Made by a program: the position numbers and the translations under genes. 64,000 bases of DNA, from IMG/VR virus record IMGVR_UViG_3300048780_000186. One strand, given 5' to 3'. The first letter of the stretch is position 1. Each line of letters begins with the position of its first letter. The stretch is from an uncultured virus (IMG/VR IMGVR_UViG_3300048780_000186). Lineage: Duplodnaviria; Heunggongvirae; Uroviricota; Caudoviricetes. Of this stretch, positions 1-64,000 are shown in pieces. The notes beneath the pieces were generated by a model. It had not been told where the DNA came from, ran no database searches, and saw nothing but the letters and a program-made list of their open reading frames with translations.

Positions 1-563
1 TCGTCGAAGAACTTCTCATGCCAGCGGTCGAGCACTTCCATGAGCATGTGCTCTTTCTTGGCAGTGCCTTTCCCGGTCACGAACTTCTTCAGCTGCGTTG
101 GCGGGATCTCGATGAACGGAACATTCAGGTCATACAGGGCCACGCGGGTAACCCCGCCCAGCTCGCCCAGGCTGATGCCGCTCGACCCTTTGGCGCCGAA
201 GGCATAGCCCTCGATCATCACCAGGCACGAGATCCGTTCACCTTCTGTCGGCCGCTCAGGCACGCCCCACATGGCCAGGTTGGTCACCCGTTCCCGCAGC
301 CAGACCAGCCGGCGCATGCCCAGGACCGGGGTCACCTTCTTGGACTTGGTCGGATTGGGCTCCAAGACCCTCTCCTGACGGACTCCAGTCTTGACGTTGT
401 ACAGACACCATCCGGTGTGTTCGAGAGACATGTCGAGGCCCAGGATGTAGTCCGGAGCGGTCAGGCGTGTTTCGGTCAGAGCTGTGCTGGCCGGCTTGGG
501 CAGTCCGGCGATCTTCGGGATCTTCAACTTGGGCACTCTAACTTTGGGTGCATTGGGAATCAT
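1..563 (-). CDS. ruvC: RuvC-like Holliday junction resolvase (3' end outside window)
   Basis: Translated by hand, not in the ORF track: ILGLDMSLEHTGW...VMIEGYAFG...LGELGGV...IPPTQLKKFVTGKGTAKKEHM. Confidence 0.85.
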   Translation of the reverse strand, partial: MIPNAPKVRVPKLKIPKIAGLPKPASTALTETRLTAPDYILGLDMSLEHTGWCLYNVKTGVRQERVLEPNPTKSKKVTPVLGMRRLVWLRERVTNLAMWGVPERPTEGERISCLVMIEGYAFGAKGSSGISLGELGGVTRVALYDLNVPFIEIPPTQLKKFVTGKGTAKKEHMLMEVLDRWHEKFFD

Positions 564-566
564 GAT

Positions 567-818
567 TTACCTGCGGAACTGGCTCGGCACATGGCCGAAG
601 TGGTAGTGGTTTCCGGTGACTGGACAGAGGTAGACGTTCAAGTCCTCGCCATCGTAATAGGAGGCACCCATCAGGCTGAGCATCTCGCCTTCCGCCTGAT
701 CAAAGGTGTCGAAGTGCTGCTTGTTCAAACAGCACCGCTCAATGCGGAGTCGCTGGGAGCGGCACACCGTGCGACTCACACGCTCCCGCCGGCGCCGTAT
801 ACAACGCTTGCTGGCCAT
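567..818 (-). CDS. hypothetical protein, possible metal-binding
   Basis: 83 aa, YLCPVTGNHYHFGH; packed in operon. Confidence 0.6.
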   Translation of the reverse strand: MASKRCIRRRRERVSRTVCRSQRLRIERCCLNKQHFDTFDQAEGEMLSLMGASYYDGEDLNVYLCPVTGNHYHFGHVPSQFRR

Positions 819-820
819 GG

Positions 821-1285
821 CTATACCTCAAAGAGATCCTTCCCCTGTTCTTTCTGTCGTTCAGCCAGGGACTCTATCGTCTGCGACTTGCCGGATTTGG
901 CTTCGAGCAGAAGCGTGAGAACCTCTTCGATGTCTGCCTTGTACCAGGCCAAGGTGACCATCCACACACCGGTGGGCAGCAGGCGCGGCCGGTTCTTCAG
1001 GTTCAGATTGATGAAGCGGTGCTTCATGCTTTCGTGAAGTTCCTTCATATCCTTGGTCAGAGAATTCGTCGGCGCCAGGGCTTCGAGAATTGAAACCAGG
1101 TGCTGGATCTCCAAAGGCCGAAAGGGAATCCTGTAGGCATAGCGGGTGGGCTTGTCGACCTTGTTGCCCTCTCGGTCAAGCCACTCGCGCGTGGAGAAGA
1201 TTTCCCCGCGCTCGTAGTTGACCCACCAGCGGTGGATCTTTCCCAGCAAATCGTCACAAACGGGTTTGAACCACAGGCCTGCCAT
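821..1285 (-). CDS. hypothetical protein
   Basis: 154-aa ORF, packed in operon. Confidence 0.7.
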   Translation of the reverse strand: MAGLWFKPVCDDLLGKIHRWWVNYERGEIFSTREWLDREGNKVDKPTRYAYRIPFRPLEIQHLVSILEALAPTNSLTKDMKELHESMKHRFINLNLKNRPRLLPTGVWMVTLAWYKADIEEVLTLLLEAKSGKSQTIESLAERQKEQGKDLFEV

Positions 1286-1290
1286 GAGAA

Positions 1291-1491
1291 CTACCTCTGT
1301 CTGCCAAGGATCTGGCCGTCAAGCTTTCCGCCGTTCGGACCATACTTGGGGTTGATAACCGTGGGGGTCAGGCCGCCTTCGAAGAGACCGAGCTTTCCAA
1401 TCCCTTTGACATTGCGTGCAGGTGCCTTAATAGGGGGCACCGGAAAACGGGCTTTCGAGGAGCCCGACGTCTTGCGAGTCGTTTTGGCCAT
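1291..1491 (-). CDS. small basic hypothetical protein
   Basis: 66-aa ORF with upstream AAAGGA. Confidence 0.55.
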   Translation of the reverse strand: MAKTTRKTSGSSKARFPVPPIKAPARNVKGIGKLGLFEGGLTPTVINPKYGPNGGKLDGQILGRQR

Positions 1492-1510
1492 TGGAGGATG
1501 ATTCCTTTCA

Positions 1511-2044
1511 TTACCAGGTCCTGTCTTCGAATAGATCCTCTTCCGGTACGATCACCGGCTTCGTCTCATCAGTAAATCCGAATGCCCGCATCAGCCCCTT
1601 GTGCGATTCCGGAGACATCTGCATCGTTCCTCGGATCGTGCCACTGCCAAACTCCCCTGCCTTGAGAGCTATCCGCTCACTCATGGCACGAGCTGGATCG
1701 ACGTTGAGCATCACATCTCTGACATCGCATTCCACGGTTCGACCGTCAGGCGCCATGAGCACCATGTGGCAGTTGCTGTTGAGCATGGCGATGGTGCCAA
1801 CCGGAATGCGTGAATCTTGAACTACGTTTCCCGGAAAGCGAAAGCCATGGTAGGTTGTTCCAGTTCGCGGATCGAAGGCCTCGGCCAAGGGAGCACTGTC
1901 AGGATTCTGAAGGTCGCCCGAAAGGATGTTTCCCATGGCATGAGCACCATAAAGGTGCCCGTTGGTGTACGAGCTTCCGTAGGGAACGTCTGTGGCTGTG
2001 ATCTCCGTTCCAACTGACAGGTTCAAATCTTCTGTTGGAGGCAT
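1511..2044 (-). CDS. hypothetical protein
   Basis: 177 aa, TGATG coupling with upstream gene. Confidence 0.65.
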   Translation of the reverse strand: MPPTEDLNLSVGTEITATDVPYGSSYTNGHLYGAHAMGNILSGDLQNPDSAPLAEAFDPRTGTTYHGFRFPGNVVQDSRIPVGTIAMLNSNCHMVLMAPDGRTVECDVRDVMLNVDPARAMSERIALKAGEFGSGTIRGTMQMSPESHKGLMRAFGFTDETKPVIVPEEDLFEDRTW

Positions 2045-2406
2045 CAGCTCACCCTGTCGTTGTTGAAGGTTTCGCCATAGTCGAGACGCATCCGAAGCTG
2101 CCTCTCTTCTTCCCTGAGGTCTTCTGCCGTCTGCGGTGGGATGGTTGAGCGCAGTGGGAACCTCGGTGTCACCCGGTTCTTACCCATTACCGAGGAACTG
2201 GGTGACACCTTGTATCCAAGAATGCCCTCAAAGATCTGGTAGCCGCCGCCGTAGTGTGCGGGAAAGTCAATACGGGCAACAAAGCAATCGCTGTTGCCCG
2301 TGAAAGTCACTTCGAATCGCGCAACATCACTGGTGGGCATGCGAAGATGCATGAGCACCATCTTCATGGCCGCTGAACGGCGTTCGATACTGACTGGTCC
2401 GGCCAT
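2044..2406 (-). CDS. hypothetical protein
   Basis: 120 aa with purine-rich RBS. Confidence 0.65.
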   Translation of the reverse strand: MAGPVSIERRSAAMKMVLMHLRMPTSDVARFEVTFTGNSDCFVARIDFPAHYGGGYQIFEGILGYKVSPSSSVMGKNRVTPRFPLRSTIPPQTAEDLREEERQLRMRLDYGETFNNDRVS

Positions 2407-2417
2407 GCTTCCCCTTG

Positions 2418-2918
2418 CTATCGAAGAGTGGCCAAGGCCTTCTCATCGATGACATTATTCTGAGCCAGGAAGTAGGCCAGGGTGTCGAAGGTTCCGACAT
2501 CCGCGATATGAGCCAGCCAATCTTCATGGCTCCTCATGATCGACACGCTCTGGGGAGTGCGCGTGACCAGATAGATATGGATCTCCCGCTCAGCCTGCTT
2601 GTTGGGTTGCTTCATCAGCCACTCGGGATACTTCTGAAGATCAGTCGAGCGCGCGAGAAATGCATCCATCGTTTCCTTGAAGGCCACGAAGAACTTGTTG
2701 GTCGCTTTGTGTCGCACGGTTGCGATGTGCTCGTAGTAGACGACCTCATCACCCACGGGAGTCAGGCCCGACAAATGGGTCAGACGAGGATCGTAGGCAG
2801 TCGGGTTCTGACGACGGCCAACACCACCCGGCAATGGAAAGATCTTCGTACTGACAAGTTCCAGTCCGGTCAGGAACTCAACATTCACTGATCGGGATGC
2901 AAGTTGACGTTTGGACAC
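2418..2918 (-). CDS. hypothetical protein
   Basis: 166-aa ORF. Confidence 0.65.
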   Translation of the reverse strand: MSKRQLASRSVNVEFLTGLELVSTKIFPLPGGVGRRQNPTAYDPRLTHLSGLTPVGDEVVYYEHIATVRHKATNKFFVAFKETMDAFLARSTDLQKYPEWLMKQPNKQAEREIHIYLVTRTPQSVSIMRSHEDWLAHIADVGTFDTLAYFLAQNNVIDEKALATLR

Positions 2919-2919
2919 G

Positions 2920-3585
2920 TTACTGGCCCCCTTGACGCTTCATGCGCTCTCTGGCGCCCCCGGTGTAGATGGTGGCGGGTGTGGACGTGATCTCCTTGTG
3001 ATCGCCCGTGGACTGCACCGCCGCCGCAGCCGACCGGCCGCGTGTGCCTGTGGCAATCAAAGGAGCCGCGCCGAGTTCGCGCATCGTAATGCGTGCCGCA
3101 GGCTCAGGGGACTGCTCCTCTTCTGGAGTTTCCTCGTCGCCATTGGTCGCCAGCTCGACAGGTTCGGGCACTTCGCCGCCGGCCGCCCAGGTATTGAAGC
3201 GCGTAGCCAGCTCTTCGAACTGGGCCTTCAACCTGTTGTGCTCGGCCAGACTGACTGTGCCTTGCGCGACCTGATCGAGAGTAGTGCTGTTCCTGCGCGT
3301 GATTGCCAGTTTCAGGGACTGGACAAACAGATCACGTTCGGAACCTGCTGGCACACCGGAGCTGTAGTTTGACGGAATCATGATCTCGCCGCACGGGCAC
3401 AGGTACACCTTTTGAGGAGCCTGATTCACATTGCGATAGCCGGCGCCGGAGGTGGTGTACATGCCGGCCTGCGCCTCGATAAAGAAGATCGATCCGCAAG
3501 AAGGGCATTCGATGGGAGCATTGACCGCACTGGTCGCAGCTTGAACACGCAGCCTACTGGACTGCGGTTGGGTGGGTCTGTTCAT
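2920..3585 (-). CDS. zinc-ribbon hypothetical protein
   Basis: CPSCG...YLCPCG; start placed at MNRPTQ behind GAGGA. Confidence 0.65.
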   Translation of the reverse strand: MNRPTQPQSSRLRVQAATSAVNAPIECPSCGSIFFIEAQAGMYTTSGAGYRNVNQAPQKVYLCPCGEIMIPSNYSSGVPAGSERDLFVQSLKLAITRRNSTTLDQVAQGTVSLAEHNRLKAQFEELATRFNTWAAGGEVPEPVELATNGDEETPEEEQSPEPAARITMRELGAAPLIATGTRGRSAAAAVQSTGDHKEITSTPATIYTGGARERMKRQGGQ

Positions 3586-3847
3586 CTTGTTCCTCGTTGA
3601 TCTGTTGTTTGCTCTTGTTGCAGACCGTGCAAAGGCTGTGATCGATAGCCCACTCATGCTCATGTGGACGAATGTCTATCACTTCACCGTCTGTGATGCG
3701 GAACCGTTCCTCACCAGAGTCAGGACTGACCACAGTAAGATCGTCATCTCCAATCACCGCGTCGATGACGAGAAAGCCTTCGGCATCCCGAAAGCAGTTG
3801 ATCGGCTTGCGTTCGCCCTTCATAAAGACGGGCAGCGTTTCAGGCAT
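3554..3847 (-). CDS. hypothetical protein
   Basis: 97 aa, HEHEW...CTVC. Confidence 0.6.
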   Translation of the reverse strand: MPETLPVFMKGERKPINCFRDAEGFLVIDAVIGDDDLTVVSPDSGEERFRITDGEVIDIRPHEHEWAIDHSLCTVCNKSKQQINEEQDEQTHPTAVQ

Positions 3848-4532
3848 GAGCGAGACTCCTGCAGGGCTTGGTGGCGCAGTCCTCGCAATGAGAACCAGGC
3901 ACCGGATGGCCGGTATTCCGAATAGCGTCCAGTATGGAAGTGACTGCCTTGCGTACCAAAGGCAGATCGAAGTTCTTCATCTTCCAGGGTTCGCCGCGGA
4001 ACAACGGCAGGTGATAAACCCCCGGAACTGTGTAATCGGTTGAGGCCATCAGATGCACGTACCGGATCAGCTCGATCACGCCTGGCTGCTGGCAATAAGC
4101 CGGCCGCCATTCGTGGGTCTGCAGGATCATCGGTCGCTCGTCTGTGCGCCGGTCATGGCGCCGGAGCACCATGGCGTACTCGCCTTCAATGCAGTCGCCC
4201 GCACATTCGACGCTGTACGCCTCGACTGGCTTCAGCACTTCGTAATGCTGAAGGAATAGATACGTCTTCCTGGCGGCCGTATTGCCGGCACGAAGCCCTG
4301 CATAGTAAGCCTGCTGATGATCGGGAGCCCATCCTGCCGTGTGCCCGTTCCAGATGCTTTCAAACTTGCCACGCAAGGTAGCTACAGACACAAGCCTGCC
4401 CTTGAAAGCATCCAGGACGGCCCAGCGCAACAGCTTCTGGGCACATTCGTAGGAGGAAGGACCATGCCGATCCTCCATATCGAACATCGGGCACTTGAGA
4501 CGCAAGTCGATTTGGCGCTCGGTCAACAGCAT
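3840..4532 (-). CDS. Cas4/RecB-like PD-(D/E)XK-fold protein, probably catalytically degenerate
   Basis: N-terminal CP plus C-terminal PGSHCEDCATKPC Fe-S-type signature; D...ExK motif not evident. Confidence 0.55.
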   Translation of the reverse strand: MLLTERQIDLRLKCPMFDMEDRHGPSSYECAQKLLRWAVLDAFKGRLVSVATLRGKFESIWNGHTAGWAPDHQQAYYAGLRAGNTAARKTYLFLQHYEVLKPVEAYSVECAGDCIEGEYAMVLRRHDRRTDERPMILQTHEWRPAYCQQPGVIELIRYVHLMASTDYTVPGVYHLPLFRGEPWKMKNFDLPLVRKAVTSILDAIRNTGHPVPGSHCEDCATKPCRSLAHA

Positions 4533-4533
4533 G

Positions 4534-5088
4534 TCAGGCCGCTATCCTCTGGCCAGGGTCCAGCACGGGGACTCGCCAGTCCTGGATCGGTTCGAGCGGG
4601 AGTTCCCGTGCGGTTCCGACTCCTTCGGGCATGAGGACTGCTTCGCAGACGGCGAGCGCCTCGTCGAGGGTCTCCACACGGAAGCCGGCCGTGCGCCGGA
4701 CCATCGGATGGTCATAAGGATTCCCTGTCTTCTCCATGACGAGGATGACTGGGATGCGGTACACATCCGCCCAGCCAAGCTCGATGCAGGTTCCGGGCGA
4801 AACAAATGTGGCGCCCAGCAGATTGACGATCAAGGCATCCGCGCGCGTGCAATCGTTGCGATCGCGGGCTGTGATTCCGCTTTCACAGCAGAGAGGATGG
4901 TCCTCATAGCTGTTCCAGATCTTGCCCAGGCGGGCAAGCCGCTGGGACTTTGCCCGAAGCGGCGAAATTGCCCGGATTTCCTGTGGCAGGTTCTGGCTCG
5001 CATAAGCACGCCAGGCTTGCGCCTCGTCGTAGGTCATGCCGGAGATTGGGCCGGCGAGGTAGACGAGGAAGTCGCGTCCGTGTTTCAT
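4534..5088 (-). CDS. nucleoside 2-deoxyribosyltransferase-family protein
   Basis: VYLAGPISG, RDRNDCTRADALIV, SPGTCIELGWA. Confidence 0.85.
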   Translation of the reverse strand: MKHGRDFLVYLAGPISGMTYDEAQAWRAYASQNLPQEIRAISPLRAKSQRLARLGKIWNSYEDHPLCCESGITARDRNDCTRADALIVNLLGATFVSPGTCIELGWADVYRIPVILVMEKTGNPYDHPMVRRTAGFRVETLDEALAVCEAVLMPEGVGTARELPLEPIQDWRVPVLDPGQRIAA

Positions 5089-5111
5089 GCAGCTCCTTCT
5101 GTTGAACTGAG

Positions 5112-5513
5112 TTAGGCCGCCTGTTTGCGCCTGGACAGCCTTGGCACGTCCTGGCTCTCGGTCTCGATCTGAACCGGCTGGTCACCAATCTCGATCACGG
5201 TTGGCTCCGGGAATTGGATTGGTTCATCCGCCGGGATCTGAACAGTCCCCTCGGCCGCCAGCTCAACTGTCGAATCCGTTGAGGTGTCGATCGCGGGTTC
5301 ATCAGTGCAAAGCAAGCCCTTGGAATCGAACCGAAGGTCTTCAGCAAAGTGAACGATATTGGCCGGGTTGTGCCCGGTGGTCTTTAGGAACGCCGCGGAC
5401 ATGCCGACTTTCTCGACCAACTGTTCGGGAATAAGGGCATGGTTACCGTGTCCCGTATAGTTTCCACCGAAAAAGGTGGGATCGAACTCAACCTTGTAGT
5501 TCCGTGTGCTCAT
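5112..5513 (-). CDS. hypothetical protein
   Basis: 133 aa, GAGGAG RBS. Confidence 0.7.
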   Translation of the reverse strand: MSTRNYKVEFDPTFFGGNYTGHGNHALIPEQLVEKVGMSAAFLKTTGHNPANIVHFAEDLRFDSKGLLCTDEPAIDTSTDSTVELAAEGTVQIPADEPIQFPEPTVIEIGDQPVQIETESQDVPRLSRRKQAA

Positions 5514-5562
5514 TGATGCTCCTCTTCACTTCGTTGTGCCAGGCAGGCCAGGCCGGACCTGC

Positions 5563-5574
5563 CTAACGGTTAGT
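5563..5574. promoter_or_regulatory. operator-like motif A (CTAACGGTTAGT)
   Basis: Palindrome CTAAC-N-GTTAG, recurring upstream of genes. Confidence 0.55.
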
Positions 5575-5578
5575 AGAC

Positions 5579-8188
5579 TCACAGCTTGGACCTGTACGCG
5601 GCCCTGGAGCCTGCCAGAGTGCCTCGTGCCGACTTGTCGGCCTTATCCCTGGTAGCCGCTGCTTCGACCAGCCTGGTGCGGTATTGCTGCTGTTCCCGAT
5701 CGGAACATTCGATCATCTGGCCAGACTTGTCTTCCAGCCGGTAGAAGATCGTTCCCTTCGTGCCGGTGATCTTGTTCTTGTCGATGATGACTTCGATGAT
5801 CGGCTTCCTGATGGCGACCCGAGCTTGAACCCCATCAGGGTTCGTGACCGTTTCCATCCATTCGGAAGACTCCCACCAGACGTCAACGTTGTTGGGAACG
5901 TCACACCAGTCCTGAAGCTGGTTGTAGACTCCGCAGTTGGCCTTGGCATCGAAAGAGAGGCCAGCCGATCCCTTCAGGTTCAGATACGTCGGGCGAGAAC
6001 CCGGGCGCAACTGCTCCTTCGGAATCTCCATCGTGAACAAGGCGGTCGTGCGATTGGCTGCAACGATCTCCTCGTTGATGAAGCGAGACATGGCACGGAT
6101 ATAACCCTCGCCTGTCTCATTGGTGACCAGGCTGTACAGGTGGAAGTTGTCTCCGACCACCAACAGCGCGTGATCGGGAAACTTCTTCCGCAGATCCTGA
6201 ACCCACGACTTCAGGCAGCCAAGGTCAGAAGGCAAGATCGAAGGATCGACAACGATCAGGCGCTCATCCTCGTGCATCTTGCGATACCAGGTCTTGGCGG
6301 CGTGATAGCGTTCGTGGAAGTCCTCAGGTGCAAGCTCCTGGCCCTCCGGGTGGTTCATGTAGTAACCCGGCCGGCGGAAGCAGTCGCTTGGCATCCCTGT
6401 ATAGGCACCCAGCAGGCGGTTGATGCGATCATTCATCGAGTCATCGACCGTGTGCAGAAGCATGATCAGGTCTTCGTTGTTCTCCAGCAGCCCGATGATC
6501 TGGTTGTCGAGGACAATCGACTTGCCATGGTGAGGCTTGCCCGGATAGCAAAGCATCGAGCCATACCGCGGGATGCCACCGAACATCTTGTCGAAGATCG
6601 GGTATCCCGTCCGCAACTCGTACTCAGTGATATTTCGCTCCTTCTGATCGAAGAGAACGTCGATGGTTTTCAGCACCGATTCCGGGTTGTAGCCGATCTT
6701 CTTCTTGCTGAGGGTTTCAAGCTGCGCCGTGGCGGCAGCGAGGTGGGCCTCAATGTGGGCCGGGTCCTGGCGGAGCTTCTTGGCAACGGTATCGCCGATC
6801 AGCGACCGCTCTTCGTCCAGCCTCGCATCCTCCTTGTCCATCAGACGGAGGACTTCCTTCATTACGAAGTCTTCGTTGGTGTTAGTCCAGTGGGCCAATT
6901 GCCGGGCCTGACGCATCCTCAGGATGTTCGACGGCTCGTTGATAATCAGCGGAATCGTCGACTCGCAGATGGTAAACGGATCTTCTCCGGCTTCCCGTCT
7001 GCATTTCAGGCTCCAGGTAAACATGTCCAGACGTTCCAGTTTGCGCCAGGCGTCAGTTCCTTTCTCCAGGGTCTCGAATCGGCGAATGTACTCATCCGGA
7101 TCTTTGACGCCATCGGGAGTGGTGATGACCTCCAACCGGGTGCCCACACTGCCACTGACCTCTTCGACCAGCTTGACGACCCGCTCCACACCCTTCTTGC
7201 CGGCCTTGTCGTTGTCCATCCCGACAATGATGTGGCGCTTGCCAAGCGACAGCAGAAGCTCCAGGTGCTCGCGAGTGAAGGCCGTGCCGCAGGTGGCGAC
7301 TGTCCCCAGTTCACCACCGGCATACAGGGTCACACAATCAGGGTTTCCCTCTACCACCGTGATTGGGCCATCGAACTTCTTGGCCAGATCCAGGTTGTAG
7401 AGCAGATTCCGCTTATTGAACAGCGTGCCTTCCTCACGGGTGTGGACGTACTTCTTGGCCTCCCGTTTGGTCTTGCCGGCATCGAAGTCGGCCTGATGCT
7501 CAATGAACAGCAGGTCACGCGCCGAGAAACCAATGGGCGAGCCATTTACATCCCGGATGGTGTAGATCAGGGATTCCGGGCTGAAGATTCGGCTGGCGTT
7601 GTGGTGCTCCCGGCTGTCGGCAAGGTCGCAACTTTGCAGTAGATCCAGCGAGTGCTTGTACTGCACCGTCATCCTGTGCAGATAGTCATCGTAGGACTTC
7701 ACGGTGCCAATGCCCATCTTGTAGCGAAGGCCTTGATCCCAACGCAGCTCGTGGACTTTGTTCAGGACGATGGGAGGAAGCTCATTGTCCTTGACATGCC
7801 GAACGATTTGGTAGGCGTGCGAGTAGGCGGTGATGACTTCCATCTCCCGCAGTTCTTCCGTCGTCAGATCGGGTGCCTCAAACGGAATGTTGAATCGATC
7901 GGCCAGGTACTTGACCGTCTCGGTCACCCAGCCCGGGCCAGACGAAGGGCGACCCTCCAACCAGACACAGAGATCGAAGATGTCGAAGGAAGTCTGACAC
8001 GAGAAGCAGTAGCCCCGGTTGCTAAACCGGATGAGACCTGCCGAAGGGTGCTTATCCGGATGGTCCGGGTTGGGGCAAGAGAACCTCTTGCCGGTGTCGT
8101 AACCGCAAGCTGTCAGGTATTCCGTAATGTACATCGGCTCTTTGATCTGCGCGATTACCTGATCGAGGGCCTGTCTACTGCTGGTCAT
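5579..8188 (-). CDS. DNA primase-helicase (CHC2 Zn finger + TOPRIM + DnaB-like helicase)
   Basis: CPNPDHPDKHPS...CFSC; VVEGNPD, MDNDKAG, KDPDE; Walker A GKPHHGKS. Confidence 0.9.
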   Translation of the reverse strand: MTSSRQALDQVIAQIKEPMYITEYLTACGYDTGKRFSCPNPDHPDKHPSAGLIRFSNRGYCFSCQTSFDIFDLCVWLEGRPSSGPGWVTETVKYLADRFNIPFEAPDLTTEELREMEVITAYSHAYQIVRHVKDNELPPIVLNKVHELRWDQGLRYKMGIGTVKSYDDYLHRMTVQYKHSLDLLQSCDLADSREHHNASRIFSPESLIYTIRDVNGSPIGFSARDLLFIEHQADFDAGKTKREAKKYVHTREEGTLFNKRNLLYNLDLAKKFDGPITVVEGNPDCVTLYAGGELGTVATCGTAFTREHLELLLSLGKRHIIVGMDNDKAGKKGVERVVKLVEEVSGSVGTRLEVITTPDGVKDPDEYIRRFETLEKGTDAWRKLERLDMFTWSLKCRREAGEDPFTICESTIPLIINEPSNILRMRQARQLAHWTNTNEDFVMKEVLRLMDKEDARLDEERSLIGDTVAKKLRQDPAHIEAHLAAATAQLETLSKKKIGYNPESVLKTIDVLFDQKERNITEYELRTGYPIFDKMFGGIPRYGSMLCYPGKPHHGKSIVLDNQIIGLLENNEDLIMLLHTVDDSMNDRINRLLGAYTGMPSDCFRRPGYYMNHPEGQELAPEDFHERYHAAKTWYRKMHEDERLIVVDPSILPSDLGCLKSWVQDLRKKFPDHALLVVGDNFHLYSLVTNETGEGYIRAMSRFINEEIVAANRTTALFTMEIPKEQLRPGSRPTYLNLKGSAGLSFDAKANCGVYNQLQDWCDVPNNVDVWWESSEWMETVTNPDGVQARVAIRKPIIEVIIDKNKITGTKGTIFYRLEDKSGQMIECSDREQQQYRTRLVEAAATRDKADKSARGTLAGSRAAYRSKL

Positions 8189-8772
8189 GAGTCTTTCTCC
8201 GTGAGATAGCCGAGTACGCGAGCGAAATCCGTCTCATCGAAAACCACTACCCCGACGCCATGCTGATTTCTCAGCACCAATCCGCCAATGGACATCTTGG
8301 CCCGAGTCGCATCCTGCCTGACCTTCGTCAGTTCAGACAGCAACACGACCGGGTTTTCTCTTTGGGACTGGAACTTGGTATCGAGGGTGATGAAGCCGGC
8401 CGCGACATGATCGCCGTCCCTATTCGAGCGGCCAGAGTTCTTGGTGGCGGTAATGTTGAGATGCTTCCCAGTTGCTTGCTCAGCAGCCTCAGCCCGTTGC
8501 AGAACCTTCTTCTTGCCGCGGTCCTTCTTTAGCCGGGTCTGCTGTGCATCCCGAGACTTCTGCATTCGGGCGAGCGTCTTCTCGTGTTCCAGCACAGGAT
8601 GGGCGCGCTGCTTGCTGCTGGTAAGGGCAATCCAGTAGCAGCGTTCCAATCCCAAGTCCTCATTACCCGGAGCGAGCCGGCAGAGGCAGCATTTGCCTCG
8701 TACCGGCCCAACAAGGGTGTCCGAGTTCTTGCACCGGTTGGCGCCAAACTCACACGACTCAGCAACGGGCAT
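8185..8772 (-). CDS. putative PD-(D/E)XK nuclease/resolvase with Cys-rich N-terminus
   Basis: E...TKNSG...DGD...LDTK pattern. Confidence 0.5.
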   Translation of the reverse strand: MPVAESCEFGANRCKNSDTLVGPVRGKCCLCRLAPGNEDLGLERCYWIALTSSKQRAHPVLEHEKTLARMQKSRDAQQTRLKKDRGKKKVLQRAEAAEQATGKHLNITATKNSGRSNRDGDHVAAGFITLDTKFQSQRENPVVLLSELTKVRQDATRAKMSIGGLVLRNQHGVGVVVFDETDFARVLGYLTEKDS

Positions 8773-8775
8773 TGA

Positions 8776-9963
8776 CTAAGCCGCCTCAGCTTCTTGGAAC
8801 TCCTCAGCCTCAGCTGCTGCCGCCGCCGCCTCGTCTCCGTGCTCGAAACCGACTTCAGGTATTACATCCTCGCCATCGATCAATTGCTTGATTCCGTCGA
8901 AGATGGAACGGTGCTCACCAATCAAATCACGATAGGAACCCAGTTCGCCCTGACACTTCCAGGGGGCGCTCTTCTTCCGCTCATCGACATTCTTGCCCTC
9001 GCCGAGGATGTAGAACCATCCGCCGAACTTGGTGATGATGCCGACACGAAGCGCCTGCTTGAAGTAGTCATACTCCTTGGAAAACCCTTCACCGAAGATG
9101 TAATAGAGATCGGTGTAGCGCCAGTTGGCGCCGAGCCGGTCCTTGACCAGCTTCACACGGGTGATGAACCCGTATGGATCTTTGTCGCCCTCCGCCAGCT
9201 TGCCGATCACTTCCAATTCGAAGCGCAATGAGCTGTATCGAGGCACTGACTTACCGCCAGATGTCGAGTAGCTCACCATCGTTCCGCCGATGGATTTGTT
9301 TGCATGATTCAGCCAGCAGACATGTGAACGGCGGGTGGTGTTCTTGCGGAAAAAGCCCCTCATCTTCTTCGAGATACCGCCGACCAGATCGTTATCACTT
9401 GTCGTCTTGGCGGCGTCGGCTTCAGAGACCAATGCATCCACCGAATCGACAATCAAGAGATCGAACACGTTGGCTGCCTTGGCAATGAGGTCAAGCACAG
9501 CTTCCACATAGACCATCTCGGTCTCGCAGTCTTCCGCCTTGACTTTCACCTGCACCAGACGAACAGCATAAAGGCCCCTGGCTTCGGCTTCGGCCTTGTC
9601 GGTGATGAACCCCAGCTGCTTCAGATACGCAGCGGTCATGCTGCCTTCGATGTCGAGGATTCCCACGCGAAGACCCAGCAGCTGCCAGGTCACACCGATG
9701 GCCAGAGCGAGACTGGTCTTGCCGGCATGCTCCTTCTTCGAATAGATCTCCGAATGGCGGCACTTGGGAAGCCCACAGTTGATGCCACGATCGTCGATCG
9801 CATGATCCAGGCCGGGAAATCCGGTCGTGACGCACACGACGTCGTTGTCGTATTCGTCCGCCAGCTTCAAGGCGTCGCCAAGACCCAGCGTGGCAAGCTG
9901 GGCCTCGAACGCATCATTGATGCCGACGGGCTCCTTCTGTTCCTTCTTCTTCCGTGGTGGCAT
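8776..9963 (-). CDS. recA: RecA/UvsX-like recombinase
   Basis: TTGFPGLD, HAGKTSLAL, LDIEG, LLIVDSVDAL, TSGGKSVPRYSSLR; start at MPPRKKK. Confidence 0.9.
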   Translation of the reverse strand: MPPRKKKEQKEPVGINDAFEAQLATLGLGDALKLADEYDNDVVCVTTGFPGLDHAIDDRGINCGLPKCRHSEIYSKKEHAGKTSLALAIGVTWQLLGLRVGILDIEGSMTAAYLKQLGFITDKAEAEARGLYAVRLVQVKVKAEDCETEMVYVEAVLDLIAKAANVFDLLIVDSVDALVSEADAAKTTSDNDLVGGISKKMRGFFRKNTTRRSHVCWLNHANKSIGGTMVSYSTSGGKSVPRYSSLRFELEVIGKLAEGDKDPYGFITRVKLVKDRLGANWRYTDLYYIFGEGFSKEYDYFKQALRVGIITKFGGWFYILGEGKNVDERKKSAPWKCQGELGSYRDLIGEHRSIFDGIKQLIDGEDVIPEVGFEHGDEAAAAAAEAEEFQEAEAA

Positions 9964-9970
9964 AGTGCTC

Positions 9971-10432
9971 CTAGTTGTTGGTTCCTTCCTCGATCCCGAG
10001 GAGTTTCTTGCAGAGGTTGACCCGGCTGTCCACAGACTTGACCAGGCCTTCGAGCCATGTCTCCAGGCCGAGGAAACCAGCCAGGAGCCGCTTCTGATAG
10101 GCCTCGCGGTCGAAATCAGAGATGCCCTTCTCGCGCTTGACAATGAAGTGATCGCTCTTGCAGTGCGAGACGAAGCAGGTGGCCAAGCCAAACCAGCGTG
10201 TGGTCCGTTCCCTCCAGCGTTCCACCGAAGTCATGTGGTCCAGCAGGTTGGCCACATCATTGGACCGGACATCCAGACGCAGGAGCCGCAACAGCGGGTC
10301 TCCTGCCTCATAGATCGCATCCTCAAACTTGGCCATCTCCGCCATCAGCTCGGACTCTTTGGTGAGAGCCAGAATCTGCTGGACCCGACTGACAGGCATG
10401 ACGGTTGGTTTGGGAAACTCGGCGTTAGCCAA
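9971..10432 (-). CDS. UvsY-like recombination mediator (putative)
   Basis: Helical 153 aa directly upstream of recA; C-terminus LEGLVKSVDSRVNLCKKLL recalls the T4 UvsY C-terminus. Confidence 0.5.
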   Translation of the reverse strand: MANAEFPKPTVMPVSRVQQILALTKESELMAEMAKFEDAIYEAGDPLLRLLRLDVRSNDVANLLDHMTSVERWRERTTRWFGLATCFVSHCKSDHFIVKREKGISDFDREAYQKRLLAGFLGLETWLEGLVKSVDSRVNLCKKLLGIEEGTNN

Positions 10433-11702
10433 TCTCCACCTCCGCGCTGGTGTCCGACAGAAGACCCTGCAGATCGGTGATCAGATACTGCAACTCAGGG
10501 CGCGCTTCTTTAAGGCAATGACCAGCGACCGAACAGTAGCTGCATTGCCAGTCACCGAGGCGCTTGATCTTATCCTTCTTGTAATCGTTGTACTTGGTCT
10601 TGCCGATGGCGCCATGCTCGAACAGCAGTTCGACACGAACCGGCGAATAGGACCATTCGTACTCGGCCGGCGGCCAGAACGAGGATGGCAGAAGACGGAC
10701 TTCATCTTCCAGCAGCGTCAGGTAGTTGCTTTCAGCGATCAGGTCTTCCCGCGTCTTCTGAACGAAGCCTTCACCGTCAACCACATCCTGGGCACACAAC
10801 ACCAGCTTCAGAGACGGCGGCGGAAGGATGCCCTTCTGTGCCAGGTTCTGAGCGCCTTGAGCCCGCGCGCGGAACCAGTAGCCCTGCTGGGTCTTGTACC
10901 GGGAGTAGACCGATTCCATCGTGAATATCTTGAACGGCACACCATCCACCTGCGGATAGTGGAAGCCGTCGAAGTCCTGGTATATCTCGATGGTGAATTC
11001 CTTGCGGCTTGCCGAGTCACGGTCCACGTACAGCAACTTGCCACCGATCGGACCATCGCTCATGCTCTTGACCATCTTCTTGTCGGCCTCGGAGCGGTTG
11101 CGATGCTCGAACACTTCGCCGTTCTTCTTGAAGTCACGGACCTTCTTGTCCAGAACCTTGCGCTCGTCGAGCGACTTCTGGATCATGGCCTTCAGGCGCT
11201 TGCCGGTGCGGGCCTCGAGGATATACAGGCAAATCTGGATGAGGTTTTCCAGCTTTGGCTTGTTCATCGTCTCGATTTCCTTCTTCGCGTAGTAGCCGGA
11301 GTACGACTTGCACTCCAGAATCCAACCACGCTTGTCCACCGGGTCGACGGCGATCACATCGAACTCCAGAGACAAGGTGATGTCCCGGATGAAGTGCTTC
11401 ACACCGTTGGCTGCGTAGATTCCCGCCAGCTTGGCCTGGTCGGTCAGGCCCGACTCAATTGCGCGGCCCATGAGCCACTTCCAGGCGCCGGTGGCATCGG
11501 CAGGGTTAGTGACTGAGAAGCCCATCATTCGCATGAAGGATGCACGATGGCACTTCCCGACGATATTGAAGAGAGTCTTGTCCACACGCTCGGCCGAAGC
11601 CTCCGACGGCCATACAGCCGGCGTCTTGGAAGCATAGGGATCTCCCATCTCTTCCTTGACCAATGCAGGGTCAAGATACGAAAACACATTGAACGTTCCC
11701 AT
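10425..11702 (-). CDS. Cas4-like PD-(D/E)XK exonuclease
   Basis: PSE..CHR, FDVI..ILECKS, QICLY, WQCSYCSVAGHC. Confidence 0.8.
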   Translation of the reverse strand: MGTFNVFSYLDPALVKEEMGDPYASKTPAVWPSEASAERVDKTLFNIVGKCHRASFMRMMGFSVTNPADATGAWKWLMGRAIESGLTDQAKLAGIYAANGVKHFIRDITLSLEFDVIAVDPVDKRGWILECKSYSGYYAKKEIETMNKPKLENLIQICLYILEARTGKRLKAMIQKSLDERKVLDKKVRDFKKNGEVFEHRNRSEADKKMVKSMSDGPIGGKLLYVDRDSASRKEFTIEIYQDFDGFHYPQVDGVPFKIFTMESVYSRYKTQQGYWFRARAQGAQNLAQKGILPPPSLKLVLCAQDVVDGEGFVQKTREDLIAESNYLTLLEDEVRLLPSSFWPPAEYEWSYSPVRVELLFEHGAIGKTKYNDYKKDKIKRLGDWQCSYCSVAGHCLKEARPELQYLITDLQGLLSDTSAEVEIG

Positions 11703-11710
11703 GTTGCCAC

Positions 11711-11722
11711 CTTACTGTTAGT
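11711..11722. promoter_or_regulatory. operator-like motif A (CTTACTGTTAGT)
   Basis: Overlaps the RBS of the exonuclease-UvsY-RecA operon. Confidence 0.55.
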
Positions 11723-11761
11723 TCGGTTGGGTACCAAAGCAACGCTCTGGCACCCTCCCGG

Positions 11762-13741
11762 TTACTTGTCCAACCCGCAGACTTCCCTGAGGTTCTTCTT
11801 GTCCCTCGCGGCTTCGCGCCATTCAGCCGGCACATAGCGGAGGTTGTCGACGTAGAGCAGCGCCAGATTCGTCATCCGCTCCACCTCATCGGTGTTGGGG
11901 ATGATGTTGTCGAAGGCAGCATCCCAGTCGCTGAGGAAGACTCGCAGGTCATCCTTCTCGTCTGTCTTGCGCTCGGCCCTGATCGTTTCATCGAAGGCTG
12001 CCTGAAGGAGCTGCTCCATCTCGGCGCCCGTCCAGATCCGCTTCGGGTCATAGAGCAGCCGGCCAAGGCCAGCTTGCGGGTTATTCTTGGAAGCAATCAG
12101 ATCGTCGGCCAGGACAATCTTGTGCTTGTGGGTCTGCGACTTCAGGATGGCCCAGCGCCCCTTGGCATCCCCCTTGGCAGGCGGAAGCATCGGGATCTTG
12201 ACATCCATACGTCCTGCGCGGATCAACGCAGCATCCAGCAGTTCGGGTCGGTTGGTCGCCGCCAGGAACACGACCTTGCCGACGCGGCCGGGGTCCGACA
12301 GCCAGGTCATCAATGAGTTGAAGACACGAGCTGAGGTGCCTGAATCGCCTGCCGACTGTCGCCCGCTGGAAAACACCGAATCCAGTTCGTCGCCGAAGAC
12401 CACGCATGGGGCGGCAGCTTCGATCGCTTCAATCAGCTTGCGAGTATTGGATTCCGTCTCCCCAACCAGACCACCGAAGACCTTGCCGAAGTCGACAATG
12501 ATGAAGTTGACGCCGGCCTCCTTGGCCAGAGCCCAGGCAGCCATCGTCTTGCCGGTCCCGGGCGGCCCAGTCATCAGGGCGCCGCGGGCGCAGAGCTTCT
12601 TGTTCCCCGACCGAAGCGGCTTGATGATCTTCCACTGGCAAAAGTCCTTGAAATGGTCATGGCCTCCGATCAACTCAAAGCCGAAAGACGGCTCCTTGAT
12701 GTCAATCATGCCGCCGTACTCGTCCTCAAGCGCGCGCTTCTTGCGTTCCTGAACCAATGGAAAGTCCACCGGCACCTGGTTGCGCCAGGAGTTCAGGATG
12801 ACATCCTTGATCTGGCGCCGATTCATTCCTGCCGACTGAAGAGCAAACTCCTGAATGCTGAAATCACAGGCCAGGTCGATCCCGGTCACATTGGTGTTCT
12901 CGCCGATGGTCAGCGCACCGTCCTTTACAACCCGGTTCTTGATGTTGGTCTCGAAGTTGTTGAGCCATTCCAACCGGTCCTGCAGGTTAGGCTTCCGGAC
13001 GATGTGGCTGACAGCCAGTTCGCCGCGGATCGACTCATGAATATCGGACAGGTGCCGGGTCATCAAGATGATCCGATTCCGGTCTCCAATCGCTTTGTCC
13101 TGGGCCCAGTTCCGGATGTTCACAATAGCGCCACGGTCGCATCCCAGGTTGGCGATGTCGCCGCGCGGGAATAGGCTGTCGGAATCGGTAAACACCAGGG
13201 TCAGACACAGCTCCCGCTGCAAGGCCTGGTCCTGTGTGAGCTTGATCTTGTTGTCGGTCAGGATCTTCTTCGAGATGGCGAACCAGTCATTGAGCAGCTT
13301 CATTGCCGCTTCCGGACTCTTGGGCTCGAAGTAGGTCTTGCCCATGTCTTCGATCACGTCTTCGCCAAGCACCTGCTTGAAAGTCTCGATCCACATCGTC
13401 TTGCTCTTCGGATCGGGAAAATCCAGGCCAGTGGACGTGTTGTAGAAGGCCATAATGCGGGTCTTCTGCGATACACGCCGGACCGACTGAATGCCGGCTT
13501 CCTTGTTGTCCAAAACCGCATTCGGATTGAGACTCTTCTGGATGTTGTCGTCGTAACAGGAGGCCAACACCTTCCTGATCGGCAGGTCATTGCCGGCATT
13601 ATCTACGAAGTCGTAGATGTTGCCGTGCAGGATGAAAACGTGGGAGATCTGCGCCTGATAGTCATCCGTGATGAGCCTGACAAAGTCAGGCACGCCGCGT
13701 TGCACTACCCGAGGGCTTTTAACTGTTGCTTTGGGAGGCAT
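11762..13741 (-). CDS. AAA+ ATPase, Ycf46/SpoVK-like
   Basis: GPPGTGKT, VFGDELD, AATNRPELLDAALIRAGRMD; degenerate N-terminal AAA domain. Confidence 0.9.
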   Translation of the reverse strand: MPPKATVKSPRVVQRGVPDFVRLITDDYQAQISHVFILHGNIYDFVDNAGNDLPIRKVLASCYDDNIQKSLNPNAVLDNKEAGIQSVRRVSQKTRIMAFYNTSTGLDFPDPKSKTMWIETFKQVLGEDVIEDMGKTYFEPKSPEAAMKLLNDWFAISKKILTDNKIKLTQDQALQRELCLTLVFTDSDSLFPRGDIANLGCDRGAIVNIRNWAQDKAIGDRNRIILMTRHLSDIHESIRGELAVSHIVRKPNLQDRLEWLNNFETNIKNRVVKDGALTIGENTNVTGIDLACDFSIQEFALQSAGMNRRQIKDVILNSWRNQVPVDFPLVQERKKRALEDEYGGMIDIKEPSFGFELIGGHDHFKDFCQWKIIKPLRSGNKKLCARGALMTGPPGTGKTMAAWALAKEAGVNFIIVDFGKVFGGLVGETESNTRKLIEAIEAAAPCVVFGDELDSVFSSGRQSAGDSGTSARVFNSLMTWLSDPGRVGKVVFLAATNRPELLDAALIRAGRMDVKIPMLPPAKGDAKGRWAILKSQTHKHKIVLADDLIASKNNPQAGLGRLLYDPKRIWTGAEMEQLLQAAFDETIRAERKTDEKDDLRVFLSDWDAAFDNIIPNTDEVERMTNLALLYVDNLRYVPAEWREAARDKKNLREVCGLDK

Positions 13742-13982
13742 TTGGTCCTGCCCATCCTTTCAGTGTGAGTTGACCGGGGCCATTCGTGGACGGCATGTCC
13801 CGAAGGAACCGATCGCGCGCGACATAGTGCTCGATGTACGCCTGCAGGGCCAAAGCCGAGTCAGGTTCAATCGTGATGCACTGCCGATAAACGGGATCGC
13901 TCTCAATACGTTCCATGTCAAGGGACACACGGGCTTCAACGTCGAGAGCGATCTCGAACAGGTCCTCTGGACCTCGAGCCAT
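13719..13982 (-). CDS. hypothetical protein
   Basis: 87 aa, GAGG RBS. Confidence 0.55.
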   Translation of the reverse strand: MARGPEDLFEIALDVEARVSLDMERIESDPVYRQCITIEPDSALALQAYIEHYVARDRFLRDMPSTNGPGQLTLKGWAGPNASQSNS

Positions 13983-13990
13983 ACAACCTC

Positions 13991-14224
13991 TCAGTCTTGT
14001 TTGGGTGGAACGATCACTTCAAGACGAAGCTTTTTGATCTTGAGTCGGCCGGTGGAGATTCGAGGATCGAGGGCATCCAGAGGAGCAACCTTCAGTTCCT
14101 TTTTGAAGAGCCGGACTGCTTCCTCTGCATTGTCTGCAACCTGATTCTTGAATGCCGTGAATGGAACCTCGGCCACACCGGAGAATTCAACCCGGTACTC
14201 GTGGAATCTACGCTGCTTTGGCAT
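13991..14224 (-). CDS. hypothetical protein
   Basis: Start MPKQRR behind GGAGG. Confidence 0.55.
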   Translation of the reverse strand: MPKQRRFHEYRVEFSGVAEVPFTAFKNQVADNAEEAVRLFKKELKVAPLDALDPRISTGRLKIKKLRLEVIVPPKQD

Positions 14225-14792
14225 AGAAGTTCCTCCGGGCACGCAGGCTCCGAAGAACTTCCAAAGCGTGCAATGCGCCATTCAACCCGCCATGAGGCTT
14301 CTTCTCTTCCCCGATGCCGAGATGAATTGCAACCGGGTCCTTGCCGATCTTAGGCAGCGGGCCAAGCACACCCCAGGCGATGCTGGGAATGTCGATCAGA
14401 TGCCGCTCGAATGGACCGTACTCTTCCCGCGAACGATCAGCTTCCTGATGCGGAAAGTGGAACCGGATGGCTTCATTCACGAAGCCCCAGTCAAAGCGTG
14501 TGCTGTACGAAGCAAACACACCCTGCCGCCCAAAGGCGAAGAAGGAGAGCCAGCCGTTGCGCGGATCTACCGCATGGCGCCAACCCTCAGGGGTATAGCC
14601 GTTGACCTGAAGTGCGATCGGATTCGCCAGTTCGATATGGGCCGGCGCAATCTTGGCACTGAAGGTCGCTTCGATTTCCAGGCTGGCCTGGTCCACACGA
14701 ACGGCACCGATGTCGATGACTTCGTGTACGAGTGGGTCGAGACCTGTTGTTTCCAGGTCCACGATCACCAGAGAGCGATCAATGAAATCCAT
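14208..14792 (-). CDS. DEDDh 3'-5' exonuclease (DnaQ-like)
   Basis: IVDLETTGLD, RFDWGF, KPH. Confidence 0.85.
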   Translation of the reverse strand: MDFIDRSLVIVDLETTGLDPLVHEVIDIGAVRVDQASLEIEATFSAKIAPAHIELANPIALQVNGYTPEGWRHAVDPRNGWLSFFAFGRQGVFASYSTRFDWGFVNEAIRFHFPHQEADRSREEYGPFERHLIDIPSIAWGVLGPLPKIGKDPVAIHLGIGEEKKPHGGLNGALHALEVLRSLRARRNFYAKAA

Positions 14793-14801
14793 AGTTCCTC
14801 G

Positions 14802-15482
14802 TTAGGCGCAGGCCAGCATCTGATCGTCAGGGCCTTCGTCTTTGTGGGAGTAGTCTTCGCACCCCTCTTTGCCGTCGATGGCGGTCAGAGAGTCAGGAAA
14901 GCCGGTGATCTGCACCAGCCCTGCTTCCGGGTCAACAACCATCTCGACGATGTTGGCGTGAAGATCCTTGGGGTTATACCGCGTCGACAGGAAGTGAACT
15001 TCCTGGTTCCGCGAACCACAAAGCGGTTTGTCGTCGCAACGTTGCAACTGGTTGTAGCGGCCGGCGATGATGAAGTCCATCTGCTTGAGAATGGCGTTGG
15101 ACAGTTTGGCGTCACCGGGAATCATAGTGCGGAGTTCCGGATGCCACCAGTTGAACTTGCCATCCCGCAGCTCCTGCAGGGTGTATCCCGTGAAGGAACC
15201 GATAGACAGTTCCGGCCGGCGTTCTTTTATGAAGCTGATAAGCAGCTCCAGGGCCGGCGCCTGTTGGAAGGGCTCACCCCCGGAGAACGTCACACCTTCC
15301 ACATTCTGGTTGAGAATCCAGTCGGCGAGTTCGCTGATGAGCATGTCCTTGTCTTTGACAAAAGGATGGGTCTCGGAGTTCCAGCATTCAGAACAAGCCA
15401 GGCTGCAACCCTGAACCCAAACCACAACACGTTCGCCCGGGCCGTTGGCAGTGCTGTTTGCGATGCGATTGTGAATGTACAT
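14802..15482 (-). CDS. radical SAM protein, NrdG-like activase family
   Basis: NGPGERVVVWVQGCSLACSECWN, GVTFSGGEP, GSRNQ. Confidence 0.9.
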   Translation of the reverse strand: MYIHNRIANSTANGPGERVVVWVQGCSLACSECWNSETHPFVKDKDMLISELADWILNQNVEGVTFSGGEPFQQAPALELLISFIKERRPELSIGSFTGYTLQELRDGKFNWWHPELRTMIPGDAKLSNAILKQMDFIIAGRYNQLQRCDDKPLCGSRNQEVHFLSTRYNPKDLHANIVEMVVDPEAGLVQITGFPDSLTAIDGKEGCEDYSHKDEGPDDQMLACA

Positions 15483-15490
15483 TGCTACTC

Positions 15491-15832
15491 CTAGCAGGGC
15501 TTGCCCAGCCCAAACGGATCGGAACCACCAAGGTCGATCACCGCCTGGCGAAGCTGATAAGTTTGCCGCTTCAAGGTCATGACCTCGGTTGTCTTGATCT
15601 GTGCGCGCGTCATGCAGTTCAGGCATTCGATGGCTTCAACCTCGAAAGCATGGGACTTCGGATCGGTCTCCGTGAAGGTGACTACTCCGTTTTCCCATGC
15701 TTCCGTTCTCCTCACCTGGCTGTTGCCGTAGAGCACAAAGGTTGTTGACTTGCAGTTAGGACACTGAATGTTCCGAGGGTCGATGTCCTCTGCACTTACG
15801 TCCTGCTCCATCATCACGATGGAACTTGCCAT
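15491..15832 (-). CDS. zinc-ribbon protein
   Basis: CPNC...CLNC. Confidence 0.65.
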   Translation of the reverse strand: MASSIVMMEQDVSAEDIDPRNIQCPNCKSTTFVLYGNSQVRRTEAWENGVVTFTETDPKSHAFEVEAIECLNCMTRAQIKTTEVMTLKRQTYQLRQAVIDLGGSDPFGLGKPC

Positions 15833-15834
15833 GT

Positions 15835-16080
15835 TTAAGCCTCGTCCTCGTCTTCGTCGTCATCGTCGTCGTACTCGACAGGTGTGTTGTCCAGCTCGGG
15901 AATGTTGGCGATGTCGACTGAATCAATGGCGACCCATTCGCCCTTCTCAGGTTCCAAATCAACCTTGAGCTTGATGGCGATTTCCCTGGCGTCACGATCC
16001 GGTGCTCCGCGGTAGAGGTACACCGTTTCACCGTACTGATGGTGGTGAACCAGTGCGTGGACCATCTGTGGCTCGGGCAT
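15835..16080 (-). CDS. hypothetical protein with acidic tail
   Basis: 81 aa. Confidence 0.6.
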   Translation of the reverse strand: MPEPQMVHALVHHHQYGETVYLYRGAPDRDAREIAIKLKVDLEPEKGEWVAIDSVDIANIPELDNTPVEYDDDDDEDEDEA

Positions 16081-16082
16081 GG

Positions 16083-16280
16083 CTACCGTCCTGACGTGAC
16101 TCGGTTTCCGTTGCCGGGCCCAGCGTAGAATTCAGGCTTGATGGTTTCCTTGGTGACCGTACCCATGGATTCAAAAGCCTGGTGAATGGCCTGGCAGCCC
16201 TGACCGTGGAACCCTTCGGTATCCACGGAGAACGTGCCTGCCTCTTTGTCGATGTCAATGGTGACAATCTTCTGTGGCAT
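16083..16280 (-). CDS. DUF2997-family protein
   Basis: VDTEGFHGQGC...KPEFY. Confidence 0.75.
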   Translation of the reverse strand: MPQKIVTIDIDKEAGTFSVDTEGFHGQGCQAIHQAFESMGTVTKETIKPEFYAGPGNGNRVTSGR

Positions 16281-16282
16281 TG

Positions 16283-16690
16283 CTACCCTCTCTGAGTGAA
16301 TTGGAGCCGGATCTTGCCGTTCGGAAGTTCCGTACGACTGATCTGCTCCAGGTCGAGTTTCTGGACAATTCGCATTGCCTTGGCTTCGGTTGCAAGGCCG
16401 ATAATCTCCTTGAGCCAACCGTCGCCGTAGCCGTGGGACTTGTCGAAGTCGCTGATGATGGCCGCAAACGAACCATCTTCCTGCCGCTTGAACCCAATGT
16501 CATTCGAAGCGCGGCCAACCTGCGTGCGTGGAATGATGATCTCCGCAGTGTCCTTGCGTTTATCACCCATGTAGCCTTCCAAAGACACAGGTTGGCTGTG
16601 GCGCAAGGGTGAGAAGCCCTTCTGCTTCAGAGCTTCCTCGAGGGCGCGCGCATCGTTGATCTTGGTCTTTCGTTCCCGGTAAAGGGACAT
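16283..16690 (-). CDS. DUF1257 (Ycf35-like) protein
   Basis: KTKINDARALEEALKQKG, GYMG, SNDIGFKRQEDGSFAAIISDFD. Confidence 0.8.
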   Translation of the reverse strand: MSLYRERKTKINDARALEEALKQKGFSPLRHSQPVSLEGYMGDKRKDTAEIIIPRTQVGRASNDIGFKRQEDGSFAAIISDFDKSHGYGDGWLKEIIGLATEAKAMRIVQKLDLEQISRTELPNGKIRLQFTQRG

Positions 16691-16716
16691 GACTTCCTTT
16701 CGGAAAGGCGGGGCGC

Positions 16717-17133
16717 CTAAGCGCCCACCTTCTCGTACTGGTAACGGACAATCGGCCGGCCGTCGACAACCAGTTCTTGCTTGCCAATGAGGCTCAGGCC
16801 AAGTGTTTCTGCCGTCGCCCGTGCCTTGGCCACCGTGTACTCGCCCTGAACCTTCTTGACGAACTGCTCGGGCGTGAACTGGCGGATGATGTACGAATCC
16901 ATGCCGACGGTGTAGTAGCCATCGTCGCCACGCTGGAACCCGATGTCCCCGCGAAGCGCCGTGTCTTCCTTCTTCAGCACGATGTCGTAACCGTTGCGGT
17001 TGTCGTAGCTCTGATCGCCACGGACGGTTTGGTTCTTGCCGAGGATGGGGTTGTAACCCATCTTCTTGAGGGTGTCGACGAGACAACGTCTGTCATTCAT
17101 CGTCCCTGCCTTGAGCTGTCGAAAACTGCTCAT
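16717..17133 (-). CDS. DUF1257 (Ycf35-like) protein, second paralog
   Basis: DRRCLVDTLKKMG, VRG, DIGFQRGDDGYYTV. Confidence 0.75.
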   Translation of the reverse strand: MSSFRQLKAGTMNDRRCLVDTLKKMGYNPILGKNQTVRGDQSYDNRNGYDIVLKKEDTALRGDIGFQRGDDGYYTVGMDSYIIRQFTPEQFVKKVQGEYTVAKARATAETLGLSLIGKQELVVDGRPIVRYQYEKVGA

Positions 17134-17894
17134 ACGTTCTGCTCCTTCTTGAAAGCTCGGCTCATGAGCGTGGAGATCTGGCCCCACGGCGCATAGTTGC
17201 CGGTCAGTTTGTCTCGAGGAAAGACGAGCACTGGCGGCGCCTGTCCATAAGCGGGAAGCGCCCTGACTCCGTGGAACGAAAGGCCATTGAGATGGGACCC
17301 TTCCTTCGTGATGAAATGGTCCAGCACTTCGGCAACCTTCGTGAACTTGTAATCGTTCAAGTTGTCGCCGTGGCCTTCCGGGAATCTCCACAGCATGCAC
17401 AGATCCTTGAGAGCAAGGTCTTCCCGCAGGCTGAAGAGGCCCGTGTAGGCGCAGGTGTGGCCACCTGGCTCAAAGTACCGATCGGAAGTATGAGTGGCCT
17501 CATTGATCCCGTGGTACTTGACGATGTGGTTCTTGAGGGTCAGGTGTTGAGCCGTTCCACCTGCCGTCCGGAGGACGGTGGACGTGTACTGGCTGTAACC
17601 AAACTTCGAGTCCTGGTTGGGAACAATCTTGAGGACGTTCCCGAACTTCTTCTCGTCGTTCGCAGTGCTGATGACGTTGGTTTCTTCGTAGAACCAGAGG
17701 TCAATCGGCTTCGCAGTTAGGAAACAGGCCTGCACGACATTGCCGCAGGTCGGACAGTAATGGCCATACACCAGGTCCCGTTCAAATCGCGTGTACCTGG
17801 GATCGCCTTTGTAGGCCGACCGCGGAGAGAACTGGATGCTGCAAGCTGCAGATCCAGGCTTACCGATGAATTCGATCAATAGTAGCCCCTCCAA
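17130..17894 (-). CDS. hypothetical protein
   Basis: 254 aa, CPTC. Confidence 0.65.
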   Translation of the reverse strand: MEGLLLIEFIGKPGSAACSIQFSPRSAYKGDPRYTRFERDLVYGHYCPTCGNVVQACFLTAKPIDLWFYEETNVISTANDEKKFGNVLKIVPNQDSKFGYSQYTSTVLRTAGGTAQHLTLKNHIVKYHGINEATHTSDRYFEPGGHTCAYTGLFSLREDLALKDLCMLWRFPEGHGDNLNDYKFTKVAEVLDHFITKEGSHLNGLSFHGVRALPAYGQAPPVLVFPRDKLTGNYAPWGQISTLMSRAFKKEQNV

Positions 17895-18175
17895 GCTTTG
17901 CGGCGGAGAGCAACCTCTGCGGGATTGTTATGCGCCTCGAAGAGGCCTGCACCTTGCCGCGCTGTGATCTCCAGGAACGGCAAGAGTCTCTCGAACACAA
18001 CAGGCTCAACCTTCATCACCAGATAGAAAGCCTCTTGTGATTTCAGGACCATCTTCTGGCCCAGAGACACGGCTTTGAGCAGCCGTGTCCAGGTAAATGC
18101 GCTGGTGCGAGGAGGCCAGGTCAGGAAGAGCATGGCATCGATAACGATCATCACGTTCTTCTGGATGGTGGTCAT
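17876..18175 (-). CDS. hypothetical protein
   Basis: 99 aa, ATGA coupling. Confidence 0.55.
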   Translation of the reverse strand: MTTIQKNVMIVIDAMLFLTWPPRTSAFTWTRLLKAVSLGQKMVLKSQEAFYLVMKVEPVVFERLLPFLEITARQGAGLFEAHNNPAEVALRRKAWRGYY

Positions 18176-21084
18176 GACGCGCGCTCCTCTGCCAGTTCCA
18201 ACTCCGGCATATACACCATCTCGGTGTCGCCAAAGTCGTCCCTGATCTGAAGTGAAAGAGCTTCTTCCTCTTCGAGAACTCGCTGGGCGAAGAACTTTAC
18301 ATCGAAGTCCAGAGCGCGACGGTTCATGACCTTGCGGTCAAGCGCCTGTTCAGCGCCCACCATCTTGCTATAGAAGACTGTGTAGATATACTCGTCCAAA
18401 GAGTTCTGGGACAACATAAGGTAAACCTCGCAGTCACGGTCCCTTTCTGTGGGGGCCATGGTGCGAGACCATGCCTGACATTGCCAGGCCGGCGACCACA
18501 ACAGGTCGCAGCAGATGGTCACATCCGCACAGGAGACATCGATCGCCTCGCGCACGGAACGCGTGCCGGAAACCCAGACGTGGCGTTCCGGATCGTGAGC
18601 AAACAGCTCCATGGCTTCGACGCGCTTCTCGTCTCCCCAACTGGATGGCATCCTGATGGGGTTGTATGCGTGAAGCGCCTTCTCGACCTGGATCTGCATC
18701 TCGATGAAGTCCGAGAGGATGAAGACCTTCTTGCCTTGGGCAACGGAGTCCGCAACCAGGTTGACGATCTGGCGCATCTTGCCACCGCCCGGTGGCCCGT
18801 TGTAGACCTCATATCCGAACTTCTGATTGAGACGCTCCGGCGAGGTAGCGATGGTGCGCAGCGCGGACATCTTGGCGATGACCAGAGCCTTGTTGACCTC
18901 GTTTCCCTTTGCCTCGGCCTCCTCAACCATCTGTTCGAACTGCACCCGGAAGTCCCTGAGAGCCGCCAGCATCAGCCTTGCCTGCGCGGCAGCCATCGGG
19001 ACAATCGTCCGTTTGATCGACACAAGGGGCAGCTTCATGCCAGCTTCCAGCAGAGATTGCTGGAACAGCGGGTCAGAGTAGTTACGGCGAACGATCTTCG
19101 GCTGCATCGTTCTCCACCAGTCCGGAGGATTGATGAGGAACGGAGTGCGCTTTCTGATCGTCTTGGTGATCTCCACACCAGTCTCTTCGTCGATCTCCCC
19201 AGTCGGTTTCTCCAGGTAGACAAAGTCGCAGAACCGGTTCTCGAACTCCTTCTTGCCCTCGGCGCCCTGCCAAGGGAACTGAGGACAAGGCCGGGCAACG
19301 GCCCAGTGCAGCGGCCAGTACGCATCCAGCGGAGAGTTGGACAGCAGAGTGCCAGTCATGGCGATCCGCCGGCGAGAACGGAAGGAGTACATCGCGCGAG
19401 CATTCTGCGTGTTGTATTCCTTGGCGTTGTGGATCTCGTCTCCAACCACGGCCGAGTACAAGTCCTTCACTCGGCGATACCGCGGCGGAATCCAGGTGCC
19501 GTCTACGACGCCGCACTCCAAGCACATGCGGCCTTTGATGTGTTCGCCCGAGCACCGCGCATGGCGGGCCAGGGCTTCATCCACATAGGCACCAGGCTTG
19601 TGAGTGATAACCCGATCATCCTCAGCTGCCCAGGCAGCTCCGCGATGGGACAGGCTGTCATGAACGAGCTTGTGACCAGGCTTGCACCGGTTGTCCGTTG
19701 TCCAAGAGCAACCCTGATTCCGGCAGAGATACCCCTTGTCGGTCGTCCAGCCAACCTTGGTCGTAACCCCTTCCTCACTGAACAGCGGCCGTTCCAAGGG
19801 CGACTGGCAATGCGGGCAGGTATTGTGCTGGTAAACCGTGATCTCTTCCGGTTTGCAGGACCATTTAACGGTCCGGCGAACCTTCCGCTCCGACGCACGC
19901 AAGTAGTTCTCAAAGTTCTTTCGTGATCCCCGGCTGGGGTCCGTGTAGTCCTTGAGCCAATCGAGCGTGAAGAGGTAATACTTCCCATCCTTGTCCAGAT
20001 CCTCAAGCTTGTTCACAAAGACAAAGTTCTTCATACCCAGGCGCCGGAACTCCTTGCGCCAGGCCAGTCGAACATTCCTGGTGCCAACGATGCCTATCTT
20101 CTGGGAGCCCCAGAGTTCACAAATCGTAATGGCCTCGGAAGTCTTGCCCATTCGCATGAGCTTGCAGTTGATGACCCCGCGCTTGAGTGCCTCCAGGACA
20201 GCGTCCTTGCGGACGTGCTCAAAGAGAGGTAGCCTGTCGCCGGCCTCGACTGCCTTCTGCATATAGGAAAGCTTGGCGAGGCGGTCTTCCATCTGCTTGA
20301 CCCGGTCCGGATAGACCTGATCAATCGTCTTGCCGAAGTCCATGGTCTCGGTGTCGTCGAACCACTCTTCCATCGCAGGGTTGAACTCGGTCCAGCTGTG
20401 CAGTTTGCCCTTGCCGACCAAGTTCAGCTTTGCGTTGTGAGTGATCGCTTCCGTGCAGATCTGGATCTGATCGCAACCCTCGCTCTCACCAGTAGAGGCA
20501 ACGAGGTAGCGTGACCCCTTCTTGAAGAGGGCGGCGGTTGCACCGGCGGGCGCAAAGTTCTTGACACAGACCAGGGTAGTGCCAGGGCAGCATCGTCCGA
20601 AGAGGGACACGTCGTCCTTGACGATCGGGGAAGCCGGGTAGGGGAATTCCTCCAGCACGCGGCGCCGATGCTCTTTCAGGATGTAGCCCTTCAATGTCGA
20701 AGATGTACCGACCTCAACACCATAGGACCGGAGCATGTCGCAGAGGGGATGCTTGTTGACATCGCCTCCGAGGTGTTTCCACAATTCGACACGGCCCCAA
20801 CCGGACACCTGTTTGTGCCTATGGGTCTTCACTACGCCGTTGGCGACGGGCATCTCAACCGTCTCTTCTTCAACGAAGCCGAAGAAGGACGTGAGGTGCA
20901 TTTTGTTGCACTCCATACGGATCTTCAGCTCGCGTAGGATGTCGGCTGCGGCTAAATCGTTGGGTTTGAATAGCAGATACTTGCCATTCTTGTGAAGGGT
21001 GACACTGGGCTTCGACAAATCCAGGATGACTGGAAAGTCAAATGCCAGTGTGTGAACTAATTGCTTTGCACTCGGCCTTCTCAT
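18172..21084 (-). CDS. SNF2-like (SF2) helicase/ATPase with Cys-rich insertion
   Basis: MRMGKT, GDEIH, AMTGTLLSN, DLLWSPAWQCQAWSR. Confidence 0.85.
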   Translation of the reverse strand: MRRPSAKQLVHTLAFDFPVILDLSKPSVTLHKNGKYLLFKPNDLAAADILRELKIRMECNKMHLTSFFGFVEEETVEMPVANGVVKTHRHKQVSGWGRVELWKHLGGDVNKHPLCDMLRSYGVEVGTSSTLKGYILKEHRRRVLEEFPYPASPIVKDDVSLFGRCCPGTTLVCVKNFAPAGATAALFKKGSRYLVASTGESEGCDQIQICTEAITHNAKLNLVGKGKLHSWTEFNPAMEEWFDDTETMDFGKTIDQVYPDRVKQMEDRLAKLSYMQKAVEAGDRLPLFEHVRKDAVLEALKRGVINCKLMRMGKTSEAITICELWGSQKIGIVGTRNVRLAWRKEFRRLGMKNFVFVNKLEDLDKDGKYYLFTLDWLKDYTDPSRGSRKNFENYLRASERKVRRTVKWSCKPEEITVYQHNTCPHCQSPLERPLFSEEGVTTKVGWTTDKGYLCRNQGCSWTTDNRCKPGHKLVHDSLSHRGAAWAAEDDRVITHKPGAYVDEALARHARCSGEHIKGRMCLECGVVDGTWIPPRYRRVKDLYSAVVGDEIHNAKEYNTQNARAMYSFRSRRRIAMTGTLLSNSPLDAYWPLHWAVARPCPQFPWQGAEGKKEFENRFCDFVYLEKPTGEIDEETGVEITKTIRKRTPFLINPPDWWRTMQPKIVRRNYSDPLFQQSLLEAGMKLPLVSIKRTIVPMAAAQARLMLAALRDFRVQFEQMVEEAEAKGNEVNKALVIAKMSALRTIATSPERLNQKFGYEVYNGPPGGGKMRQIVNLVADSVAQGKKVFILSDFIEMQIQVEKALHAYNPIRMPSSWGDEKRVEAMELFAHDPERHVWVSGTRSVREAIDVSCADVTICCDLLWSPAWQCQAWSRTMAPTERDRDCEVYLMLSQNSLDEYIYTVFYSKMVGAEQALDRKVMNRRALDFDVKFFAQRVLEEEEALSLQIRDDFGDTEMVYMPELELAEERAS

Positions 21085-21171
21085 CCTAAGTCTCCGCCCA
21101 TGACGGGGAGAAGCTTGACCTTGAAAGGCAGCTTCACTCCCCGTGTGGCCTGGTAATAGAGGAACCCTGAA

Positions 21172-21990
21172 TCAAGCAGACAGCCCAACAGCACAACACC
21201 CAGCACTGTCAGCAGACTCAGGAGAATTGGTTTCCAAACAAGCAAAGAGATCTCCTTTAGTTGGCTGGGCTTGCCTCACAGCCGGCTTCTTCTCGCAGAT
21301 GCGTATTCGTCTGCCGCGAACACAGTGACCTGCAGGCGATCCCGTAGGCCTTCTCCGCCTCCTTGGCTGGTAACTGATCAGGTGGCAAAGGTCTACTGGA
21401 TTGATAGTTGGATCGGTCAGAATATCTTCCGGAGACTGGCTCAAAAGCTTGAGCGGAATCGTTTCCTTGTGAAGAATGTTCCGTGACAGCGAAGGGCTGT
21501 TCATCAGGGCGATGAACTCATCGACCTGTTCCTGGCTCTTCTGGATTCTCTTGCGCCGTTCGGCTCGAAGAGCAGCGATGAAGTCCTCGAACTCCATCGG
21601 CATCTCCATGAGCCCCCACAAATAATCCGCACAGCCCATACGAAGTTGGTCGTCCGTCAACGCCTGCGCGCGCGTCACCCGCCTGCCAAGATACTCATCA
21701 AAGTAGGTCGTTCGCATGAGACGTGCGCCTTGCCACGTCTCCGGCTTGGAAGCCCTGACTCTCAAGAGAAACTCACTCGCGTAAAAGAACTGGTCCAGAC
21801 TGGTGCCGTTCTGCGCTGCGAGGGCGTAGTTGACATAGTTGTTGCAGTCGTCCAGAAACATCTTGCAAATCATCGTGCGTTCACCTGGAACGTCCGAGAA
21901 GACGTCAATGAGCAAGCCGCCAAGAATCGACGGTCCCTGAAGATTGCACTTGTCCAGCCTGTCGTATCCGCCGAACGGGTTCTTGCTCAT
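21172..21990 (-). CDS. hypothetical protein
   Basis: About 270-aa ORF from MSKNPF. Confidence 0.65.
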   Translation of the reverse strand: MSKNPFGGYDRLDKCNLQGPSILGGLLIDVFSDVPGERTMICKMFLDDCNNYVNYALAAQNGTSLDQFFYASEFLLRVRASKPETWQGARLMRTTYFDEYLGRRVTRAQALTDDQLRMGCADYLWGLMEMPMEFEDFIAALRAERRKRIQKSQEQVDEFIALMNSPSLSRNILHKETIPLKLLSQSPEDILTDPTINPVDLCHLISYQPRRRRRPTGSPAGHCVRGRRIRICEKKPAVRQAQPTKGDLFACLETNSPESADSAGCCAVGLSA

Positions 21991-21997
21991 TCCCGCC

Positions 21998-22309
21998 TTA
22001 TGATTCCCCACTGGTATCCCTTTCTCGAGGTAAAAACACCACACGGTAACGCTGCTGGAAGACGGATTGGGGTTGCCCGAACCGCCAGCGCCGATGTGGC
22101 CGCTGGCCGCGCTCTACAACCCGGAAGGTTCCGAAAGGCAGTTCAACATCCTCGTGTCGCTTCAAAGCAGCCTTGATTTCATCGAAGATCAAATTCACGA
22201 TCTTCCTAGCTGCCCTGTAACTACACCCTCGGCTGACAAGTACCAAAGCCAGGGGATTGTTTCGGCCAATCCCCTGCTTGACAGGCTTCCGCTTTACGCT
22301 TTGGCCCAT
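21998..22309 (-). CDS. HU/IHF-like DNA-binding protein
   Basis: ARKIVNLIFDEIKAALKRHEDVELPFGTFRV...VVF. Confidence 0.7.
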   Translation of the reverse strand: MGQSVKRKPVKQGIGRNNPLALVLVSRGCSYRAARKIVNLIFDEIKAALKRHEDVELPFGTFRVVERGQRPHRRWRFGQPQSVFQQRYRVVFLPRERDTSGES

Positions 22310-23244
22310 ATCTCTGCCTCGACAACTTCAACTCCCCAGTCATGCTTCTCTGGACCCAGGGCAATCCAGCCAGGCTCACCAAACTTCGGAACGATCTGGT
22401 GGTAGGCATCGTTCATGCACTTGGCCATGATGGCCTTGACCGCCGGAATGTCTTTCTCCGCGCAGACCATAACGATCTCGTCATGAACAACGAGGAGGAA
22501 TCGGACGTCGTACAACTTCTTGCCTACGAAGGAACCGCCGCGGACCGCCAGGTAGATGTTTCGCATTGCGACCTTGAGGATGTCGGCATTCCCTGCCTGG
22601 ATCGGCATGTTGCCGGCCCACCTCTTGATCTGTGCGATCAGCTCCTTGGCATCTTCAGCGTCATCGGCGGGCAGCGTATAGAACCGCTTCCTGCCTCTGG
22701 GGCTGCAGCTGTAGCCGAGTTCGACTGCCAGCAGGCCCTGACGTTCCAGCCACTGCTTCAGCACCTTGAAGGTGCCAAAGAACTCCTCGATGAATGCTTT
22801 GGCTTCATCGATGCTCATGCCGGTCATCAGCGCCACACGAGTCGGGCCGGCGCCGTAGGGCACGCCGAAGGTCACCGTCTTGATGCGGGAGCGGATCAGC
22901 GACAGTTCGTTGTGGCGAGGATGGCTCTCGGAGTGACGAGCCAGTTCCATTTCCTCGTAGGTGAACTTGTAGCGGGCGCCGAATACCTTCGTTGCATTGA
23001 AGCTGTGAACATCCTGCCCGGAGTTGATGGCCGCAATCAGAATTGGATCTCCCGATGCGTGGGCCATCAGCTTCACTTCAATCTGTGAGTAATCGGCCGC
23101 CAGGATCTTGTACCCGGGTTCCGCACGAATCGCAGACCGTGGATCAGGGACTGACCATTCCAGACTGTCCGTCTGGAAGTTCCAGTAATAGGTCTTGTCC
23201 CCGACCATACCGAGTACAGCTCTGGCTTGAGTTGTTGCGCCCAT
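22294..23244 (-). CDS. family A DNA polymerase, C-terminal palm/fingers subunit
   Basis: Motif A ADYSQIE, motif B RSRIKTVTFGVPYG, NMPIQAGNADILK, motif C VHDEIV; start MGATTQ (TAATG coupling). Confidence 0.9.
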   Translation of the reverse strand: MGATTQARAVLGMVGDKTYYWNFQTDSLEWSVPDPRSAIRAEPGYKILAADYSQIEVKLMAHASGDPILIAAINSGQDVHSFNATKVFGARYKFTYEEMELARHSESHPRHNELSLIRSRIKTVTFGVPYGAGPTRVALMTGMSIDEAKAFIEEFFGTFKVLKQWLERQGLLAVELGYSCSPRGRKRFYTLPADDAEDAKELIAQIKRWAGNMPIQAGNADILKVAMRNIYLAVRGGSFVGKKLYDVRFLLVVHDEIVMVCAEKDIPAVKAIMAKCMNDAYHQIVPKFGEPGWIALGPEKHDWGVEVVEAEIWAKA

Positions 23245-23423
23245 TACACCTCCGGTTGGCCTTCCATATCGGAGCAAAGGGAACGTATGTCGAACGCCCA
23301 TTCCCAATACCCTGCACGGGTTTCACCAGCGGCAACCTCCCTTTGCCACTCAGCAAAGGGATGCTCTGGGTCTTCGTCGTTCCAATAGTCCTGGCCGTCA
23401 GGTGGCACGTTCGTTGATTGCAC
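23244..23423 (-). CDS. 59-aa hypothetical protein (HP..W..EV..TR..YWEW type)
   Basis: Translated by hand: VQSTNVPPDGQDYWNDEDPEHPFAEWQREVAAGETRAGYWEWAFD...; stop overlaps next ATG. Confidence 0.65.
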   Translation of the reverse strand: MQSTNVPPDGQDYWNDEDPEHPFAEWQREVAAGETRAGYWEWAFDIRSLCSDMEGQPEV

Positions 23424-23426
23424 GGT

Positions 23427-23861
23427 TTACGCCTCCGGCTCTTCGTCTCCGCCGCGGTAGAGATCGTCTCCGCCGTTTTCATCCACTTGCCGGGCAGCCT
23501 GCTCCAGCTGCGCACGGTTGACCTTCATGGCATTGCGCATGTCGCCTTCACTGAACGGGCATTCAAAGACAACTTCTCCGTTGTCGCGGAACGCCGCCCA
23601 CACGGGCTCCCTGTTAATTGGGTCCAGATGCTTGCCGGCTTCCTGCATCAGCTTGATGAAGCCGATCTCGGCCTCAGCCGTGGCGATCTGCCGGTTACGG
23701 TCGGCAATGGCCGACTGCCGGGCAGCGGCGACGGCCAGCTCGCGCTGCACCTGAACGCCTTCAAACCGCATTTCGAGATCGGACCGGACTTCCGGGTCCT
23801 GTATCTCGGATAACCGCAACCGCAAGGGCTTGAAAGCCCGGCGTCTGTTGTCTTGACTCAT
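23427..23861 (-). CDS. hypothetical protein
   Basis: 144 aa, ATGA coupling. Confidence 0.7.
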   Translation of the reverse strand: MSQDNRRRAFKPLRLRLSEIQDPEVRSDLEMRFEGVQVQRELAVAAARQSAIADRNRQIATAEAEIGFIKLMQEAGKHLDPINREPVWAAFRDNGEVVFECPFSEGDMRNAMKVNRAQLEQAARQVDENGGDDLYRGGDEEPEA

Positions 23862-24028
23862 AGTTTGTTCTCCAGATCCATCGCCAGATTGCGCGCCAGA
23901 TTCTCGTCAAATTGACTGTCAGGGTTGATGATCTCCAGGGCAGACTTGACCAGCCCGGCAGTCCTCTCATTCATGACAAGGACCAGCTGGTCGTTATGCT
24001 TGGCGATCGTGTAGTTCGCTTTGCTCAT
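23858..24028 (-). CDS. 56-aa hypothetical protein
   Basis: MSKANYTIAKHNDQLVLVMNERTAG...; ATGA overlaps at both ends. Confidence 0.6.
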   Translation of the reverse strand: MSKANYTIAKHNDQLVLVMNERTAGLVKSALEIINPDSQFDENLARNLAMDLENKL

Positions 24029-25425
24029 GCAGCCTCCTGCAACTGCGCCTGTTCGGCCTTCATCGCCGCGATCTTGTCAGCGAAGACTGCCATGACATGG
24101 TTGATTTCATCCGGCTTGCGAACCGGAGCAAACAACTCCTTCGGCTTCGGAAACTGTTGGGCATCAGAGCTGAATCGGCCGGTAGCAATGGTCGATTTGT
24201 CCTCGCCCCCGCTCTTACGGCCTTCCTCTTCTCCCGATCCCAACTGCTTGAAGCGAGGGTGCCATCTGTTGGTGTTGGGATTGATCCTGTCCACCATGTT
24301 CTTGCCATAGGTGGTCGTCATCTTCGTGACATTGGAGAACTCGGCCAACAGTTTGGCCAGCTTCCGTTGCCGCGGGGAGAAGTCCTTTTCGTTCTTCGAG
24401 ACTTCCTTCAGCGACTCACGCTTGATGTTGTCCAGATCAATGTCGATCTCGCGGAGGGCGGACAGCTTGTCTGCGTTCGACTTGAGGTTGAAGACGTAGG
24501 TCAGCTCAGGGATGAGCGTCTCGGCCAGGTCGCCTTGCTCACGCTTCTCTTCGCCGAAGACATTGAAGATCTCGTTGGCTACGTCGATCTCGTGTTGTTC
24601 CCAATACTCGATGATCTGGCGCATGATCGGCAGGCTCAGAGTGACGCCCTCGATCTCCATCTCCGCAGTTGGGTAGATGACATCGAACTCGTCTTGCGCC
24701 ACAGTGGTCAGCTGCCAATGCTTCAGCATCCTGGCCTGGTCGCGCATCAAAGGAAACATCAGAACGATGTCGCGGGCCGAGTAGTAGGCCATCTCGCGGG
24801 TCATCTTCCGGCCGTCATGATCCAGTGTGATGAAACTGTCACGGACGGCCTTGTTGATCAGCCAGAACGGCGCATGCCGGCGGCTGCAATCAGCCAGACC
24901 AACCTTCATGGCCAGCAGGCCAGCAACCAGGAGCTGCTCGGCCAGCATGGAACAGAAGATGCGCTGCATATGAATGCCGTATTTCACCAGCAGCCATTTG
25001 AAGTCGTAGATCGCGTTATGCAGCAGATGAAGAAAGCAGGCAGACTCCAACCACTCCTTGAACTCGACAACGAGTTCAGGCTGGATCAGATACACCATGT
25101 CCTCATTGCCGATCTGGAACAACACCATCCGTGTGTCCGGATTCACCGGATTCATCGAATAGTATTTGTCGCCCTTGACGACGCGACCTGTGGTTTCGGT
25201 GTCAATGCCGTGAACTGGAAGCTTGTTCAGGGTCCGTTTGATCTCCGCCAGATCGCCTGACGATGAAACAGGAATGATCTGATCGGAGTCCCATGCGCCC
25301 GGATCCCATGCTCCTTGCAACCAGTCATGTGTTCCCACGATCTTGTACGCCACTGGCACATGCATCTCCAATGGAGTACAGACTGGTCCTCTAGCACGGC
25401 CGCCAATGCGCGCTCCTTTTGCCAT
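24025..25425 (-). CDS. family A DNA polymerase, N-terminal 3'-5' exonuclease/thumb subunit
   Basis: GIDTETTG, HNAIYD, YSARD, FNLKS, TIATGRFSSDAQQFP. Confidence 0.9.
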   Translation of the reverse strand: MAKGARIGGRARGPVCTPLEMHVPVAYKIVGTHDWLQGAWDPGAWDSDQIIPVSSSGDLAEIKRTLNKLPVHGIDTETTGRVVKGDKYYSMNPVNPDTRMVLFQIGNEDMVYLIQPELVVEFKEWLESACFLHLLHNAIYDFKWLLVKYGIHMQRIFCSMLAEQLLVAGLLAMKVGLADCSRRHAPFWLINKAVRDSFITLDHDGRKMTREMAYYSARDIVLMFPLMRDQARMLKHWQLTTVAQDEFDVIYPTAEMEIEGVTLSLPIMRQIIEYWEQHEIDVANEIFNVFGEEKREQGDLAETLIPELTYVFNLKSNADKLSALREIDIDLDNIKRESLKEVSKNEKDFSPRQRKLAKLLAEFSNVTKMTTTYGKNMVDRINPNTNRWHPRFKQLGSGEEEGRKSGGEDKSTIATGRFSSDAQQFPKPKELFAPVRKPDEINHVMAVFADKIAAMKAEQAQLQEAA

Positions 25426-26207
25426 TACGCTGCCTCGTATGCCGAACTAACTGTATGTTTGCCGATCCGGCGCAATACCTCGGTGAGAATGGGCATGGAA
25501 AGATCGCCCGGTGTCATGTGGTCCCAAACATCCACGATGAAGGTGCGAGGAAGGGCCTGCAGATAGTGCAGGTAGGCGTCCTGGATGCGCCGTTGGTCTT
25601 CGACGTTGTTCCATGCCTTGCCGTCCTGCTTGCCCGCCTCAGAGCCTTGGCGGGCCTTCCCACGGGCCAGAGCCCAGGAGATGTCCTCGCGCATGGGACC
25701 AGCGATGCTGATCTCGCCTGATGAATCCAGGTTCGCGTGACTTGGCACCAGGACTTGCTTGCCGCGGGCAATCAAAAGAACGGTCATATCCGGGATGATG
25801 CCGTACTGCTGCTCGAACAAATCCATCACCCACTGAGGACAATTCTTGCTGGCCGAGGCGTTGTAGGCCCATTGCGAATCGGCATACCGATCCGAGACGA
25901 CGATCCTGCCGGCGCTGACAGCCTCTTCGATGTCGCCGGCGGTCTGGATATGGTCAGCCAGAAACAGCAGATCAGCCACACCTGGCCGCATCTTCAGGGT
26001 TGTCGGGTCTTTGAAGACCAGGTTGCGGACGCCGGCGCCAACATTGGAGCCGGTGTTTCGGTCGCCTGGCTCCTTGGTAAGGAGCACGTCATAGCCGGAC
26101 TGGTCGAGGTTCTCAACCAGCTTCTTGGCCTGCGTCGTCTTGCCCAGACCATCGATGCTCTCGAAAGAGATGAAGAAACCGCGTTCGCCCTTCAGGATCA
26201 GAACCAT
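25425..26207 (-). CDS. tmk: thymidylate kinase
   Basis: FISFESIDGLGKTTQ, TKEPG, VSDRYADS. Confidence 0.9.
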   Translation of the reverse strand: MVLILKGERGFFISFESIDGLGKTTQAKKLVENLDQSGYDVLLTKEPGDRNTGSNVGAGVRNLVFKDPTTLKMRPGVADLLFLADHIQTAGDIEEAVSAGRIVVSDRYADSQWAYNASASKNCPQWVMDLFEQQYGIIPDMTVLLIARGKQVLVPSHANLDSSGEISIAGPMREDISWALARGKARQGSEAGKQDGKAWNNVEDQRRIQDAYLHYLQALPRTFIVDVWDHMTPGDLSMPILTEVLRRIGKHTVSSAYEAA

Positions 26208-26704
26208 TAGGCTGCCGCCTTGTTGGAAAGATTCTGCAGGTACTGATCGACCTGCTGGGCCAGCACGCCATCAACGGCAGCCGGTGAATAGGTGCTGGGC
26301 TTAATGACTTTGCCATCTTCCCGCTTGTGAATGGCGCCATCAGGCCAGACCTTGGACAGGTTGCTCCGCTGGATCTCGTCCCAGATGGGTTCCACCTGGA
26401 TACCGAGAGCATTTGCGGCGCCGTAGGTGACCACCAAAGTGTCACCGATCGCGTCGGCCATCTCGACCAGGTTTGGCTCGGCCGTTTCGTCGATGACCAC
26501 ATAGGGGCCGATCCCTTTGTCCAACAACGGAACGGAACAACCTGCAGCCTCGACAAACTCCATGGCTTCTTCAAAGATCAGCCGGGCCCGCAGCAGCAAC
26601 GTCACCCGGTCGGGAATGCTCGGGAACTCCCGAACCTCCTGGTCATACAACTTCATCAGCTCCGCGATGTCCTGCTGAGGCTGGTAAACAGTTTCACCAA
26701 TCAT
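26207..26704 (-). CDS. MazG-like / PRA-PH NTP pyrophosphohydrolase
   Basis: RARLIFEEAMEF, EMADAIGDTLVVTYG, EIQRSNLSK...REDGKVIKP. Confidence 0.85.
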   Translation of the reverse strand: MIGETVYQPQQDIAELMKLYDQEVREFPSIPDRVTLLLRARLIFEEAMEFVEAAGCSVPLLDKGIGPYVVIDETAEPNLVEMADAIGDTLVVTYGAANALGIQVEPIWDEIQRSNLSKVWPDGAIHKREDGKVIKPSTYSPAAVDGVLAQQVDQYLQNLSNKAAA

Positions 26705-26712
26705 GCCTGCTC

Positions 26713-27000
26713 CTACTCCGTGATGATCTTGATCGTTGCTTTGTGGTCAACGGTGACCGCTTGTGTGACCCCAACTACGGGATCGATCTCGACTGTGTGT
26801 TCTCCGTCAAACTGCCAGTCCACACACTCATCGTTGTCGCCGTCATACCAGTCTTCTTCGTGACCTTCCGCACCATCTTCGAAGCCACGGACGACTTGTT
26901 CGGCAGCTTCCTGCGCCGAGGAAGCTTCGACTGACTGGATGATGGTGTAGATTTCCTGTGAACCGTCTAAGAGGGCTCCGACTCGCACGTCATAAATCAT
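26713..27000 (-). CDS. acidic hypothetical protein
   Basis: VEASSAQEAAE motif typical of small phage proteins. Confidence 0.6.
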   Translation of the reverse strand: MIYDVRVGALLDGSQEIYTIIQSVEASSAQEAAEQVVRGFEDGAEGHEEDWYDGDNDECVDWQFDGEHTVEIDPVVGVTQAVTVDHKATIKIITE

Positions 27001-27007
27001 TTGGGTC

Positions 27008-27268
27008 CTATTTCTGCAGCTTGGAGTAATCAACCACCGGAAGAGTCGCCAGCTCGTCTCGGTGAATCACCAGAGTCACGATCTCGCAATCTCCGTAGGG
27101 ATAATGCTCCTGATACCGCTTGAACTGTTGGTTGACCATGACGACGTGGTTCTTCAAAGAACCCGGTCTGGTCCATATCTTGCCGACCGTGTTGAAGCTC
27201 GGCCAGGTTCCGCCCGTGGAGTAAAGCCCATCCGACTTCCGCCGGATCTGATACATCTTGTCAGCCAT
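27008..27268 (-). CDS. hypothetical protein
   Basis: GLYSTGG..P...GKIW. Confidence 0.65.
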   Translation of the reverse strand: MADKMYQIRRKSDGLYSTGGTWPSFNTVGKIWTRPGSLKNHVVMVNQQFKRYQEHYPYGDCEIVTLVIHRDELATLPVVDYSKLQK

Positions 27269-27672
27269 CAACCCTCCTGACGAGTCCAAGTGCGCAGGAC
27301 GCCATCGGCGGCGCACCAGGCTTGGAAGAGAGCTGTCACCCGTTCCTCGATTGAACGATCGGACTGGTCGATGACCACACCCTCCTGGGTAAACATCAGG
27401 CCGTAGGTGCGAAGCAGGCTCTGAACGAGCCCCATCTGCAGTCCCATGCCAGACTTCTGGAGAGTCCCCAGAATCAAGCCGGCATCGGTGAGGAAGATCT
27501 TCTTGCGCTTCCCGCGCGTGTAAGCGTAGAAAGCAAACGGACTTCCGTTCCGGTCCCTGAACTGGGTCGTGATCTTGATGAGATTGCCCATACCGGACGC
27601 AGGTTCGAGCTCGACCTTGGAAGCTGCATTCTGCAAGGCTTCCATAACATGCTTCATATCTTGTGGGTTCAT
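27268..27672 (-). CDS. DUF1828-like protein
   Basis: ITTQFRDRNG...FLTDAG. Confidence 0.55.
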   Translation of the reverse strand: MNPQDMKHVMEALQNAASKVELEPASGMGNLIKITTQFRDRNGSPFAFYAYTRGKRKKIFLTDAGLILGTLQKSGMGLQMGLVQSLLRTYGLMFTQEGVVIDQSDRSIEERVTALFQAWCAADGVLRTWTRQEG

Positions 27673-27911
27673 CTTTCGAGTGGCAGGACTTCCTGAATGT
27701 TCAGTTCTGCTTCCCCTGTCTTGAAGGCATGGAGGATCTGGTGAGCAACACCACTCGGCGCGGCAAAACGGAGGGTGACAACCCGAATGTCCGAGCCATC
27801 CCGTGGCTTGGAGATCTCAGAATCGGCCACGATCTCTTTGCTGTTGAACAGTGGAATGCCATTCCGATAGATAGCGTTGACGAGCAAGCGAACTTTGTCG
27901 CTGAGTGCCAT
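27669..27911 (-). CDS. hypothetical protein
   Basis: 80 aa, GGAGG RBS. Confidence 0.6.
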   Translation of the reverse strand: MALSDKVRLLVNAIYRNGIPLFNSKEIVADSEISKPRDGSDIRVVTLRFAAPSGVAHQILHAFKTGEAELNIQEVLPLER

Positions 27912-27994
27912 TGTTGTTCACCTCCCAGGTGAGATTTCGAGTTTGAATGGGCCCAGTATGTCCCGAGCCCATCCAACTACCAAATGTTCAGAGT

Positions 27995-30871
27995 TCAGGA
28001 GCATCCAGAAGAGCTGCCACACTCCAGGCACTTGTAACAAGCGCCGTTGCGGACCATAATGCAGCCACAAACTTGGCACGCCGGCGCGTCGGTCATACTC
28101 ATGACAGCTGACAACGCCTGCACTGCGCCGTTGGTGGGCCGAGGGGCCTCGTCCTCGATGACCAGCTCCGGGATCGGATGCTCAGGGAACAGCTTGCCCT
28201 GATGCGGCTTGAGGAACCGATGTTCCAGCCATCGGGCAACGTAGTCCATGATGGACTTCGCATAGCCGATCTCGGGATTACCAGTCCATCCGCTGGGTTC
28301 AAACCGGGTGTGAGCCAGCTTGCCGACCAGCGTCTCCAAGGGCACGCCATGCTGGAGTGCAATCGAGAACACCAGGGCAAATGAGTCCATGAAGCCGGAG
28401 ATGGTCGAGCCTTCCTTGGCCATGGCAATGAATATCTCGCCGGGCTGGCCGTGCTCGTAGAGTCCGACCGTCAGGTAACCCTCATGTCCCGCGATGGCGA
28501 ACTTGTGGGTCATGGCCGGCCGAGTATCCGGCAGACGATGGCGCACGGCGCGCGGCGGTGCATTCGGATCATCCAGAGTCGCTTCAGCAGCAGCCTTGGC
28601 ATCGAGCTCGTTCAGAATGTCCTGAACTGTCTCGGCCTTCTTGTTTTCCTTGCTGGTCACCAGCACCTGGTTGGACTTCGAGCCATCGCGGTAGATTGCA
28701 ACAGCCTTCAGACCCAGCTTCCAGGCCTGTATGTAAGCATCCTCGATCTCCTCGACGGTTGCCGTGGCAGGCATGTTCACGGTCTTCGAGATTGCGCCGG
28801 AAAGAAAAGGCTGCGTGGCTGCCATCATCTTGACGTGGCCCATGTATTGAATGAATCGTTCGCCCTTGGTCGGCTTGAAAGCCGTGTCGAAGACAGCCAG
28901 GTGTTCAGCCTTCAGCGTCGTTCCTTCCAGGCACCCGAACTTGTCGATGTAGACGATGAAGTCGTCGATCTTCTGAGGGTCGTAGCCAAGCTTTTCCAGT
29001 GCCTGCGTAACGGTCTCGTTGACGATCTTGAGCTGTCCACCGCCGACCAACTTCTTGTACTTGACCAAAGCCAGCTCAGGTTCAATGCCTGTGGTATCGC
29101 AGTCCATGAGGAACCCGATGGTGCCGGTGGGCGCCAGGACCGAGACTTGGGCATTACGGTAGCCGTGAATGAAGCCCTGATCGTAGGCAGTCTGCCAGTT
29201 GGACACCGCTGCACAGAACAGATCGTTCGGAATGGTGCTGCGATCGATATGATCCAGAGCCTCGTTGTGCATCCGGATCACGTCCAGGAAGGACTCCTTG
29301 TTGCTGAACCAACCGGGGCAAGCCCCTGTGTCTCCGGACCTCAAGCCTGTAGCCGACTGCAGAGGCGCCAGATTCTCAGCCAGGAAAGCCGAGGTGGCGT
29401 AGGACCGTCCTGTCATGATCGCGGTGATCGCCGCGGCATAGCTGCGGCCTTCATCGGAGTCATAGGGCAGGCCGAGGGCCATCAGAAGCGCGCCAAGATT
29501 GGCATATCCCAGCCCCAAAGGCCTGTAGTCATGCGAGTTCTTTGCGATGCGTTCAGTCGGATACCCCGACAGATCAACCAGAATGTCCTGCGCGATCGTG
29601 AACAGAGTCACCGCTTGCTCGAAGGCTTTGACATCAAAGATGCCGTTCTTGAGAAACTTCAACAGGTTCAGCGAAGCCAGATTGCAGGCCGAATCGTCCA
29701 AAAAGAGGTATTCGGAGCAGGGATTCGAGGCGTTGATGCGGCCGCTCTCCTTGCAGGTATGCCACTTGTTGATGGTGTCATCGAACTGCATTCCCGGATC
29801 GCCACACTCCCATGTGGCCCGGGCGATTCTGTGCATCAGGTCACGCGCGCGGTAGTTTTCGACCTCTTCTCTGGTTTTGACGGTCAATGTGCAGAAGTTG
29901 AGGTCATTTTCGACCGCGTACATGAATTGATCGCTCACGCGCACCGAGTTGTTGGCATTCTGATAGAACACCGAAGCGTACGCCGGGCTGTCAGGACCGC
30001 TCGTTCCGTCATAGCCTTCGCGCATCAGCGCCTGGGCCTTCTTGTCCTCCAGCAGCTTGCACTCGATGAAATCCACGATGTCGGGATGCTCGATGTCCAG
30101 GATGGCCATCTTGGCAGCACGCCGCGTCTTGCCGCCTGACTTGATCACGCCGGCGAAAGCGTCCAGGCCCTTCATAAAGGACAGTGGGCCGCTGGCGACA
30201 CCGCCGCCTGATACCGACTCCTTGCTGGACCGCAGAGGACTGAAGTTGGTCCCGGTCCCGGAGCCAAACTTGAACAGAAGAGCCTCGGTCCTGGCCAAGG
30301 CCATGATCTCTTCCATCGAATCTCCGACGGAGTTGATGAAGCATGCCGAGCATTGAGGATTCTTGTAACCGGTCGCACCATGGACAGTGGCCATGAGAGT
30401 GCTATCCGGGTACATCGGACCCCAGTGCCAGCTTCCTGCCTGGGCGTTGGGCTCGTACTGGTCGCAGCCCACGTTGAACCACACCGGAGAATTGAATGCC
30501 CCGTATTGATTGAGGAGCAGGAACGCCAACTCATTGGCGAAGATCTCGGCGTTCTCCTTGTTGAAATATCCCTGGGCAATACCGGCAGCGGTGATGGTCT
30601 TCACAATGCGGCGAACAAGCTGATCGACACCAGTCTCGCGCTCGGGGGTTTCAAGCTTTCCATAGAAATACTTGCTGACCACGATGTTGGTTGCGGTCAC
30701 CGACCAGCTTTCGGGAACGCGCACGCCCTTCTGTTCGAAGATCACTTCACCTTTGAAGTTGGTGATCCGAGCGGTGCGTTCTTCCCACTTGATGGCGGTA
30801 TACGGATCTTCACCCTTGGTGAAGTACCGATTGACCTCGATTTGATTCACGATGCTTCCTTTCATTGACAC
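27995..30871 (-). CDS. nrdJ: class II (adenosylcobalamin-dependent) ribonucleotide reductase
   Basis: FNSPVWFN, QCSACFI, SNPCSEY, APTGTI, SGAISKTVN, C-terminal TSCPD-like domain and Zn finger. Confidence 0.95.
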   Translation of the reverse strand: MSMKGSIVNQIEVNRYFTKGEDPYTAIKWEERTARITNFKGEVIFEQKGVRVPESWSVTATNIVVSKYFYGKLETPERETGVDQLVRRIVKTITAAGIAQGYFNKENAEIFANELAFLLLNQYGAFNSPVWFNVGCDQYEPNAQAGSWHWGPMYPDSTLMATVHGATGYKNPQCSACFINSVGDSMEEIMALARTEALLFKFGSGTGTNFSPLRSSKESVSGGGVASGPLSFMKGLDAFAGVIKSGGKTRRAAKMAILDIEHPDIVDFIECKLLEDKKAQALMREGYDGTSGPDSPAYASVFYQNANNSVRVSDQFMYAVENDLNFCTLTVKTREEVENYRARDLMHRIARATWECGDPGMQFDDTINKWHTCKESGRINASNPCSEYLFLDDSACNLASLNLLKFLKNGIFDVKAFEQAVTLFTIAQDILVDLSGYPTERIAKNSHDYRPLGLGYANLGALLMALGLPYDSDEGRSYAAAITAIMTGRSYATSAFLAENLAPLQSATGLRSGDTGACPGWFSNKESFLDVIRMHNEALDHIDRSTIPNDLFCAAVSNWQTAYDQGFIHGYRNAQVSVLAPTGTIGFLMDCDTTGIEPELALVKYKKLVGGGQLKIVNETVTQALEKLGYDPQKIDDFIVYIDKFGCLEGTTLKAEHLAVFDTAFKPTKGERFIQYMGHVKMMAATQPFLSGAISKTVNMPATATVEEIEDAYIQAWKLGLKAVAIYRDGSKSNQVLVTSKENKKAETVQDILNELDAKAAAEATLDDPNAPPRAVRHRLPDTRPAMTHKFAIAGHEGYLTVGLYEHGQPGEIFIAMAKEGSTISGFMDSFALVFSIALQHGVPLETLVGKLAHTRFEPSGWTGNPEIGYAKSIMDYVARWLEHRFLKPHQGKLFPEHPIPELVIEDEAPRPTNGAVQALSAVMSMTDAPACQVCGCIMVRNGACYKCLECGSSSGCS

Positions 30872-30897
30872 CTTACCTGCCCTCCGTTTGTTCCGCG

Positions 30898-30914
30898 ATC
30901 AGGTAAATCCCCTA
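30898..30914. promoter_or_regulatory. motif B site upstream of nrdJ
   Basis: ATCAGGTAAATCCCCTA. Confidence 0.45.
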
Positions 30915-30918
30915 TGAG

Positions 30919-31137
30919 CTACCTGACTGTCGTGAAATGACCGCACTTTCGACAAAGCACTTCTGTCCAGCCGGTTAATGGTTTGTCGAACAGTATCTGG
31001 TCACCGCAACAGCCCGTTGCAGTCTCATACCAGCCAACCGATCCGCGGGGAAGCCGGGGATCGGGAGCGCCACTCAGCAACAGGGCAAGCTGCTCTCCGA
31101 TTGTCATGAACGTGCAGACTGCATCAGCCACCGGCAA
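30919..31137 (-). CDS. small zinc-binding hypothetical protein
   Basis: GCCG...CRKC. Confidence 0.5.
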   Translation of the reverse strand: MPVADAVCTFMTIGEQLALLLSGAPDPRLPRGSVGWYETATGCCGDQILFDKPLTGWTEVLCRKCGHFTTVR

Positions 31138-31345
31138 GCTCCTTTGCGTGGTTCAGAGCGTCCACGGCATCTTCAGCAAGACCGTACTCGTGATTGGAGG
31201 GATATTCGATTTCTTCGCCGTCAGGACCGATCAGGTTGAGCGACCCTGATTCGAACTCGACAGCGATCGTCACCTGATAACCTGCGGGCAATTCACGAGC
31301 ACACTGCTCAAGGCATGCATTGAGTTCTTCTGGTCTATGGGACAT
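31124..31345 (-). CDS. hypothetical protein
   Basis: 73 aa with RBS. Confidence 0.6.
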   Translation of the reverse strand: MSHRPEELNACLEQCARELPAGYQVTIAVEFESGSLNLIGPDGEEIEYPSNHEYGLAEDAVDALNHAKELAGG

Positions 31346-31370
31346 AGCCAGTCCTGCCTTTCATGTTGAG

Positions 31371-31646
31371 TCAGCTGTTCAGGAAGTCGGCGATCGCACT
31401 GGCGATGCGAGGATCGGCAAGACTGGCGATGGTCCTCGAATTGTTGTCGATCAGATAGTGGATCTCCGAATGACTGAGCACTGTAACCGGGGGTGTGTAA
31501 TAGGGCCTTGCCAAAGCCAAGGAGGCATTTGCCCTCCGGGCTGCTCGCTTTTGCTGCACACGAACAGCTGCCACCAGTTGTTCTCGCCGGGGAATACTGG
31601 TTGAAAGAGGAGTTGAAGATCGTTCTTCGTGCCCGTAACAGCTCAT
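31371..31646 (-). CDS. hypothetical protein
   Basis: Start MSCYGH behind AGGAG. Confidence 0.5.
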   Translation of the reverse strand: MSCYGHEERSSTPLSTSIPRREQLVAAVRVQQKRAARRANASLALARPYYTPPVTVLSHSEIHYLIDNNSRTIASLADPRIASAIADFLNS

Positions 31647-31858
31647 AGCACTCCTTTGAAAACAGGCGGATGCTTGAAACGCCGGCAAGCGCCTGACTCC
31701 CGATGAAGGTGTGCCTGGCCGGTGTACCGGCAACGCCAGCACACGCGGCGCCAGTCGGATGACTTGACGCCGCGCAGAAGCCACCACCAGAACTGGGAGT
31801 TGAACGGCCAGTGGTGGCGCTTGATGACCTTGTGGGGTTCCCAAAAGAGCTTAGGCAT
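31643..31858 (-). CDS. hypothetical protein
   Basis: 71 aa, coupled to neighbours. Confidence 0.5.
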   Translation of the reverse strand: MPKLFWEPHKVIKRHHWPFNSQFWWWLLRGVKSSDWRRVCWRCRYTGQAHLHRESGACRRFKHPPVFKGVL

Positions 31859-32945
31859 CGTCCTCGTCGGTCGTACTCTGCTTGAACTTCAGGGTGTCGT
31901 AGGCGTCGGCCGCATCCTTGTCTGCGCGCGGTCCCTTGTAGACCGGCTGGAAGAGCGAACCGCCCGGGAAGGCATAGAGGTATTCAACCTCCACGATGCT
32001 GCCGGCCTCGGGAACCTCATAGTTGGCCGGGATCGTGACATTGCCTACTGTTCTAACCCAGGTCGCATCCTGAACAAGGCCGACCTCGACTGAACGCTTG
32101 CCTTGGTTCTGCTGAATGACTTGACAGGTTGCCGAGCCCTTGAATTTGAACTTGAGCTGGTTGCCGCCGGAGTTCGGCCGGCCGGGCACGTACTTGGAGC
32201 CCAGCTTCTTGAAGACCACGCCTTCACCACGCTCGGCTTTGATCTTGTCGAAGAGGGCGCGTTTGGTCTCGGGCGTGTAAGCCGTCGTCAGGAACCCGAT
32301 CGCCGGCAAGGAGGTCGTCCCCAACAAGCCCTCCAACAGAGACCAGCGGTTCTCAACAGGCATGCCGGTCGTATCCTGGCCGCCATAACGGAGAACGTCG
32401 AAGGGCCAGTACACGTCGCCAATCGCTTCGCCGTCCAGGATGAAGTCAGCATCCTGCTTGGTGCGAAGACTCAGAACGCCTGCGGCGATGGACTGGGAAA
32501 CAGCAACGATCAAACCCTTGCGGTTGCCGCCGGTGATCTGGTCACAAACGCGCGTGACAAACTGGCGGACGCCGTCCTTTTTCTCCTGCATGAAGTAGTT
32601 CTCGCTGTCGAGCAGAAACTCCACCTGCTCTTCATCGACAGCGTTCAGGAGCTGCGGGATCAACCCGCTCTGCTGGCCAGCTAGCTCGCTGCCGGCGTAG
32701 GGCGTGCCCTCTTCGCCCTCGGAATAGCCTTTGCCCTTCTTCTCGGCTACGAGCTTGTCGTAGACCTTCTGTGCCGCGGCCAGGGCTACCGGCGTTACGG
32801 TCTTGCTTCCGCTGTTCAGCGTCGAACCCCGCCGACCGTACTGGAAATTGACAACATATCCGTTGTCTTTCTCCTCGATCTGGGCGTGGTAAACCTTGTC
32901 AGAGCTGCCGTCGCGGTACGCGAGGCTGATTGACCGTACACTCAT
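31851..32945 (-). CDS. WGR-domain ATP-dependent DNA ligase
   Basis: SDKVY...YGRRG...K..KGY; QEKKDGVR, LDGE, FDVL, EGVVFK, KFK. Confidence 0.9.
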   Translation of the reverse strand: MSVRSISLAYRDGSSDKVYHAQIEEKDNGYVVNFQYGRRGSTLNSGSKTVTPVALAAAQKVYDKLVAEKKGKGYSEGEEGTPYAGSELAGQQSGLIPQLLNAVDEEQVEFLLDSENYFMQEKKDGVRQFVTRVCDQITGGNRKGLIVAVSQSIAAGVLSLRTKQDADFILDGEAIGDVYWPFDVLRYGGQDTTGMPVENRWSLLEGLLGTTSLPAIGFLTTAYTPETKRALFDKIKAERGEGVVFKKLGSKYVPGRPNSGGNQLKFKFKGSATCQVIQQNQGKRSVEVGLVQDATWVRTVGNVTIPANYEVPEAGSIVEVEYLYAFPGGSLFQPVYKGPRADKDAADAYDTLKFKQSTTDEDDA

Positions 32946-32960
32946 TCTCTTTCTCCAATT

Positions 32961-33344
32961 TCAATCTGTGCCTGTCGGCAACATGGCGATTCCCGCCTGA
33001 GCTTTCAGGACATTGCGTTTGCGGAAGTGATCCGCCGGGAGAGCCAGCACGCGGTCCAGCTCTTGCTTGGTCAGCTTCTGGAAGTCCAGCGACAAAGCTC
33101 CACACAACCCAAGGAGGGTGATGCCAACTCCACCCATCTCCTGTTCGATCTTGCCGACCGGCCGGGAGTAGACGTGGTTGACAATGCGAAGGGCATCCTC
33201 GTGAGGAACGCCCATCGCCTGGTTCAACTCGACCACCTCTTCTAGGAAGCGCCGGCCGCGTTCATGCTTGTCGCGGAAGACCTCCCACCCGAAACTGCTG
33301 GTAATCCAGCTCACGATTCTGGCTGTCAGTTCATTGAGCTGCAT
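32961..33344 (-). CDS. MazG-like all-alpha protein
   Basis: ERGRRFLEEVVEL...VYSRPVG..QEMGGV. Confidence 0.55.
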   Translation of the reverse strand: MQLNELTARIVSWITSSFGWEVFRDKHERGRRFLEEVVELNQAMGVPHEDALRIVNHVYSRPVGKIEQEMGGVGITLLGLCGALSLDFQKLTKQELDRVLALPADHFRKRNVLKAQAGIAMLPTGTD

Positions 33345-34399
33345 CAGGCCGCCCTCTGGAACTGCGTACGCCGGGCTGCTGCTTCCCGGACGATGTTGCA
33401 GATCTTGAGAACCGATGCCACTGTTGCGGACAGCACGAGGCCGCTGATCGGTGTATCGTGGTCCGTCAGCTCATGAATGAACTGCGACAACAGATCCGCA
33501 CGGACAGGCTGGCAGCCTTGATCGAGCAACAGATAGCGCAGGTGGGCAGTGAGCCTCACCCTGATCTCGTCGCCATCACGGGGCTCGGCGAGGGCGAGCT
33601 GTTTCCGGCAGATGTCCCAGTCTCCTCTAACCACCGCGGCGTTGAGCACCTTGATGTCAACCTTGCCGGAAAAGTCGGAGGACACGGCTGCAGCTTCGAG
33701 TGTGGCGCCATTGGACAGCCGTTCAACGGCCGACACGACATCGCCGGGTGCGAAGATGCTCCGCTCAACCAGAAGCTGGGTCAGAGCAAGAACGGTCTGT
33801 TGATCGAAGCCGCCTTCCACCACAAACGGAGAGGCGTAATTGATCAACTGTTCAATCTCTGAAGCACTGAGTCCATCCACAGTGAACTGGCAGCTCCCAC
33901 AGCGTTTCTGAAGCGCCGGGATCAGCTTGGTTGGATCGGTCGTACAGAAGATGAAGATGTTGCAGGAGTCAGCCTGCTCAAGCGGCTTGAGCAGAATGTT
34001 CTGGGCTGCCGTCGTCATCTGCTGGCACTCGTCGAGGATGAACACCCGGTAGAAACCGGCTCGCGGTGTCCAGCGCAGATCATTCAACAGATCGCGCATG
34101 TCCTCTGCCTTGCCGAAGGCCGCGGCGTTCATCTCATTGATCTCGAAGTCAGCGTTCTCCAGGCAGGCGTCACAGGGTTCCCCGAACTCGCCGTGGGTAC
34201 AGTTGACAGACATGGCCACAATCCTGGCCAGGGTGGTCTTGCCGCCGCGCGAAACCCCGACAAACTTCAGGGCAGTAGGAACCCTGCCGGCGGTGAACTG
34301 GTTCTTGAGTTGTTCGATGGTGTCGGTGTAACCGATCACCTCGCTGAAACGTCGCGGCCGCAGTGAGACGCTCAGGTTCCGTTCTTGTGTGTCAGGCAT
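33344..34399 (-). CDS. dnaX: clamp-loader ATPase (DnaX gamma/tau-like)
   Basis: LRPRRFSEVIG, GGKTTLAR, C...PCDAC, ILDECQ, AQNILLKPLE. Confidence 0.9.
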   Translation of the reverse strand: MPDTQERNLSVSLRPRRFSEVIGYTDTIEQLKNQFTAGRVPTALKFVGVSRGGKTTLARIVAMSVNCTHGEFGEPCDACLENADFEINEMNAAAFGKAEDMRDLLNDLRWTPRAGFYRVFILDECQQMTTAAQNILLKPLEQADSCNIFIFCTTDPTKLIPALQKRCGSCQFTVDGLSASEIEQLINYASPFVVEGGFDQQTVLALTQLLVERSIFAPGDVVSAVERLSNGATLEAAAVSSDFSGKVDIKVLNAAVVRGDWDICRKQLALAEPRDGDEIRVRLTAHLRYLLLDQGCQPVRADLLSQFIHELTDHDTPISGLVLSATVASVLKICNIVREAAARRTQFQRAA

Positions 34400-34444
34400 G
34401 CTTACCCTTCCGTTGTTTGAGACCCTTGACGATCTCGTGGAGGC

Positions 34445-34714
34445 TCATAGCTCGATCTCATAGTCGGCGCCCATCGAAACCAGGGAACCTTCTGACCATC
34501 TCTTCTGAAGGTCTTCAAAGCTGCTGAACTCAGGCTCGGAGAATGGATAGATCAGCTCGCCTCCGCCACCTTCCTTTTCGATCACGCCTGCTTTCTCAAG
34601 CGCATAGAGAAAGGCACTGACCCGCGTGAACTCTTCGAGTTCAAGTTCGACATCATCCAGGTACACCTGGTTGTTGTCCGAGTAGATGAACTCAATGCTG
34701 TACTTCATCTTCAT
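34445..34714 (-). CDS. acidic hypothetical protein
   Basis: 89 aa. Confidence 0.6.
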   Translation of the reverse strand: MKMKYSIEFIYSDNNQVYLDDVELELEEFTRVSAFLYALEKAGVIEKEGGGGELIYPFSEPEFSSFEDLQKRWSEGSLVSMGADYEIEL

Positions 34715-35748
34715 GACTTGTCCTCCCGCAGCCGGCGGAACTTGCCCATGCGAAGCGCCGCGCCATCCTTGGTCAGGTTCTGGTAATAAATCTCGGCCAC
34801 AAGGCCGACCAGCTCGCCCCGAAGGTGCTGTTTCCAGAGCCGGTCACGGTCCAGGTCGGAAACCTTCTTGCCCATGCCGACTTCGCATTCGATCATCTGT
34901 TCGCCGGGAACGCTGTCGCTGTCCCGATCCGGTGAGATGTTACCGTCATCGCAGAGATAGCCTCTGACCATCAGGTTGCCCAGGATGCCGGCGTGCTTGC
35001 CGCGGCCTTCCATGGCACCGATGATCTCCATATCGCCGTCGATGAACGGCTTCCACTTGAGCCAGACACCAGACTTTCGGAACTGGTATATGCCATCGAC
35101 ATCCTTGAGAACGATGCCTTCGTAGCCCTGTTCCAGATACAGGTCTGTCCAGTGCTTGATGGCTTCCGGGTTGTTCGGCGCCCGGTAGGCAACTACCTTG
35201 ATGATCTGCAAGTGATTGATGGCATCGGTCGCACAGTCCAGGGAGATCTTCCGGCTCTCTTGTGTTCGAGTGCAGGTCTTGCTCTCGAACTCAGAGGTCA
35301 GAATCGTGTCCCAGACATGGAAGTCAATGGCCAGACTGCGTTCATCGAAGTCATGCCGGCGAAGCAGGCCACTGGTGACATCAAATGCCTCAGGCTGGTC
35401 GATCCCATGGATCAGGAACTCACCATCGAAGGTGCGATTGTCAACCAAAGCTGGATAGAGGACGGCACTCTCTTCAAAGATCTTCAGGATGTGACCGACG
35501 TTGTAGTGCGGCAATCCTGTCGAGCTATAGGCAATCGCCTTTCCGTCCTTGACCACCACGATGCCACGGATGCCATCCAGTTTGGGCTCGAGGTACACCT
35601 CCCGGAACTTGGGTGGTTTCTTCGGGTCGTAGACCTTGCACAGCTGGATGCCCTCGCGCTTGCGGCGGACAACCACCGGGCCTTGAACAGTGATGATCTC
35701 GACTACCTGCTCGCCAGGCTCAAGCTCATCCCAAAGAAATGGGCTCAT
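34711..35748 (-). CDS. ATP-dependent DNA ligase
   Basis: EPKLDGIR, FDGE, VWD, GYEGIVLK, WLKWKP, OB-fold end FRRLREDK. Confidence 0.9.
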   Translation of the reverse strand: MSPFLWDELEPGEQVVEIITVQGPVVVRRKREGIQLCKVYDPKKPPKFREVYLEPKLDGIRGIVVVKDGKAIAYSSTGLPHYNVGHILKIFEESAVLYPALVDNRTFDGEFLIHGIDQPEAFDVTSGLLRRHDFDERSLAIDFHVWDTILTSEFESKTCTRTQESRKISLDCATDAINHLQIIKVVAYRAPNNPEAIKHWTDLYLEQGYEGIVLKDVDGIYQFRKSGVWLKWKPFIDGDMEIIGAMEGRGKHAGILGNLMVRGYLCDDGNISPDRDSDSVPGEQMIECEVGMGKKVSDLDRDRLWKQHLRGELVGLVAEIYYQNLTKDGAALRMGKFRRLREDKS

Positions 35749-35963
35749 CGTTGTTTCCTTTGCTGTAATTGTTTCGGTGGCCAATCAGAAGGCAGCTTGA
35801 ACTTGTGCTTTGGCCAGTCGATCCAGGGCACAAGAACACATGTCGTTTGCACCCAGGAACTGTGTAGCCGCCGCCGTGGGCGCTTGCAGATAGGCTGGCC
35901 ATCGAACTCGTTCCAATAGGCCCAGAACGTACGCCATAAATGAATCGGGTTGTAGATGCGCAT
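35745..35963 (-). CDS. small basic hypothetical protein
   Basis: AGGAG RBS; ATGA overlap with the ligase start. Confidence 0.5.
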   Translation of the reverse strand: MRIYNPIHLWRTFWAYWNEFDGQPICKRPRRRLHSSWVQTTCVLVPWIDWPKHKFKLPSDWPPKQLQQRKQR

Positions 35964-35983
35964 GGTTCTCCTGGTTCTTGAAA

Positions 35984-36214
35984 TGCAACGGGTCGGATTG
36001 GTTGCCGACTTGATTCGGTATGACCGGGATAGAACCGGGAACACCCGGCCTCTGTGGATTGCCGAAAAGCCCTCGACGCCCTTGTCGCCGTACAAGCGGG
36101 ATTGGTTACCCCTGGGCATGGCCGCACAGTTTCTGCCTGTCACCAGGCAGGGGCCACATACAATATCGAATCGCTCCCTAGTAAAGCCGCGGTCCTACAC
36201 CGCGAGCCGTTGCA
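35984..36214 (-). ncRNA. candidate structured ncRNA (~230 nt)
   Basis: Terminal 8-bp stem TGCAACGG/CCGTTGCA and four internal hairpins; intergenic. Confidence 0.55.
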
Positions 36215-36226
36215 AACTTATGCTGT

Positions 36227-36952
36227 TTAGATCAATCCCAATCCCAGCTCTTCGCGCCGTGCGCGCGCCGCGCGCGCCAGCTCTGCGATCCTGGTCTGTT
36301 CCAGGAACTCGCGCCGGAAGTAGTCGAGTGCCCGCTCGACGATTGCATTCTTATCAGGGGAGGGCTTCTTGATCACCCAGACCGGATCGACCATGCAGAA
36401 GATCGGAATGCCTGGCAGCAACGAGCTCTCAAACCATTGGGTGTCGTGCGTCTTGGCTTTCGGCTTGTCGTTGGCTTCTTCGCCGAAGCCAAGTATGGCC
36501 CCGGCGGCCGTCCAGCCGAGAATCATCACAGCTTCCAGATTGGGCATGGCACGGATTACACGGAGGCATCTGGGACCGAAGCAGGCTGAGATCTCGGACT
36601 TGTCCGGCTCTCGCTGCTGTTTCTCATCGCCCTTCCGTTCCAGCGGAGGCTGGCATTGCACCATACTGGTGATGAACACGTCTTTGGTTGTGTCCAGTTT
36701 GAGGAGCCTCATCCATTTCTCGAAGGCTTTTCCGTGGGCTCCGACCATCGAAACTCCACGTTCAGTTTCCGCGTCCCGTGGAGCCTCATACACCACGGCA
36801 ATCCGAGCGTTGGGATCGCCGCGGTAAATGAAGCCACGGTTGTAAGGATGGATCAGACTGAGCCGACAGCCGTCACAAGGAACACAAAGCGCCTTGATGA
36901 CGTCGCTTATCTTCTCCTGCTGAACTTCAAGCCCATCGAAGAGTGTAAACAT
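36227..36952 (-). CDS. uracil-DNA glycosylase family 4-like (Fe-S)
   Basis: CDGCRL, GDPNARIAVVYEAPR, VFITSMVQCQPP, EPDKSEISAC. Confidence 0.85.
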   Translation of the reverse strand: MFTLFDGLEVQQEKISDVIKALCVPCDGCRLSLIHPYNRGFIYRGDPNARIAVVYEAPRDAETERGVSMVGAHGKAFEKWMRLLKLDTTKDVFITSMVQCQPPLERKGDEKQQREPDKSEISACFGPRCLRVIRAMPNLEAVMILGWTAAGAILGFGEEANDKPKAKTHDTQWFESSLLPGIPIFCMVDPVWVIKKPSPDKNAIVERALDYFRREFLEQTRIAELARAARARREELGLGLI

Positions 36953-36953
36953 G

Positions 36954-37118
36954 TCAGCGATTGAACCTCTTGCCGATCGTTTCTCCAGCCGCCTGGAAGA
37001 TGCTGTTACGGTAGGAAGACCGGGCGCCCATCATTACGACGCCCACAAAGGTCACACCCACCAGGAGCCAGAAGGTCTTCGTGAACAATCTGGCAACAAC
37101 AAAAGCCAGGATGTCCAC
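36954..37118 (-). CDS. small membrane protein
   Basis: Translated by hand: MDILAFVVARLFTKTFWLLVGVTFVGVVMMG... Confidence 0.45.
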   Translation of the reverse strand: MDILAFVVARLFTKTFWLLVGVTFVGVVMMGARSSYRNSIFQAAGETIGKRFNR

Positions 37119-37120
37119 GG

Positions 37121-38320
37121 CTAGGGCCTCACCGGCATGATCGCGTAGGTCGCGTCGATCCCATCGTTCGCGTCATCCACGATCAACGCCTTGGCCGCCT
37201 TCGCCTTCACGTTGTAGTCACTCACTCCGAAGCGGAGCTTCTCGAGGTTGGAACCGCTGGCCACGTTTTTCACATACGGGAGGTTGGTGGTGATCGAGAT
37301 GTTGAGATCCGCCGGCATTCCCTCTTCCCGCTCAATCGGAAGCTCGTCTGTGATGTCGGCATTCTTGCCCTTGGTGATGACACGAATGACGTCACCGACA
37401 ACCTGGAGCTTCACCAGCAACAGCTCATCGAAAGCCGGCGCGCGTTCGAGCACCTGCTTGAGCTGTTCCCGGTCGATCTTGAACCAAAAGTCCGGGGCGT
37501 GAGTCCGAAGAACACTCACGATGGCCGGGAAGGTTCCGAGCAGTAACCTGGTGCCGAAGAAGGTATTGTCGCCGATCTTGAAGAACAGCTTGACGACATC
37601 GTTACGGCCATTCTTCGGGCCTTCGATGACCTTCACACCGTCTTCCTTCTTGACCAGCTTGGCCAGGGCAGGCAGCGCCAGACGCGGGAGCAGGATGCTC
37701 TCCATCTTCTGCGGGCCTTTCTCGCCCTTGATAATGATCCGCGCGCAAGCGTGGCCGTCCGTCGCCTGCGCTTCAAAGCCCTCATCGCCGCAGAGCAGGC
37801 GCATGCCGCCTAGCTCGAACTGCTGTGTGCCTTCGTTCTCGTTAGGGATGCAGAACGAAACCCGGCGAACGAACTCGGACAAAGCCTGCCCCTTCATGGT
37901 GTAGGCTTCGGGCTGCCGGAAAGGAATCTCCTGCATCCGCTTGGCCATCTCATCCATGCCGGTCGGATTGTCGCTCAGATGGAAGACGCTCTTGCCGATC
38001 TTCACCTGGATCTTGGTCGGCTGATCCTTCTTCTCGATGCGCGAGACGTCGGCAATATCATCCGGGTCGCGGTGGAGCAGGCCGGCACGAAGCTGCCCTG
38101 GATCGAGTAAGGCTTGACCAGGCAATTCGACCGTGGCTGAATGCTTGATGACAGTCTCGGCTTTGTGCATGGTGGTGTACAACAGAACGGCTGCTTCGGT
38201 CTCAGTCTTAAACGCCCTGACCAGGATTCCGCCGGAACCTTCCGTGCTTTTCTTGTCAATCGTGAAGGAGACATCGTTCACTGCTGCGAGCAGGTCTCCG
38301 ACCTTGATCTGGAATTTCAT
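37121..38320 (-). CDS. dnaN: DNA sliding clamp (beta clamp)
   Basis: MKFQI start, ATDGH, LLGTFP, C-terminal AIMPVR. Confidence 0.85.
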   Translation of the reverse strand: MKFQIKVGDLLAAVNDVSFTIDKKSTEGSGGILVRAFKTETEAAVLLYTTMHKAETVIKHSATVELPGQALLDPGQLRAGLLHRDPDDIADVSRIEKKDQPTKIQVKIGKSVFHLSDNPTGMDEMAKRMQEIPFRQPEAYTMKGQALSEFVRRVSFCIPNENEGTQQFELGGMRLLCGDEGFEAQATDGHACARIIIKGEKGPQKMESILLPRLALPALAKLVKKEDGVKVIEGPKNGRNDVVKLFFKIGDNTFFGTRLLLGTFPAIVSVLRTHAPDFWFKIDREQLKQVLERAPAFDELLLVKLQVVGDVIRVITKGKNADITDELPIEREEGMPADLNISITTNLPYVKNVASGSNLEKLRFGVSDYNVKAKAAKALIVDDANDGIDATYAIMPVRP

Positions 38321-38344
38321 GTGTTGGTTCTCCGTGAGAAATGC

Positions 38345-38366
38345 AAGGCGGGATCGCTCCCGCCTT
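38345..38366 (-). terminator. GC hairpin after Rad52-like gene
   Basis: AAGGCGGGA-TCGC-TCCCGCCTT; weak U tract. Confidence 0.4.
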
Positions 38367-38370
38367 TGGG

Positions 38371-39297
38371 TTAGGCTGCCTGCTGTTCCTGCAGTCGGCT
38401 CTGAGCCTCCGGACTGGTCGCGGCATTACGTCGCGCCTTGGAGCATTTCGGACAGACACCGACGCCATACTGGGCCATGCCCCGCAGGTAGATGTCCCAG
38501 GCGTGCATAGACTGGGTGATGTTGTCCTTGTCCGTGTACTGGATGGTCACGATCTGCTCACCGCAATCGTTGCAGTAGTTGATCGGGTAGGCCCATTCGG
38601 GGATCTGGGGCTGCTGTTTCCATTGCCCGGTCTTCGGGTCATAGGGATAGCTCAGCTTTCCGAAGGAATAGAAGTAGATCCCAGGACCCCACTTGGACAT
38701 AGCGCGCTTGTAAGCCTGCGCTTCTGCCGAGGTGATCCAGTTCTCGTCCGCTGTGTCCTTGGCGCCGCTCGAATCCTGCCAGACCCATCCCAAAAGCAGT
38801 CCCATCCAGATGCCGACCCGGACGATCGCACCCACCTTGTGGGCACTGATCTCCGACTGCGGCGAGATGACTTCCTTGGTTTTGTAATCGAGCTTGGCCT
38901 TGATGATCTTGGTGAACGGCGCGATGTCCACCCGTGTCACTTCGGACTGCCAGAAGCCATAGCCGATGACTTCGTTCATTCGTGCGGTATAAACCCGCGA
39001 GTCGGCATAGGCTGCCGCGGTTGCGGTCTTGGCCGTGTAATCGATCGTCTGGGGAAGGAATGACACATCGTCGGGATGAAATGGCGCCTTCAGCAGCTCG
39101 ATGGTTTTGGCCCAGTCCTGCAGGTAAAGCGGAAGAGCCCGCTCGTCTTGACCGCCGCCGCGCATGAGCCGGTCGATGTCTGTCAGAACATGAGGTTCGA
39201 CGACAGCTTCAGGTTCCTGCGCCTCGACAGCAGAGGTAACTTCAGCAGTGGGAGCAGCCGCAACCAGTGCGGGTGCATTGTTCTTTCTCGGTGGCAT
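38371..39297 (-). CDS. Rad52/Rad22 (Sak)-family ssDNA annealing protein with C-terminal Zn finger
   Basis: LKAPFHPDDV, AYADSRVYTARMNEVIG..W, AYKRAMSKWG.G.YFY. Confidence 0.8.
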   Translation of the reverse strand: MPPRKNNAPALVAAAPTAEVTSAVEAQEPEAVVEPHVLTDIDRLMRGGGQDERALPLYLQDWAKTIELLKAPFHPDDVSFLPQTIDYTAKTATAAAYADSRVYTARMNEVIGYGFWQSEVTRVDIAPFTKIIKAKLDYKTKEVISPQSEISAHKVGAIVRVGIWMGLLLGWVWQDSSGAKDTADENWITSAEAQAYKRAMSKWGPGIYFYSFGKLSYPYDPKTGQWKQQPQIPEWAYPINYCNDCGEQIVTIQYTDKDNITQSMHAWDIYLRGMAQYGVGVCPKCSKARRNAATSPEAQSRLQEQQAA

Positions 39298-39299
39298 GA

Positions 39300-39467
39300 T
39301 TATTCCTCGAACCAATTGAAATGGAACCGTTGCCCGCCGCTCGGAATGTGTTTGGCCGGAGCCCCACACTTCGGACAGGGTTTCTGCTCAGTGCCCATCG
39401 GCACCAGCTCTTCAAACTGATGCCCACACTTCTTCTCGTCGGGGCATTTGAATTCGTACAGTGGCAT
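39300..39467 (-). CDS. FmdB-family zinc-ribbon protein
   Basis: MPLYEFKC...CGHQFE...CPKCG. Confidence 0.8.
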   Translation of the reverse strand: MPLYEFKCPDEKKCGHQFEELVPMGTEQKPCPKCGAPAKHIPSGGQRFHFNWFEE

Positions 39468-39792
39468 TTGAACAACTCCTCGGTGGAACGGTGCGGTTGA
39501 TGATCGGGCTAACGACCGCTTTGAACTTGCGGCAGAAAGGGGCCTGCCGTCTGTGAATCTCTTCCAGTTCGGCACGGCCACCCTCACCCAGGCGGAAACC
39601 GTATGGGCATCGCTCGATATACAACTCGTTCAGCGAGTTGAGCATCTGGTGAAAGTGGTCAAGGCCATTTCCCAGTTGCAGGCCGTGTCGTTTGTTCATC
39701 ACGGAACAAACTAACAGTAAGTTCGATTCCGTCATACAATTGTTGGGAGCCATCTCAATCAGCAACAGGACCATACGTTCCACGAGTACCAT
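39412..39792 (-). CDS. hypothetical protein
   Basis: TAATG coupling. Confidence 0.5.
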   Translation of the reverse strand: MVLVERMVLLLIEMAPNNCMTESNLLLVCSVMNKRHGLQLGNGLDHFHQMLNSLNELYIERCPYGFRLGEGGRAELEEIHRRQAPFCRKFKAVVSPIINRTVPPRSCSNATVRIQMPRREEVWASV

Positions 39793-40163
39793 TACGTGAT
39801 TACCTCCACCATAGGTGAACCGTCGGGACTTCCAAAGACCCGGTAGCTGGTGCCCCATTGCGGGGCGCCGATTTGTTCTTTGACTCGCTCAAGTGCGCGG
39901 GCCGCGGCTTGGCACATCTTCTCCAGCAGTTCGCCACGAAACACCGGAACCATGGTCTTGCGACCGGCTTCGATGATCTCTACGTGCGGAACCGTCCAAA
40001 AGGTTCCGCTCTCGCAGCGACGGTAATGAATGCAGGTAATGGCATTCTCATCACCCGGTCCAAAGCAAAAGGAGACCGTGGCTCTGATGCCACTGCTGTC
40101 CGAGTCCTTGCGCTCGGGAACAGTGACGATTGCGTGAGTCATTCCTGTGAGAAAGCGTGTCAT
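39792..40163 (-). CDS. hypothetical protein, possibly SpoVG-like
   Basis: GIRATVSF...I....SGTFWTVP pattern loosely resembles SpoVG. Confidence 0.45.
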   Translation of the reverse strand: MTRFLTGMTHAIVTVPERKDSDSSGIRATVSFCFGPGDENAITCIHYRRCESGTFWTVPHVEIIEAGRKTMVPVFRGELLEKMCQAAARALERVKEQIGAPQWGTSYRVFGSPDGSPMVEVIT

Positions 40164-40168
40164 AGAAA

Positions 40169-42508
40169 CTAAGCAGCCGCCGGCAACTCGACTGCTTTGA
40201 CCTCCTTGCGAATACGTTGGACAAGGAAGGTATTCCGGCAGTTGACGTTGCACTGCTCCACTGCCCGCTTGACCGCGGCCCAGGACGCTAGGAAGACGAT
40301 CATCTTCCTGGCCCTGGTGTTCGCTGTGTAGAGAAGGTTTCGCTCAAGCATCGGATAGTGGTGCATCGTCATGAGGAGAATTACAATTTCAAACTCGCTG
40401 CCCTGGCTCTTGTGAGTCGTGGCCGCGTAAGAGAGCGACAGGTTGTCCGTCTCCTTGAAGGGATAACGAACCAATCGGCCGTAGAAATCGATCAGGATCT
40501 CTTTATGGGTTTCATCGAATTCCTTGATGAACCCGATGTCGCCGTTCGAGATCTCCATGCCCTGCTGGTAGTTGTTAGCCAGTTGCATCACACGGTCACC
40601 GGTCCGAAACTTGTGACCTTTGACAGTTACTTCCTTGCCGTTGGGATTCAGTGTTTCCTGGAGAACTTTGTTGAACTCAATCGAACCTGCTGGGCCGATT
40701 CGCATCGGCGTCAGGATTTGAATGTCCCTGATAGGATCGACGGCGTGCTTGGCAACAATCCGTTGAATGACCGGAGGCAGCTTCGCTTTGATCCACTCCA
40801 GATCGTCCTTGCCCTCCGGTCCCTTGGGAACTTCCATGAAGTAGGAGTCTGCTTCAATGCCTTGCCCCTTCTTCACGTCCGGAAAGATCGGCGTCTGTCC
40901 GGTCCTGATCTTGTAGGCATTGCGGATGATCAGCGAGTTCTCAGCCTGACGAAAGATGGTCTCCAGTTTGGTGACCTGGATCTTCTCGCAGTTGATCATG
41001 TCGCGGAGGACCATCCCGGGCCCAACCGAAGGCAGCTGGTCCACGTCGCCCACAAATACCACTGAACAGGAGTCAGGTACGGCGTCCATCAGGGAATCGG
41101 CGAGCTGGAGATCCAGCATCGATGCTTCGTCGCAGATCAACAGGCTGCAATTGAGCGAGTTCTTCTTATTGCGCTGGAAGTCATTGTCCTCATAGCTCCA
41201 CTCCAGCAGTTTGTGGACCGTCTGCGCTTCCTGACCGGTAACTTCAGCCATGCGCTTGGCAGCGCGGCCAGTAGGCGCGCACAGCTCGACGTTGAGACCC
41301 AGCCGGGCTGCCGTGCGCAACAGCATCTTGAGGGTGGTTGTCTTGCCAGTGCCGGGACCGCCGGTCAGGATCGACAGGTTGTTCCGAAGAGCTGCAATGA
41401 CCGCCTGACGTTGTTGTTTGTTCGGCTCTTGGCCCAGGTCCTTCTCGACACGTTCCAGTGTCTCCTCGATGCCGCGAGGCGCAATATGCGGAAAGCTCTG
41501 CAGCTCTCCGATCCGTCGAGCCAGTCTAGTTTCTGCATCGTAATAAACAGACAGATAGTAGAAAGTCATCGCAATGCCGTTCAGCTTAACTGGCTGGCGA
41601 ATAAGATGCTTGGGGCCTGGATCGCTGGCGAGAGACGACATCTTGATGACAGCTTGCTCTGCGACCTCCATCGGAAGCTGTTCGTTTGGGTTGAGAGTGC
41701 CTTTTCTACTACTGGCTACCTTTCGAACTGTACCCACGAGCTCATCCTGTGTAAGGAAGCAATGGCCATTGCTGGTTGCTTCTGAGACCACATGCGTAAC
41801 AGCGCCTTCAGTCCGTTCCGAGCAGCGTTCCGGCCAGCCCATACGGGCAGCCATCTCGTCTGCCTTTTTGAAACCGATCCCACTCAGCTTCATGGAGCGG
41901 TAGGGATTTTTCTCCAGGATTGTAATGGCATCCTTGCCGAACGCGGCAAGGAACTTCTTGCCCCAGGCGCTTGGGATGTCAAAGCGGGCCAGCCACAATT
42001 CCAGTTGGCGGAGCACAGGGTCATGTTGGCTACGCCAGGACGCCACGATCTTGTCGGCCTTATCAGCTCCGATTCCGGCGCACTCGGTGAGGCGTTCGGG
42101 AGAGTTGTCAAGGATGTTGATGATCGCGACACCGAACTTCGACATCAAGGCAGCGGCCGTCTTCTTGCCGATGCTCTTGACGTGATGCTCCAGGTACTTC
42201 TGAATGCCCCGGATGGTATCGGGAATGACTCTTACCGCCTGCTCGGCTTCAAACGTCGGCCCGTACTTCGAATCGTCGACCATCTTGCCGTGGAACTCGA
42301 ACAGATCATCCGGATCCCAGTCGGGGAATGAATTGCATTTGACGGCCAGATCCTTCTGCCCCGGTTCAACCGGATGCACGGTCAGGATCCGAAAGGTACA
42401 ACTGTCCTCAGGCTCGCTGCCTTCGGTTGTGGTCTCGGGTGGTTTGTCCATGACACGCGGATACCGCTGCCACAGAACCTGACCCCTGAAATGCTGTTGC
42501 TCGTCCAC
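40169..42508 (-). CDS. recD2: RecD2-like SF1B helicase
   Basis: NPY..GIGFKKAD, TGGPGTGKTT, APTGRAAKR, DEASM, GDVDQLPSVGPG, HKSQGSEF. Confidence 0.95.
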   Translation of the reverse strand: MDEQQHFRGQVLWQRYPRVMDKPPETTTEGSEPEDSCTFRILTVHPVEPGQKDLAVKCNSFPDWDPDDLFEFHGKMVDDSKYGPTFEAEQAVRVIPDTIRGIQKYLEHHVKSIGKKTAAALMSKFGVAIINILDNSPERLTECAGIGADKADKIVASWRSQHDPVLRQLELWLARFDIPSAWGKKFLAAFGKDAITILEKNPYRSMKLSGIGFKKADEMAARMGWPERCSERTEGAVTHVVSEATSNGHCFLTQDELVGTVRKVASSRKGTLNPNEQLPMEVAEQAVIKMSSLASDPGPKHLIRQPVKLNGIAMTFYYLSVYYDAETRLARRIGELQSFPHIAPRGIEETLERVEKDLGQEPNKQQRQAVIAALRNNLSILTGGPGTGKTTTLKMLLRTAARLGLNVELCAPTGRAAKRMAEVTGQEAQTVHKLLEWSYEDNDFQRNKKNSLNCSLLICDEASMLDLQLADSLMDAVPDSCSVVFVGDVDQLPSVGPGMVLRDMINCEKIQVTKLETIFRQAENSLIIRNAYKIRTGQTPIFPDVKKGQGIEADSYFMEVPKGPEGKDDLEWIKAKLPPVIQRIVAKHAVDPIRDIQILTPMRIGPAGSIEFNKVLQETLNPNGKEVTVKGHKFRTGDRVMQLANNYQQGMEISNGDIGFIKEFDETHKEILIDFYGRLVRYPFKETDNLSLSYAATTHKSQGSEFEIVILLMTMHHYPMLERNLLYTANTRARKMIVFLASWAAVKRAVEQCNVNCRNTFLVQRIRKEVKAVELPAAA

Positions 42509-42516
42509 AAATCCAC

Positions 42517-42528
42517 CTAACTGTTAGT
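42517..42528. promoter_or_regulatory. operator-like motif A upstream of recD2
   Basis: CTAACTGTTAGT. Confidence 0.6.
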
Positions 42529-42554
42529 CTGCCATCTCTGGACATGGCATTGAT

Positions 42555-42571
42555 ATAGAAGGAAACCCCTA
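42555..42571. promoter_or_regulatory. motif B upstream of recD2
   Basis: ATAGAAGGAAACCCCTA. Confidence 0.5.
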
Positions 42572-42916
42572 GAAGCAAAGCTCTTCGGGGAGAGGCACCC
42601 ATCCTGTGAACTGTGGTGACACCAGCTCCTCCAGGAGCGGCGGCGCCGACTCGGGAGCAAAGGCCAGCGCTAATTGAACCGGTCGCCGGCATGGGAGTGG
42701 TTGAATCCCAACGAGGTTGTCCTCGGTAAGGTTCTCGGCGCCGCGCAGGTATTCCCAACGCTTTGCGAGGAGCCCCAGGAAGCCCAGGTGACAGGGCTTC
42801 AACAGAACGTTCCCGGAAACAACTGCTTGAGAAGAACAGTCGGCATCGATATTGAACAGGAACTCGAGGCCCGTTGGTTCTTTCCTGCCCAACCGGAATG
42901 TGTAGCGGCTTCTCAT
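42569..42916 (-). CDS. hypothetical protein
   Basis: Start MRSRYT, ATGA coupling. Confidence 0.55.
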   Translation of the reverse strand: MRSRYTFRLGRKEPTGLEFLFNIDADCSSQAVVSGNVLLKPCHLGFLGLLAKRWEYLRGAENLTEDNLVGIQPLPCRRPVQLALAFAPESAPPLLEELVSPQFTGWVPLPEELCF

Positions 42917-43221
42917 CGGGCGCCGACTCTCTCTGCGAGATCTATACCAGTCTTCTCTGTGAAGAGCGCCTGGCCTTCCCGGTAGCAGTCGTAGAGATCG
43001 GGCCTGTGTGTGTCCAGTTGAACCACCTGGATAAACCAGTCGGTGCATGCCCGGATGATCGGACCTGATCCGTAAACCAGGTACCAGTTCCGCATCGCCA
43101 ACAATAAGACCGCTGGGTTGATCGGGGGATGTATGTCGCACAGGACAGACTCAAGCACCCGGATTGTTTCGTCGTCCAGGCGTCCCGTCTTGTCCAATGT
43201 ACGATCCAAGGGATTTGCCAT
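42913..43221 (-). CDS. hypothetical protein
   Basis: AGGAG RBS. Confidence 0.6.
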   Translation of the reverse strand: MANPLDRTLDKTGRLDDETIRVLESVLCDIHPPINPAVLLLAMRNWYLVYGSGPIIRACTDWFIQVVQLDTHRPDLYDCYREGQALFTEKTGIDLAERVGAR

Positions 43222-43233
43222 TTCTTCTCCTAT

Positions 43234-43245
43234 CCAACTGTTAGT
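43234..43245. promoter_or_regulatory. operator-like motif A in divergent intergenic region
   Basis: CCAACTGTTAGT. Confidence 0.55.
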
Positions 43246-43289
43246 TGACTCAGGCTCGGTCTCGGATTGACAATGAACCCGGAGGCAGG

Positions 43290-43700
43290 ATGCCACGCAC
43301 TTTAGGAAAGCACACCAATCACTTCGGTCCATTCATCAGACGGCGGCGACGCGAGTTGAGCCTGACGCAGCGCGAGGTTGCTGCGGCTCTCAAGGTCTCT
43401 GCGCCTGAGTTTGTTGGCATGATCGAATCTGGCCTTCGCAAGCCAAACTTCGAACGGTTACCTGCTCTGGCCGAAGTCTTGCAGGTTCCGGTCCTCGAGA
43501 TGATCCAGATGGCTTTTGCAGACGTCTACCCAAGCCTGGTGGGCTACCTGACACAAGAACAAACAGCTCAGACTGCCAAGGCAAATCGGCTGGGCCAGAA
43601 GCTCTACGCTCTGCCCCAGCCAATACGCCAGCCCATCATCAAGATGATCGACAAGTTCTATGCCGAACGATCCGTCGAGAAGAAGGAAAGAGTGGCGTAA
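43290..43700 (+). CDS. HTH-XRE transcriptional regulator (only convincing plus-strand gene)
   Basis: FGPFIRRRRRELSLTQREVAAAL...GMIESGLRKP; GGAGG RBS. Confidence 0.85.
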   Translation: MPRTLGKHTNHFGPFIRRRRRELSLTQREVAAALKVSAPEFVGMIESGLRKPNFERLPALAEVLQVPVLEMIQMAFADVYPSLVGYLTQEQTAQTAKANRLGQKLYALPQPIRQPIIKMIDKFYAERSVEKKERVA

Positions 43701-43927
43701 TCTACCTGCGCTGCAGTCAGACTTTCCTTTTCCACCACTTCGCCGCGCCGGCGAGCCCTCTCCCTCAGAAGAGCCTTTTCCTGATCCTTCAGGTGTTTGG
43801 GCAAGCCACGCACCTTGGATCGGGATTGCTGGGTTATTGCCTGACGGATCTTCTGTGCGAACTCCAGGCACCTTCCGATCTTCTCGTCCGACATTCCGGG
43901 GATCTCTGCAAGGAAGGGATCAGCCAT
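43658..43927 (-). CDS. hypothetical protein
   Basis: 89 aa from MADPFL. Confidence 0.5.
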   Translation of the reverse strand: MADPFLAEIPGMSDEKIGRCLEFAQKIRQAITQQSRSKVRGLPKHLKDQEKALLRERARRRGEVVEKESLTAAQVDYATLSFFSTDRSA

Positions 43928-44162
43928 TGGTGTTGTTTTTCGGCTTCTCAGCAACCACAATCGAGACTTTCATCTGGGTGATGCTGTGACCCTTCACGCC
44001 CTTCCGCTTCTTGACTTCTTTCCAGGCACGGTTGAACGCCGTGCCATAATCGCTAGCCTTGGCGGTTGCCGACTGCCCCATGTTGACACTGGTCAACTCC
44101 GGCATCTGGAAATAGAAGGTGTAAGTTCGCAGGTTGTCTTCTGCACCGATGATTTCCGTCAT
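43920..44162 (-). CDS. hypothetical protein
   Basis: 80 aa from MTEIIG. Confidence 0.6.
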   Translation of the reverse strand: MTEIIGAEDNLRTYTFYFQMPELTSVNMGQSATAKASDYGTAFNRAWKEVKKRKGVKGHSITQMKVSIVVAEKPKNNTNG

Positions 44163-44857
44163 GCTGCCTCTCTTTCCTGTGGATACCAAGCCTCTGTCAG
44201 CGCTGGCGTCACACATTCGCACTCGAAGAACTTGCGATCGACAGGAAACGGGTTGGCTTCCGCAAAGGCTAGCATCTTCGCTCTGGTCTCCGCGTCAGGA
44301 TCCATATCGTGCCAGCTGTTGCGGCCGAACGCGCCAAATGCAGTGTCCATCTTGGCGAGCAGCTCGTCGAGTTCAGGCACCGGTCTTTCGAGAAGCCTGC
44401 GAGTAATTCTGTACCCATAACACCGGAAAGGACGGACTGAACGGCACCTCACGAAGAGAGGCTTGCAGTTGCTCTTCAGTTTGATCCAACCTTCAGGTTT
44501 GAATCCCCTGCGGCCAGCCGCCTGCTCTTTGATCGTTGCACGCCAGCGCGCGGCATAGTCGTTCGGCGGTTCAGGGACATCGGTGAAGAAGGTCAACGGA
44601 CAGGTGTAGTGGGAAGGTCCGCAGCTCTCATCGAGCGACTTGACTCCCCAGCCTTCCCCTTTGAACCGCTGCATGATGTCGTATCCGATGTAGCGATGCG
44701 AGGCCACGCCTGGTGCAGCGATTTCCCAGACCGACCATAAGATGTTGCCCTTCGTCACCTTCTTGAGACAGCGTCGGGTAGTTCCACCGTACTCGCTGTC
44801 CGTGGTCAGTTGACGGATGAGTGACTTGCGTGAGTAGTATCCAGAGATCCAGCCCAT
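44159..44857 (-). CDS. conserved mobile-element hypothetical protein (DUF6927-like)
   Basis: MGW...WGVKSLDESCGP..YTCP...A..WR. Confidence 0.6.
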   Translation of the reverse strand: MGWISGYYSRKSLIRQLTTDSEYGGTTRRCLKKVTKGNILWSVWEIAAPGVASHRYIGYDIMQRFKGEGWGVKSLDESCGPSHYTCPLTFFTDVPEPPNDYAARWRATIKEQAAGRRGFKPEGWIKLKSNCKPLFVRCRSVRPFRCYGYRITRRLLERPVPELDELLAKMDTAFGAFGRNSWHDMDPDAETRAKMLAFAEANPFPVDRKFFECECVTPALTEAWYPQEREAA

Positions 44858-44859
44858 GC

Positions 44860-45480
44860 CTATACTGCTTCCTCAAGTGGCGGGCACTTGCAGTTGGTGA
44901 GACGTTCTTTACAGGAGCCACAGAGGGCATAGCCCTCGGGATCTACACGCAGGGGCCGGGATTCGGTCAAACGGCCGGCACGAAACAGTTGGCCGGCAGA
45001 GATGCCTCTGACCTTGGTTTTGACAGGCAGCGGCCCGAACATGTTGTCGATGATGGTGCCGTCGAGAGCGAGGTTGCAGAGATAATCGGCATCTCTGTTT
45101 TCTTCCCGCGGATACCACACGTACGAAATGACAATGCCTGAATAGAAAGCCAGGATTTCTCTAATCTGATGTTGAAGTGCTATCAGGTTCTCGTCCTTGC
45201 ATCTCCACTCTCTGGTCATCTGATTGACCAGGAGCTGGGAGTCCGCGCGGAACTCAATACGATCGACGTCGGATGTGAAGTCGAGCAACGGGTCCAGGCT
45301 GTTTACAGCCAGCAGCAGACCCCGGTACTCAGCAACGTTGTTGCTGCCGATCAGAGTCTCGTTCAGGCAGGCAACGTATTTGTGCTGCTCATCGAATGCG
45401 ACGAAGGCACAGGACGCTGGGCCCGGCTCGGTGGCTGAGTTTGAACGGCTGCCACCATCCGTGTAGATGATCAGCTTCAT
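44860..45480 (-). CDS. rnhA: ribonuclease HI family
   Basis: IYTDGGSRSN, SNNVAEY, ADSQLLVNQM, PREENRDADYL. Confidence 0.9.
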   Translation of the reverse strand: MKLIIYTDGGSRSNSATEPGPASCAFVAFDEQHKYVACLNETLIGSNNVAEYRGLLLAVNSLDPLLDFTSDVDRIEFRADSQLLVNQMTREWRCKDENLIALQHQIREILAFYSGIVISYVWYPREENRDADYLCNLALDGTIIDNMFGPLPVKTKVRGISAGQLFRAGRLTESRPLRVDPEGYALCGSCKERLTNCKCPPLEEAV

Positions 45481-45998
45481 GCCGCCAGTTTCCGTTCGTG
45501 GCGGCGGAACTGAATCGTCTTCTTCATCCACTTGTCGAGAATCATCTTCCGGTTCAGCTTACCTTGGTGATCGACGATCAAGATGCCGTTGAGATGGTCG
45601 ATCTCATGCTGAATGACTCGTGCTTCCAGGCCCTCGGCGACCATAGTGATCGGTTGAAAGTCTTCGGTCAGCCCGGTGACGGTGATCTCCGTTGGACGAG
45701 TAACCTTGACCTGCAGGCCGGGCAGGCTCAAGCAACCCTCCGCGGCCGCCGATGTTTCGGAACCGAACTCAATGATCTCGGGATTGGTCAGGGACTGCAT
45801 CTGTCCCTGGTTGTCCTGGTAGATGATGACCCGCTTCAAGACGCCGATCTGATTGGCGGCCAGGCCTTGTCCACCGAAGGAGTGGCAAGCTTCCTTCATG
45901 TCGCCGATCAGATTCGAGAGACCCTCGCCAAACTCAGCATCAACTGGTTCGCAGGTCTTGAGAATTACGCCGTCCGGATATTCGCAGATTGCGGTCAT
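45477..45998 (-). CDS. def: peptide deformylase
   Basis: GQGLAANQIG, EGCLS, QHEIDHLNG. Confidence 0.95.
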   Translation of the reverse strand: MTAICEYPDGVILKTCEPVDAEFGEGLSNLIGDMKEACHSFGGQGLAANQIGVLKRVIIYQDNQGQMQSLTNPEIIEFGSETSAAAEGCLSLPGLQVKVTRPTEITVTGLTEDFQPITMVAEGLEARVIQHEIDHLNGILIVDHQGKLNRKMILDKWMKKTIQFRRHERKLAA

Positions 45999-46342
45999 TC
46001 TTTTTCCTCCAGCATGTTGAGAATGCCTTCAAAGACCTTTTCAACAGCGGTCACACCGTCGAAGAAGCTCCGCTCGAAATCGGCGCGCGTTGCTTTCGTG
46101 TAGTCCGGACACGCAGTGAGCTGTTCCTCTGTCGGTTGCACATGCAAGGCTGCCATCAGGGCGATACGGATCTTTGTGGCCGCATAGAAGTCCAGAGAGC
46201 GGATCATGCGGCTGTACACCGGCGAGATGTTCTTCACATCCGATGTCGGTTCGCGTAGCATTTCCCGGAACTGCGCCGGCCGGTTCTCAATCAACGCGAT
46301 GGTAGCGTTCAGTGCTGCATTCAAGCTCATCACATCACCCAC
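45995..46342 (-). CDS. hypothetical protein
   Basis: 115 aa. Confidence 0.6.
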   Translation of the reverse strand: MGDVMSLNAALNATIALIENRPAQFREMLREPTSDVKNISPVYSRMIRSLDFYAATKIRIALMAALHVQPTEEQLTACPDYTKATRADFERSFFDGVTAVEKVFEGILNMLEEKE

Positions 46343-46926
46343 TCTTGCTTTGGTGTTTTGTCCTGTTCGAGCACTGACTCGTAGTCGACCAGGATGCCAA
46401 GCCTGGCATCGAAATTACCGGGATGTGGCAGGAACGGAGAGTTCCGCCGATACAACTGCCGCTCTGCAACCAGATCACAGGTGCAAGCTGCCGTAGGTAT
46501 ATCCTTTGCTGCGAACTGCATCCCAAGCAGAACCGGATCAGTCAGTTCAGGACCGCCAACTGGTTCAAAAGACGAGCGGTAAATTCTGTCTTTCCGCAGA
46601 ACCGAATCACCGTAGACACCGTACTGGACGGGGACGATTCCCATGGGCGGATAGACATCAAGATGCCAGCGCCAAACTTGAAACGGTTCGTCCAGACCGG
46701 CCCACTTCATATACCGGTCGACGAAAACGTGACTGACCATCAGATGAAGACCAGGAAGCACGAGGCAATCCTGCACCACTACGGTGTAGGGCGCCTCATT
46801 GGGGTCCAACACGAAGCTGATCAACTCTCCAAATCGGTTCAGACAAGTGATTCCGACCCGCGACATATACACATAGTCGACGGCTTCTTCGATCATGATT
46901 CGTGCTGAAACAACGAGTTCGGTCAT
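46330..46926 (-). CDS. hypothetical protein
   Basis: 198 aa. Confidence 0.65.
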   Translation of the reverse strand: MTELVVSARIMIEEAVDYVYMSRVGITCLNRFGELISFVLDPNEAPYTVVVQDCLVLPGLHLMVSHVFVDRYMKWAGLDEPFQVWRWHLDVYPPMGIVPVQYGVYGDSVLRKDRIYRSSFEPVGGPELTDPVLLGMQFAAKDIPTAACTCDLVAERQLYRRNSPFLPHPGNFDARLGILVDYESVLEQDKTPKQEWVM

Positions 46927-46935
46927 AGCTCTTGA

Positions 46936-46960
46936 AGCCGGGTGGGGTTACCACCCGGCT
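46936..46960 (-). terminator. hairpin after ssb
   Basis: AGCCGGGTGG-N5-CCACCCGGCT 10-bp stem, no clear U tract. Confidence 0.45.
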
Positions 46961-46970
46961 CTCTTCCATC

Positions 46971-47588
46971 TCAGAAGGGGATGTCGTCGTCGATCAGGGC
47001 CTGCTGCGCGGGCTGGACAGCCGCAGGGGCGGATTGCCGCTGCTGTGTCTGCCGGGCTGCGGGAGCTGCCGCTTGTGTGCGGGGCGCCGCGGCCTGACGA
47101 GGAGCTGCCGTCTGACGCGGGGCCGGTTGCTGTGCGGGCGCAGCGGCCTGCTGATGGTTCCCGTTCCCGCCATTCCCGTTGCTGTTGCCGTTGTTTTCGC
47201 TCTTAGGCACCACACGGAACGGACCGGAGATGTCGCGCGCAACGCAGCGGAAGCCGACGGCCGCGTTGTCGATCACATTGCCGCTCTGCTTGTCCTTCTT
47301 CGAATAGGTCGTGAACTCCATCTCGCCATCGTTGATGACGATCGTGTCGCCGGGGCTGAACCGTTCGGCAACATACTGAGCCTGACGGCCGAATGCAACC
47401 ACGTTGACCCAAGTGGTCTTGTAGGCCGTGGTCTGATCCTGGCCGTTGTAGTTGCGGACGTCGCCCTTGCCTTCGCCGACCCACCGCTCGGTGGCGACGC
47501 CGACCTGCACCCAAGCCTTGTCGCCTTCACCCTGCAACTCCGGCTGCTTGCCAATCTTGCCATCGAAATGAACCTTGATTCCTGCCAT
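46971..47588 (-). CDS. ssb: single-stranded DNA-binding protein
   Basis: G.IG..PEL, TTWVNVVAFGRQA, C-terminal DDDIPF. Confidence 0.9.
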   Translation of the reverse strand: MAGIKVHFDGKIGKQPELQGEGDKAWVQVGVATERWVGEGKGDVRNYNGQDQTTAYKTTWVNVVAFGRQAQYVAERFSPGDTIVINDGEMEFTTYSKKDKQSGNVIDNAAVGFRCVARDISGPFRVVPKSENNGNSNGNGGNGNHQQAAAPAQQPAPRQTAAPRQAAAPRTQAAAPAARQTQQRQSAPAAVQPAQQALIDDDIPF

Positions 47589-47661
47589 GCTTCTCTTCCT
47601 CTTTCATCCAGCCATACGGCCGGGGATTCTCTTAGTTGACATCAATCTGAGCGAGTACAAA

Positions 47662-47715
47662 ACTAACCGTAAGGTAGCTCGCCAGACACCGGACTGCATT
47701 CGGGTAAAGCCCTTA
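47662..47715. promoter_or_regulatory. motif A (47662-47673) and motif B (47699-47715) upstream of ssb
   Basis: ACTAACCGTAAG; TTCGGGTAAAGCCCTTA. Confidence 0.5.
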
Positions 47716-47806
47716 GGCTTGCTCTGCAGGTAGAGGTGGCGCAACCAACCCGCGCTTCTCCCACTCCTGGCGGCAGACGGGATGATAGATCCACCACTTG
47801 GCTATC

Positions 47807-48634
47807 TCAGGCGGATCGTTCTCCTGAGCGTACTTGCGGAAATCGGCCTCTTCCGCCGGGTCGAGCTGGCGAAACAGAATCTCTTGCAGCATGTTTCCTC
47901 TTGCGTTCGCACTGGGTCACCGGTATAGGCGCCATCTGGCCGGTGGCGAGGTTGACGAAGCCTCCTTGATAGGAAACCTCGCGGTGCCTGAACAGCCGCG
48001 CCAGCAAAGCGAGCGCGTGATTGGCCAGCACCTGGTTCACAAAGGGCTCCTGTCGTTTCAACGCCTCGACGGAGCTGCAGGAGGGCAGCGTGTCCTCGCC
48101 GTCCAGTCTGGGATCGATGATCTCCGGGTAGAGTTCCGCGACCGTAAGCAGACGGTACTTGGCATGCTGATTGCGCCGGTTCCGGGGCTGGCCCAGAACG
48201 AACTGGCCGTTGTCGGCATTGTTCCCGATGTCCAGCCAGTAGAGCGTCTTCTTGAAGGCTGGAGACCGGCTGATGGCCAGCCTGGCCGCCCGCGTATCCA
48301 CACAGGTGATCAGGATGTCTACAACCCCATCTGTCTTCTCTGTGAAGTGCCCAGTGGAGGCGTTCCATTTCAGTCCCCAGAAGAGGTTCAGCCTGTTGGC
48401 AATAACCAGTGACTTGTACAGGCCGATCTCCGACTGGGAGAAAGGCTGCCTTACACAATTGGTGGAGGAGATGCGATCGCCATCAACGAAGATGACATTG
48501 AGACCTGGCTGTCCCTCGGCAAGGAGGGACTGGTTGATGTACGGCAAGCCGCCGGCCAGCGCACTACCTGTCCCTCCACATCCCACCACTGCGACGCGGG
48601 TCCGTGAGCATCTGTGATCCAGCTTGTGGTTCAA
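47807..48634 (-). CDS. PRTRC system ThiF-family (E1-like) protein
   Basis: VVGCGGTGS, DGDRISSTNCVRQ, ITCVDT, WLDIGN...GQFVLG, PSCS..EAL..Q; probable TTG start. Confidence 0.9.
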   Translation of the reverse strand: MNHKLDHRCSRTRVAVVGCGGTGSALAGGLPYINQSLLAEGQPGLNVIFVDGDRISSTNCVRQPFSQSEIGLYKSLVIANRLNLFWGLKWNASTGHFTEKTDGVVDILITCVDTRAARLAISRSPAFKKTLYWLDIGNNADNGQFVLGQPRNRRNQHAKYRLLTVAELYPEIIDPRLDGEDTLPSCSSVEALKRQEPFVNQVLANHALALLARLFRHREVSYQGGFVNLATGQMAPIPVTQCERKRKHAARDSVSPARPGGRGRFPQVRSGERSA

Positions 48635-48915
48635 GGGATTGCCACCGATCTCTTGACTCGCTTGTACTTGTTGCGAAGACGTAGCCTCTGCTTGTTGAAG
48701 ATTGTGATCGTCAACCGCGAGCCCATGTTCAGCAGAGAGAATTCCATCTTCTCGACCAGGGCGTAGTGAAGGCTCACCCCAGTCGTTAGATCGACCAGCG
48801 GATACTTGCCCGTGGTCTTGATGTAGAAGCTGCCTTTGCACTCCAGGATGGTTCCGATTTCAAAGTCCTGAAAGCGATAACGCAACCCAACGGTAACAGC
48901 GATTGTGTTCTTCAT
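48631..48915 (-). CDS. hypothetical protein inside PRTRC cassette
   Basis: Coupled at both ends. Confidence 0.6.
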   Translation of the reverse strand: MKNTIAVTVGLRYRFQDFEIGTILECKGSFYIKTTGKYPLVDLTTGVSLHYALVEKMEFSLLNMGSRLTITIFNKQRLRLRNKYKRVKRSVAIP

Positions 48916-49634
48916 TGGCATCCTTCAGTCAGCAAGTCACGAACTGTCTGTTTGGAGGAGTGCAGATACTCGATGCCGAAGGCTTCAGCGCCGGCCAGTT
49001 CCGTCCACAGCCCAAGGAAACCTCCGGGGTGCTTGGTAAGCACGCCAGCTCCGCTGGGATGGGTGAATTCGCTATCGAAGAAACCTTCTTCCCAGACTTC
49101 CAACGTGGACACGTCGGTGACCCTCGGCCGCTTCATGCTGCCGGAGCAGACACTTCCTCGACCGGGCTCGGTGTTCCAGTAGGGAGCCACGAAGAGTGGA
49201 TCTTCCGGATCAGGACGGTGATCCCCAGCCAGAGCGCGCAAGGATAAGCGGCCGCGGTTGACGATCCAGATCAAAGCCGGGTGAGGAAACACCTGGCCAT
49301 TCAGAGCTGCAGCCTCTTCCTTGTGGAAGAACATGGCCCGCTTTCTTGCCGGCGTCCACCAGACAATCGCGTTGGAGGTGCAGGCGATGACATTCGGCGG
49401 CAGGTAAACCAGGCCGGTCTTCTGCCCAAGAGTCTCCAGGAGTTCAGTCAACAACTCGATCGAGATGAGGCTGCCAGGGCCGACCTGCAGTTCCCCGTCC
49501 AGGCAAACCGGCGTGTGTTCAGTCAGGAATCCGGACTTGTCCTTCTCGGTTCCGCCAGCATAGTAGAGCAGCACCTTGTTCAGGGTGTACTCATGGCGCA
49601 TCCCAATGTTTACTTCGAGGTGCATTTCTCCCAC
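48912..49634 (-). CDS. PRTRC system protein B (prokaryotic E2 family D-like)
   Basis: IVWWTPARKR.MFF, PHPALI, APYWN...VCSGS, WEEGFF.SEFTH. Confidence 0.85.
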   Translation of the reverse strand: MGEMHLEVNIGMRHEYTLNKVLLYYAGGTEKDKSGFLTEHTPVCLDGELQVGPGSLISIELLTELLETLGQKTGLVYLPPNVIACTSNAIVWWTPARKRAMFFHKEEAAALNGQVFPHPALIWIVNRGRLSLRALAGDHRPDPEDPLFVAPYWNTEPGRGSVCSGSMKRPRVTDVSTLEVWEEGFFDSEFTHPSGAGVLTKHPGGFLGLWTELAGAEAFGIEYLHSSKQTVRDLLTEGCQ

Positions 49635-50716
49635 TCCTCAACTGTCATCACGCACTTGTTCAGAAGGCCGATCAGCTTGACCATCCGAGGCAGAGCTTCG
49701 AACAGCTGCGCGAATGCCTGGTAGTCATCAGGCCGATAACCCCGGACGATAGTTGGCGTCGGGTCACAGCCGCTGTTGTACAGGTCCTGCTGGTATTCAT
49801 CGATCCAGGCGGTGATGTTGTCCTTCCTGTCGACACCGAGGGCAAGACCGATCTGCGAAGCGCCGTCGTAATACCGGGCATTCCCGACGGAGTATTCCAG
49901 CTCGGGGATTGTCTTCGACAACTTGATCGTCTTGGAAAGCTTGTAGGCTTCCAAGCAGGTCAGGAAGAGTGCCTTGCATTCCTCATCGGGAATGGTGTCG
50001 AAGGCTGCTTTGATGCGACGCTCGGCGAACTTTAACCGGCTGGCTTCCTTGAGATACACCGGACAGTCATTGGGATCGGCGAGCTCCTCAGCCAGAGGCT
50101 CTTCCCCTTGCTCCCTCTCTTCAGCCAGGTAATCCTGACGTATTTCATATTCGGCTTTGGCTTCATTCAAAGAGAAAGGCATCGTCACGGCACAGGCTGC
50201 GCCATAGATCAGCCAGTAGAACGTCGCCATCAGCTTCTCGTACTCAGGAGCATTGCCCAGGCGTTGGACCACCGTATCCAGTGCCATGTATTGCATCGAC
50301 CCATTGGTCCAGGAGAAACACAAGTACAACGGTTCCTTCTTTGCCTTCCGCATCCACTCTTCACTGCTCAGCTCGAAGTGAATCTCAAACCCTTCTTCGC
50401 ACCAACAGGAAGCCAGCATGTCTTTCAGCGCCCGGATCAGAACTTCAACAACATCTTTGGCACCCTCGATGTGTTCATTCCTCACATAGCCTTTGTCCAC
50501 CAGAACTTCTAGCGGTTTGAGAGCCAGCTCCATATCGCGGCGAACCGTGTACTGGAACTGCACCCCGCGCAGACTTGGCAGGCGGAGAAAGTTGGCCGGC
50601 GCGATCAGACCAACGGATGGATCAGACTCGCGGCGGGAGTGAGCAGCTCTTTGTCTCGTTGACGCCTGTCGAACAGCACATGCAGAGCCTGCCCTATCTT
50701 TCGCGCGGATTCGCAT
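49610..50716 (-). CDS. PRTRC system protein F-like (start uncertain)
   Basis: Position between C and B; LPSL..V near N-terminus. Confidence 0.6.
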   Translation of the reverse strand: MRIRAKDRAGSACAVRQASTRQRAAHSRRESDPSVGLIAPANFLRLPSLRGVQFQYTVRRDMELALKPLEVLVDKGYVRNEHIEGAKDVVEVLIRALKDMLASCWCEEGFEIHFELSSEEWMRKAKKEPLYLCFSWTNGSMQYMALDTVVQRLGNAPEYEKLMATFYWLIYGAACAVTMPFSLNEAKAEYEIRQDYLAEEREQGEEPLAEELADPNDCPVYLKEASRLKFAERRIKAAFDTIPDEECKALFLTCLEAYKLSKTIKLSKTIPELEYSVGNARYYDGASQIGLALGVDRKDNITAWIDEYQQDLYNSGCDPTPTIVRGYRPDDYQAFAQLFEALPRMVKLIGLLNKCVMTVEEWEKCTSK

Positions 50717-50817
50717 TTCACAACCTCGCCAACAATGGCAATCGAAGCGGGATCACCCTGATCCGCAAACTCATTGAGCCTGCGGATCAAGGCAACCTTC
50801 TTTGATGATCTGGTCAA
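50605..50817 (-). CDS. small hypothetical protein between PRTRC C and F
   Basis: TTG start, KKVALIRRLNEFA...; overlaps the longest F reading. Confidence 0.4.
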   Translation of the reverse strand: MTRSSKKVALIRRLNEFADQGDPASIAIVGEVVKCESARKIGQALHVLFDRRQRDKELLTPAASLIHPLV

Positions 50818-50821
50818 CTGA

Positions 50822-51031
50822 CTACCCCTTGGCACCCACTGCCCGACCGAAGCGGAACCGCAGCTTGCCGTTGCGGGCCTCAGGGCCCACAACTGTTGCC
50901 GTGGTGATCTCGGGGTACTGCGGAGCGTACATCGCCCGCACCTGCTCGATGGTGAATTCCGGATTGGGGTCCGGCAACACTGCATCATCGAACACGAACT
51001 CCCGCGTCATTTTCTCGACTTTGACTGCCAT
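50822..51031 (-). CDS. PRTRC system protein C (ubiquitin-like)
   Basis: REF...LPDPNP...EQVR..YA..YPEITTA...GPE...GAKG. Confidence 0.9.
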   Translation of the reverse strand: MAVKVEKMTREFVFDDAVLPDPNPEFTIEQVRAMYAPQYPEITTATVVGPEARNGKLRFRFGRAVGAKG

Positions 51032-51618
51032 TATTCGGCCTCGCCTTCGTCGAATCCGTCTGGTAGTTCAGCGGGAAGTTCGCCGTCTTCTGCCGGCGGT
51101 GCCGCAGCGGGTTCCTCGGCGTGAACGGCGGCAGCGGCATTGGCATCGCCCGCGGCCTCCCAGAGTGTGAAGGTATCCGGGGCCTGGGCAGTACCAGCCG
51201 TTGTCTTGGTTGGATGAACGGCAGGCTTGCCTTCATCCTTCTTGTCGGCCTTCGCCGGCGTCACCTTGGTCTTGGCCTTCGCCGTTGCTTCCTTGGCTGA
51301 CTTGGCAACCTCGGCAAGCGTCTCCTGGAGTTCCTTCAGGCTTTCCAGAACGGTTGTGTGGCCGTCGGAGTAGCTGGCCAGCAATTGAGGCAGCTCAGCG
51401 TCGATCTCTTCGGGTGTGCCCACCAGGGATAGGGGTGTGATCAAGGCTGCAACATCTTCCTTTGTCACGCCTTCCTTCTGGGTCACGTCGCGGGTCAGCT
51501 GGCTGTCACTGTCGACCGCCTTGGGAATGACGTTGACCCTGATTTTGGTCTTGTCAACCGAAGCGATCGTAATCGTCACGGGCCGACTCTTCAGAATCGG
51601 CATCAGTTCTGTGAACAT
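51031..51618 (-). CDS. PRTRC system protein E
   Basis: MFTELMP...VNVIP...PLSLVGTPEEIDAEL. Confidence 0.85.
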   Translation of the reverse strand: MFTELMPILKSRPVTITIASVDKTKIRVNVIPKAVDSDSQLTRDVTQKEGVTKEDVAALITPLSLVGTPEEIDAELPQLLASYSDGHTTVLESLKELQETLAEVAKSAKEATAKAKTKVTPAKADKKDEGKPAVHPTKTTAGTAQAPDTFTLWEAAGDANAAAAVHAEEPAAAPPAEDGELPAELPDGFDEGEAE

Positions 51619-51651
51619 GGTTGTCCTCGCCCAATGGGCTGTTGATGTTGG

Positions 51652-52839
51652 CTATAGATCGGTTACACCGGAACGGTGGCCGCCAAGCTCAGTCCTGAAT
51701 CGGATCTGACCTTTGAATTCCTCCGGCCGGTTCCAATCGAACAGACACGGATCACTCAGGTTGTAAAAGGGATTGATTTCCAACAGCTTGACACCGTACT
51801 GGTTATAGCTGTCAGAAAGACTCCGCCGGCGCTTGATGAACACATCGAAGACTACTGAATCGAGATGAGAAGCATCTCGCAATTCCTTGTCAAAGAACTG
51901 CTCGATCGCCCACTTGATGCCGGCGGCGTCTTCGGTAATCTCCGAGTACACTCCGCGGTAGTAGTATTGGCTGATCCCGACGAGCTTGCGGTCCTGCATG
52001 AAGCAACGGAACTCTGACCACTCGGGCAGGTCCAGGCCCTCACGGATCCAAACACTGGGCGGGTAGTTCATGGCGATCTGCATATGCAGGTCGTCATAGA
52101 TGCGCTCGGAACAGCAGGTCAGGAGATCGAAAGCCATCTGGCCTGAGGTGATTTGGCCATTTGGCAACTGAGCGCCTTCGCCGAGGCCACATCCCCAGTA
52201 AAAAGCATCCTTCGGACTGCGCGAGCCAAGGCGGACAAAGATACCCTTTGGGAACTGCTGAACGGCCTTGTCCAGCCGCGCGATCAGGAGATCCTTTACC
52301 GTCTCGTGGTTCTCGGGCACACCCTCGGTAAATCCTTCGCCCAGCTCGATGATGTAGCTGCCCATGACGCGCGCTTCTTCCAGGGTCATCTGAACCCTTA
52401 CTGAGGGAACTGACAAGCTGTGCAAAGCGTTCGGCCAGCTCTCGATGTAGGTCGGCCATGACACATCCCAGATGGGTCCCTTGGGCTTGTATCTCTCCGA
52501 CTCGGGCTTCTTCAACCACTCTTCCCCGGCGGCTATACTTGCCTTCATCATGGCAAGAGAAAACTCATGGCGCTCTGGTGAACCAGGCGCGCCGAACTCT
52601 GCGAACCGATCTGTCGAGGGGTCGTAATCACTCATGTCAGGAATATCTTCCTGATGTGCAACGGCGCCGCCGGTACGGCCGCACCCTTCGCAAGAATGGC
52701 TGGTGTGGGATAAACAGCCGACATGGCTGCATGGTTCATCTGGCTCAAGCGCTGTCGCTGTGGTTAAACCAGCGATCCGCTCCTGCTCCCGCCACCATTC
52801 AGGGGGATGAGTGTGCTCATTCATCGTGGTGTCTGCCAT
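51652..52839 (-). CDS. Cdc123/R2K-like ATP-grasp protein
   Basis: FVRLGSRSPKDA, EFRCFM...GISQYY, VVFDV, LLEINPF..SDPCLFDW. Confidence 0.85.
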   Translation of the reverse strand: MADTTMNEHTHPPEWWREQERIAGLTTATALEPDEPCSHVGCLSHTSHSCEGCGRTGGAVAHQEDIPDMSDYDPSTDRFAEFGAPGSPERHEFSLAMMKASIAAGEEWLKKPESERYKPKGPIWDVSWPTYIESWPNALHSLSVPSVRVQMTLEEARVMGSYIIELGEGFTEGVPENHETVKDLLIARLDKAVQQFPKGIFVRLGSRSPKDAFYWGCGLGEGAQLPNGQITSGQMAFDLLTCCSERIYDDLHMQIAMNYPPSVWIREGLDLPEWSEFRCFMQDRKLVGISQYYYRGVYSEITEDAAGIKWAIEQFFDKELRDASHLDSVVFDVFIKRRRSLSDSYNQYGVKLLEINPFYNLSDPCLFDWNRPEEFKGQIRFRTELGGHRSGVTDL

Positions 52840-52852
52840 GTTTCTCCAAAGT

Positions 52853-52936
52853 TGGACGGCGGTTGGATTCGAACCCACGAAGGCTTGAGCCGGCAGTTTT
52901 GCAGATTGCCGCGTTTGACCACTTCGCTACCGCACG
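52853..52936 (-). tRNA. atypical tRNA-Cys(GCA) with long variable arm
   Basis: D arm GCGAAGTGGTCAAACGC, loop CTGCAAA, extra arm GGCTCAAGCC, GGTTCGAATCC, ends T-CCA; imperfect acceptor. Confidence 0.65.
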
Positions 52937-52942
52937 TTCGAG

Positions 52943-53122
52943 TTAGGCAACGCGATCCTCATTATTCAAGTGATACGTCTGAAACCCTAAAGGACCGAGA
53001 CCAAGCATATCCGTGGCAAAACCTTCTGCTTCTTCTCTGGATGAAAACCAACGCAGAACCAAAAGCATTGGCCCCTTCTTCCTACGGTCCAGCAGAATCC
53101 AGACATCTTCCAATTCAGCCAT
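52943..53122 (-). CDS. hypothetical protein
   Basis: 59 aa, FSSREEAE. Confidence 0.55.
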   Translation of the reverse strand: MAELEDVWILLDRRKKGPMLLVLRWFSSREEAEGFATDMLGLGPLGFQTYHLNNEDRVA

Positions 53123-53123
53123 G

Positions 53124-53717
53124 TCATGCAACCCTTTCGTTGTTGATGATGTGGTCGAACGGATCGAAGTCCGCTTCGGAAACAAAGGGCACATCACTAT
53201 TTGGTAGGACACTGATCGGTGACATCACAGGAAGTAACCGAACGGTGCCAGCGAGAGGCCGCTTCATTGTTGCCGGATCGATCCCGAACTGCTTCAGATA
53301 CGAGATGTCCAGAGTCCATTCATGCCGGCTGCGTTCCTCAAAGATCTCGAATGCCCTGGCAATATAGGCATCAGCAGTCGATTGTTGTGGCCACTGGTTC
53401 ACCTTCATCAGGTGAGCGCGGACTTCTTCGAACTCGCCATTCACACTGGCTAAGCCGATGTGCTTGACTTTGTGGCACATGGGACACAGAGCTATCAGCC
53501 TCACCAGAGTCTGGGTATGCGTCTTGTCGTCGTACAGCCAGACCTCATGGCACTCAACAGGCCAGCGACGGCCACGGCCGGCGCAGATCTCGCAGCGGTG
53601 CCGGGTCAGCTTCGAGGTTTGCTTCTTCAGAACTTCCCACACGGAAGGAGGGACGCTGGATCTCACATTCGAGAACCAGCAGGAGGCGGGCACAAGCTCG
53701 ATTGTCAGTCGCGGCAC
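53124..53717 (-). CDS. HNH-like endonuclease
   Basis: RCEICAG, ECHEVW, LIALCPMCHKVKH. Confidence 0.75.
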   Translation of the reverse strand: MPRLTIELVPASCWFSNVRSSVPPSVWEVLKKQTSKLTRHRCEICAGRGRRWPVECHEVWLYDDKTHTQTLVRLIALCPMCHKVKHIGLASVNGEFEEVRAHLMKVNQWPQQSTADAYIARAFEIFEERSRHEWTLDISYLKQFGIDPATMKRPLAGTVRLLPVMSPISVLPNSDVPFVSEADFDPFDHIINNERVA

Positions 53718-53742
53718 GGTCAGTTCTCGAACACTTTGTTGG

Positions 53743-53925
53743 TCATAGCGTTGCCGTGATCGGGGCGTCTTCGATCAAGCCGTCATAGGCCCAGATGTGA
53801 TCGCCGCCGTTATTCCGTGCCTGCGTTGCGGCTTCTTCGATGGCGTCGTCTTCAGTCGGCGCCTCGATCTCCATAGAGGTGGTGACCAGGGCTTCCGTTG
53901 TTACTTTCACTCGGAACTTGGGCAT
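53743..53925 (-). CDS. hypothetical protein
   Basis: EIEAPTEDDAIEEA. Confidence 0.6.
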   Translation of the reverse strand: MPKFRVKVTTEALVTTSMEIEAPTEDDAIEEAATQARNNGGDHIWAYDGLIEDAPITATL

Positions 53926-54113
53926 GCTTCCTTCTCATCTTTCTCAATCGTCGCGGCCATGGCAAACAACTGACCGCGTTCACAGGTTGGGTCGTGGTGT
54001 TCACACCCCTTGCATTCTGGACAGCAACTGTAGATGCCGAGCCCGAACTCGGCACGCTTGGCTACAGCCAGAATCCTGGGATAAACCGTGAGCTTTCGTG
54101 CAGTCACATCCAT
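53907..54113 (-). CDS. small zinc-binding protein
   Basis: CCPECKG..H...C. Confidence 0.55.
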   Translation of the reverse strand: MDVTARKLTVYPRILAVAKRAEFGLGIYSCCPECKGCEHHDPTCERGQLFAMAATIEKDEKEACPSSE

Positions 54114-54158
54114 ATCAGTGTTTCCTTTCCTGGTAGTCTGCGGTATCAGGGGAATCCC

Positions 54159-54539
54159 TTAATGCAAGGGATCTACTCTCACCTTGTCCACCCCACGAGA
54201 AATCATTCCGAGGGCGCGCGCCGCTGCGGTAGACAGATCGATCACTCTCGTCTTTGCAGCAGGGCCTCGATCGGTAATGGTGACGATGACAGACTTCTGG
54301 TTTCGCAGCGATGTGACCTTCACACGCGTGCCCAGCGGCAGCGTCCTGCTGGCCGCAGTCAGCTTGCTCTCGTCGAATCTCTGGCCATTGGCCATGCGCC
54401 GGCCCTGGTGGACGTGCCCGTAATAACTGGCGATGCCAACCACGGTCTTCACGGTTCTTGTGACTGCTCTTGCTGTTGCCGTAACAAACAAGAACAAGCA
54501 CAGAATCCAAACGCAAACGGAGCGCTTAAACTGGGGCAC
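54159..54539 (-). CDS. RlpA-like DPBB lytic transglycosylase with signal peptide
   Basis: GIASYYG..HQGRRMANGQRFD, TAASRTLPLGT, ITDRGP, IDLS.AAA. Confidence 0.9.
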   Translation of the reverse strand: MPQFKRSVCVWILCLFLFVTATARAVTRTVKTVVGIASYYGHVHQGRRMANGQRFDESKLTAASRTLPLGTRVKVTSLRNQKSVIVTITDRGPAAKTRVIDLSTAAARALGMISRGVDKVRVDPLH

Positions 54540-54562
54540 GGTGCCTCCTTACAGGATTGAAT

Positions 54563-54892
54563 TCATGCAGCGTGAATGCCTAAGCTATCGAGGTACTTAC
54601 TCATGTCGGGATCACCGTTTACGCGCTTCCGTTCGAGCAAGGGATAGGCCGCCGAGTTGATCTGAACGAACTCAGCCAGACGGGCATATAGAGGTGGGTT
54701 CTTCTTCAGCAGGGCAAGAATCTTCATGCGTGCCGATGGAAAATAGCACACCTTGTCTTGAGCGATGGCCGGGAAGATCACCCAAGCCAGATCGAACCAG
54801 GCGTTGGAACCAATCACAACACCTTCACTCATCCTGAAGCTCAGGTACTCTGCGACATCGGCAATCAACTGACAGCGTTCTGCGCTATCCAA
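54563..54892 (-). CDS. hypothetical protein
   Basis: 109 aa. Confidence 0.55.
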   Translation of the reverse strand: MDSAERCQLIADVAEYLSFRMSEGVVIGSNAWFDLAWVIFPAIAQDKVCYFPSARMKILALLKKNPPLYARLAEFVQINSAAYPLLERKRVNGDPDMSKYLDSLGIHAA

Positions 54893-55034
54893 GAGGATTC
54901 TCCGTCGTAACCTTGAGAGTGGCCGCTCCTGGATACATCTGTGGTTTCAGGTGCTCTGGAATTGGATCGTTGACCGTCTTGTACCAGGCGCCGCGGCGGA
55001 TTGCCGCCTTTGTTCTTGCGTCGAGGAGACCCAT

Positions 55035-55244
55035 TTACTTTCGGTCTCCGATCTCCCAAAAGCCGATCAGCTCGTCGCCATTCACTTCGTCGATGATCTC
55101 GCCCGACATCGTCGAGATTGCATCGTCTGCGAAGGCCTTGGCCTTGATCGGTTCGAGAGAAGTCTGAATGGCCTGGATAGCGTCACCCAGATTGATGCCG
55201 GTTTCCAGAATTCCGATGTCGACTTTGATCACTAACTGTTTCAT
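55035..55244 (-). CDS. hypothetical protein
   Basis: MKQLVIKVD...DEVNGDELIGFW. Confidence 0.6.
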   Translation of the reverse strand: MKQLVIKVDIGILETGINLGDAIQAIQTSLEPIKAKAFADDAISTMSGEIIDEVNGDELIGFWEIGDRK

Positions 55245-55399
55245 GGTTGATCTACCAATTCGCCCGGGATTTCCCGGTAAGCTATTCCCATTCCCTTGAC
55301 GGCGCCGCAAGCATTGCAGCGCGCGCGATTACGGGCAGGATTGCGCTTCTTGCACATGCCGCATTGCCAGCCCGGTTTCAGCAGTTTTGGCTTCTTCAA
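55241..55399 (-). CDS. 52-aa RanBP2-like zinc finger protein
   Basis: WQCGMCKKRNPARNRARCNAC; TTG start after AGGAG. Confidence 0.55.
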   Translation of the reverse strand: MKKPKLLKPGWQCGMCKKRNPARNRARCNACGAVKGMGIAYREIPGELVDQP

Positions 55400-55670
55400 A
55401 TGGCTCTCCTTTACCGAGGGCTATATGGTTCCGTTTGATGAAGTGCTGGCACAGGGCTCTAAACAGCAGATCCCACACCAGCAGCCGCTTACGCGGAAAG
55501 TTGGTGATGACGCCTTCCCTTTACTGGCGGCCATCTTTGCGAAACAGCTTGAAACCGTAGTTTCCGGTGCTTGCTGTTCCGGTGGCATCATTCCAGATGT
55601 GAGCGGACCCGAGAAGGTATGCCTTTGCTTCCTCACCTCTGGGCCACATCTCAATCTTCAAAACGATCAT
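55329..55670 (-). pseudogene. hypothetical gene interrupted by in-frame TAA at codon 50
   Basis: MIVLKIEMWP...KDGRQ*REGVITNFPRKRLLVWDLLFRAL; frame continues past the stop. Confidence 0.55.
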
Positions 55671-55686
55671 CGTATCCTCGAATCGG

Positions 55687-55838
55687 AGCCAGGGCCGGTG
55701 TGAACAACAATCCCGCTAGCAAGGCGTTCAACGGTCACTCCGTTTATCCACTTAACTCAGCCATCTCTAGGCGACTGCTATCGCCTTACAGATCTGGCGT
55801 AGGACTCCCTTCCCACTGGGTCTGCTCCTGCCCTGGCT
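55687..55838 (-). ncRNA. candidate rod-like ncRNA (6S-like shape)
   Basis: Terminal AGCCAGGGC/GCCCTGGCT, apical AGGCGA/TCGCCT and GCCA..TCT/AGATGGC. Confidence 0.5.
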
Positions 55839-55846
55839 ATTGAAAA

Positions 55847-55939
55847 TGGCCCGTCACGATTTGGATTTCAAATCCACAACCGGGAAAGGTCGCCAAAACC
55901 GCATAACAACAAAGAGCGATTTTGGCCTCGCGCGAGGCC
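55847..55939 (-). ncRNA. candidate small RNA complementary to tmRNA 5' end
   Basis: 11-bp stem 55892-55926, hairpin 55862-55876, 3' tail complementary to 58696-58710. Confidence 0.4.
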
Positions 55940-55958
55940 TTCTCCCTATTTCTGAAGT

Positions 55959-56045
55959 TGGTGCAGATGAAGAGACTCGAACTCATACGCCCTTACGGGC
56001 ACCAGCACCTCAAGCTGGCGTGTCTGCCAATTCCACCACATCTGC
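55959..56045 (-). tRNA. tRNA-Leu(GAG)
   Basis: Full cloverleaf, loop TTGAGGT, long variable arm, encoded CCA. Confidence 0.92.
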
Positions 56046-56054
56046 GCTACACGG

Positions 56055-56128
56055 TGGCTGGCGGTCAGGGATTCGAACCCCGATAAGCGCCTCCAAAGGG
56101 CACTATCCTACCGTTAGATGAACCGCCA
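56055..56128 (-). tRNA. tRNA-Gln(TTG)
   Basis: Full cloverleaf, loop CTTTGGA, encoded CCA. Confidence 0.92.
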
Positions 56129-56132
56129 GTAG

Positions 56133-56621
56133 TTAAGCTGCTTCCGAGGTTACTGCGGCCGTTTCATCTTCCAAAGGTTCGGGAATGACTGCAGGCTCAT
56201 CCCCTTCCTTGTAGTAGATGGAATGAGGTTTGCCATCTTCGACTGGAAGACGATAACCGATAAGGTTTGGCATCCCAACGTAAGGTGGACAAGCCCGAAC
56301 GGTGCCTTGAACTGCCGTGAGGCGATAGCGAGTACCATCTGATGTCTGAATCAGTTGGCCTGCTTCGTAAGGGCTCTCCATTGCGATCGCGTGGTTGCGC
56401 TGCTCGATTGCTCTTGCAAGTTCAAACTGTCGTGTTTGCACACGTTTTACCAGCTCGGCGGCCGTGGTCGCCGGCATGTTGGCCTGCATTCGAGGATCGT
56501 TGTCCGGCCAGCAAATGTCGATGATGGAGTCCAAATGCCTGTCCTGATGGGTGTGGTCTTTGTCGCACCGCGCGACACAACCGTCGTCCAGACGAATCCA
56601 CTTCGCACAGATGAAACCCAT
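56133..56621 (-). CDS. hypothetical protein
   Basis: 162 aa, N-terminal C..C...H...H. Confidence 0.6.
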   Translation of the reverse strand: MGFICAKWIRLDDGCVARCDKDHTHQDRHLDSIIDICWPDNDPRMQANMPATTAAELVKRVQTRQFELARAIEQRNHAIAMESPYEAGQLIQTSDGTRYRLTAVQGTVRACPPYVGMPNLIGYRLPVEDGKPHSIYYKEGDEPAVIPEPLEDETAAVTSEAA

Positions 56622-56623
56622 GG

Positions 56624-56815
56624 CTATTCCTGCTCCTCATCTTCTGAGTTGTCGTCTTCCTCTTCGATCTGAGCGGCAACCCATTCCCAATAGCTGCGTC
56701 GAGTGTTGTTCTCATTGACCTCTTGTTGCCAGTCAGTGACTGAATGTGTGGGATGTGAATTCCATTCCCCGTACTTTTCGGCAAGCTCCTCGGCGGACAG
56801 TTCTTTGTCAGGCAT
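56624..56815 (-). CDS. small acidic protein (HP..W..EV..TR..YWEW type)
   Basis: HPTHSVTDWQQEVNENNTRRSYWEW. Confidence 0.65.
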   Translation of the reverse strand: MPDKELSAEELAEKYGEWNSHPTHSVTDWQQEVNENNTRRSYWEWVAAQIEEEDDNSEDEEQE

Positions 56816-57422
56816 AAAGCTCCAGGTGACCGATTACGGCGTCTACATCGGCTTTGCAAACAGGCGTGGTGCAGATGGCAGTCAGGACAGTCTCTTCCGT
56901 TCCATAGAACGGGGGATTGCTGTCGTGGAATGATTGGACCCGATAACGGCAGTTGCCTTCGATTCCGGCGGTTCCCGTCAAGGAGTCCTGAACGAGGGCA
57001 TCCCGAATCATCTTCAGTTCCCGGCTGTTTCGCACGCTGAGCACGATCGTCGTGATTGGCTCAAGAATGGCTTCATCGCCGTTGTTAATGATCTCGCACC
57101 CACGCATGACCGATACGACATGGGCGCACTGCGCCATAAGGCGGCCGGGCTCCATAGGAATCGACCGCGGCGAACTGTCGGGCGGAGTGACCTGAACGGT
57201 TTTTGGAACGATCACATAGATCCGCTCTTCCGAGATCTCCTCAGCTTCAGTCCCTTCGTCCGCATTTGCCGGGGCCGGCACATCTATGTCCGTCACCTGA
57301 TGCTCGAACACGTAGTTGCTCTCGTGGATCGTATCGACCGCTTGCACCAGCAACTGCCGGGTTTCGCCCACATACGGCTTCTCAATGGTCACCTTCAAGG
57401 TGACCTCGCTGAACTCTCTCAT
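56808..57422 (-). CDS. peptidyl-tRNA hydrolase 2 (Pth2)-like protein
   Basis: MEPGRLMAQCAH, TIVLSVRNSREL, FHD...VLTAICTTP...VIGHLELY. Confidence 0.7.
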   Translation of the reverse strand: MREFSEVTLKVTIEKPYVGETRQLLVQAVDTIHESNYVFEHQVTDIDVPAPANADEGTEAEEISEERIYVIVPKTVQVTPPDSSPRSIPMEPGRLMAQCAHVVSVMRGCEIINNGDEAILEPITTIVLSVRNSRELKMIRDALVQDSLTGTAGIEGNCRYRVQSFHDSNPPFYGTEETVLTAICTTPVCKADVDAVIGHLELYA

Positions 57423-57519
57423 CGTTTCTCCGATACAACTGCATCCTATGGAATTGTTGGCTGGAATTGGATAGAGGAAAGCCCCTAAACGTACGAAGGG
57501 CGCCCGAAGGCGCCCCGGC

Positions 57520-57675
57520 TCACGACACATACCCTCGGTATCGAGGCTTGGTCGGTGCATTTTCTAAATCGGCCTTTGCCAGGCGTCGATTCAACTTGGC
57601 ATTGCGCCGCTTGTACGTCTTCCTGATCACTCGGCCCTTCACGGAAGAGTCGAGCTGTTCAATCTTCAGTTTCAT
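57520..57675 (-). CDS. 51-aa basic protein
   Basis: MKLKIEQ...KRRNAKLNRRLAKADLENAPTKPRYRGYVS; GAGG RBS. Confidence 0.55.
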   Translation of the reverse strand: MKLKIEQLDSSVKGRVIRKTYKRRNAKLNRRLAKADLENAPTKPRYRGYVS

Positions 57676-57693
57676 CGCCGCCTCGCACCTTCG

Positions 57694-58317
57694 TCAGACA
57701 CTGACGGAGACCAGCTTGTGGCGAACCGCGTACATGACGAGTTGAACTTTGTTGTGGCACCCGATCTTCTCCATCAAGGTCGACTTATGCACTTCCACGG
57801 TCTTTGCGCTCAAACCGAGGAGGATGGAGATTTCCTTGACGCTGTTTCCCTCGGCGAGCATCTTTAGAACCTCATTCTGTCGAGGAGACAGCCGATGGAA
57901 GCCGGCAGAGTGTTCATGTCCGGTAAATCTGGGCTGAATGGAAAAGTGGGAATCGCCGCGATAGATCTTGGCAATCACTTTCTGCAGCTCATCGAAACCA
58001 CACGTCTTCGTCAGGTAGGCCGAGGCTCCAGCTTCGACTGCATTGAGGATATGCTCTTCTTCGGTTGATCCGGTAAGAAACATCACTTTCAGTGGAAAGT
58101 GAGAAGACTTGGCCCATCGAGCCGCTTCAAATGGATCGGCGCCTGGGATATTCACATCGAGGATGAGAACATCGACCTTCTGGTCGACAGCATGTTCTGC
58201 TGCCTCGCGCGCATCTCCATGATCCCCGATGATTCGGATCGTGGAAGTCTGTTCCATGATCTTGCACAGAATTTCACGGACCAGAACATGGTCGTCCGCC
58301 ATTACACATCGAATCAT
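57694..58317 (-). CDS. NarL/LuxR-family response regulator
   Basis: ADDH, LILDVNIP, FLT, YLTK; LSPRQNEVLKMLAEG...KTVEVHK. Confidence 0.92.
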   Translation of the reverse strand: MIRCVMADDHVLVREILCKIMEQTSTIRIIGDHGDAREAAEHAVDQKVDVLILDVNIPGADPFEAARWAKSSHFPLKVMFLTGSTEEEHILNAVEAGASAYLTKTCGFDELQKVIAKIYRGDSHFSIQPRFTGHEHSAGFHRLSPRQNEVLKMLAEGNSVKEISILLGLSAKTVEVHKSTLMEKIGCHNKVQLVMYAVRHKLVSVSV

Positions 58318-58369
58318 TGGCCTTTTTTCCTCTCAGCTAATATCAGGCCGGAAGATGGCCGTATTGAGG

Positions 58370-58387
58370 ATAGGGGAAAGCCCCTAT
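58370..58387. promoter_or_regulatory. palindromic motif B upstream of response regulator
   Basis: ATAGGGG-AAAG-CCCCTAT. Confidence 0.6.
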
Positions 58388-58444
58388 GAATCTTTTGTGA
58401 CATGGAATACATGATGTTTCTGTATAATGCGCGTCCGGTCTGCT

Positions 58445-58842
58445 GGGCGCCCGAAGGCGCCCTTCTGTTGCCAGGCCAAGCAGACTTGGCCCCGTCTAGT
58501 CTTTCGGACTAGACAGCAGCAAGAACGCCCAGGATGTTCTCCGCGGCCGTGGCCGGTTCGAAGACCTCAAACGTCATGCTGGCGACATACCCAGTGTTGG
58601 CATATATGCGTCTGTGTGTCCTTCTGCCGATCCAGAGATCGACACGGCAGCCACACCACCCGGCTCGTCATCTCTATCCGTCACTGATTCCGTCGAAACC
58701 GTGACGGGCCCACCAAAGCCCTCTCTGACTTACATTCCCCCGAAGTTCGGTGAACTTCAGCTAAAGCATGAGGGCTTTGGTGGACCCGGAGGGAATCGAA
58801 CCCTCGTCCGAAATCGTGAAGACGATCTGTCTTCTCACGAGC
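58445..58842 (-). ncRNA. ssrA: circularly permuted (two-piece) tmRNA gene
   Basis: Acceptor piece about 58842-58778 ends GAGGGTTCGATTCCCTC-CGGGTCC-A-CCA; coding piece starts 58711 GGGCCCGTCACGGTTTCGAC; G3:U70; tag frame 58601-58509; 3' end of coding piece approximate. Confidence 0.9.
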
Positions 58843-58870
58843 GTTATACTCCCCATTTCTGAGGAAACTT

Positions 58871-59241
58871 GATGCGGGAGACTCTCGCCAGTGAGCCTTT
58901 AATCAACTTTGGAGCCGGTTCTTTCCGGAATCTCCACGGCAAGACCCGCATCTGTGGGCACAGTGTCAACGTTTTTATCGTGGTGTGCGTCGCCCACCTG
59001 GTGCCTTGTTCCGTGCCCAATTTGCTTTGGGTGCAGCCAAAGCCTCGTCCGCTGTGTGTCGAAGGTACTTCCGTCTGGGCTACTTTGCGTTTCGAACTGA
59101 ATCTACTTTGCGTTTGGCCTACTCTTGGTTTCCCGTGCACTGGTCAGCCACGAAGTCCTTGCAGTCAACGCCTTTCGGCTCCTGCTCTGACTTCGCCGGC
59201 GGGAATATCAACCCGTCGCCCGCTACCCATCCGCACCCAAA
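58871..59241 (-). ncRNA. candidate structured RNA(s): three tandem closed domains
   Basis: Closing stems 59026-34/59233-41, 58955-61/59013-19 and 58871-78/58945-52. Confidence 0.55.
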
Positions 59242-59246
59242 CTCGA

Positions 59247-59459
59247 TTACTCCGTGTATTTGCGACCGTCGATCGAAACAGAAAGGCCATCGTTCGATGC
59301 GCCTTTCACTATTTCCAATGCGAGTCGGGAATCGTCGGTATAGGCTAAACCTTGAGGATCGGAATCTTGAACGTTATTCCGAACCCAGGCGGCCCCTTCT
59401 TCGCTTCGGCCTTGAATTGAGTAAATCCCAGTACCTGCAACTTCAATGTCGAAATCCAT
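59247..59459 (-). CDS. hypothetical protein
   Basis: MDFDIEVAGTG..., AGGAG RBS. Confidence 0.6.
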   Translation of the reverse strand: MDFDIEVAGTGIYSIQGRSEEGAAWVRNNVQDSDPQGLAYTDDSRLALEIVKGASNDGLSVSIDGRKYTE

Positions 59460-59499
59460 CGTCTTCTCCTGATCCAACCAATTGAGCGATTCCAAACGC

Positions 59500-59805
59500 T
59501 TAGTAAAAGGTTGGAGGCGGCTCCGGCGGAGGCGCCACATAGCCAACCACCTCAGGCCCCATCGCCTGCGGAGCGCCGGGAGATGCTACCGGGGGGCCTG
59601 GATCTGGTACTGTGATTGCCGCTGCCAACCGGGCCAAGCAGTTTTCAGCCAGGTTGTCTTCCACCAGCTCCTCCCGCGAAGGAGGGAGCGCAGATGTGGG
59701 CAGTCCTGGGGCATAGGCGTCCATGGCCAGGTTAAGGAGACCCTGATGGGTCTGCTGCTGGAAGAACTCCCATTCGAGGTCTGTGAATACGACTTGTTTC
59801 CCCAT
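59500..59805 (-). CDS. hypothetical protein
   Basis: 101 aa, GGAG RBS. Confidence 0.55.
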   Translation of the reverse strand: MGKQVVFTDLEWEFFQQQTHQGLLNLAMDAYAPGLPTSALPPSREELVEDNLAENCLARLAAAITVPDPGPPVASPGAPQAMGPEVVGYVAPPPEPPPTFY

Positions 59806-59952
59806 GATTTCTCCAGTGTTCAGTTCAGCAGAGTCTCGCCGACTACGAAAGCTACCGCAGCGGTCACACCTTGGCGTAGATCTTCTCCAGCAGATAGCCG
59901 ATGGACGAATCCAAGGAGAGCGCCACCATTACGGTTGGCAAGAGTTTCGGGT

Positions 59953-60288
59953 TCATTGGACCTTACAGCCTTGCAGCTTCAGGTAGTCACGAATCTCTTG
60001 TTCGCGGGCCTTGGGGACGTGAACAGCCAGAATCGCAACATCCCGGGTTCTCTTCCACCGATTGAAGGCCAGCGCGAAATCAATTGCTTCGCCGTCCTTT
60101 TCGCTTATCAGAACGCCACACTGCTCGAGATCGTACTTTGTCTCTGGCTCAAGAATCCAGATGTCGTCTGTTGCTTCCGGCGGCGGGTTCTGATCGTGGA
60201 ATTCGATTTGGCTGTCGTCGTGGTAGTAGCCCTCCGGCCAATGATGGTCGTAGAACTCCATGATCTCTGCGCCGAGTGCTTTAGCCAT
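59953..60288 (-). CDS. hypothetical protein
   Basis: TAATG coupling. Confidence 0.6.
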   Translation of the reverse strand: MAKALGAEIMEFYDHHWPEGYYHDDSQIEFHDQNPPPEATDDIWILEPETKYDLEQCGVLISEKDGEAIDFALAFNRWKRTRDVAILAVHVPKAREQEIRDYLKLQGCKVQ

Positions 60289-60869
60289 TAGGCCGCAACC
60301 TGTTCCGTCTGCTTTTGAGAGCACTTTGCAGCCCTTGATGTGCTGTTGAGAGCCTTCACCATCGGACGGGTGATCTTGAATCGCCGTTTCGGTGTACGGT
60401 CATATCGAGTGAATCGCTCCACCTTGTCGACCCACACATGATCCTCTGTTGCTCCCCGCGGTTCTACGGCGATGAAGTGGTCTGGCGTGATACTGGTGCA
60501 GGTCACTCGATGTCCGTCCCAGATGAACTGGCGGCCGACAAACATGCGCTCACCCTCGAGGATGAAGGGCTTCCGACCGGCCCATTCTTCGTAGGCCTGG
60601 CAGGCGGAGATGTTGCGAACGTCCACCGCGGCGCTGTAAAACCGCTCGTGTTCACAGCCAAACCAATAACCGCCCCGAAAGTCGTCCATGAGTTTCTTGA
60701 AGTCGCACTTCATAAATCTCATGCCGCTGGTGATCGCAAGCACGACTGCCGAGTGCATGGAATGGTTTAGGCGTTGCCACGCATGTCCGGGTGTGGCCTC
60801 CTGATTCCTGTTCCAAACGTGCTTGCACAGCACGTAGGCAGGGCTCTTGTATTTGGTGGGACGAAGCAT
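60288..60869 (-). CDS. hypothetical protein
   Basis: 193 aa, AAGGAG RBS. Confidence 0.7.
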   Translation of the reverse strand: MLRPTKYKSPAYVLCKHVWNRNQEATPGHAWQRLNHSMHSAVVLAITSGMRFMKCDFKKLMDDFRGGYWFGCEHERFYSAAVDVRNISACQAYEEWAGRKPFILEGERMFVGRQFIWDGHRVTCTSITPDHFIAVEPRGATEDHVWVDKVERFTRYDRTPKRRFKITRPMVKALNSTSRAAKCSQKQTEQVAA

Positions 60870-60943
60870 GGGTCTCCTTGTCTGGCTACAACCAGACTGA
60901 ACTGTGAGCTTGCAAATTGGGATAAGGGAAACTGCTTAGGTTT

Positions 60944-60996
60944 TGGGGGAGATGGCAGGATTTGAACCTGCAATTCCCAGGTCAGTTGCATTTCCC
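60944..60996 (-). other. tRNA minihelix-like element (acceptor stem + T arm only)
   Basis: G-GGAAATG...GCAGG-TTCAAAT-CCTGC-CATCTCC-C-CCA. Confidence 0.55.
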
Positions 60997-61090
60997 CGCA
61001 ACATTATCGCTCGCGGTCACCATGCGTGACCCAGGAAACCGGCGCAAGACCGGCGGGCTATCCGATACAACCGCCCATCATCTCCCACAT

Positions 61091-61435
61091 CTATTCCGGC
61101 AGCTCTTGATCGATCAGCTCTGCCAGCTCTATGTTCCGGGCGCTCGCCGCGCGCAGAAATGCTTTCGATGCTTCTTCCATCTCCAATGCGGCATCGTATT
61201 CCGCATCGCCAGAATCGCCTTCCTTGGCCACGTCGAACTCTTTGATGGTCTTGATCAGGCATTTCGCTTCGTCTAGCATGGAGGTTTCCTCATCATCTGA
61301 AGGGTGTGGCGGAACAAATACATGGCCACAGTTCTGGCACGCTTGGCCGGCCACGACCTCAAGAGGGATTTCCAGACCACAGTCTGGGCAAACACCATCT
61401 TGATAACTGCGAATGATCGAAATGCTATCCGACAT
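61091..61435 (-). CDS. zinc-ribbon hypothetical protein
   Basis: CPDCG...CQNCGH. Confidence 0.65.
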   Translation of the reverse strand: MSDSISIIRSYQDGVCPDCGLEIPLEVVAGQACQNCGHVFVPPHPSDDEETSMLDEAKCLIKTIKEFDVAKEGDSGDAEYDAALEMEEASKAFLRAASARNIELAELIDQELPE

Positions 61436-61443
61436 GTGTGCTC

Positions 61444-62085
61444 CTACTGGGGATCCCAGCCGATCTGTTCGATCACGTCGGTATCGTGATGCTCGTAACC
61501 GCGAAGCTCTGCCTGGCCGACCGTCACCGGGTCTTGTATGCCCATCGTGATTCGTTGGCACAGCCTGTGGGTCAAGACGATTCCGACAGCCACACTCAGA
61601 TTGAAGCAGTGGTAGGCCGGGATCTTGATGAACCGATGGCAGAGCGCGCGGTAGACCTGTGGAATGGAACCATCCTCGGGTCCGAAGAGGTAAACTCCCC
61701 GGTCGGGATGGATGAAGTCGTTCAGTGGTTCTGCGTTCTCTACGACCTCGATCGCCACCGGTGTAATCCCCGGTTCGAACAGGTCGAGAGGCTTATCGCT
61801 GGTGCCCCATTGAACATCGGCATACCCGCGCATGCGTTCTTCCCGCGGCAGCCGGTCATAGTCATGGGGATTGACCCGCTTTCCTGTCCACAGCAGATTG
61901 TCGATTCCCGTGCAGGAACAGGTGCGCAGGACACCACCAACATTGCGGACGTATTTCGGGTTCACCAGAACGACGCCGCTGCCTTGCAGCGGCAGCCGGG
62001 CGCCGTGCTGTAGGCAACGCCTGAGTACCTTCTTGCCTTCAAACAGACATCCGCATTTCTCAGCTCTCAGTGCGTCAGTTGCCAT
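61444..62085 (-). CDS. SpoU/TrmH-family RNA methyltransferase
   Basis: NPK...NVGGVLRT, LFGPEDGSI, FIKIP...CFNLSVAVGIVL. Confidence 0.85.
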   Translation of the reverse strand: MATDALRAEKCGCLFEGKKVLRRCLQHGARLPLQGSGVVLVNPKYVRNVGGVLRTCSCTGIDNLLWTGKRVNPHDYDRLPREERMRGYADVQWGTSDKPLDLFEPGITPVAIEVVENAEPLNDFIHPDRGVYLFGPEDGSIPQVYRALCHRFIKIPAYHCFNLSVAVGIVLTHRLCQRITMGIQDPVTVGQAELRGYEHHDTDVIEQIGWDPQ

Positions 62086-62091
62086 GATTCC

Positions 62092-62532
62092 TCAGTATTG
62101 TGCGAGTGTGATTGCCGTGACATTGAACCGGCGTTTGGCCTTGTCGTAGATGTCGTCCAGATCGAGATCGATGCGTTCGCCGGCGCTGTTGAAGGCCGTT
62201 GCATGCCCGTTGAGGTAGCGCAGCTTTTCACTGCCTATTTGCTCAAAGACAACGATCTGATCGTCCTGAATCAGTTCTGCCAGCTCGGCTACAAGATCGA
62301 CTTCATCATTGTCCTCGTCTGCACCGAGATCGACCGTCGGCCAACCGCCGCTGTCGTTGACAGCGTCATCCGGCGCAACTCCAAACAGCTTTCTGGGATC
62401 TTTGCCGTCGGCCGGTTTCTCTTCCATTTCTTCCCAAACCTCCAGACCGCGCTTGGCTGCCCACGCGCGGAAAGCAGCCTCATCCTTTACCGCAAAGTAG
62501 TTGCTGCGTGCACTGCCGTACCAGTTTGCCAT
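62092..62532 (-). CDS. hypothetical protein
   Basis: MANWYGSARSNYFAVKD...GSEKLRY. Confidence 0.7.
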   Translation of the reverse strand: MANWYGSARSNYFAVKDEAAFRAWAAKRGLEVWEEMEEKPADGKDPRKLFGVAPDDAVNDSGGWPTVDLGADEDNDEVDLVAELAELIQDDQIVVFEQIGSEKLRYLNGHATAFNSAGERIDLDLDDIYDKAKRRFNVTAITLAQY

Positions 62533-62606
62533 GTGGTTCTCTCCTAGTCGCGGTACCGTTTCATCCGGTCCACCACTTGTTCGCGCGTTTCACCTTTCGG
62601 CTGTAT

Positions 62607-63110
62607 TCACGCCGCAGTTTGTTCCAGCGCCACCACTCCAGAAATGCCTTGATCATTGCGCTCCCAACTCTTGTTCGCCATCAGGTCAAGCCAGTAGATC
62701 CGCTCGGCCATCAGAATCCGGCCCAGCCAGTTCGTGCCTTGGCCATTGCAGACACCGTAGAAGTAGTCGTGCCAGGTGTTGCCCTCAACAAGATCGTGAG
62801 GGAAGGTATTCACCAGCTGAATGCGAATGTCCTTGTTCTGGGTGAACTTGGCATGAACCACCTCGGACATGACGATCAGACTGATCTCTTTCCAGTCCGG
62901 CCGCGTGAGATGCTTCAGCTCCTTCGAAAGCTTCTTGGCGCCTTTGCCATCCGTGCTCTCGTACTTGAGCCTGTATTCCTCATCTTGCGGCAGCAGCTTG
63001 GCCGCCTGGTAGGCGCTTTCGCCGTTCTGGTACAGATGGCCGCTATGCCACAGCGGCGCCTCATGGAAGTTCGACAACCAACGATATTCGCCCATGAATG
63101 AATCGATCAT
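62607..63110 (-). CDS. NADAR (YbiA-like) family protein
   Basis: WLSNF, ESAYQAAK, RPDW, AKFTQN, LVEGNTWHDYFYG, GTNWLGRILM. Confidence 0.9.
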   Translation of the reverse strand: MIDSFMGEYRWLSNFHEAPLWHSGHLYQNGESAYQAAKLLPQDEEYRLKYESTDGKGAKKLSKELKHLTRPDWKEISLIVMSEVVHAKFTQNKDIRIQLVNTFPHDLVEGNTWHDYFYGVCNGQGTNWLGRILMAERIYWLDLMANKSWERNDQGISGVVALEQTAA

Positions 63111-63238
63111 CTTCAACCTTTCCGTCCCTGTGTCCCGATAGGAGCATCGCCAAACGTTCCCGTCAGAAACACAGGGCACGGGCGGTGAGACCGGATCGTT
63201 GGCGCGACCGGTACATAGTCTCTTTCCGCAGCTTGAGG

Positions 63239-63481
63239 CTACCGAGGTTTAACCTCAGTGCCCGTCCAAACGTGTGTTGCGGGTTCAGCCTTCATGGTCT
63301 TGGGTAGCTGCCGGCCTTCCCAGTGAACTTCGCTGGGCTCAAAGGTTCGGCTGTATTCACACGCTGTTTCCGCGTCCTCGTCACCTTCGAGGGCTTTCTT
63401 GAAAGCCTCTTCGATGGTCTCGGCTTCCACTTCCTTGGTGGCCCAGTGAAGCTCGGGTACTTCGATCTCAAACCTTGCCAT
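63239..63481 (-). CDS. hypothetical protein
   Basis: EVEAETIEEA. Confidence 0.6.
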   Translation of the reverse strand: MARFEIEVPELHWATKEVEAETIEEAFKKALEGDEDAETACEYSRTFEPSEVHWEGRQLPKTMKAEPATHVWTGTEVKPR

Positions 63482-63601
63482 CGGTTCCTCCGTTGCAGGG
63501 TACTTCGTAGGCTTCGTGAAGGTCGTCGGCCTTCATCAGGAAGCGGCGCGCGCCTTCGCGCAAGCAGGCTTCATCCAACAGGATGGGATTCCAAAGTCAT
63601 T

Positions 63602-63934
63602 TCACTTCACTCGCACCATCGTCGTTGTAGCGAGGGTGTCGTAGACGGTGTCCAGCATCTGTTTGGCTAAGGCTCGTCCATCCGGATCGGCCATCAGAGC
63701 CACAAACTCCGGACTCTCGTTCCACAGGCTGAAGACCAGCGCTTTGAGGCCGGCGATGTCGCCACGGTCGATGAACTCCGAGCACCGCTCGCAGGCAGCC
63801 CAGACACGCGTGTAGTTGTGAGCGGGGCCGACTTCCGGCCCGGACTCCACAAACATGCGCACCAAGATGTCCCGGCCCGCGTCATAATGTCGTGTGGCTA
63901 AGTGCTGGCTGCAGAAATCACAATTGTCTGGCAT
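63602..63934 (-). CDS. zinc-binding hypothetical protein
   Basis: CDFCS...WAACERC. Confidence 0.65.
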   Translation of the reverse strand: MPDNCDFCSQHLATRHYDAGRDILVRMFVESGPEVGPAHNYTRVWAACERCSEFIDRGDIAGLKALVFSLWNESPEFVALMADPDGRALAKQMLDTVYDTLATTTMVRVK

Positions 63935-63949
63935 CGTGCTCCTTCAAAT

Positions 63950-64000
63950 TGGCAGGGGCGACAGGATTTGAACCTGCAGTGAACTTGCGTTCCGTGGCTT
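63950..64000 (-). tRNA. 3' part of a class II tRNA (long variable arm, G73, possibly Ser); anticodon outside window
   Basis: GAAC-GCAA-GTTC arm, GCAGGTTCAAATCCTGT, GCCA end. Confidence 0.8.

Follow-up and report, generated by a model that had tools for sequence, protein, structure and literature searches.

The window analysed here, 64,000 nt of an uncultured virus, carries on its minus strand a D123 ATP-grasp gene followed in order by genes for PRTRC protein E, protein C, a 70-aa ORF, protein F, protein B, a 94-aa ORF and a ThiF-family protein. PRTRC corresponds to operon type 6d of Iyer, Burroughs and Aravind (2006) and has been catalogued since that year. All genes named in the original prediction were found where it had placed them, and the distance between the ATP-grasp stop and the E start was 33 nt, as it had noted. 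From E to ThiF the genes are translationally coupled or nearly so, through start/stop overlaps or very short gaps. The phage is large, roughly 200 kb, and is represented by a 124-kb record (G000, 58% complete) and a near-identical 178-kb record (G001, 83% complete; CheckV estimates). The cassette is surrounded by DNA-replication genes: primase, a RecA-like protein, helicases, a split Pol A, RNR and ligases, together with clamp loader, beta clamp, Rad52, RecD2, RNase H and SSB. The block itself sits between an HNH/ATP-grasp pair and the SSB gene. The HNH endonuclease (53124..53717, minus strand; phrog_5200, 1.2e-47) lies outside the cassette, directly upstream of a variable slot, and abuts the ATP-grasp gene in the window and the E gene in the relative L184. 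The phage SSB (46971..47588, minus strand; Pfam SSB and TIGR00621), directly downstream and likewise context only, forms the other edge of the insertion.

Four of the seven products, all encoded on the minus strand, matched curated PRTRC models above their cut-offs. Protein E (51031..51618, 195 aa) scored 63.2 bits with TIGR03741 (cut-off 37.95) and just missed the cut-off of Pfam PRTRC_E (24.8 vs 26 bits); its C-terminus is acidic and rich in Ala, Pro and Glu, and its gene shares 1 nt of the stop with the C start. Protein C (50822..51031, 69 aa) is ubiquitin-like (Ubl), with 80.4 bits for TIGR03738 (cut-off 45.95) and an E-value of 2.8e-24 for Pfam Prok_Ub. It terminates exactly at the conserved glycine of ...RAVGAKG and has no tail, whereas the C proteins aligned with it, from phages Dina and BgVeeders33, both carry tails of 62 aa. 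The E2-like protein B (48912..49625, 237 aa) scored 156.7 bits with TIGR03737 (cut-off 131.45) and 1.1e-36 with Pfam Prok-E2_D. It carries the conserved cysteine and downstream histidine described for B by Iyer et al. (2006), here Cys160 and His189, both invariant in 58/58 family rows, and retains 18 of 19 columns with conservation of at least 93%. Similarly, the E1-like adenylating enzyme of the ThiF family (47807..48634, 275 aa, TTG start) reached 237.2 bits with TIGR03736 (cut-off 144.75) and keeps 43 of 52 such columns, including the GxGGxGS loop, DxD, R/Q, K, CxD and PSC. The matches of C, B and ThiF bore out the prediction of a phage-borne Ubl/E2/E1 cassette of PRTRC type.

The F gene and the 70-aa ORF, both on the minus strand, required other gene models. 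TIGR03742 did not match the window's F even at E <= 10, while the control F proteins of Dina and BgVeeders33 gave 1.4e-105 and 8.3e-30. Profile-profile comparison of its family with 26 type-1 F proteins by hhalign did detect homology (probability 95.3%, E 2.2e-8, 266 columns). The predicted assignment to F thus failed with the curated model and held at the profile level, and, judged by its sequence, the protein is a very divergent PRTRC_F. Its AF2 model (pLDDT 71.8) is mostly alpha-helical. Gene callers start F at ATG 50716, for a length of 368 aa; within the conserved part, the first ATG comes at 50533. The hhalign match begins at residue 37 of the 368-aa frame, and in codons 37-61 eight of nine changed codons are synonymous in the F frame. 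In the 108 nt that the long F frame shares with the small ORF, synonymous changes amount to 9/16 in the small-ORF frame vs 0/14 in the F frame. Hence the small ORF (50605..50817, 70 aa, TTG start) is a real gene by this codon-change test, and F probably starts at CTG 50608, giving 332 aa (49610..50608). The small ORF starts 4 nt past the C stop, and its own stop overlaps the proposed F start (CTGA). Family-profile searches returned no family match for it; its C-terminal motif resembles those of the type-1 peptides whose ends coincide with the F start, and it is probably the counterpart of a type-1 module present there as a separate small ORF or a fused C tail. Anyone expressing the operon needs both models, the CTG-start F and the genuine 70-aa ORF.

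We then looked for the PRTRC components missing from this list. The A model (TIGR03735), Prok-JAB (PF14464) and JAB (PF01398) were unmatched in G000 and G001, and so was ParB_N (PF02195) in G000, G001 and G002, with five matches in the control G006. The PRTRC ParB model TIGR03734 was unmatched in G000, the sole record tested. Positive controls worked for the A, Prok-JAB and ParB_N profiles. Protein D (TIGR03739) was unmatched in G000, G001 and the phages Dina and BgVeeders33, its best control (G006, 54.4 bits) also lying below the cut-off. The absence of a recognisable JAB or ParB, noted for the window, therefore extends to G000 and G001; as both records are incomplete, this does not prove that the complete phage lacks these genes, and a JAB gene could lie in the missing part of the genome.

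The lack of JAB had been regarded as unusual, but 85 of 151 surveyed PRTRC loci combined absence of A with a tail-less C. A occurred together with a tailed C in 56 loci and with a tail-less C in four; in six A-less loci C was not seen, and no locus had a tailed C without A. Accordingly, an A-sized gene was kept in 56/56 tailed-Ubl loci, and the Ubl ended at the GxKG glycine in every one of the 85 A-less loci, which include all Bacteroidota-type loci surveyed. Likewise, TIGR03735 was unmatched in the three Bacteroidota genomes and the one viral record with such cassettes that were searched, and matched in control G006. A simple rule emerges: where the Ubl is tailed the JAB is kept, and where it ends at the glycine the JAB is lost. 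The rule, which is new and testable, points to precursor processing as the role of JAB, and it predicts that JAB-less cassettes tag irreversibly. Together with the lineage comparison and the corrected gene models, it is what the present analysis adds to the known operon type.

How does the window's cassette relate to known ones? Canonical type-1 examples are those of Ralstonia phage Dina (NC_055026, gp07-gp02) and Burkholderia phage BgVeeders33. With these it shares the order E, C, (small ORF), F, B, ThiF, the same curated models for E, C, B and ThiF, the Cys and downstream His of B, and a rapidly diverging, helical F. It differs by lacking protein A (JAB-N plus JAB), the 94-aa ORF occupying A's slot; by its tail-less C, type-1 tails being 62-100 aa; by an F that escapes TIGR03742; and by the lack of ParB, which in L025 lies directly upstream of E. 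Also, it resides in a phage of ~200 kb rather than in a temperate phage of 33-60 kb, a plasmid or an ICE. Bacteroidota-type cassettes, found on Bacteroidales chromosomes or elements and in many IMG/VR contigs, consist of five genes: E, a 73-aa C, an ORF of about 365 aa, B and ThiF. Like the window's cassette, they lack JAB, their Ubl ends exactly at GxKG, and in many of the viral contigs they are located in replication modules. Unlike it, their B and ThiF genes overlap by 4 nt without an intervening ORF, the protein in the F position does not resemble the window's F at the profile level (probability 0.8%), and identity to the window is 25-40%. In a tree of B plus ThiF, the deepest split (SH-aLRT 100) sets them apart (31 rows) from the window, which falls on the type-1 side, a placement made uncertain by its long branch (1.46).

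We therefore favour, with moderate confidence, a seven-gene, tightly coupled, deep-branching and JAB-less PRTRC operon that performs Ubl tagging without trimming, its most likely function being irreversible Ubl conjugation. C would be translated already ending in its reactive glycine and, because of this, ThiF could adenylate it untrimmed. The tag would then be handed as a thioester to the cysteine of the E2-like B, which would join it to target proteins; F and E would provide specificity or docking. A tag made ready to use needs no trimming protease and, JAB being absent, the cassette would have no means of its own to undo tagging; deconjugases of the host could act on the tag. We infer this thioester relay, the conjugation to proteins and its irreversibility, and we found no experimental or functional study of any PRTRC cassette in the literature. 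Bacterial relatives of E1 and E2 in CBASS, Bil and Bub systems can perform real conjugation, as one published account describes (PMC11601603). Type II CBASS (Cap2/Cap3), Bil and Bub resemble the cassette in combining E1-like and E2-like proteins with a Ubl activated at a C-terminal Gly; they differ in being host defence operons with a peptidase, whereas the cassette is phage-borne and peptidase-free. PADLOC returned weak partial E1-E2 matches to ThiF residues 5-88 (best E 2.7e-5) and none to B, C, E, F or the 94-aa ORF. CBASS Cap2, Bil and 6A-MBL models were not reached (NF058523, 19.2 bits vs a cut-off of 320).

As for targets, our best guess is replication or DNA-associated proteins. One bolder version, which we put forward as speculation and would not expect to hold, is that PRTRC is a replisome-directed tagging system, the counterpart on mobile elements of PCNA ubiquitylation, with E docking on the sliding clamp. 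A DnaN clamp gene directly precedes E in 8/8 Bacteroidota-type viral loci examined, and the last residues of E in 20 of 21 type-1 rows form a peptide of the type [GAT][VLI][DE][LMI][LFYMP], which resembles the clamp-binding pentapeptide. The guess is weakest for the window's cassette, because its E lacks the C-terminal clamp-like motif of many other E proteins. If true, it would make this cassette a protease-free variant that has a 94-aa subunit of its own and irreversibly tags phage or host replication proteins from within a jumbo-type phage replication module.

The 94-aa ORF (u94; 48631..48915, minus strand) lies exactly in the slot of the JAB gene (A) of type-1 cassettes, and its translation is coupled on both sides, ATGA being shared with the B stop and TTGA with the ThiF start. 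That it might itself be a JAB found no support from profiles: neither Pfam (E <= 1) nor NCBIfam (E <= 10) matched it, and hhalign against the protein A family (64 ORFs) gave a probability of 0.1%. By BLASTP, it matched Dina A with an E-value of 9.3. It could nevertheless stand in for JAB: it may be a non-homologous deconjugase, or a regulatory subunit binding the Ubl or the E1/E2 proteins. The slot and its coupling speak for this, as do purifying selection in relatives at 82% identity (23/39 changed codons synonymous vs L184) and the filling of the same slot in L173 by an unrelated 93-aa ORF. The absence of any metal-binding or peptidase motif and of a family match makes a substitute doubtful, as does the precise loss of the ORF from L180 and from a contig of RNA run X4; moreover, a replacement protease is not required, because C needs no trimming. 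We thus regard the stand-in as unlikely. The protein is a lineage-specific accessory, with four true homologues among 1.84 billion representatives, and is predicted to be small and all-beta: its AF2 model (pLDDT 65.4) has its best VIA match in SH3-like domains (Z 4.2, rmsd 2.3 over 55 residues), while Foldseek returned nothing at E <= 0.001 with this model.

Adenylation of C need not lead to conjugation. ThiF-family enzymes and beta-grasp proteins ending in Gly also serve in sulfur transfer, as is well established (reviewed in PMC1779556), and the window's ThiF does match thiamine ThiF models, weakly and in all cases far under their cut-offs. C may then be a ThiS/MoaD-like sulfur carrier, or be adenylated for some other chemistry. 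However, an E2-like protein with invariant Cys and His belongs to the family throughout, no sulfur-transfer or cofactor genes lie nearby, and the co-occurrence in type-1 loci of a JAB protease with a tailed Ubl precursor fits processing and conjugation rather than cofactor synthesis. We hold this reading to be improbable.

That the cassette is a non-working, decaying remnant which has lost its protease is harder still to accept. Cassettes of this lineage can decay, as illustrated by L180, in which E is cut to residues 130-195 and the 94-aa ORF is gone, and F and the small ORF have diverged strongly from curated models. Against this, the window, L178, L179, L181 and L184 each have all seven ORFs intact, catalytic residues are retained, and the tail-less Ubl is a coherent compensating state common to the 85 JAB-less loci. 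Synonymous changes were in excess in every cassette gene compared with L184, a relative at 80-93% identity: C 19/21, ThiF 87/107, B 81/117, F 93/149 and the small ORF 15/28, beside the value for the 94-aa ORF given above. Metatranscriptome contigs from four runs of four studies cover the cassette partly (21 to 30 of 30 bins), which is weak evidence because DNA can occur in RNA libraries. The remnant is, to our mind, very improbable.

The D123/Cdc123-type ATP-grasp of the R2K clade (51652..52839, minus strand, 395 aa; Pfam D123 77.9 bits, cut-off 24, 1e-21; R2K_2 weakly, 16.9 bits) had been proposed as a second peptide ligase working with the Ubl pathway. In the window and near-identical relatives, the ATP-grasp and E genes lie on the same strand with the short spacing already given, and a 66%-identical ATP-grasp (P0002) and a 58%-identical F (P0125) may share a contig, since both list a longest contig of 35,412 bases. 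The linkage is not conserved, an outcome that the original prediction had named as refuting it, and each of the other three combinations exists in nature: the 214-kb syntenic phage L006 has the ATP-grasp followed directly by SSB with no PRTRC between, whereas L183, L184 and L185, the three relatives (80-85% identity) covering the upstream side, have HNH followed by E and no ATP-grasp. Also, no D123 ATP-grasp was present within 8 kb of other PRTRC_B-anchored loci, tblastn found no PRTRC genes in 10 other D123 viral loci, and R2K ATP-grasps are already described, in the sections consulted of two papers (PMC7824862, PMC4431377), as sporadic stand-alone genes of jumbo phages. A joint system therefore deserves almost no credence, and on this distribution we read the ATP-grasp as an independent phage gene, a neighbour with no functional link to PRTRC, which removes a wrong connection between Ubl conjugation and an R2K peptide ligase. 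This one phage lineage constitutes a natural experiment: its relatives vary in the ATP-grasp, the whole cassette and the 94-aa ORF, and such presence/absence variation allows members of the system to be told apart from non-members. The neighbour otherwise resembles the R2K-clade enzymes of jumbo phages, matching Pfam D123 like a set of ~250-400-aa proteins on long viral contigs, and 20 invariant columns are common to it and 36 homologues. Unlike those enzymes, it adds a Cys-rich N-terminal region of about 125 aa, which is also found in L006; its 519 homologues are mostly 250-300 aa long.

The stretch 47807-52878 is a run of minus-strand ORFs, five of which were named by curated models: the ATP-grasp (Pfam D123, 77.9 bits against a cut-off of 24), E (TIGR03741, 63.2 against 37.95), C (TIGR03738, 80.4 against 45.95), B (TIGR03737, 156.7 against 131.45) and ThiF (TIGR03736, 237.2 against 144.75). 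Together with inspection of ORFs and start codons, these models showed the original prediction to be correct in its coordinates, its gene order, the 33-nt spacer between ATP-grasp and E and the GAKG ending of C. In a PHROGs search, no family was matched by any cassette gene or by the ATP-grasp. Start-codon inspection and comparison with relatives revealed a chain of coupled genes: the C start and E stop overlap by 1 nt, a 70-aa small ORF (50605-50817, minus strand) begins with TTG 4 nt past the C stop, its TGA overlaps a CTG at 50608 (CTGA), F overlaps B, the ATG of the 94-aa ORF overlaps the B stop (ATGA) and the TTG start of ThiF overlaps the stop of the 94-aa ORF (TTGA). A promoter and terminator scan of 47300-53300 returned fewer sites than shuffled controls. 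The window represents minus-strand sequence of its parent 124-kb record, which is flagged as a provirus in IMG/VR, with a CheckV completeness estimate of 58%. We conclude that the operon is real, intact, of PRTRC type and carried by a large phage; it is probably functional, in a role that we infer. At its distal end, the last ~35 residues of ThiF fall beyond the TIGR03736 match, and a 59-aa ORF of protein-like composition (47713-47892, minus strand) covers the final 86 nt of ThiF in a different frame.

We then consider the JAB peptidase (protein A) and ParB, neither of which had been recognised in the window. TIGR03735, PF14464, PF01398, PF02195 and TIGR03739 found no match in the 124-kb record or in a near-identical 178-kb record (83% complete), and TIGR03734 found none in the former, the sole record scanned with it. 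As controls, TIGR03735 recovered protein A in phages Dina (271 bits) and BgVeeders33 (224.7 bits), which carry the canonical A-bearing cassette (type-1), and in control genome G006; PF14464 was positive in both phages and PF02195 gave five matches in G006. For TIGR03739, no control scored above cut-off. The rest of the 124-kb record, mostly ORFans, held no JAB or ParB. The reported absence is thus borne out in both records, by PRTRC, JAB and ParB models with positive controls for A, Prok-JAB and ParB_N.

The C proteins of Dina and BgVeeders33 run 62 residues past the ...RAVGxKG motif, and the window C stops at that glycine. We surveyed this character in loci anchored on B relatives, 80 of them bacterial and 73 viral; A, B, C, E, F and ThiF were each given an HMM made from annotated phage genes and iterated over all ORFs of the loci. 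After removal of duplicates from the window lineage and of loci without ThiF within 3 kb of B (mostly contig ends), 151 loci were left; A was scored as present upon an A-HMM hit or a B-to-ThiF gap >500 nt. Both A and a C tail were present in 56 loci, and both were absent in 85, window included. Four loci had A and a C without tail, six had no A and no C seen, and none of the 151 combined a C tail with absence of A. Curated TIGR03735 confirmed that A is missing from the genomes of three Bacteroidota and from a viral record (94% complete), all of which carry such cassettes. Lack of A, which the original prediction set against PRTRC cassettes that usually sit with A and ParB, is therefore a common and unexceptional state of the PRTRC family, tied to a Ubl made in mature form: the window does without JAB because its Ubl is pre-matured. 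On the simplest reading, the necessary job of A would be precursor processing.

The cassette was placed in a tree of concatenated B and ThiF (58 rows after dereplication at 90% identity and 492 columns; IQ-TREE quick search under LG+G4). All 26 A-bearing rows and the window were separated from the 31 rows of Bacteroidota type, a five-gene cassette without A, with SH-aLRT of 100 on both sides. The window branch is long (1.46). A may have been lost a single time, because the basal position of the window is poorly resolved in this tree. Three features of the window cassette were seen in no other surveyed locus, and HMMs of its F and 94-aa families matched only the window lineage among surveyed loci, even at E <= 10. 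Two things are new: a third, deep PRTRC lineage, which has an F of its own, a split tail module and an accessory gene of 94 aa, and the rule linking JAB and tail (tailed Ubl with A, JAB-less cassettes with a Ubl ending at glycine). The literature retrieved on combined Ubl, E1, E2 and JAB consisted of Iyer 2006 (PMC1779556) and work on CBASS, Bil and Bub; the listed papers naming PRTRC were, judging by titles and abstract openings, genome or transcriptome reports, and no experimental PRTRC study was found in these searches.

Gene callers start F at ATG 50716, giving 368 aa. Comparison with L184, a relative at 80-85% identity, pointed to a shorter product. Over the 108-nt overlap of this frame with the small ORF, 0/14 changed codons were synonymous in the F frame and 9/16 in the small-ORF frame. 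From the CTG onward (codons 37-61), 8/9 changes were synonymous in the F frame and none in the other two. Profile-profile alignment with type-1 F also starts at residue 37, where that family has its N-terminal LxLPxL motif. Because of this codon-change pattern and of where the alignment begins, F would start at CTG 50608 and comprise 332 aa; reinitiation coupled to the small-ORF stop fits the data equally well.

The window F was not detected by TIGR03742, and its homologues number only five (58-98% identity) in 5.8 billion clusters. By hhalign, its family nevertheless matched 26 type-1 F proteins (probability 95.3%, E 2.2e-8, 266 columns) versus a probability of 0.8% against 31 Bacteroidota proteins at the F position. 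The AF2 model of F is mostly helical (pLDDT 71.8), and fold searches with it gave a best Z of 4.0 and no informative match. Such a divergent helical protein fits the account of Iyer et al. 2006 (PMC1779556), in which the fifth component of type 6d is a 'rapidly diverging alpha-helical protein'. The small ORF ends in ...TPAASLIHPLV. At type-1 loci, the peptide with a stop overlapping the start of F has ...LPxSxxPVLP or ...SLQVLA at its end; it is encoded as an ORF of its own (60-89 aa) or fused to C as the tail. From position and this short motif, we read the window small ORF as a putative counterpart of the same module.

The 94-aa ORF between B and ThiF had been left as a possible JAB, which sequence and profile comparison did not bear out, showing no resemblance to protein A. 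A search of 1.84 billion representatives yielded four true homologues (33-79% identity), and no family was matched in Pfam, NCBIfam, PHROGs or PADLOC searches. Two further matches, P0130 (2026 aa) and P0131 (481 aa), were rejected as spurious, being repeat proteins (YadA stalk and low-complexity repeat). For the product, a small beta protein is predicted, with its fold uncertain: Foldseek returned nothing for the model at E <= 0.001, the best VIA Z was 4.2 (SH3-like, Tudor and FeoA domains), which does not suffice to assign a fold, and the best ESM Atlas score (0.84) was to unnamed clusters, a lead at most. Complex prediction with ThiF and B scored 0.00 and 0.00, which is no answer and carries no weight for or against interaction. 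The gene is under purifying selection, with 23/39 changed codons synonymous relative to L184. In a natural variant (L180) it is precisely missing, its ATG joined to ThiF codon 2, and an RNA contig of metatranscriptome run X4 joins 48629 to 48911, the same deletion. L180 may be a decaying copy, since E is truncated there too. A 93-aa ORF also lies between B and ThiF in the Bacteroidota-type cassette of a 70-kb viral contig (L173:8578-8859, plus strand); with an hhalign probability of 0.5% it was rejected as a homologue and is a positional analogue only, the two sharing only a basic ...LRIRF/LRLRN-like C-terminal stretch.

Coupling of the cassette to the ATP-grasp as a second peptide ligase was not supported, as each occurs without the other in relatives. 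In the syntenic phage L006 (214 kb, 99% complete, 43-55% protein identity to the window), HNH, grasp and SSB stand in that order ahead of the same five downstream genes, and PRTRC is absent. Conversely, in L183, L184 and L185 (80-85% identity) E directly follows HNH and PRTRC occurs without grasp; L178, L179 and L181 (96-100% identity) carry both. Elsewhere, tblastn found no PRTRC genes in 10 other D123-bearing viral loci, and no D123 grasp lay within 8 kb of any other PRTRC locus. Single-protein scans, with B and with grasp as queries against viral contigs and with grasp against GenBank phages, gave only the near-identical relative or nothing; a grasp homologue (P0002) and an F homologue (P0125) may lie on one 35-kb contig. 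R2K ATP-grasps have been described in jumbo phages, where they occur sporadically and are presumed to act by modifying host proteins (PMC7824862 section 3.4.4; PMC4431377). The link is thus coincidental and the grasp is only a neighbour. The HNH endonuclease (53124-53717, minus strand; phrog_5200, 1.2e-47) borders the slot where grasp and PRTRC block vary among relatives. Gene gain and loss seem to concentrate in this slot, which may be a homing-endonuclease hot spot.

A lead on targets comes from other loci. The DnaN clamp gene lies directly upstream of E in all eight Bacteroidota-type viral loci examined (L159, L165, L167, L168, L169, L170, L172 and L176), and seven of the eight E proteins there have C-terminal peptides that look like a clamp motif, for example QTSLF, PTLFD or PDLF. 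Type-1 E ends in ...[GAT][VLI][DE][LMI][LFYMP] in 20/21 rows (GVDLL, GLDLF, AIDIF). We take these C-terminal peptides to resemble the clamp-binding pentapeptide. The window E ends instead in an acidic tail, so that the clamp would be a lead not carried by the window's own E. At one type-1 viral locus, the upstream neighbour of E is neither ParB nor clamp: it is an RtcB RNA ligase (L111:4730-5911, plus strand; Pfam 1.3e-126).

Four metatranscriptome runs, each from a different study, yielded short contigs that matched the cassette at 95-100% identity, with DNA carry-over possible. Run X1 covers 30/30 cassette bins; uncovered parts in X2-X4 are no sign of absence.

By curated-model hits, the window is a replication module with primase, RecA-like protein, AAA ATPase, helicase, split family-A polymerase, thymidylate kinase, class II RNR, two ligase-like genes, clamp loader, beta clamp, Rad52, RecD2, RNase H, peptide deformylase and SSB. 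The polymerase (22294-25425, minus strand) is divided into the 3'-5' exonuclease with the start of the polymerase domain (24025-25425, minus) and the remainder of that domain (22294-23307, minus), with small ORFs between (23427-24028). Two ORFs carry an ATP-dependent DNA-ligase domain (31851-32945, minus, with an N-terminal WGR domain, and 34711-35784, minus), and a third ligase-OB match lies elsewhere in the record (L190:10651-12315). The deformylase (45477-45998, minus), above curated cut-offs, and a gene with a weak PTH2-like peptidyl-tRNA hydrolase domain (56808-57560, minus) are translation-related auxiliary genes. A stretch identical to the window record lies within a 452-kb metagenome contig (L178), and IMG/VR flags a provirus; the element may be integrated or may be a very large phage. 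The record also carries host-like genes: a LuxR-type response regulator (57694-58317, minus), a SpoU methylase (61444-62085, minus), a PAS-GGDEF diguanylate cyclase (L189:6188-7357, plus) and a Cpn10/GroES homologue (L189:9162-9500, minus).

Follow-up and report, generated by a model that had tools for sequence, protein, structure and literature searches.

Does this stretch of phage-like DNA carry a working tmRNA gene with its two halves encoded in reverse order, and if so, where did the phage obtain it and what may its long tag do? The locus lies on the minus strand of the window, the 64,000-nucleotide stretch analysed here, which is part of a 124-kb provirus record (G000). The original prediction described a circularly permuted two-piece tmRNA with a 30-residue tag, and proposed that the permutation might have arisen independently and that the tag ending, -AV, could change the fate of tagged proteins.

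The permuted gene and its parts

ARAGORN called a permuted tmRNA (tmRNA*) at 58418-58870 (-), and the Rfam model tmRNA_permuted (RF04321) matched at 58842-58574 (-) with 70.8 bits (E=1.4e-11; cut-off 47 bits). The match spans the entire model (positions 1-213 of 213), and searching the whole record against RF04321 gave the same result as searching the window. The phage does possess a tmRNA gene that is circularly permuted and encodes a long tag, as the original prediction held. Close similarity to an alphaproteobacterial ssrA, which would have removed the novelty of the permutation, was not seen, as the gene scored 9 bits (E=1.9) on alpha_tmRNA (RF01849; gathering threshold 50 bits). On RF01850 it scored 47.6 bits, below the gathering threshold of 84 bits and over model positions 76-172 only, corresponding to the tRNA-like domain. 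The cyanobacterial model RF01851 gave no listing for the gene at E up to 10; its score lies below the 47.6 bits of the beta model, since lower-scoring overlapping clan matches are suppressed. The parts of the gene, aligned with bacterial permuted ssrA genes of two kinds (host types A and B), are listed below.

58849..58866 (-), leader hairpin TTCCTC/GGGGAG, immediately preceding the acceptor piece and folding in 13 of 14 homologues
58778..58842 (-), core of the acceptor piece, from ARAGORN, the Rfam alignment, RNAalifold and pair counts
58842-58837, 58829-58822 and 58815-58809 (-), 3' strands of P2, within the acceptor piece
58805-58789 (-), T arm, stem GAGGG/CCCTC at 58805-58801 and 58793-58789, with a GGTTCGAnTCC-type loop
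58788-58782 (-), acceptor 3' strand CGGGTCC, with U70 at 58784
58781 (-), discriminator A (A73), followed by the encoded CCA at 58780-58778
58712..58777 (-), intervening segment of 66 nt, from the sequence
58663..58711 (-), start of the coding piece, including GGTTTCGACGG, from Rfam, RNAalifold and pair counts
58711-58705 (-), acceptor 5' strand GGGCCCG, with G3 at 58709
58692-58686, 58676-58669 and 58668-58663 (-), 5' strands of P2, within the coding piece
58609..58664 (-), PK1-equivalent region, from the alignment; nested pairing read by eye, host type A against host type B
58509..58601 (-), tag reading frame of 30 codons plus stop, opening with the resume codon GCC (58601-58599) and closed by TAG (58511-58509)
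58496..58512 (-), P5 hairpin CTAGT...ACTAG, from RNAalifold, with 95.7% of cells paired and the stop codon on the 5' side of the stem
58438..58491 (-), 3' structure of the coding piece, two hairpins and a candidate pseudoknot

Every element named in the original prediction was found in its place, including the gene order (CCA at 58780-58778 before GGGCCCG at 58711-58705 on the minus strand) and the alanine G3:U70 pair (58709:58784) in a 7-bp acceptor stem. Its extent of 58445..58842 proved too narrow, as the leader hairpin (58866-58849) and the 3' structure (to ~58438) lie beyond it. Plus-strand open reading frames overlying the gene (58427-58687 and 58614-58862) are mechanical.

The leader hairpin, whose stem sequences differ among the phage, host A and host B groups, probably represents the 5' end region of the acceptor piece. 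P2 pairing joins GCTCGT (58842-58837) with ACGAGC (58668-58663), and TCACGATTTC (58819-58810) with GGAATCAGTGA (58691-58681). The 66-nt spacer, presumed to be removed on maturation, is closed by a 12-bp inverted repeat, ACCAAAGCCCTC (58781-58770) and GAGGGCTTTGGT (58723-58712), that extends the acceptor stem of the precursor. Among homologues the spacer differs freely in sequence and in length, which ranges from ~12 nt (L016, host B) to ~75 nt (L007). The PK1-equivalent region, read by eye as a conserved motif with a two-tier hairpin, consists of the conserved GCCGGGTGGTGTGG (58664-58651), a hairpin CTGCCG/CGGCAG (58650-58645 with 58629-58624) that is ~20 nt longer than that of host type A, and ACACAC (58619-58614). 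PK1 of the window copy could not be drawn as a pseudoknot, the 20-nt hairpin extension competing with one candidate stem. Towards the 3' end, hairpins GGCCAA/TTGGCC (58491-58474, loop GTCTGC) and GGGCGCC/GGCGCCC (58462-58445) follow. Two pseudoknot partners are possible for the loop GTCTGC, namely CAGA within 58469-58462 or GCAGAC at 58443-58438, and in hosts the equivalent loop has its partner a short way downstream, the paired sequences covarying (GGGAG/CTCCC, GATG/CATC, GACG/CGTC).

Conserved pairing of the core structure exceeds chance. Across 14 homologues, the 38 core pairs were paired in 96.4% of cells, a level reached by none of 500 shuffles and compared with 37-48% in slid controls, and both-side (compensatory) changes occurred in 16 of the 38. 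The G3:U70 pair is invariant (14/14), the T arm is paired in 98.6% of cells with three of its five pairs covarying, and in the three P2 helices pairing amounts to 87.5-100%, 11 of their 20 pairs showing covariation. Several helices proposed by RNAalifold inside the tag frame were unconvincing and were excluded from the core structure.

Between the window and the stored record there are 38 scattered base differences, meaning that the assembly exists in more than one version, and one may ask whether the gene is an artefact or misreading: a reordered one-piece gene, host DNA misjoined to phage, or a pair of tRNA-like fragments. However, none of the 38 differences falls inside the gene, and the identical gene order recurs on 14 other contigs from separate assemblies (IMG/VR contig L007, the 3.26-Mb genome contig L016 and 12 metagenome contigs), so the assembly artefact that the original prediction had allowed for does not apply. 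In addition, seven bacterial genomes have no tmRNA other than a homologous permuted gene, and Rfam and ARAGORN support the gene over its full length. For practical purposes these observations refute an artefact, which we regard as extremely improbable, and the permuted tmRNA gene is real and probably functional.

A temperate phage, its host relatives and a mosaic gene

The carrier is a temperate tailed phage present as a provirus. The whole 124-kb record is collinear, at 76-96% identity, with G002:C4:3096961-3225185, a block inside a 3.26-Mb Acidobacteriaceae contig with ordinary host genes on both sides. PHROGs matches include primase, UvsX, a split DNA polymerase, RNR, clamp loader, ligases, helicases and HNH, and a tyrosine integrase lies at G001:C1:307-807, at the end of a 178-kb relative (G001); no structural genes were identified by Pfam. 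The best explanation is a ~160-180-kb temperate phage of Acidobacteriaceae from soil or peat, with the tmRNA in its early or replication region. As predicted, smpB is absent from the window, and none was found in the 124-kb record or the 178-kb relative either; scans of 58 ORFs with PHROGs and 99 ORFs with Pfam showed no SmpB family. The following neighbours were annotated; Rfam gave no riboswitch call for the window.

57694..58317 (-), NarL/LuxR-type response regulator (Pfam Response_reg and GerE), the next gene downstream
55959..56128 (-), two phage tRNA genes, Leu-GAG and Gln-TTG (ARAGORN, Rfam), 2.3 kb downstream

The response regulator is 90% identical in a sister phage (L007), where it also follows the tmRNA. 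No isolated phage was found that shares window DNA over any length; the sole near match at the DNA level was 70 nt of tRNA-Leu in Rhodobacter phage RcXuper, and distant DNA matches of the tmRNA comprised 32-37 nt of the T arm. The best protein match of the helicase was 35% identical. The phage primase-helicase was matched in one of 401 sampled Acidobacteriaceae genomes, at 40% identity, so related prophages are rare among species representatives.

The proposal that the permutation arose independently in the phage was not sustained, as some Acidobacteriaceae carry a homologous permuted ssrA, with tags of 28-30 residues, as their sole tmRNA. No standard tmRNA scored above the cut-off in the permuted-ssrA genomes searched, neither in four (G003-G006) nor in a further three (G033, G111 and G054). 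The host permuted genes are chromosomal with housekeeping genes as neighbours, and a single SmpB was present in each of the four Acidobacteriaceae genomes searched for it, three of them with permuted ssrA (G004, G111 and G054) and one being lysogen-type G002. The phage genes align end to end with the host genes (alignment A3), sharing with both host types the gene order, the leader hairpin, three P2 helices, the PK1-region motif, the resume context ATGCCAAC, a tag of 28-30 codons and a stop in the P5 hairpin. The acceptor stem GGGCCCG/CGGGTCC is common to the phage gene and host type A, and host types A and B score 51-54 bits on RF01850. By contrast, identity between host and phage is as low as 38-55% in the tag and 3' part. 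Since the gene falls within the permuted-ssrA clade of some Acidobacteriaceae, a host of this kind is its most likely source.

Among 37 species of one genus, the permuted form is present in 11 and the standard form in 24, and no species has the two together. Species with the permuted form do not group as one clade on an rpoB tree (AU p=1.3e-5, from a single rpoB fragment), and they retain the ancestral ssrA locus, which is empty. It could be speculated that permuted ssrA is a mobile gene in Acidobacteriaceae, carried by phages, which has displaced the standard gene at least three times in this genus. According to this scenario, the gene would land at a different chromosomal site each time with temperate phages as possible vehicles, a lysogen with both genes, as G002, would be an intermediate state, and the phage would keep a private tag, acidic and capped with valine, so that rescued proteins are handled unlike those of the host. 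Taken as a whole this is unlikely, yet if true it would amount to phage-mediated replacement of a near-universal stable RNA gene.

The phage copies themselves are mosaics in their tRNA-like half, which is host type A-like in the window and host type B-like in the sister phages. The acceptor piece of the window is 82% identical to host A and 64% to the sister phage, whereas in the PK1 region the sister phage is 79% identical to host B and 43% to the window; in the tag and 3' part, window and sister phage are 99% identical. Searching viral contigs with the host-type-A PK1 motif gave no matches, and with the host-type-B motif only sister phage G001 matched. The mosaic is best explained by recombination with host-type genes exchanging the tRNA-like half, while a private mRNA module was kept. 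Host and phage ssrA genes thus recombine, which is a warning against naive host prediction from phage tmRNA or tRNA similarity.

The gene could also be a passenger, a host ssrA gained recently through imprecise excision or recombination and without function for the phage. The gene clearly derives from a host clade, the phage is temperate, and the 15 copies hardly differ in their mRNA module, as a recent common origin would also lead one to expect. However, the gene sits mid-genome among phage genes rather than at an attachment site, and the tag has diverged to 48-55% nucleotide identity from the host tags with its frame kept. Furthermore, two diverged forms of the tRNA-like half each keep all pairs via compensatory changes, and the host of the G002 copy itself possesses a standard tmRNA. 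We therefore find a mere passenger improbable, and a working two-piece ssrA of a temperate Acidobacteriaceae phage, taken from a host with permuted ssrA, likely.

The 30-residue tag and its possible function

The predicted resume frame (58601-58509, 30 residues) was recovered by ARAGORN as the tag ANTGYVASMTFEVFEPATAAENILGVLAAV* at gene positions 270-362. It begins at the resume codon without a start codon, and its TAG stop lies inside the hairpin 58512-58496. The resume position and the structural stop coincide in phage, host A and host B, and the frame between them is open in all three, although their nucleotide identity is only 48-55%; their sole length difference is 6 nt. Among 15 phage-type copies the mRNA module is nearly invariant, the 90-nt frame varying only at residues 3, 23 and 24 and at one synonymous site. 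With only four variable sites, no dN/dS test is possible, and the near-invariance could stem from a recent sweep or gene conversion rather than selection.

The phage tag has no basic and three acidic residues and ends LAAV, whereas the host tags have three basic and no acidic residues and end ALAA or AAAA, the difference in length at the C-terminus being one extra GTC codon (valine) before the phage stop. The -AAV ending is specific to phage copies, and searches of viral contigs with host-type motifs found no phage carrying a host-type tag. Of the two unusual features originally proposed, the ending therefore stands as peculiar to the phage, while a long tag is no phage novelty, the host tags being 28-30 residues long. 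As the ending is limited to phage copies, a changed fate of tagged proteins is a reasonable idea judging from the sequences, and we consider it possible, if somewhat doubtful, that the phage tag gives rescued proteins a fate unlike that of host-tagged ones. Andersen et al. in 1998 reportedly found that an AAV-ending tag still acts as a degron in E. coli, so a valine cap need not block proteolysis. Moreover, searches of 58 ORFs with PHROGs and 99 with Pfam revealed no Clp, Lon or adaptor gene, and nothing on the phage thus points to a special tag fate.

For the processing, charging and tagging of the phage tmRNA, and for its benefit to the phage, we infer the following course. A single minus-strand precursor would run from the leader hairpin through the acceptor piece and the 66-nt spacer into the coding piece; tRNA-processing enzymes would cleave in front of G58711 and trim back as far as the encoded CCA (58778), leaving two RNAs held together by the 7-bp acceptor stem and the three P2 helices. 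The host AlaRS would charge the RNA, as proposed because G3:U70 and A73 are present, and host SmpB, in place of a phage-encoded one, would bring it to ribosomes stalled on broken mRNAs. Translation would then resume at GCC 58601 and add the 30-residue tag ending LAAV. The benefit to the phage is likely extra rescue capacity during infection or induction.

Contigs from four RNA libraries (four studies) cover the gene, a weak hint of expression, and two of them (58650-58907 and 58523-58875) span the acceptor piece, spacer and coding piece. The depth of the RNA-library contigs is low (2-9) and similar to that of the flanks, and they may reflect DNA carry-over; neither contig ends nor uncovered stretches (e.g., 58617-58676 in X1) can be taken for RNA ends. 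Scans found no sigma-70-type promoter-like site on the gene's strand and no intrinsic terminator on the minus strand.

Instead of adding rescue capacity, the phage RNA may compete with the host tmRNA, occupying SmpB and stalled ribosomes and swapping the ALAA degron for a differently handled tag, and would thereby blunt host quality control or a tmRNA-dependent defence. In lysogen-type G002, a standard tmRNA with the nine-residue tag ANQELALAA exists beside the phage copy, and since no phage smpB was found, both RNAs must share the single SmpB of the host. The charge and extra C-terminal valine of the phage tag fit such competition as well, and a phage tmRNA consisting of a tRNA-like domain only is reported to inhibit host tmRNA (PMC11915505, PMC4131195). 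On the other hand, the terminal AAV matches a tag variant that serves in E. coli to alter the degradation rate (PMC12013620). Competition is a purely inferential reading and rather unlikely, and extra rescue remains the preferred one. A G002-type bacterium would offer a natural contrast, since the tag of its standard tmRNA has nine residues and ends ALAA, and that of the prophage tmRNA has 30 and ends LAAV; the proteins rescued by either RNA could be told apart by mass spectrometry, and the effect of each tag by reporter half-lives.

Comparison with known two-piece and phage tmRNAs

Two-piece tmRNA is described for three main bacterial clades. Among these, the betaproteobacterial form (RF01850) is the best-scoring subtype model for the window gene, which shares an identical 25-nt stretch of T arm and acceptor 3' strand with a beta-type gene on contig L005. 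That gene scores 152.3 bits on RF01850 and has a 10-residue tag, compared with 47.6 bits and 30 residues in the window. In Caulobacter, according to what Keiler, Shapiro and Williams are said to have found in 2000, one precursor with a removed spacer yields two base-paired RNAs that are charged and tag proteins, as proposed here. The Caulobacter tmRNA, however, is reportedly of alphaproteobacterial type, chromosomal, and has a tag of ~14 residues rather than 30.

The published two-piece tmRNAs of phages have, as far as is known, short tags, whereas the tag of the window gene has 30 residues, is acidic and ends LAAV. Buchholz et al. (2022, PMC9004378) describe the ssrA of the OM43 phage Melnitz together with 53 unique two-piece forms called by ARAGORN in 18,146 phage genomes, and a phage-borne two-piece tmRNA is hence not new in itself. 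Melnitz-type phages resemble the present one in being large, lacking smpB and carrying a complete permuted ssrA with its own tag; there, too, the ssrA precedes a gene for a transcription regulator, and a bacterial lineage with two-piece tmRNA is its supposed source. Yet, they are mostly marine or aquatic lytic myophages with a gene of alphaproteobacterial type, in contrast to a temperate Acidobacteriaceae phage of soil or peat. Mycobacteriophages of the Bxz1 group and Bacillus phage G likewise carry their tmRNA without smpB, but it is of the one-piece kind with the standard gene order, and their hosts belong to other phyla (PMC4131195).

The host side is perhaps more important than the phage side. 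A literature search found no paper describing the permuted ssrA of this subset of Acidobacteriaceae, and a search by name of the covariance models and seed alignments of PMC11915505, within the part available, found no acidobacterial or phage entry; the database behind that work may already list these genes. With phage two-piece tmRNAs already known, it is the acidobacterial permuted lineage that is the new part: a further permuted set inside one family, exclusive with the standard gene in one genus, not forming one clade and with the old locus emptied. This is direct material for studying the origin of a permuted RNA gene and the replacement of a near-universal one.

The permuted tmRNA gene and its fold

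Three RNA genes were called by ARAGORN in the window, namely a tRNA-Leu, a tRNA-Gln and a permuted tmRNA, the last of which encodes the tag ANTGYVASMTFEVFEPATAAENILGVLAAV* and lies as follows:

58418-58870, minus strand, permuted tmRNA (ARAGORN)

The general permuted tmRNA model of Rfam (RF04321) matched 58842-58574 over its full length, with 70.8 bits at a cut-off of 47. The original prediction of a permuted tmRNA, made from the sequence alone, was thereby confirmed by both tools, and each element it listed was found in its place. The beta_tmRNA model aligned the tRNA-like domain alone and stayed below threshold (47.6 bits, cut-off 84), and the alpha_tmRNA model did not accept the gene either, with only 9 bits, meaning that it is not an alphaproteobacterial ssrA. 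The identical permuted arrangement is found in a 178-kb sister phage (G001), in a prophage of an Acidobacteriaceae metagenome-assembled genome (MAG; G002), and on 12 metagenome contigs retrieved by a wobble-tolerant pattern built from the tag; ARAGORN calls the permuted tmRNA on 10 of these 12, the remaining two being cut by contig ends. Across the 15 copies, variation in the 90-nt tag frame is confined to residue 3 (T/S), residues 23-24 (IL, TL or TT) and one synonymous site, and the 3' structure is as constant as the tag frame.

The fold was assessed in an alignment of 14 permuted genes (A3), comprising the window, two other phage copies, seven genes of host type A and three of host type B (two sorts of permuted ssrA in Acidobacteriaceae chromosomes), and one gene of a different phage lineage. 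The consensus structure from RNAalifold includes the acceptor stem, the T arm, three P2 helices and a stop-codon hairpin. For the 38 core pairs, 96.4% of cells are paired, both sides change in 16 pairs, and none of 500 shuffles matched the observed pairing values; sliding the partners by 1-3 columns lowers pairing to 37-48%. The acceptor 3:70 G:U pair is unchanged in all 14 sequences. Immediately 5' of the first P2 strand, 13 of 14 sequences form a leader hairpin, with stems specific to each group. In addition, the loop of a hairpin 3' of the tag can pair with a close-by segment, a pairing that covaries among the hosts (GGGAG/CTCCC, GATG/CATC, GACG/CGTC) and has two candidate partners in the phage copy.

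A temperate phage of Acidobacteriaceae

The window corresponds to bases 57643-121642, reversed, of a 124,053-nt IMG/VR record (provirus class, estimated 58% complete), from which it differs at 38 bases, none within the tmRNA. These differences are clustered in patches, e.g., 62114-62173, 37469-37868, 35749-35919, 39716-39769 and 21660-21724, and look like strain variation or two assembly versions. Comparison of DNA and protein found no closely related isolated phage. A pattern scan of species-representative genomes led to a 3.26-Mb contig of G002, where G002:C4:3096961-3225185 matches the entire record in collinear order at 76-96% identity. Ordinary acidobacterial genes, including dehydrogenases, a CarboxypepD_reg/OMP barrel protein, a GH3 enzyme and ABC transporter parts, flank this prophage below ~3,075,000 and above ~3,255,500, and G001 (83% complete) carries a tyrosine integrase at its extreme end. 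Because of this collinearity, the host flanks and the integrase, the window phage is assigned as a temperate phage of roughly 160-180 kb living in Acidobacteriaceae. The tmRNA lies deep within the phage genome and not at an attachment site.

Among 58 long ORFs scanned, named matches were mostly to phage replication and nucleotide metabolism, including a primase-helicase, a UvsX-like recombinase, a two-piece DNA polymerase, a ribonucleotide reductase, and a clamp with its loader, as well as two ligase-like genes, an exonuclease V/Dda-type helicase, RNase H, peptide deformylase and an HNH endonuclease. The polymerase is of the family A type and occupies two minus-strand ORFs (22294-23307 and 24025-25425) that match successive segments of a single PHROG profile (659-990 and 996-1210) with a 144-aa ORF between them, which may reflect a split gene or a mobile insert. 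The two ATP-dependent DNA ligase-like genes (31851-32945 and 34711-35784, minus strand) together fall within 4 kb, and a third ligase OB-domain protein is encoded elsewhere in the record (L115:11651-13315). Pfam domains of the ThiF, Prok-E2_D, PRTRC_E (weak) and D123-like types were found in a run of genes at 47807-52878 (minus strand), resembling a PRTRC-type (ThiF/E2-related) cassette within the phage. Near the tmRNA, Pfam identified further passenger genes linked to translation or RNA: the peptide deformylase (45477-45998), a SpoU-family RNA methylase (61444-62085) and a NADAR-domain protein (62607-63179), all on the minus strand. The left edge of the G002 prophage (~3,080,000-3,095,000 of G002:C4) holds an adenylosuccinate-synthetase-like gene fused to an AAA_18 kinase-like domain (L075:357-1985; possibly PurZ-like) and, after it, DUF7002, GmrSD, UvrD, DNA methylase and ResIII genes (L075:5561-15269); these left-edge genes are either part of the phage or a host defence island. 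Outside the window, the 124-kb record (G000) encodes a PAS-GGDEF diguanylate cyclase, a GroES-like Cpn10, a thioredoxin and a non-specific DNA/RNA endonuclease:

25188-26357, 28162-28500, 53397-53783, 56254-57267 of G000:C1, gene set outside the window (Pfam)

The non-specific nuclease could be a source of broken mRNAs rescued by the tmRNA.

Host ssrA genes and the origin of the phage gene

Scanning species-representative contigs with the 22-nt 5' end of the coding piece matched 12 contigs, nine of them from Acidobacteriaceae. In six of these nine, ARAGORN called a permuted gene with a 28-residue tag, e.g., ANKGVFASKSNVVSFPTKSVAPAFALAA (host type A); a seventh (L015 of genome G003) has a permuted gene by Rfam and no ARAGORN call, and the eighth is the G002 prophage copy. 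RF04321 scored above cut-off in 6 of 151 sampled Acidobacteriaceae genomes, four of which are truly permuted by ARAGORN, one of type A and three of type B (tag, e.g., ANTASVASRKSNLLTFAPRNTSAVAFAAAA). The other two, as well as 23 of 24 further listed loci, are standard tmRNAs with tags of 9-10 residues, and the last locus (L060) gave no ARAGORN call. Seven genomes carrying a permuted gene lack a standard tmRNA over the RF00023 cut-off, SmpB is present as one copy in each of the three of them searched (G004, G111 and G054), and their permuted genes are neighboured by housekeeping genes. Because of these three features, these bacteria are taken to use the permuted long-tag form as their tmRNA.

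In A3, the phage genes align with the host genes from the leader hairpin through the stop hairpin, and permutation and long tag are traits of this clade, not ones that arose in the phage. An independent permutation, as proposed originally, is contradicted by the homologous long-tag ssrA genes of the hosts. The tag had also been considered unusual, which stands for its phage-specific valine ending and not for its length, as hosts have tags of 28-30 residues. Codons 1-16 align without gaps between phage and host type A, while the phage C-terminus reads L-A-A-V-stop and that of the host L-A-A-stop; the phage tag has no basic and three acidic residues, as opposed to three basic and no acidic residues in each of the host A and B tags. 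In E. coli, tags of the AAV type are still degraded. The terminal valine of the phage tag may modulate proteolysis and would not have to block it; changing the last three residues from LAA to AAV is described for E. coli as a standard way to alter degradation rate (PMC12013620).

The upstream half of the phage gene occurs in two forms. In the first (window and 11 other contigs), identity of the acceptor piece is 82% to host type A and 64% to the sister form; in the second (G001, G002 and one metagenome contig), identity of the PK1 region, between the P2 strands and the tag frame, is 79% to host type B and 43% to the window. The tag and 3' part are common to both (96-99% identity), and the T stem and P2 differences between the forms are compensatory. 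Recombination of the phage with host ssrA genes, with the mRNA module kept, would give this mosaic and its compensatory differences. Host-type PK1 motifs were searched for in viral contigs, with none found for type A and only the sister phage G001 for type B, and the phage primase has a distant relative in only 1 of 401 Acidobacteriaceae genomes. The permuted tmRNA of a different phage lineage (IMG/VR contigs L010:1336-1753 and L011, 83 and 48 kb) shares the 22-nt 5' end, encodes a tag of 10 residues (AAAFALPVAA) and lies within a tRNA cluster; in L010, a tRNA-Glu (1677-1753, ARAGORN) overlaps the 3' end of the called tmRNA.

Within the genus of G004, 11 of 37 species representatives carry the permuted gene, 24 the standard gene, none both and two neither. 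A quick maximum-likelihood rpoB tree (2.3-kb fragment; 30 rows from 26 of the 37 species and four outgroup genomes, leaving out 11 species without the full fragment) places the eight permuted-bearing species it contains in four separate places, and the AU test on this one gene fragment rejects their grouping (log-likelihood 194.5 lower, p=1.3e-5). In G004, G003 and G006, the permuted gene occupies a different site each time, and these sites are not syntenic. An M48-FabZ-LpxA-LpxI block 3' of the G004 gene is kept in five other genomes without the permuted gene, the neighbourhood of the standard gene in genome G185 is kept in G004, G003 and G006 but without a tmRNA, and G003 retains even the 208 nt next to the tmRNA position. 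The simplest reading of these sequences would be repeated replacement of standard ssrA by a permuted gene inserted elsewhere, and this host-side replacement is the part of the finding most worth following. Beside the LpxI/AhpC block of G004, a 115-nt element (L036:14425-14546), also at more than 15 sites in G187:C1 (80-87% identity), looks like a small dispersed, MITE-like repeat. Two standard tmRNA genes, separated by 82 kb, occur in G184, another species of this genus (G184:C1, 1694355-1694708 and 1776088-1776440; 158.5 and 171.6 bits).

Expression, function and known two-piece tmRNAs

Fourteen runs labelled as RNA, which come from 14 studies of peat, permafrost, wetland and bioreactor samples, contain 17-71% of the sampled words of 58300-59000, and the gene is covered by contigs in all four RNA runs examined. 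Contigs spanning 58650-58907 (no differences) and 58523-58875 run from the acceptor piece through the spacer into the coding piece, a weak hint of a precursor transcript; the contigs are of low coverage, at about the level of the flanks, and ends are not readable from contigs. No smpB, as originally noted for the window, and no Clp, Lon or adaptor genes were found on the phage. The gene is probably a functional two-piece tmRNA relying on host machinery, whereby host AlaRS, SmpB, EF-Tu and tRNA-processing enzymes would supply its function, and the phage may benefit from added rescue capacity and possibly an altered fate of tagged proteins.

Host types A and B, too, score under the beta_tmRNA cut-off (51-54 bits), as does the phage gene. 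The 2025 tmRNA database paper refers to three main bacterial clades (PMC11915505), and no paper on permuted tmRNA in Acidobacteria was found in the literature covered, to which the phylum table of that paper did not belong. Two-piece tmRNAs are already known in phages as a kind; Buchholz et al. 2022 counted 53 unique forms in a set of 18,146 phage genomes (PMC9004378). New here are the Acidobacteriaceae host, the temperate lifestyle and the homology to host permuted long-tag ssrA, together with the distribution of the permuted host gene, which is patchy, non-syntenic and mutually exclusive with the standard gene, the valine-capped acidic phage tag and the mosaic structure.
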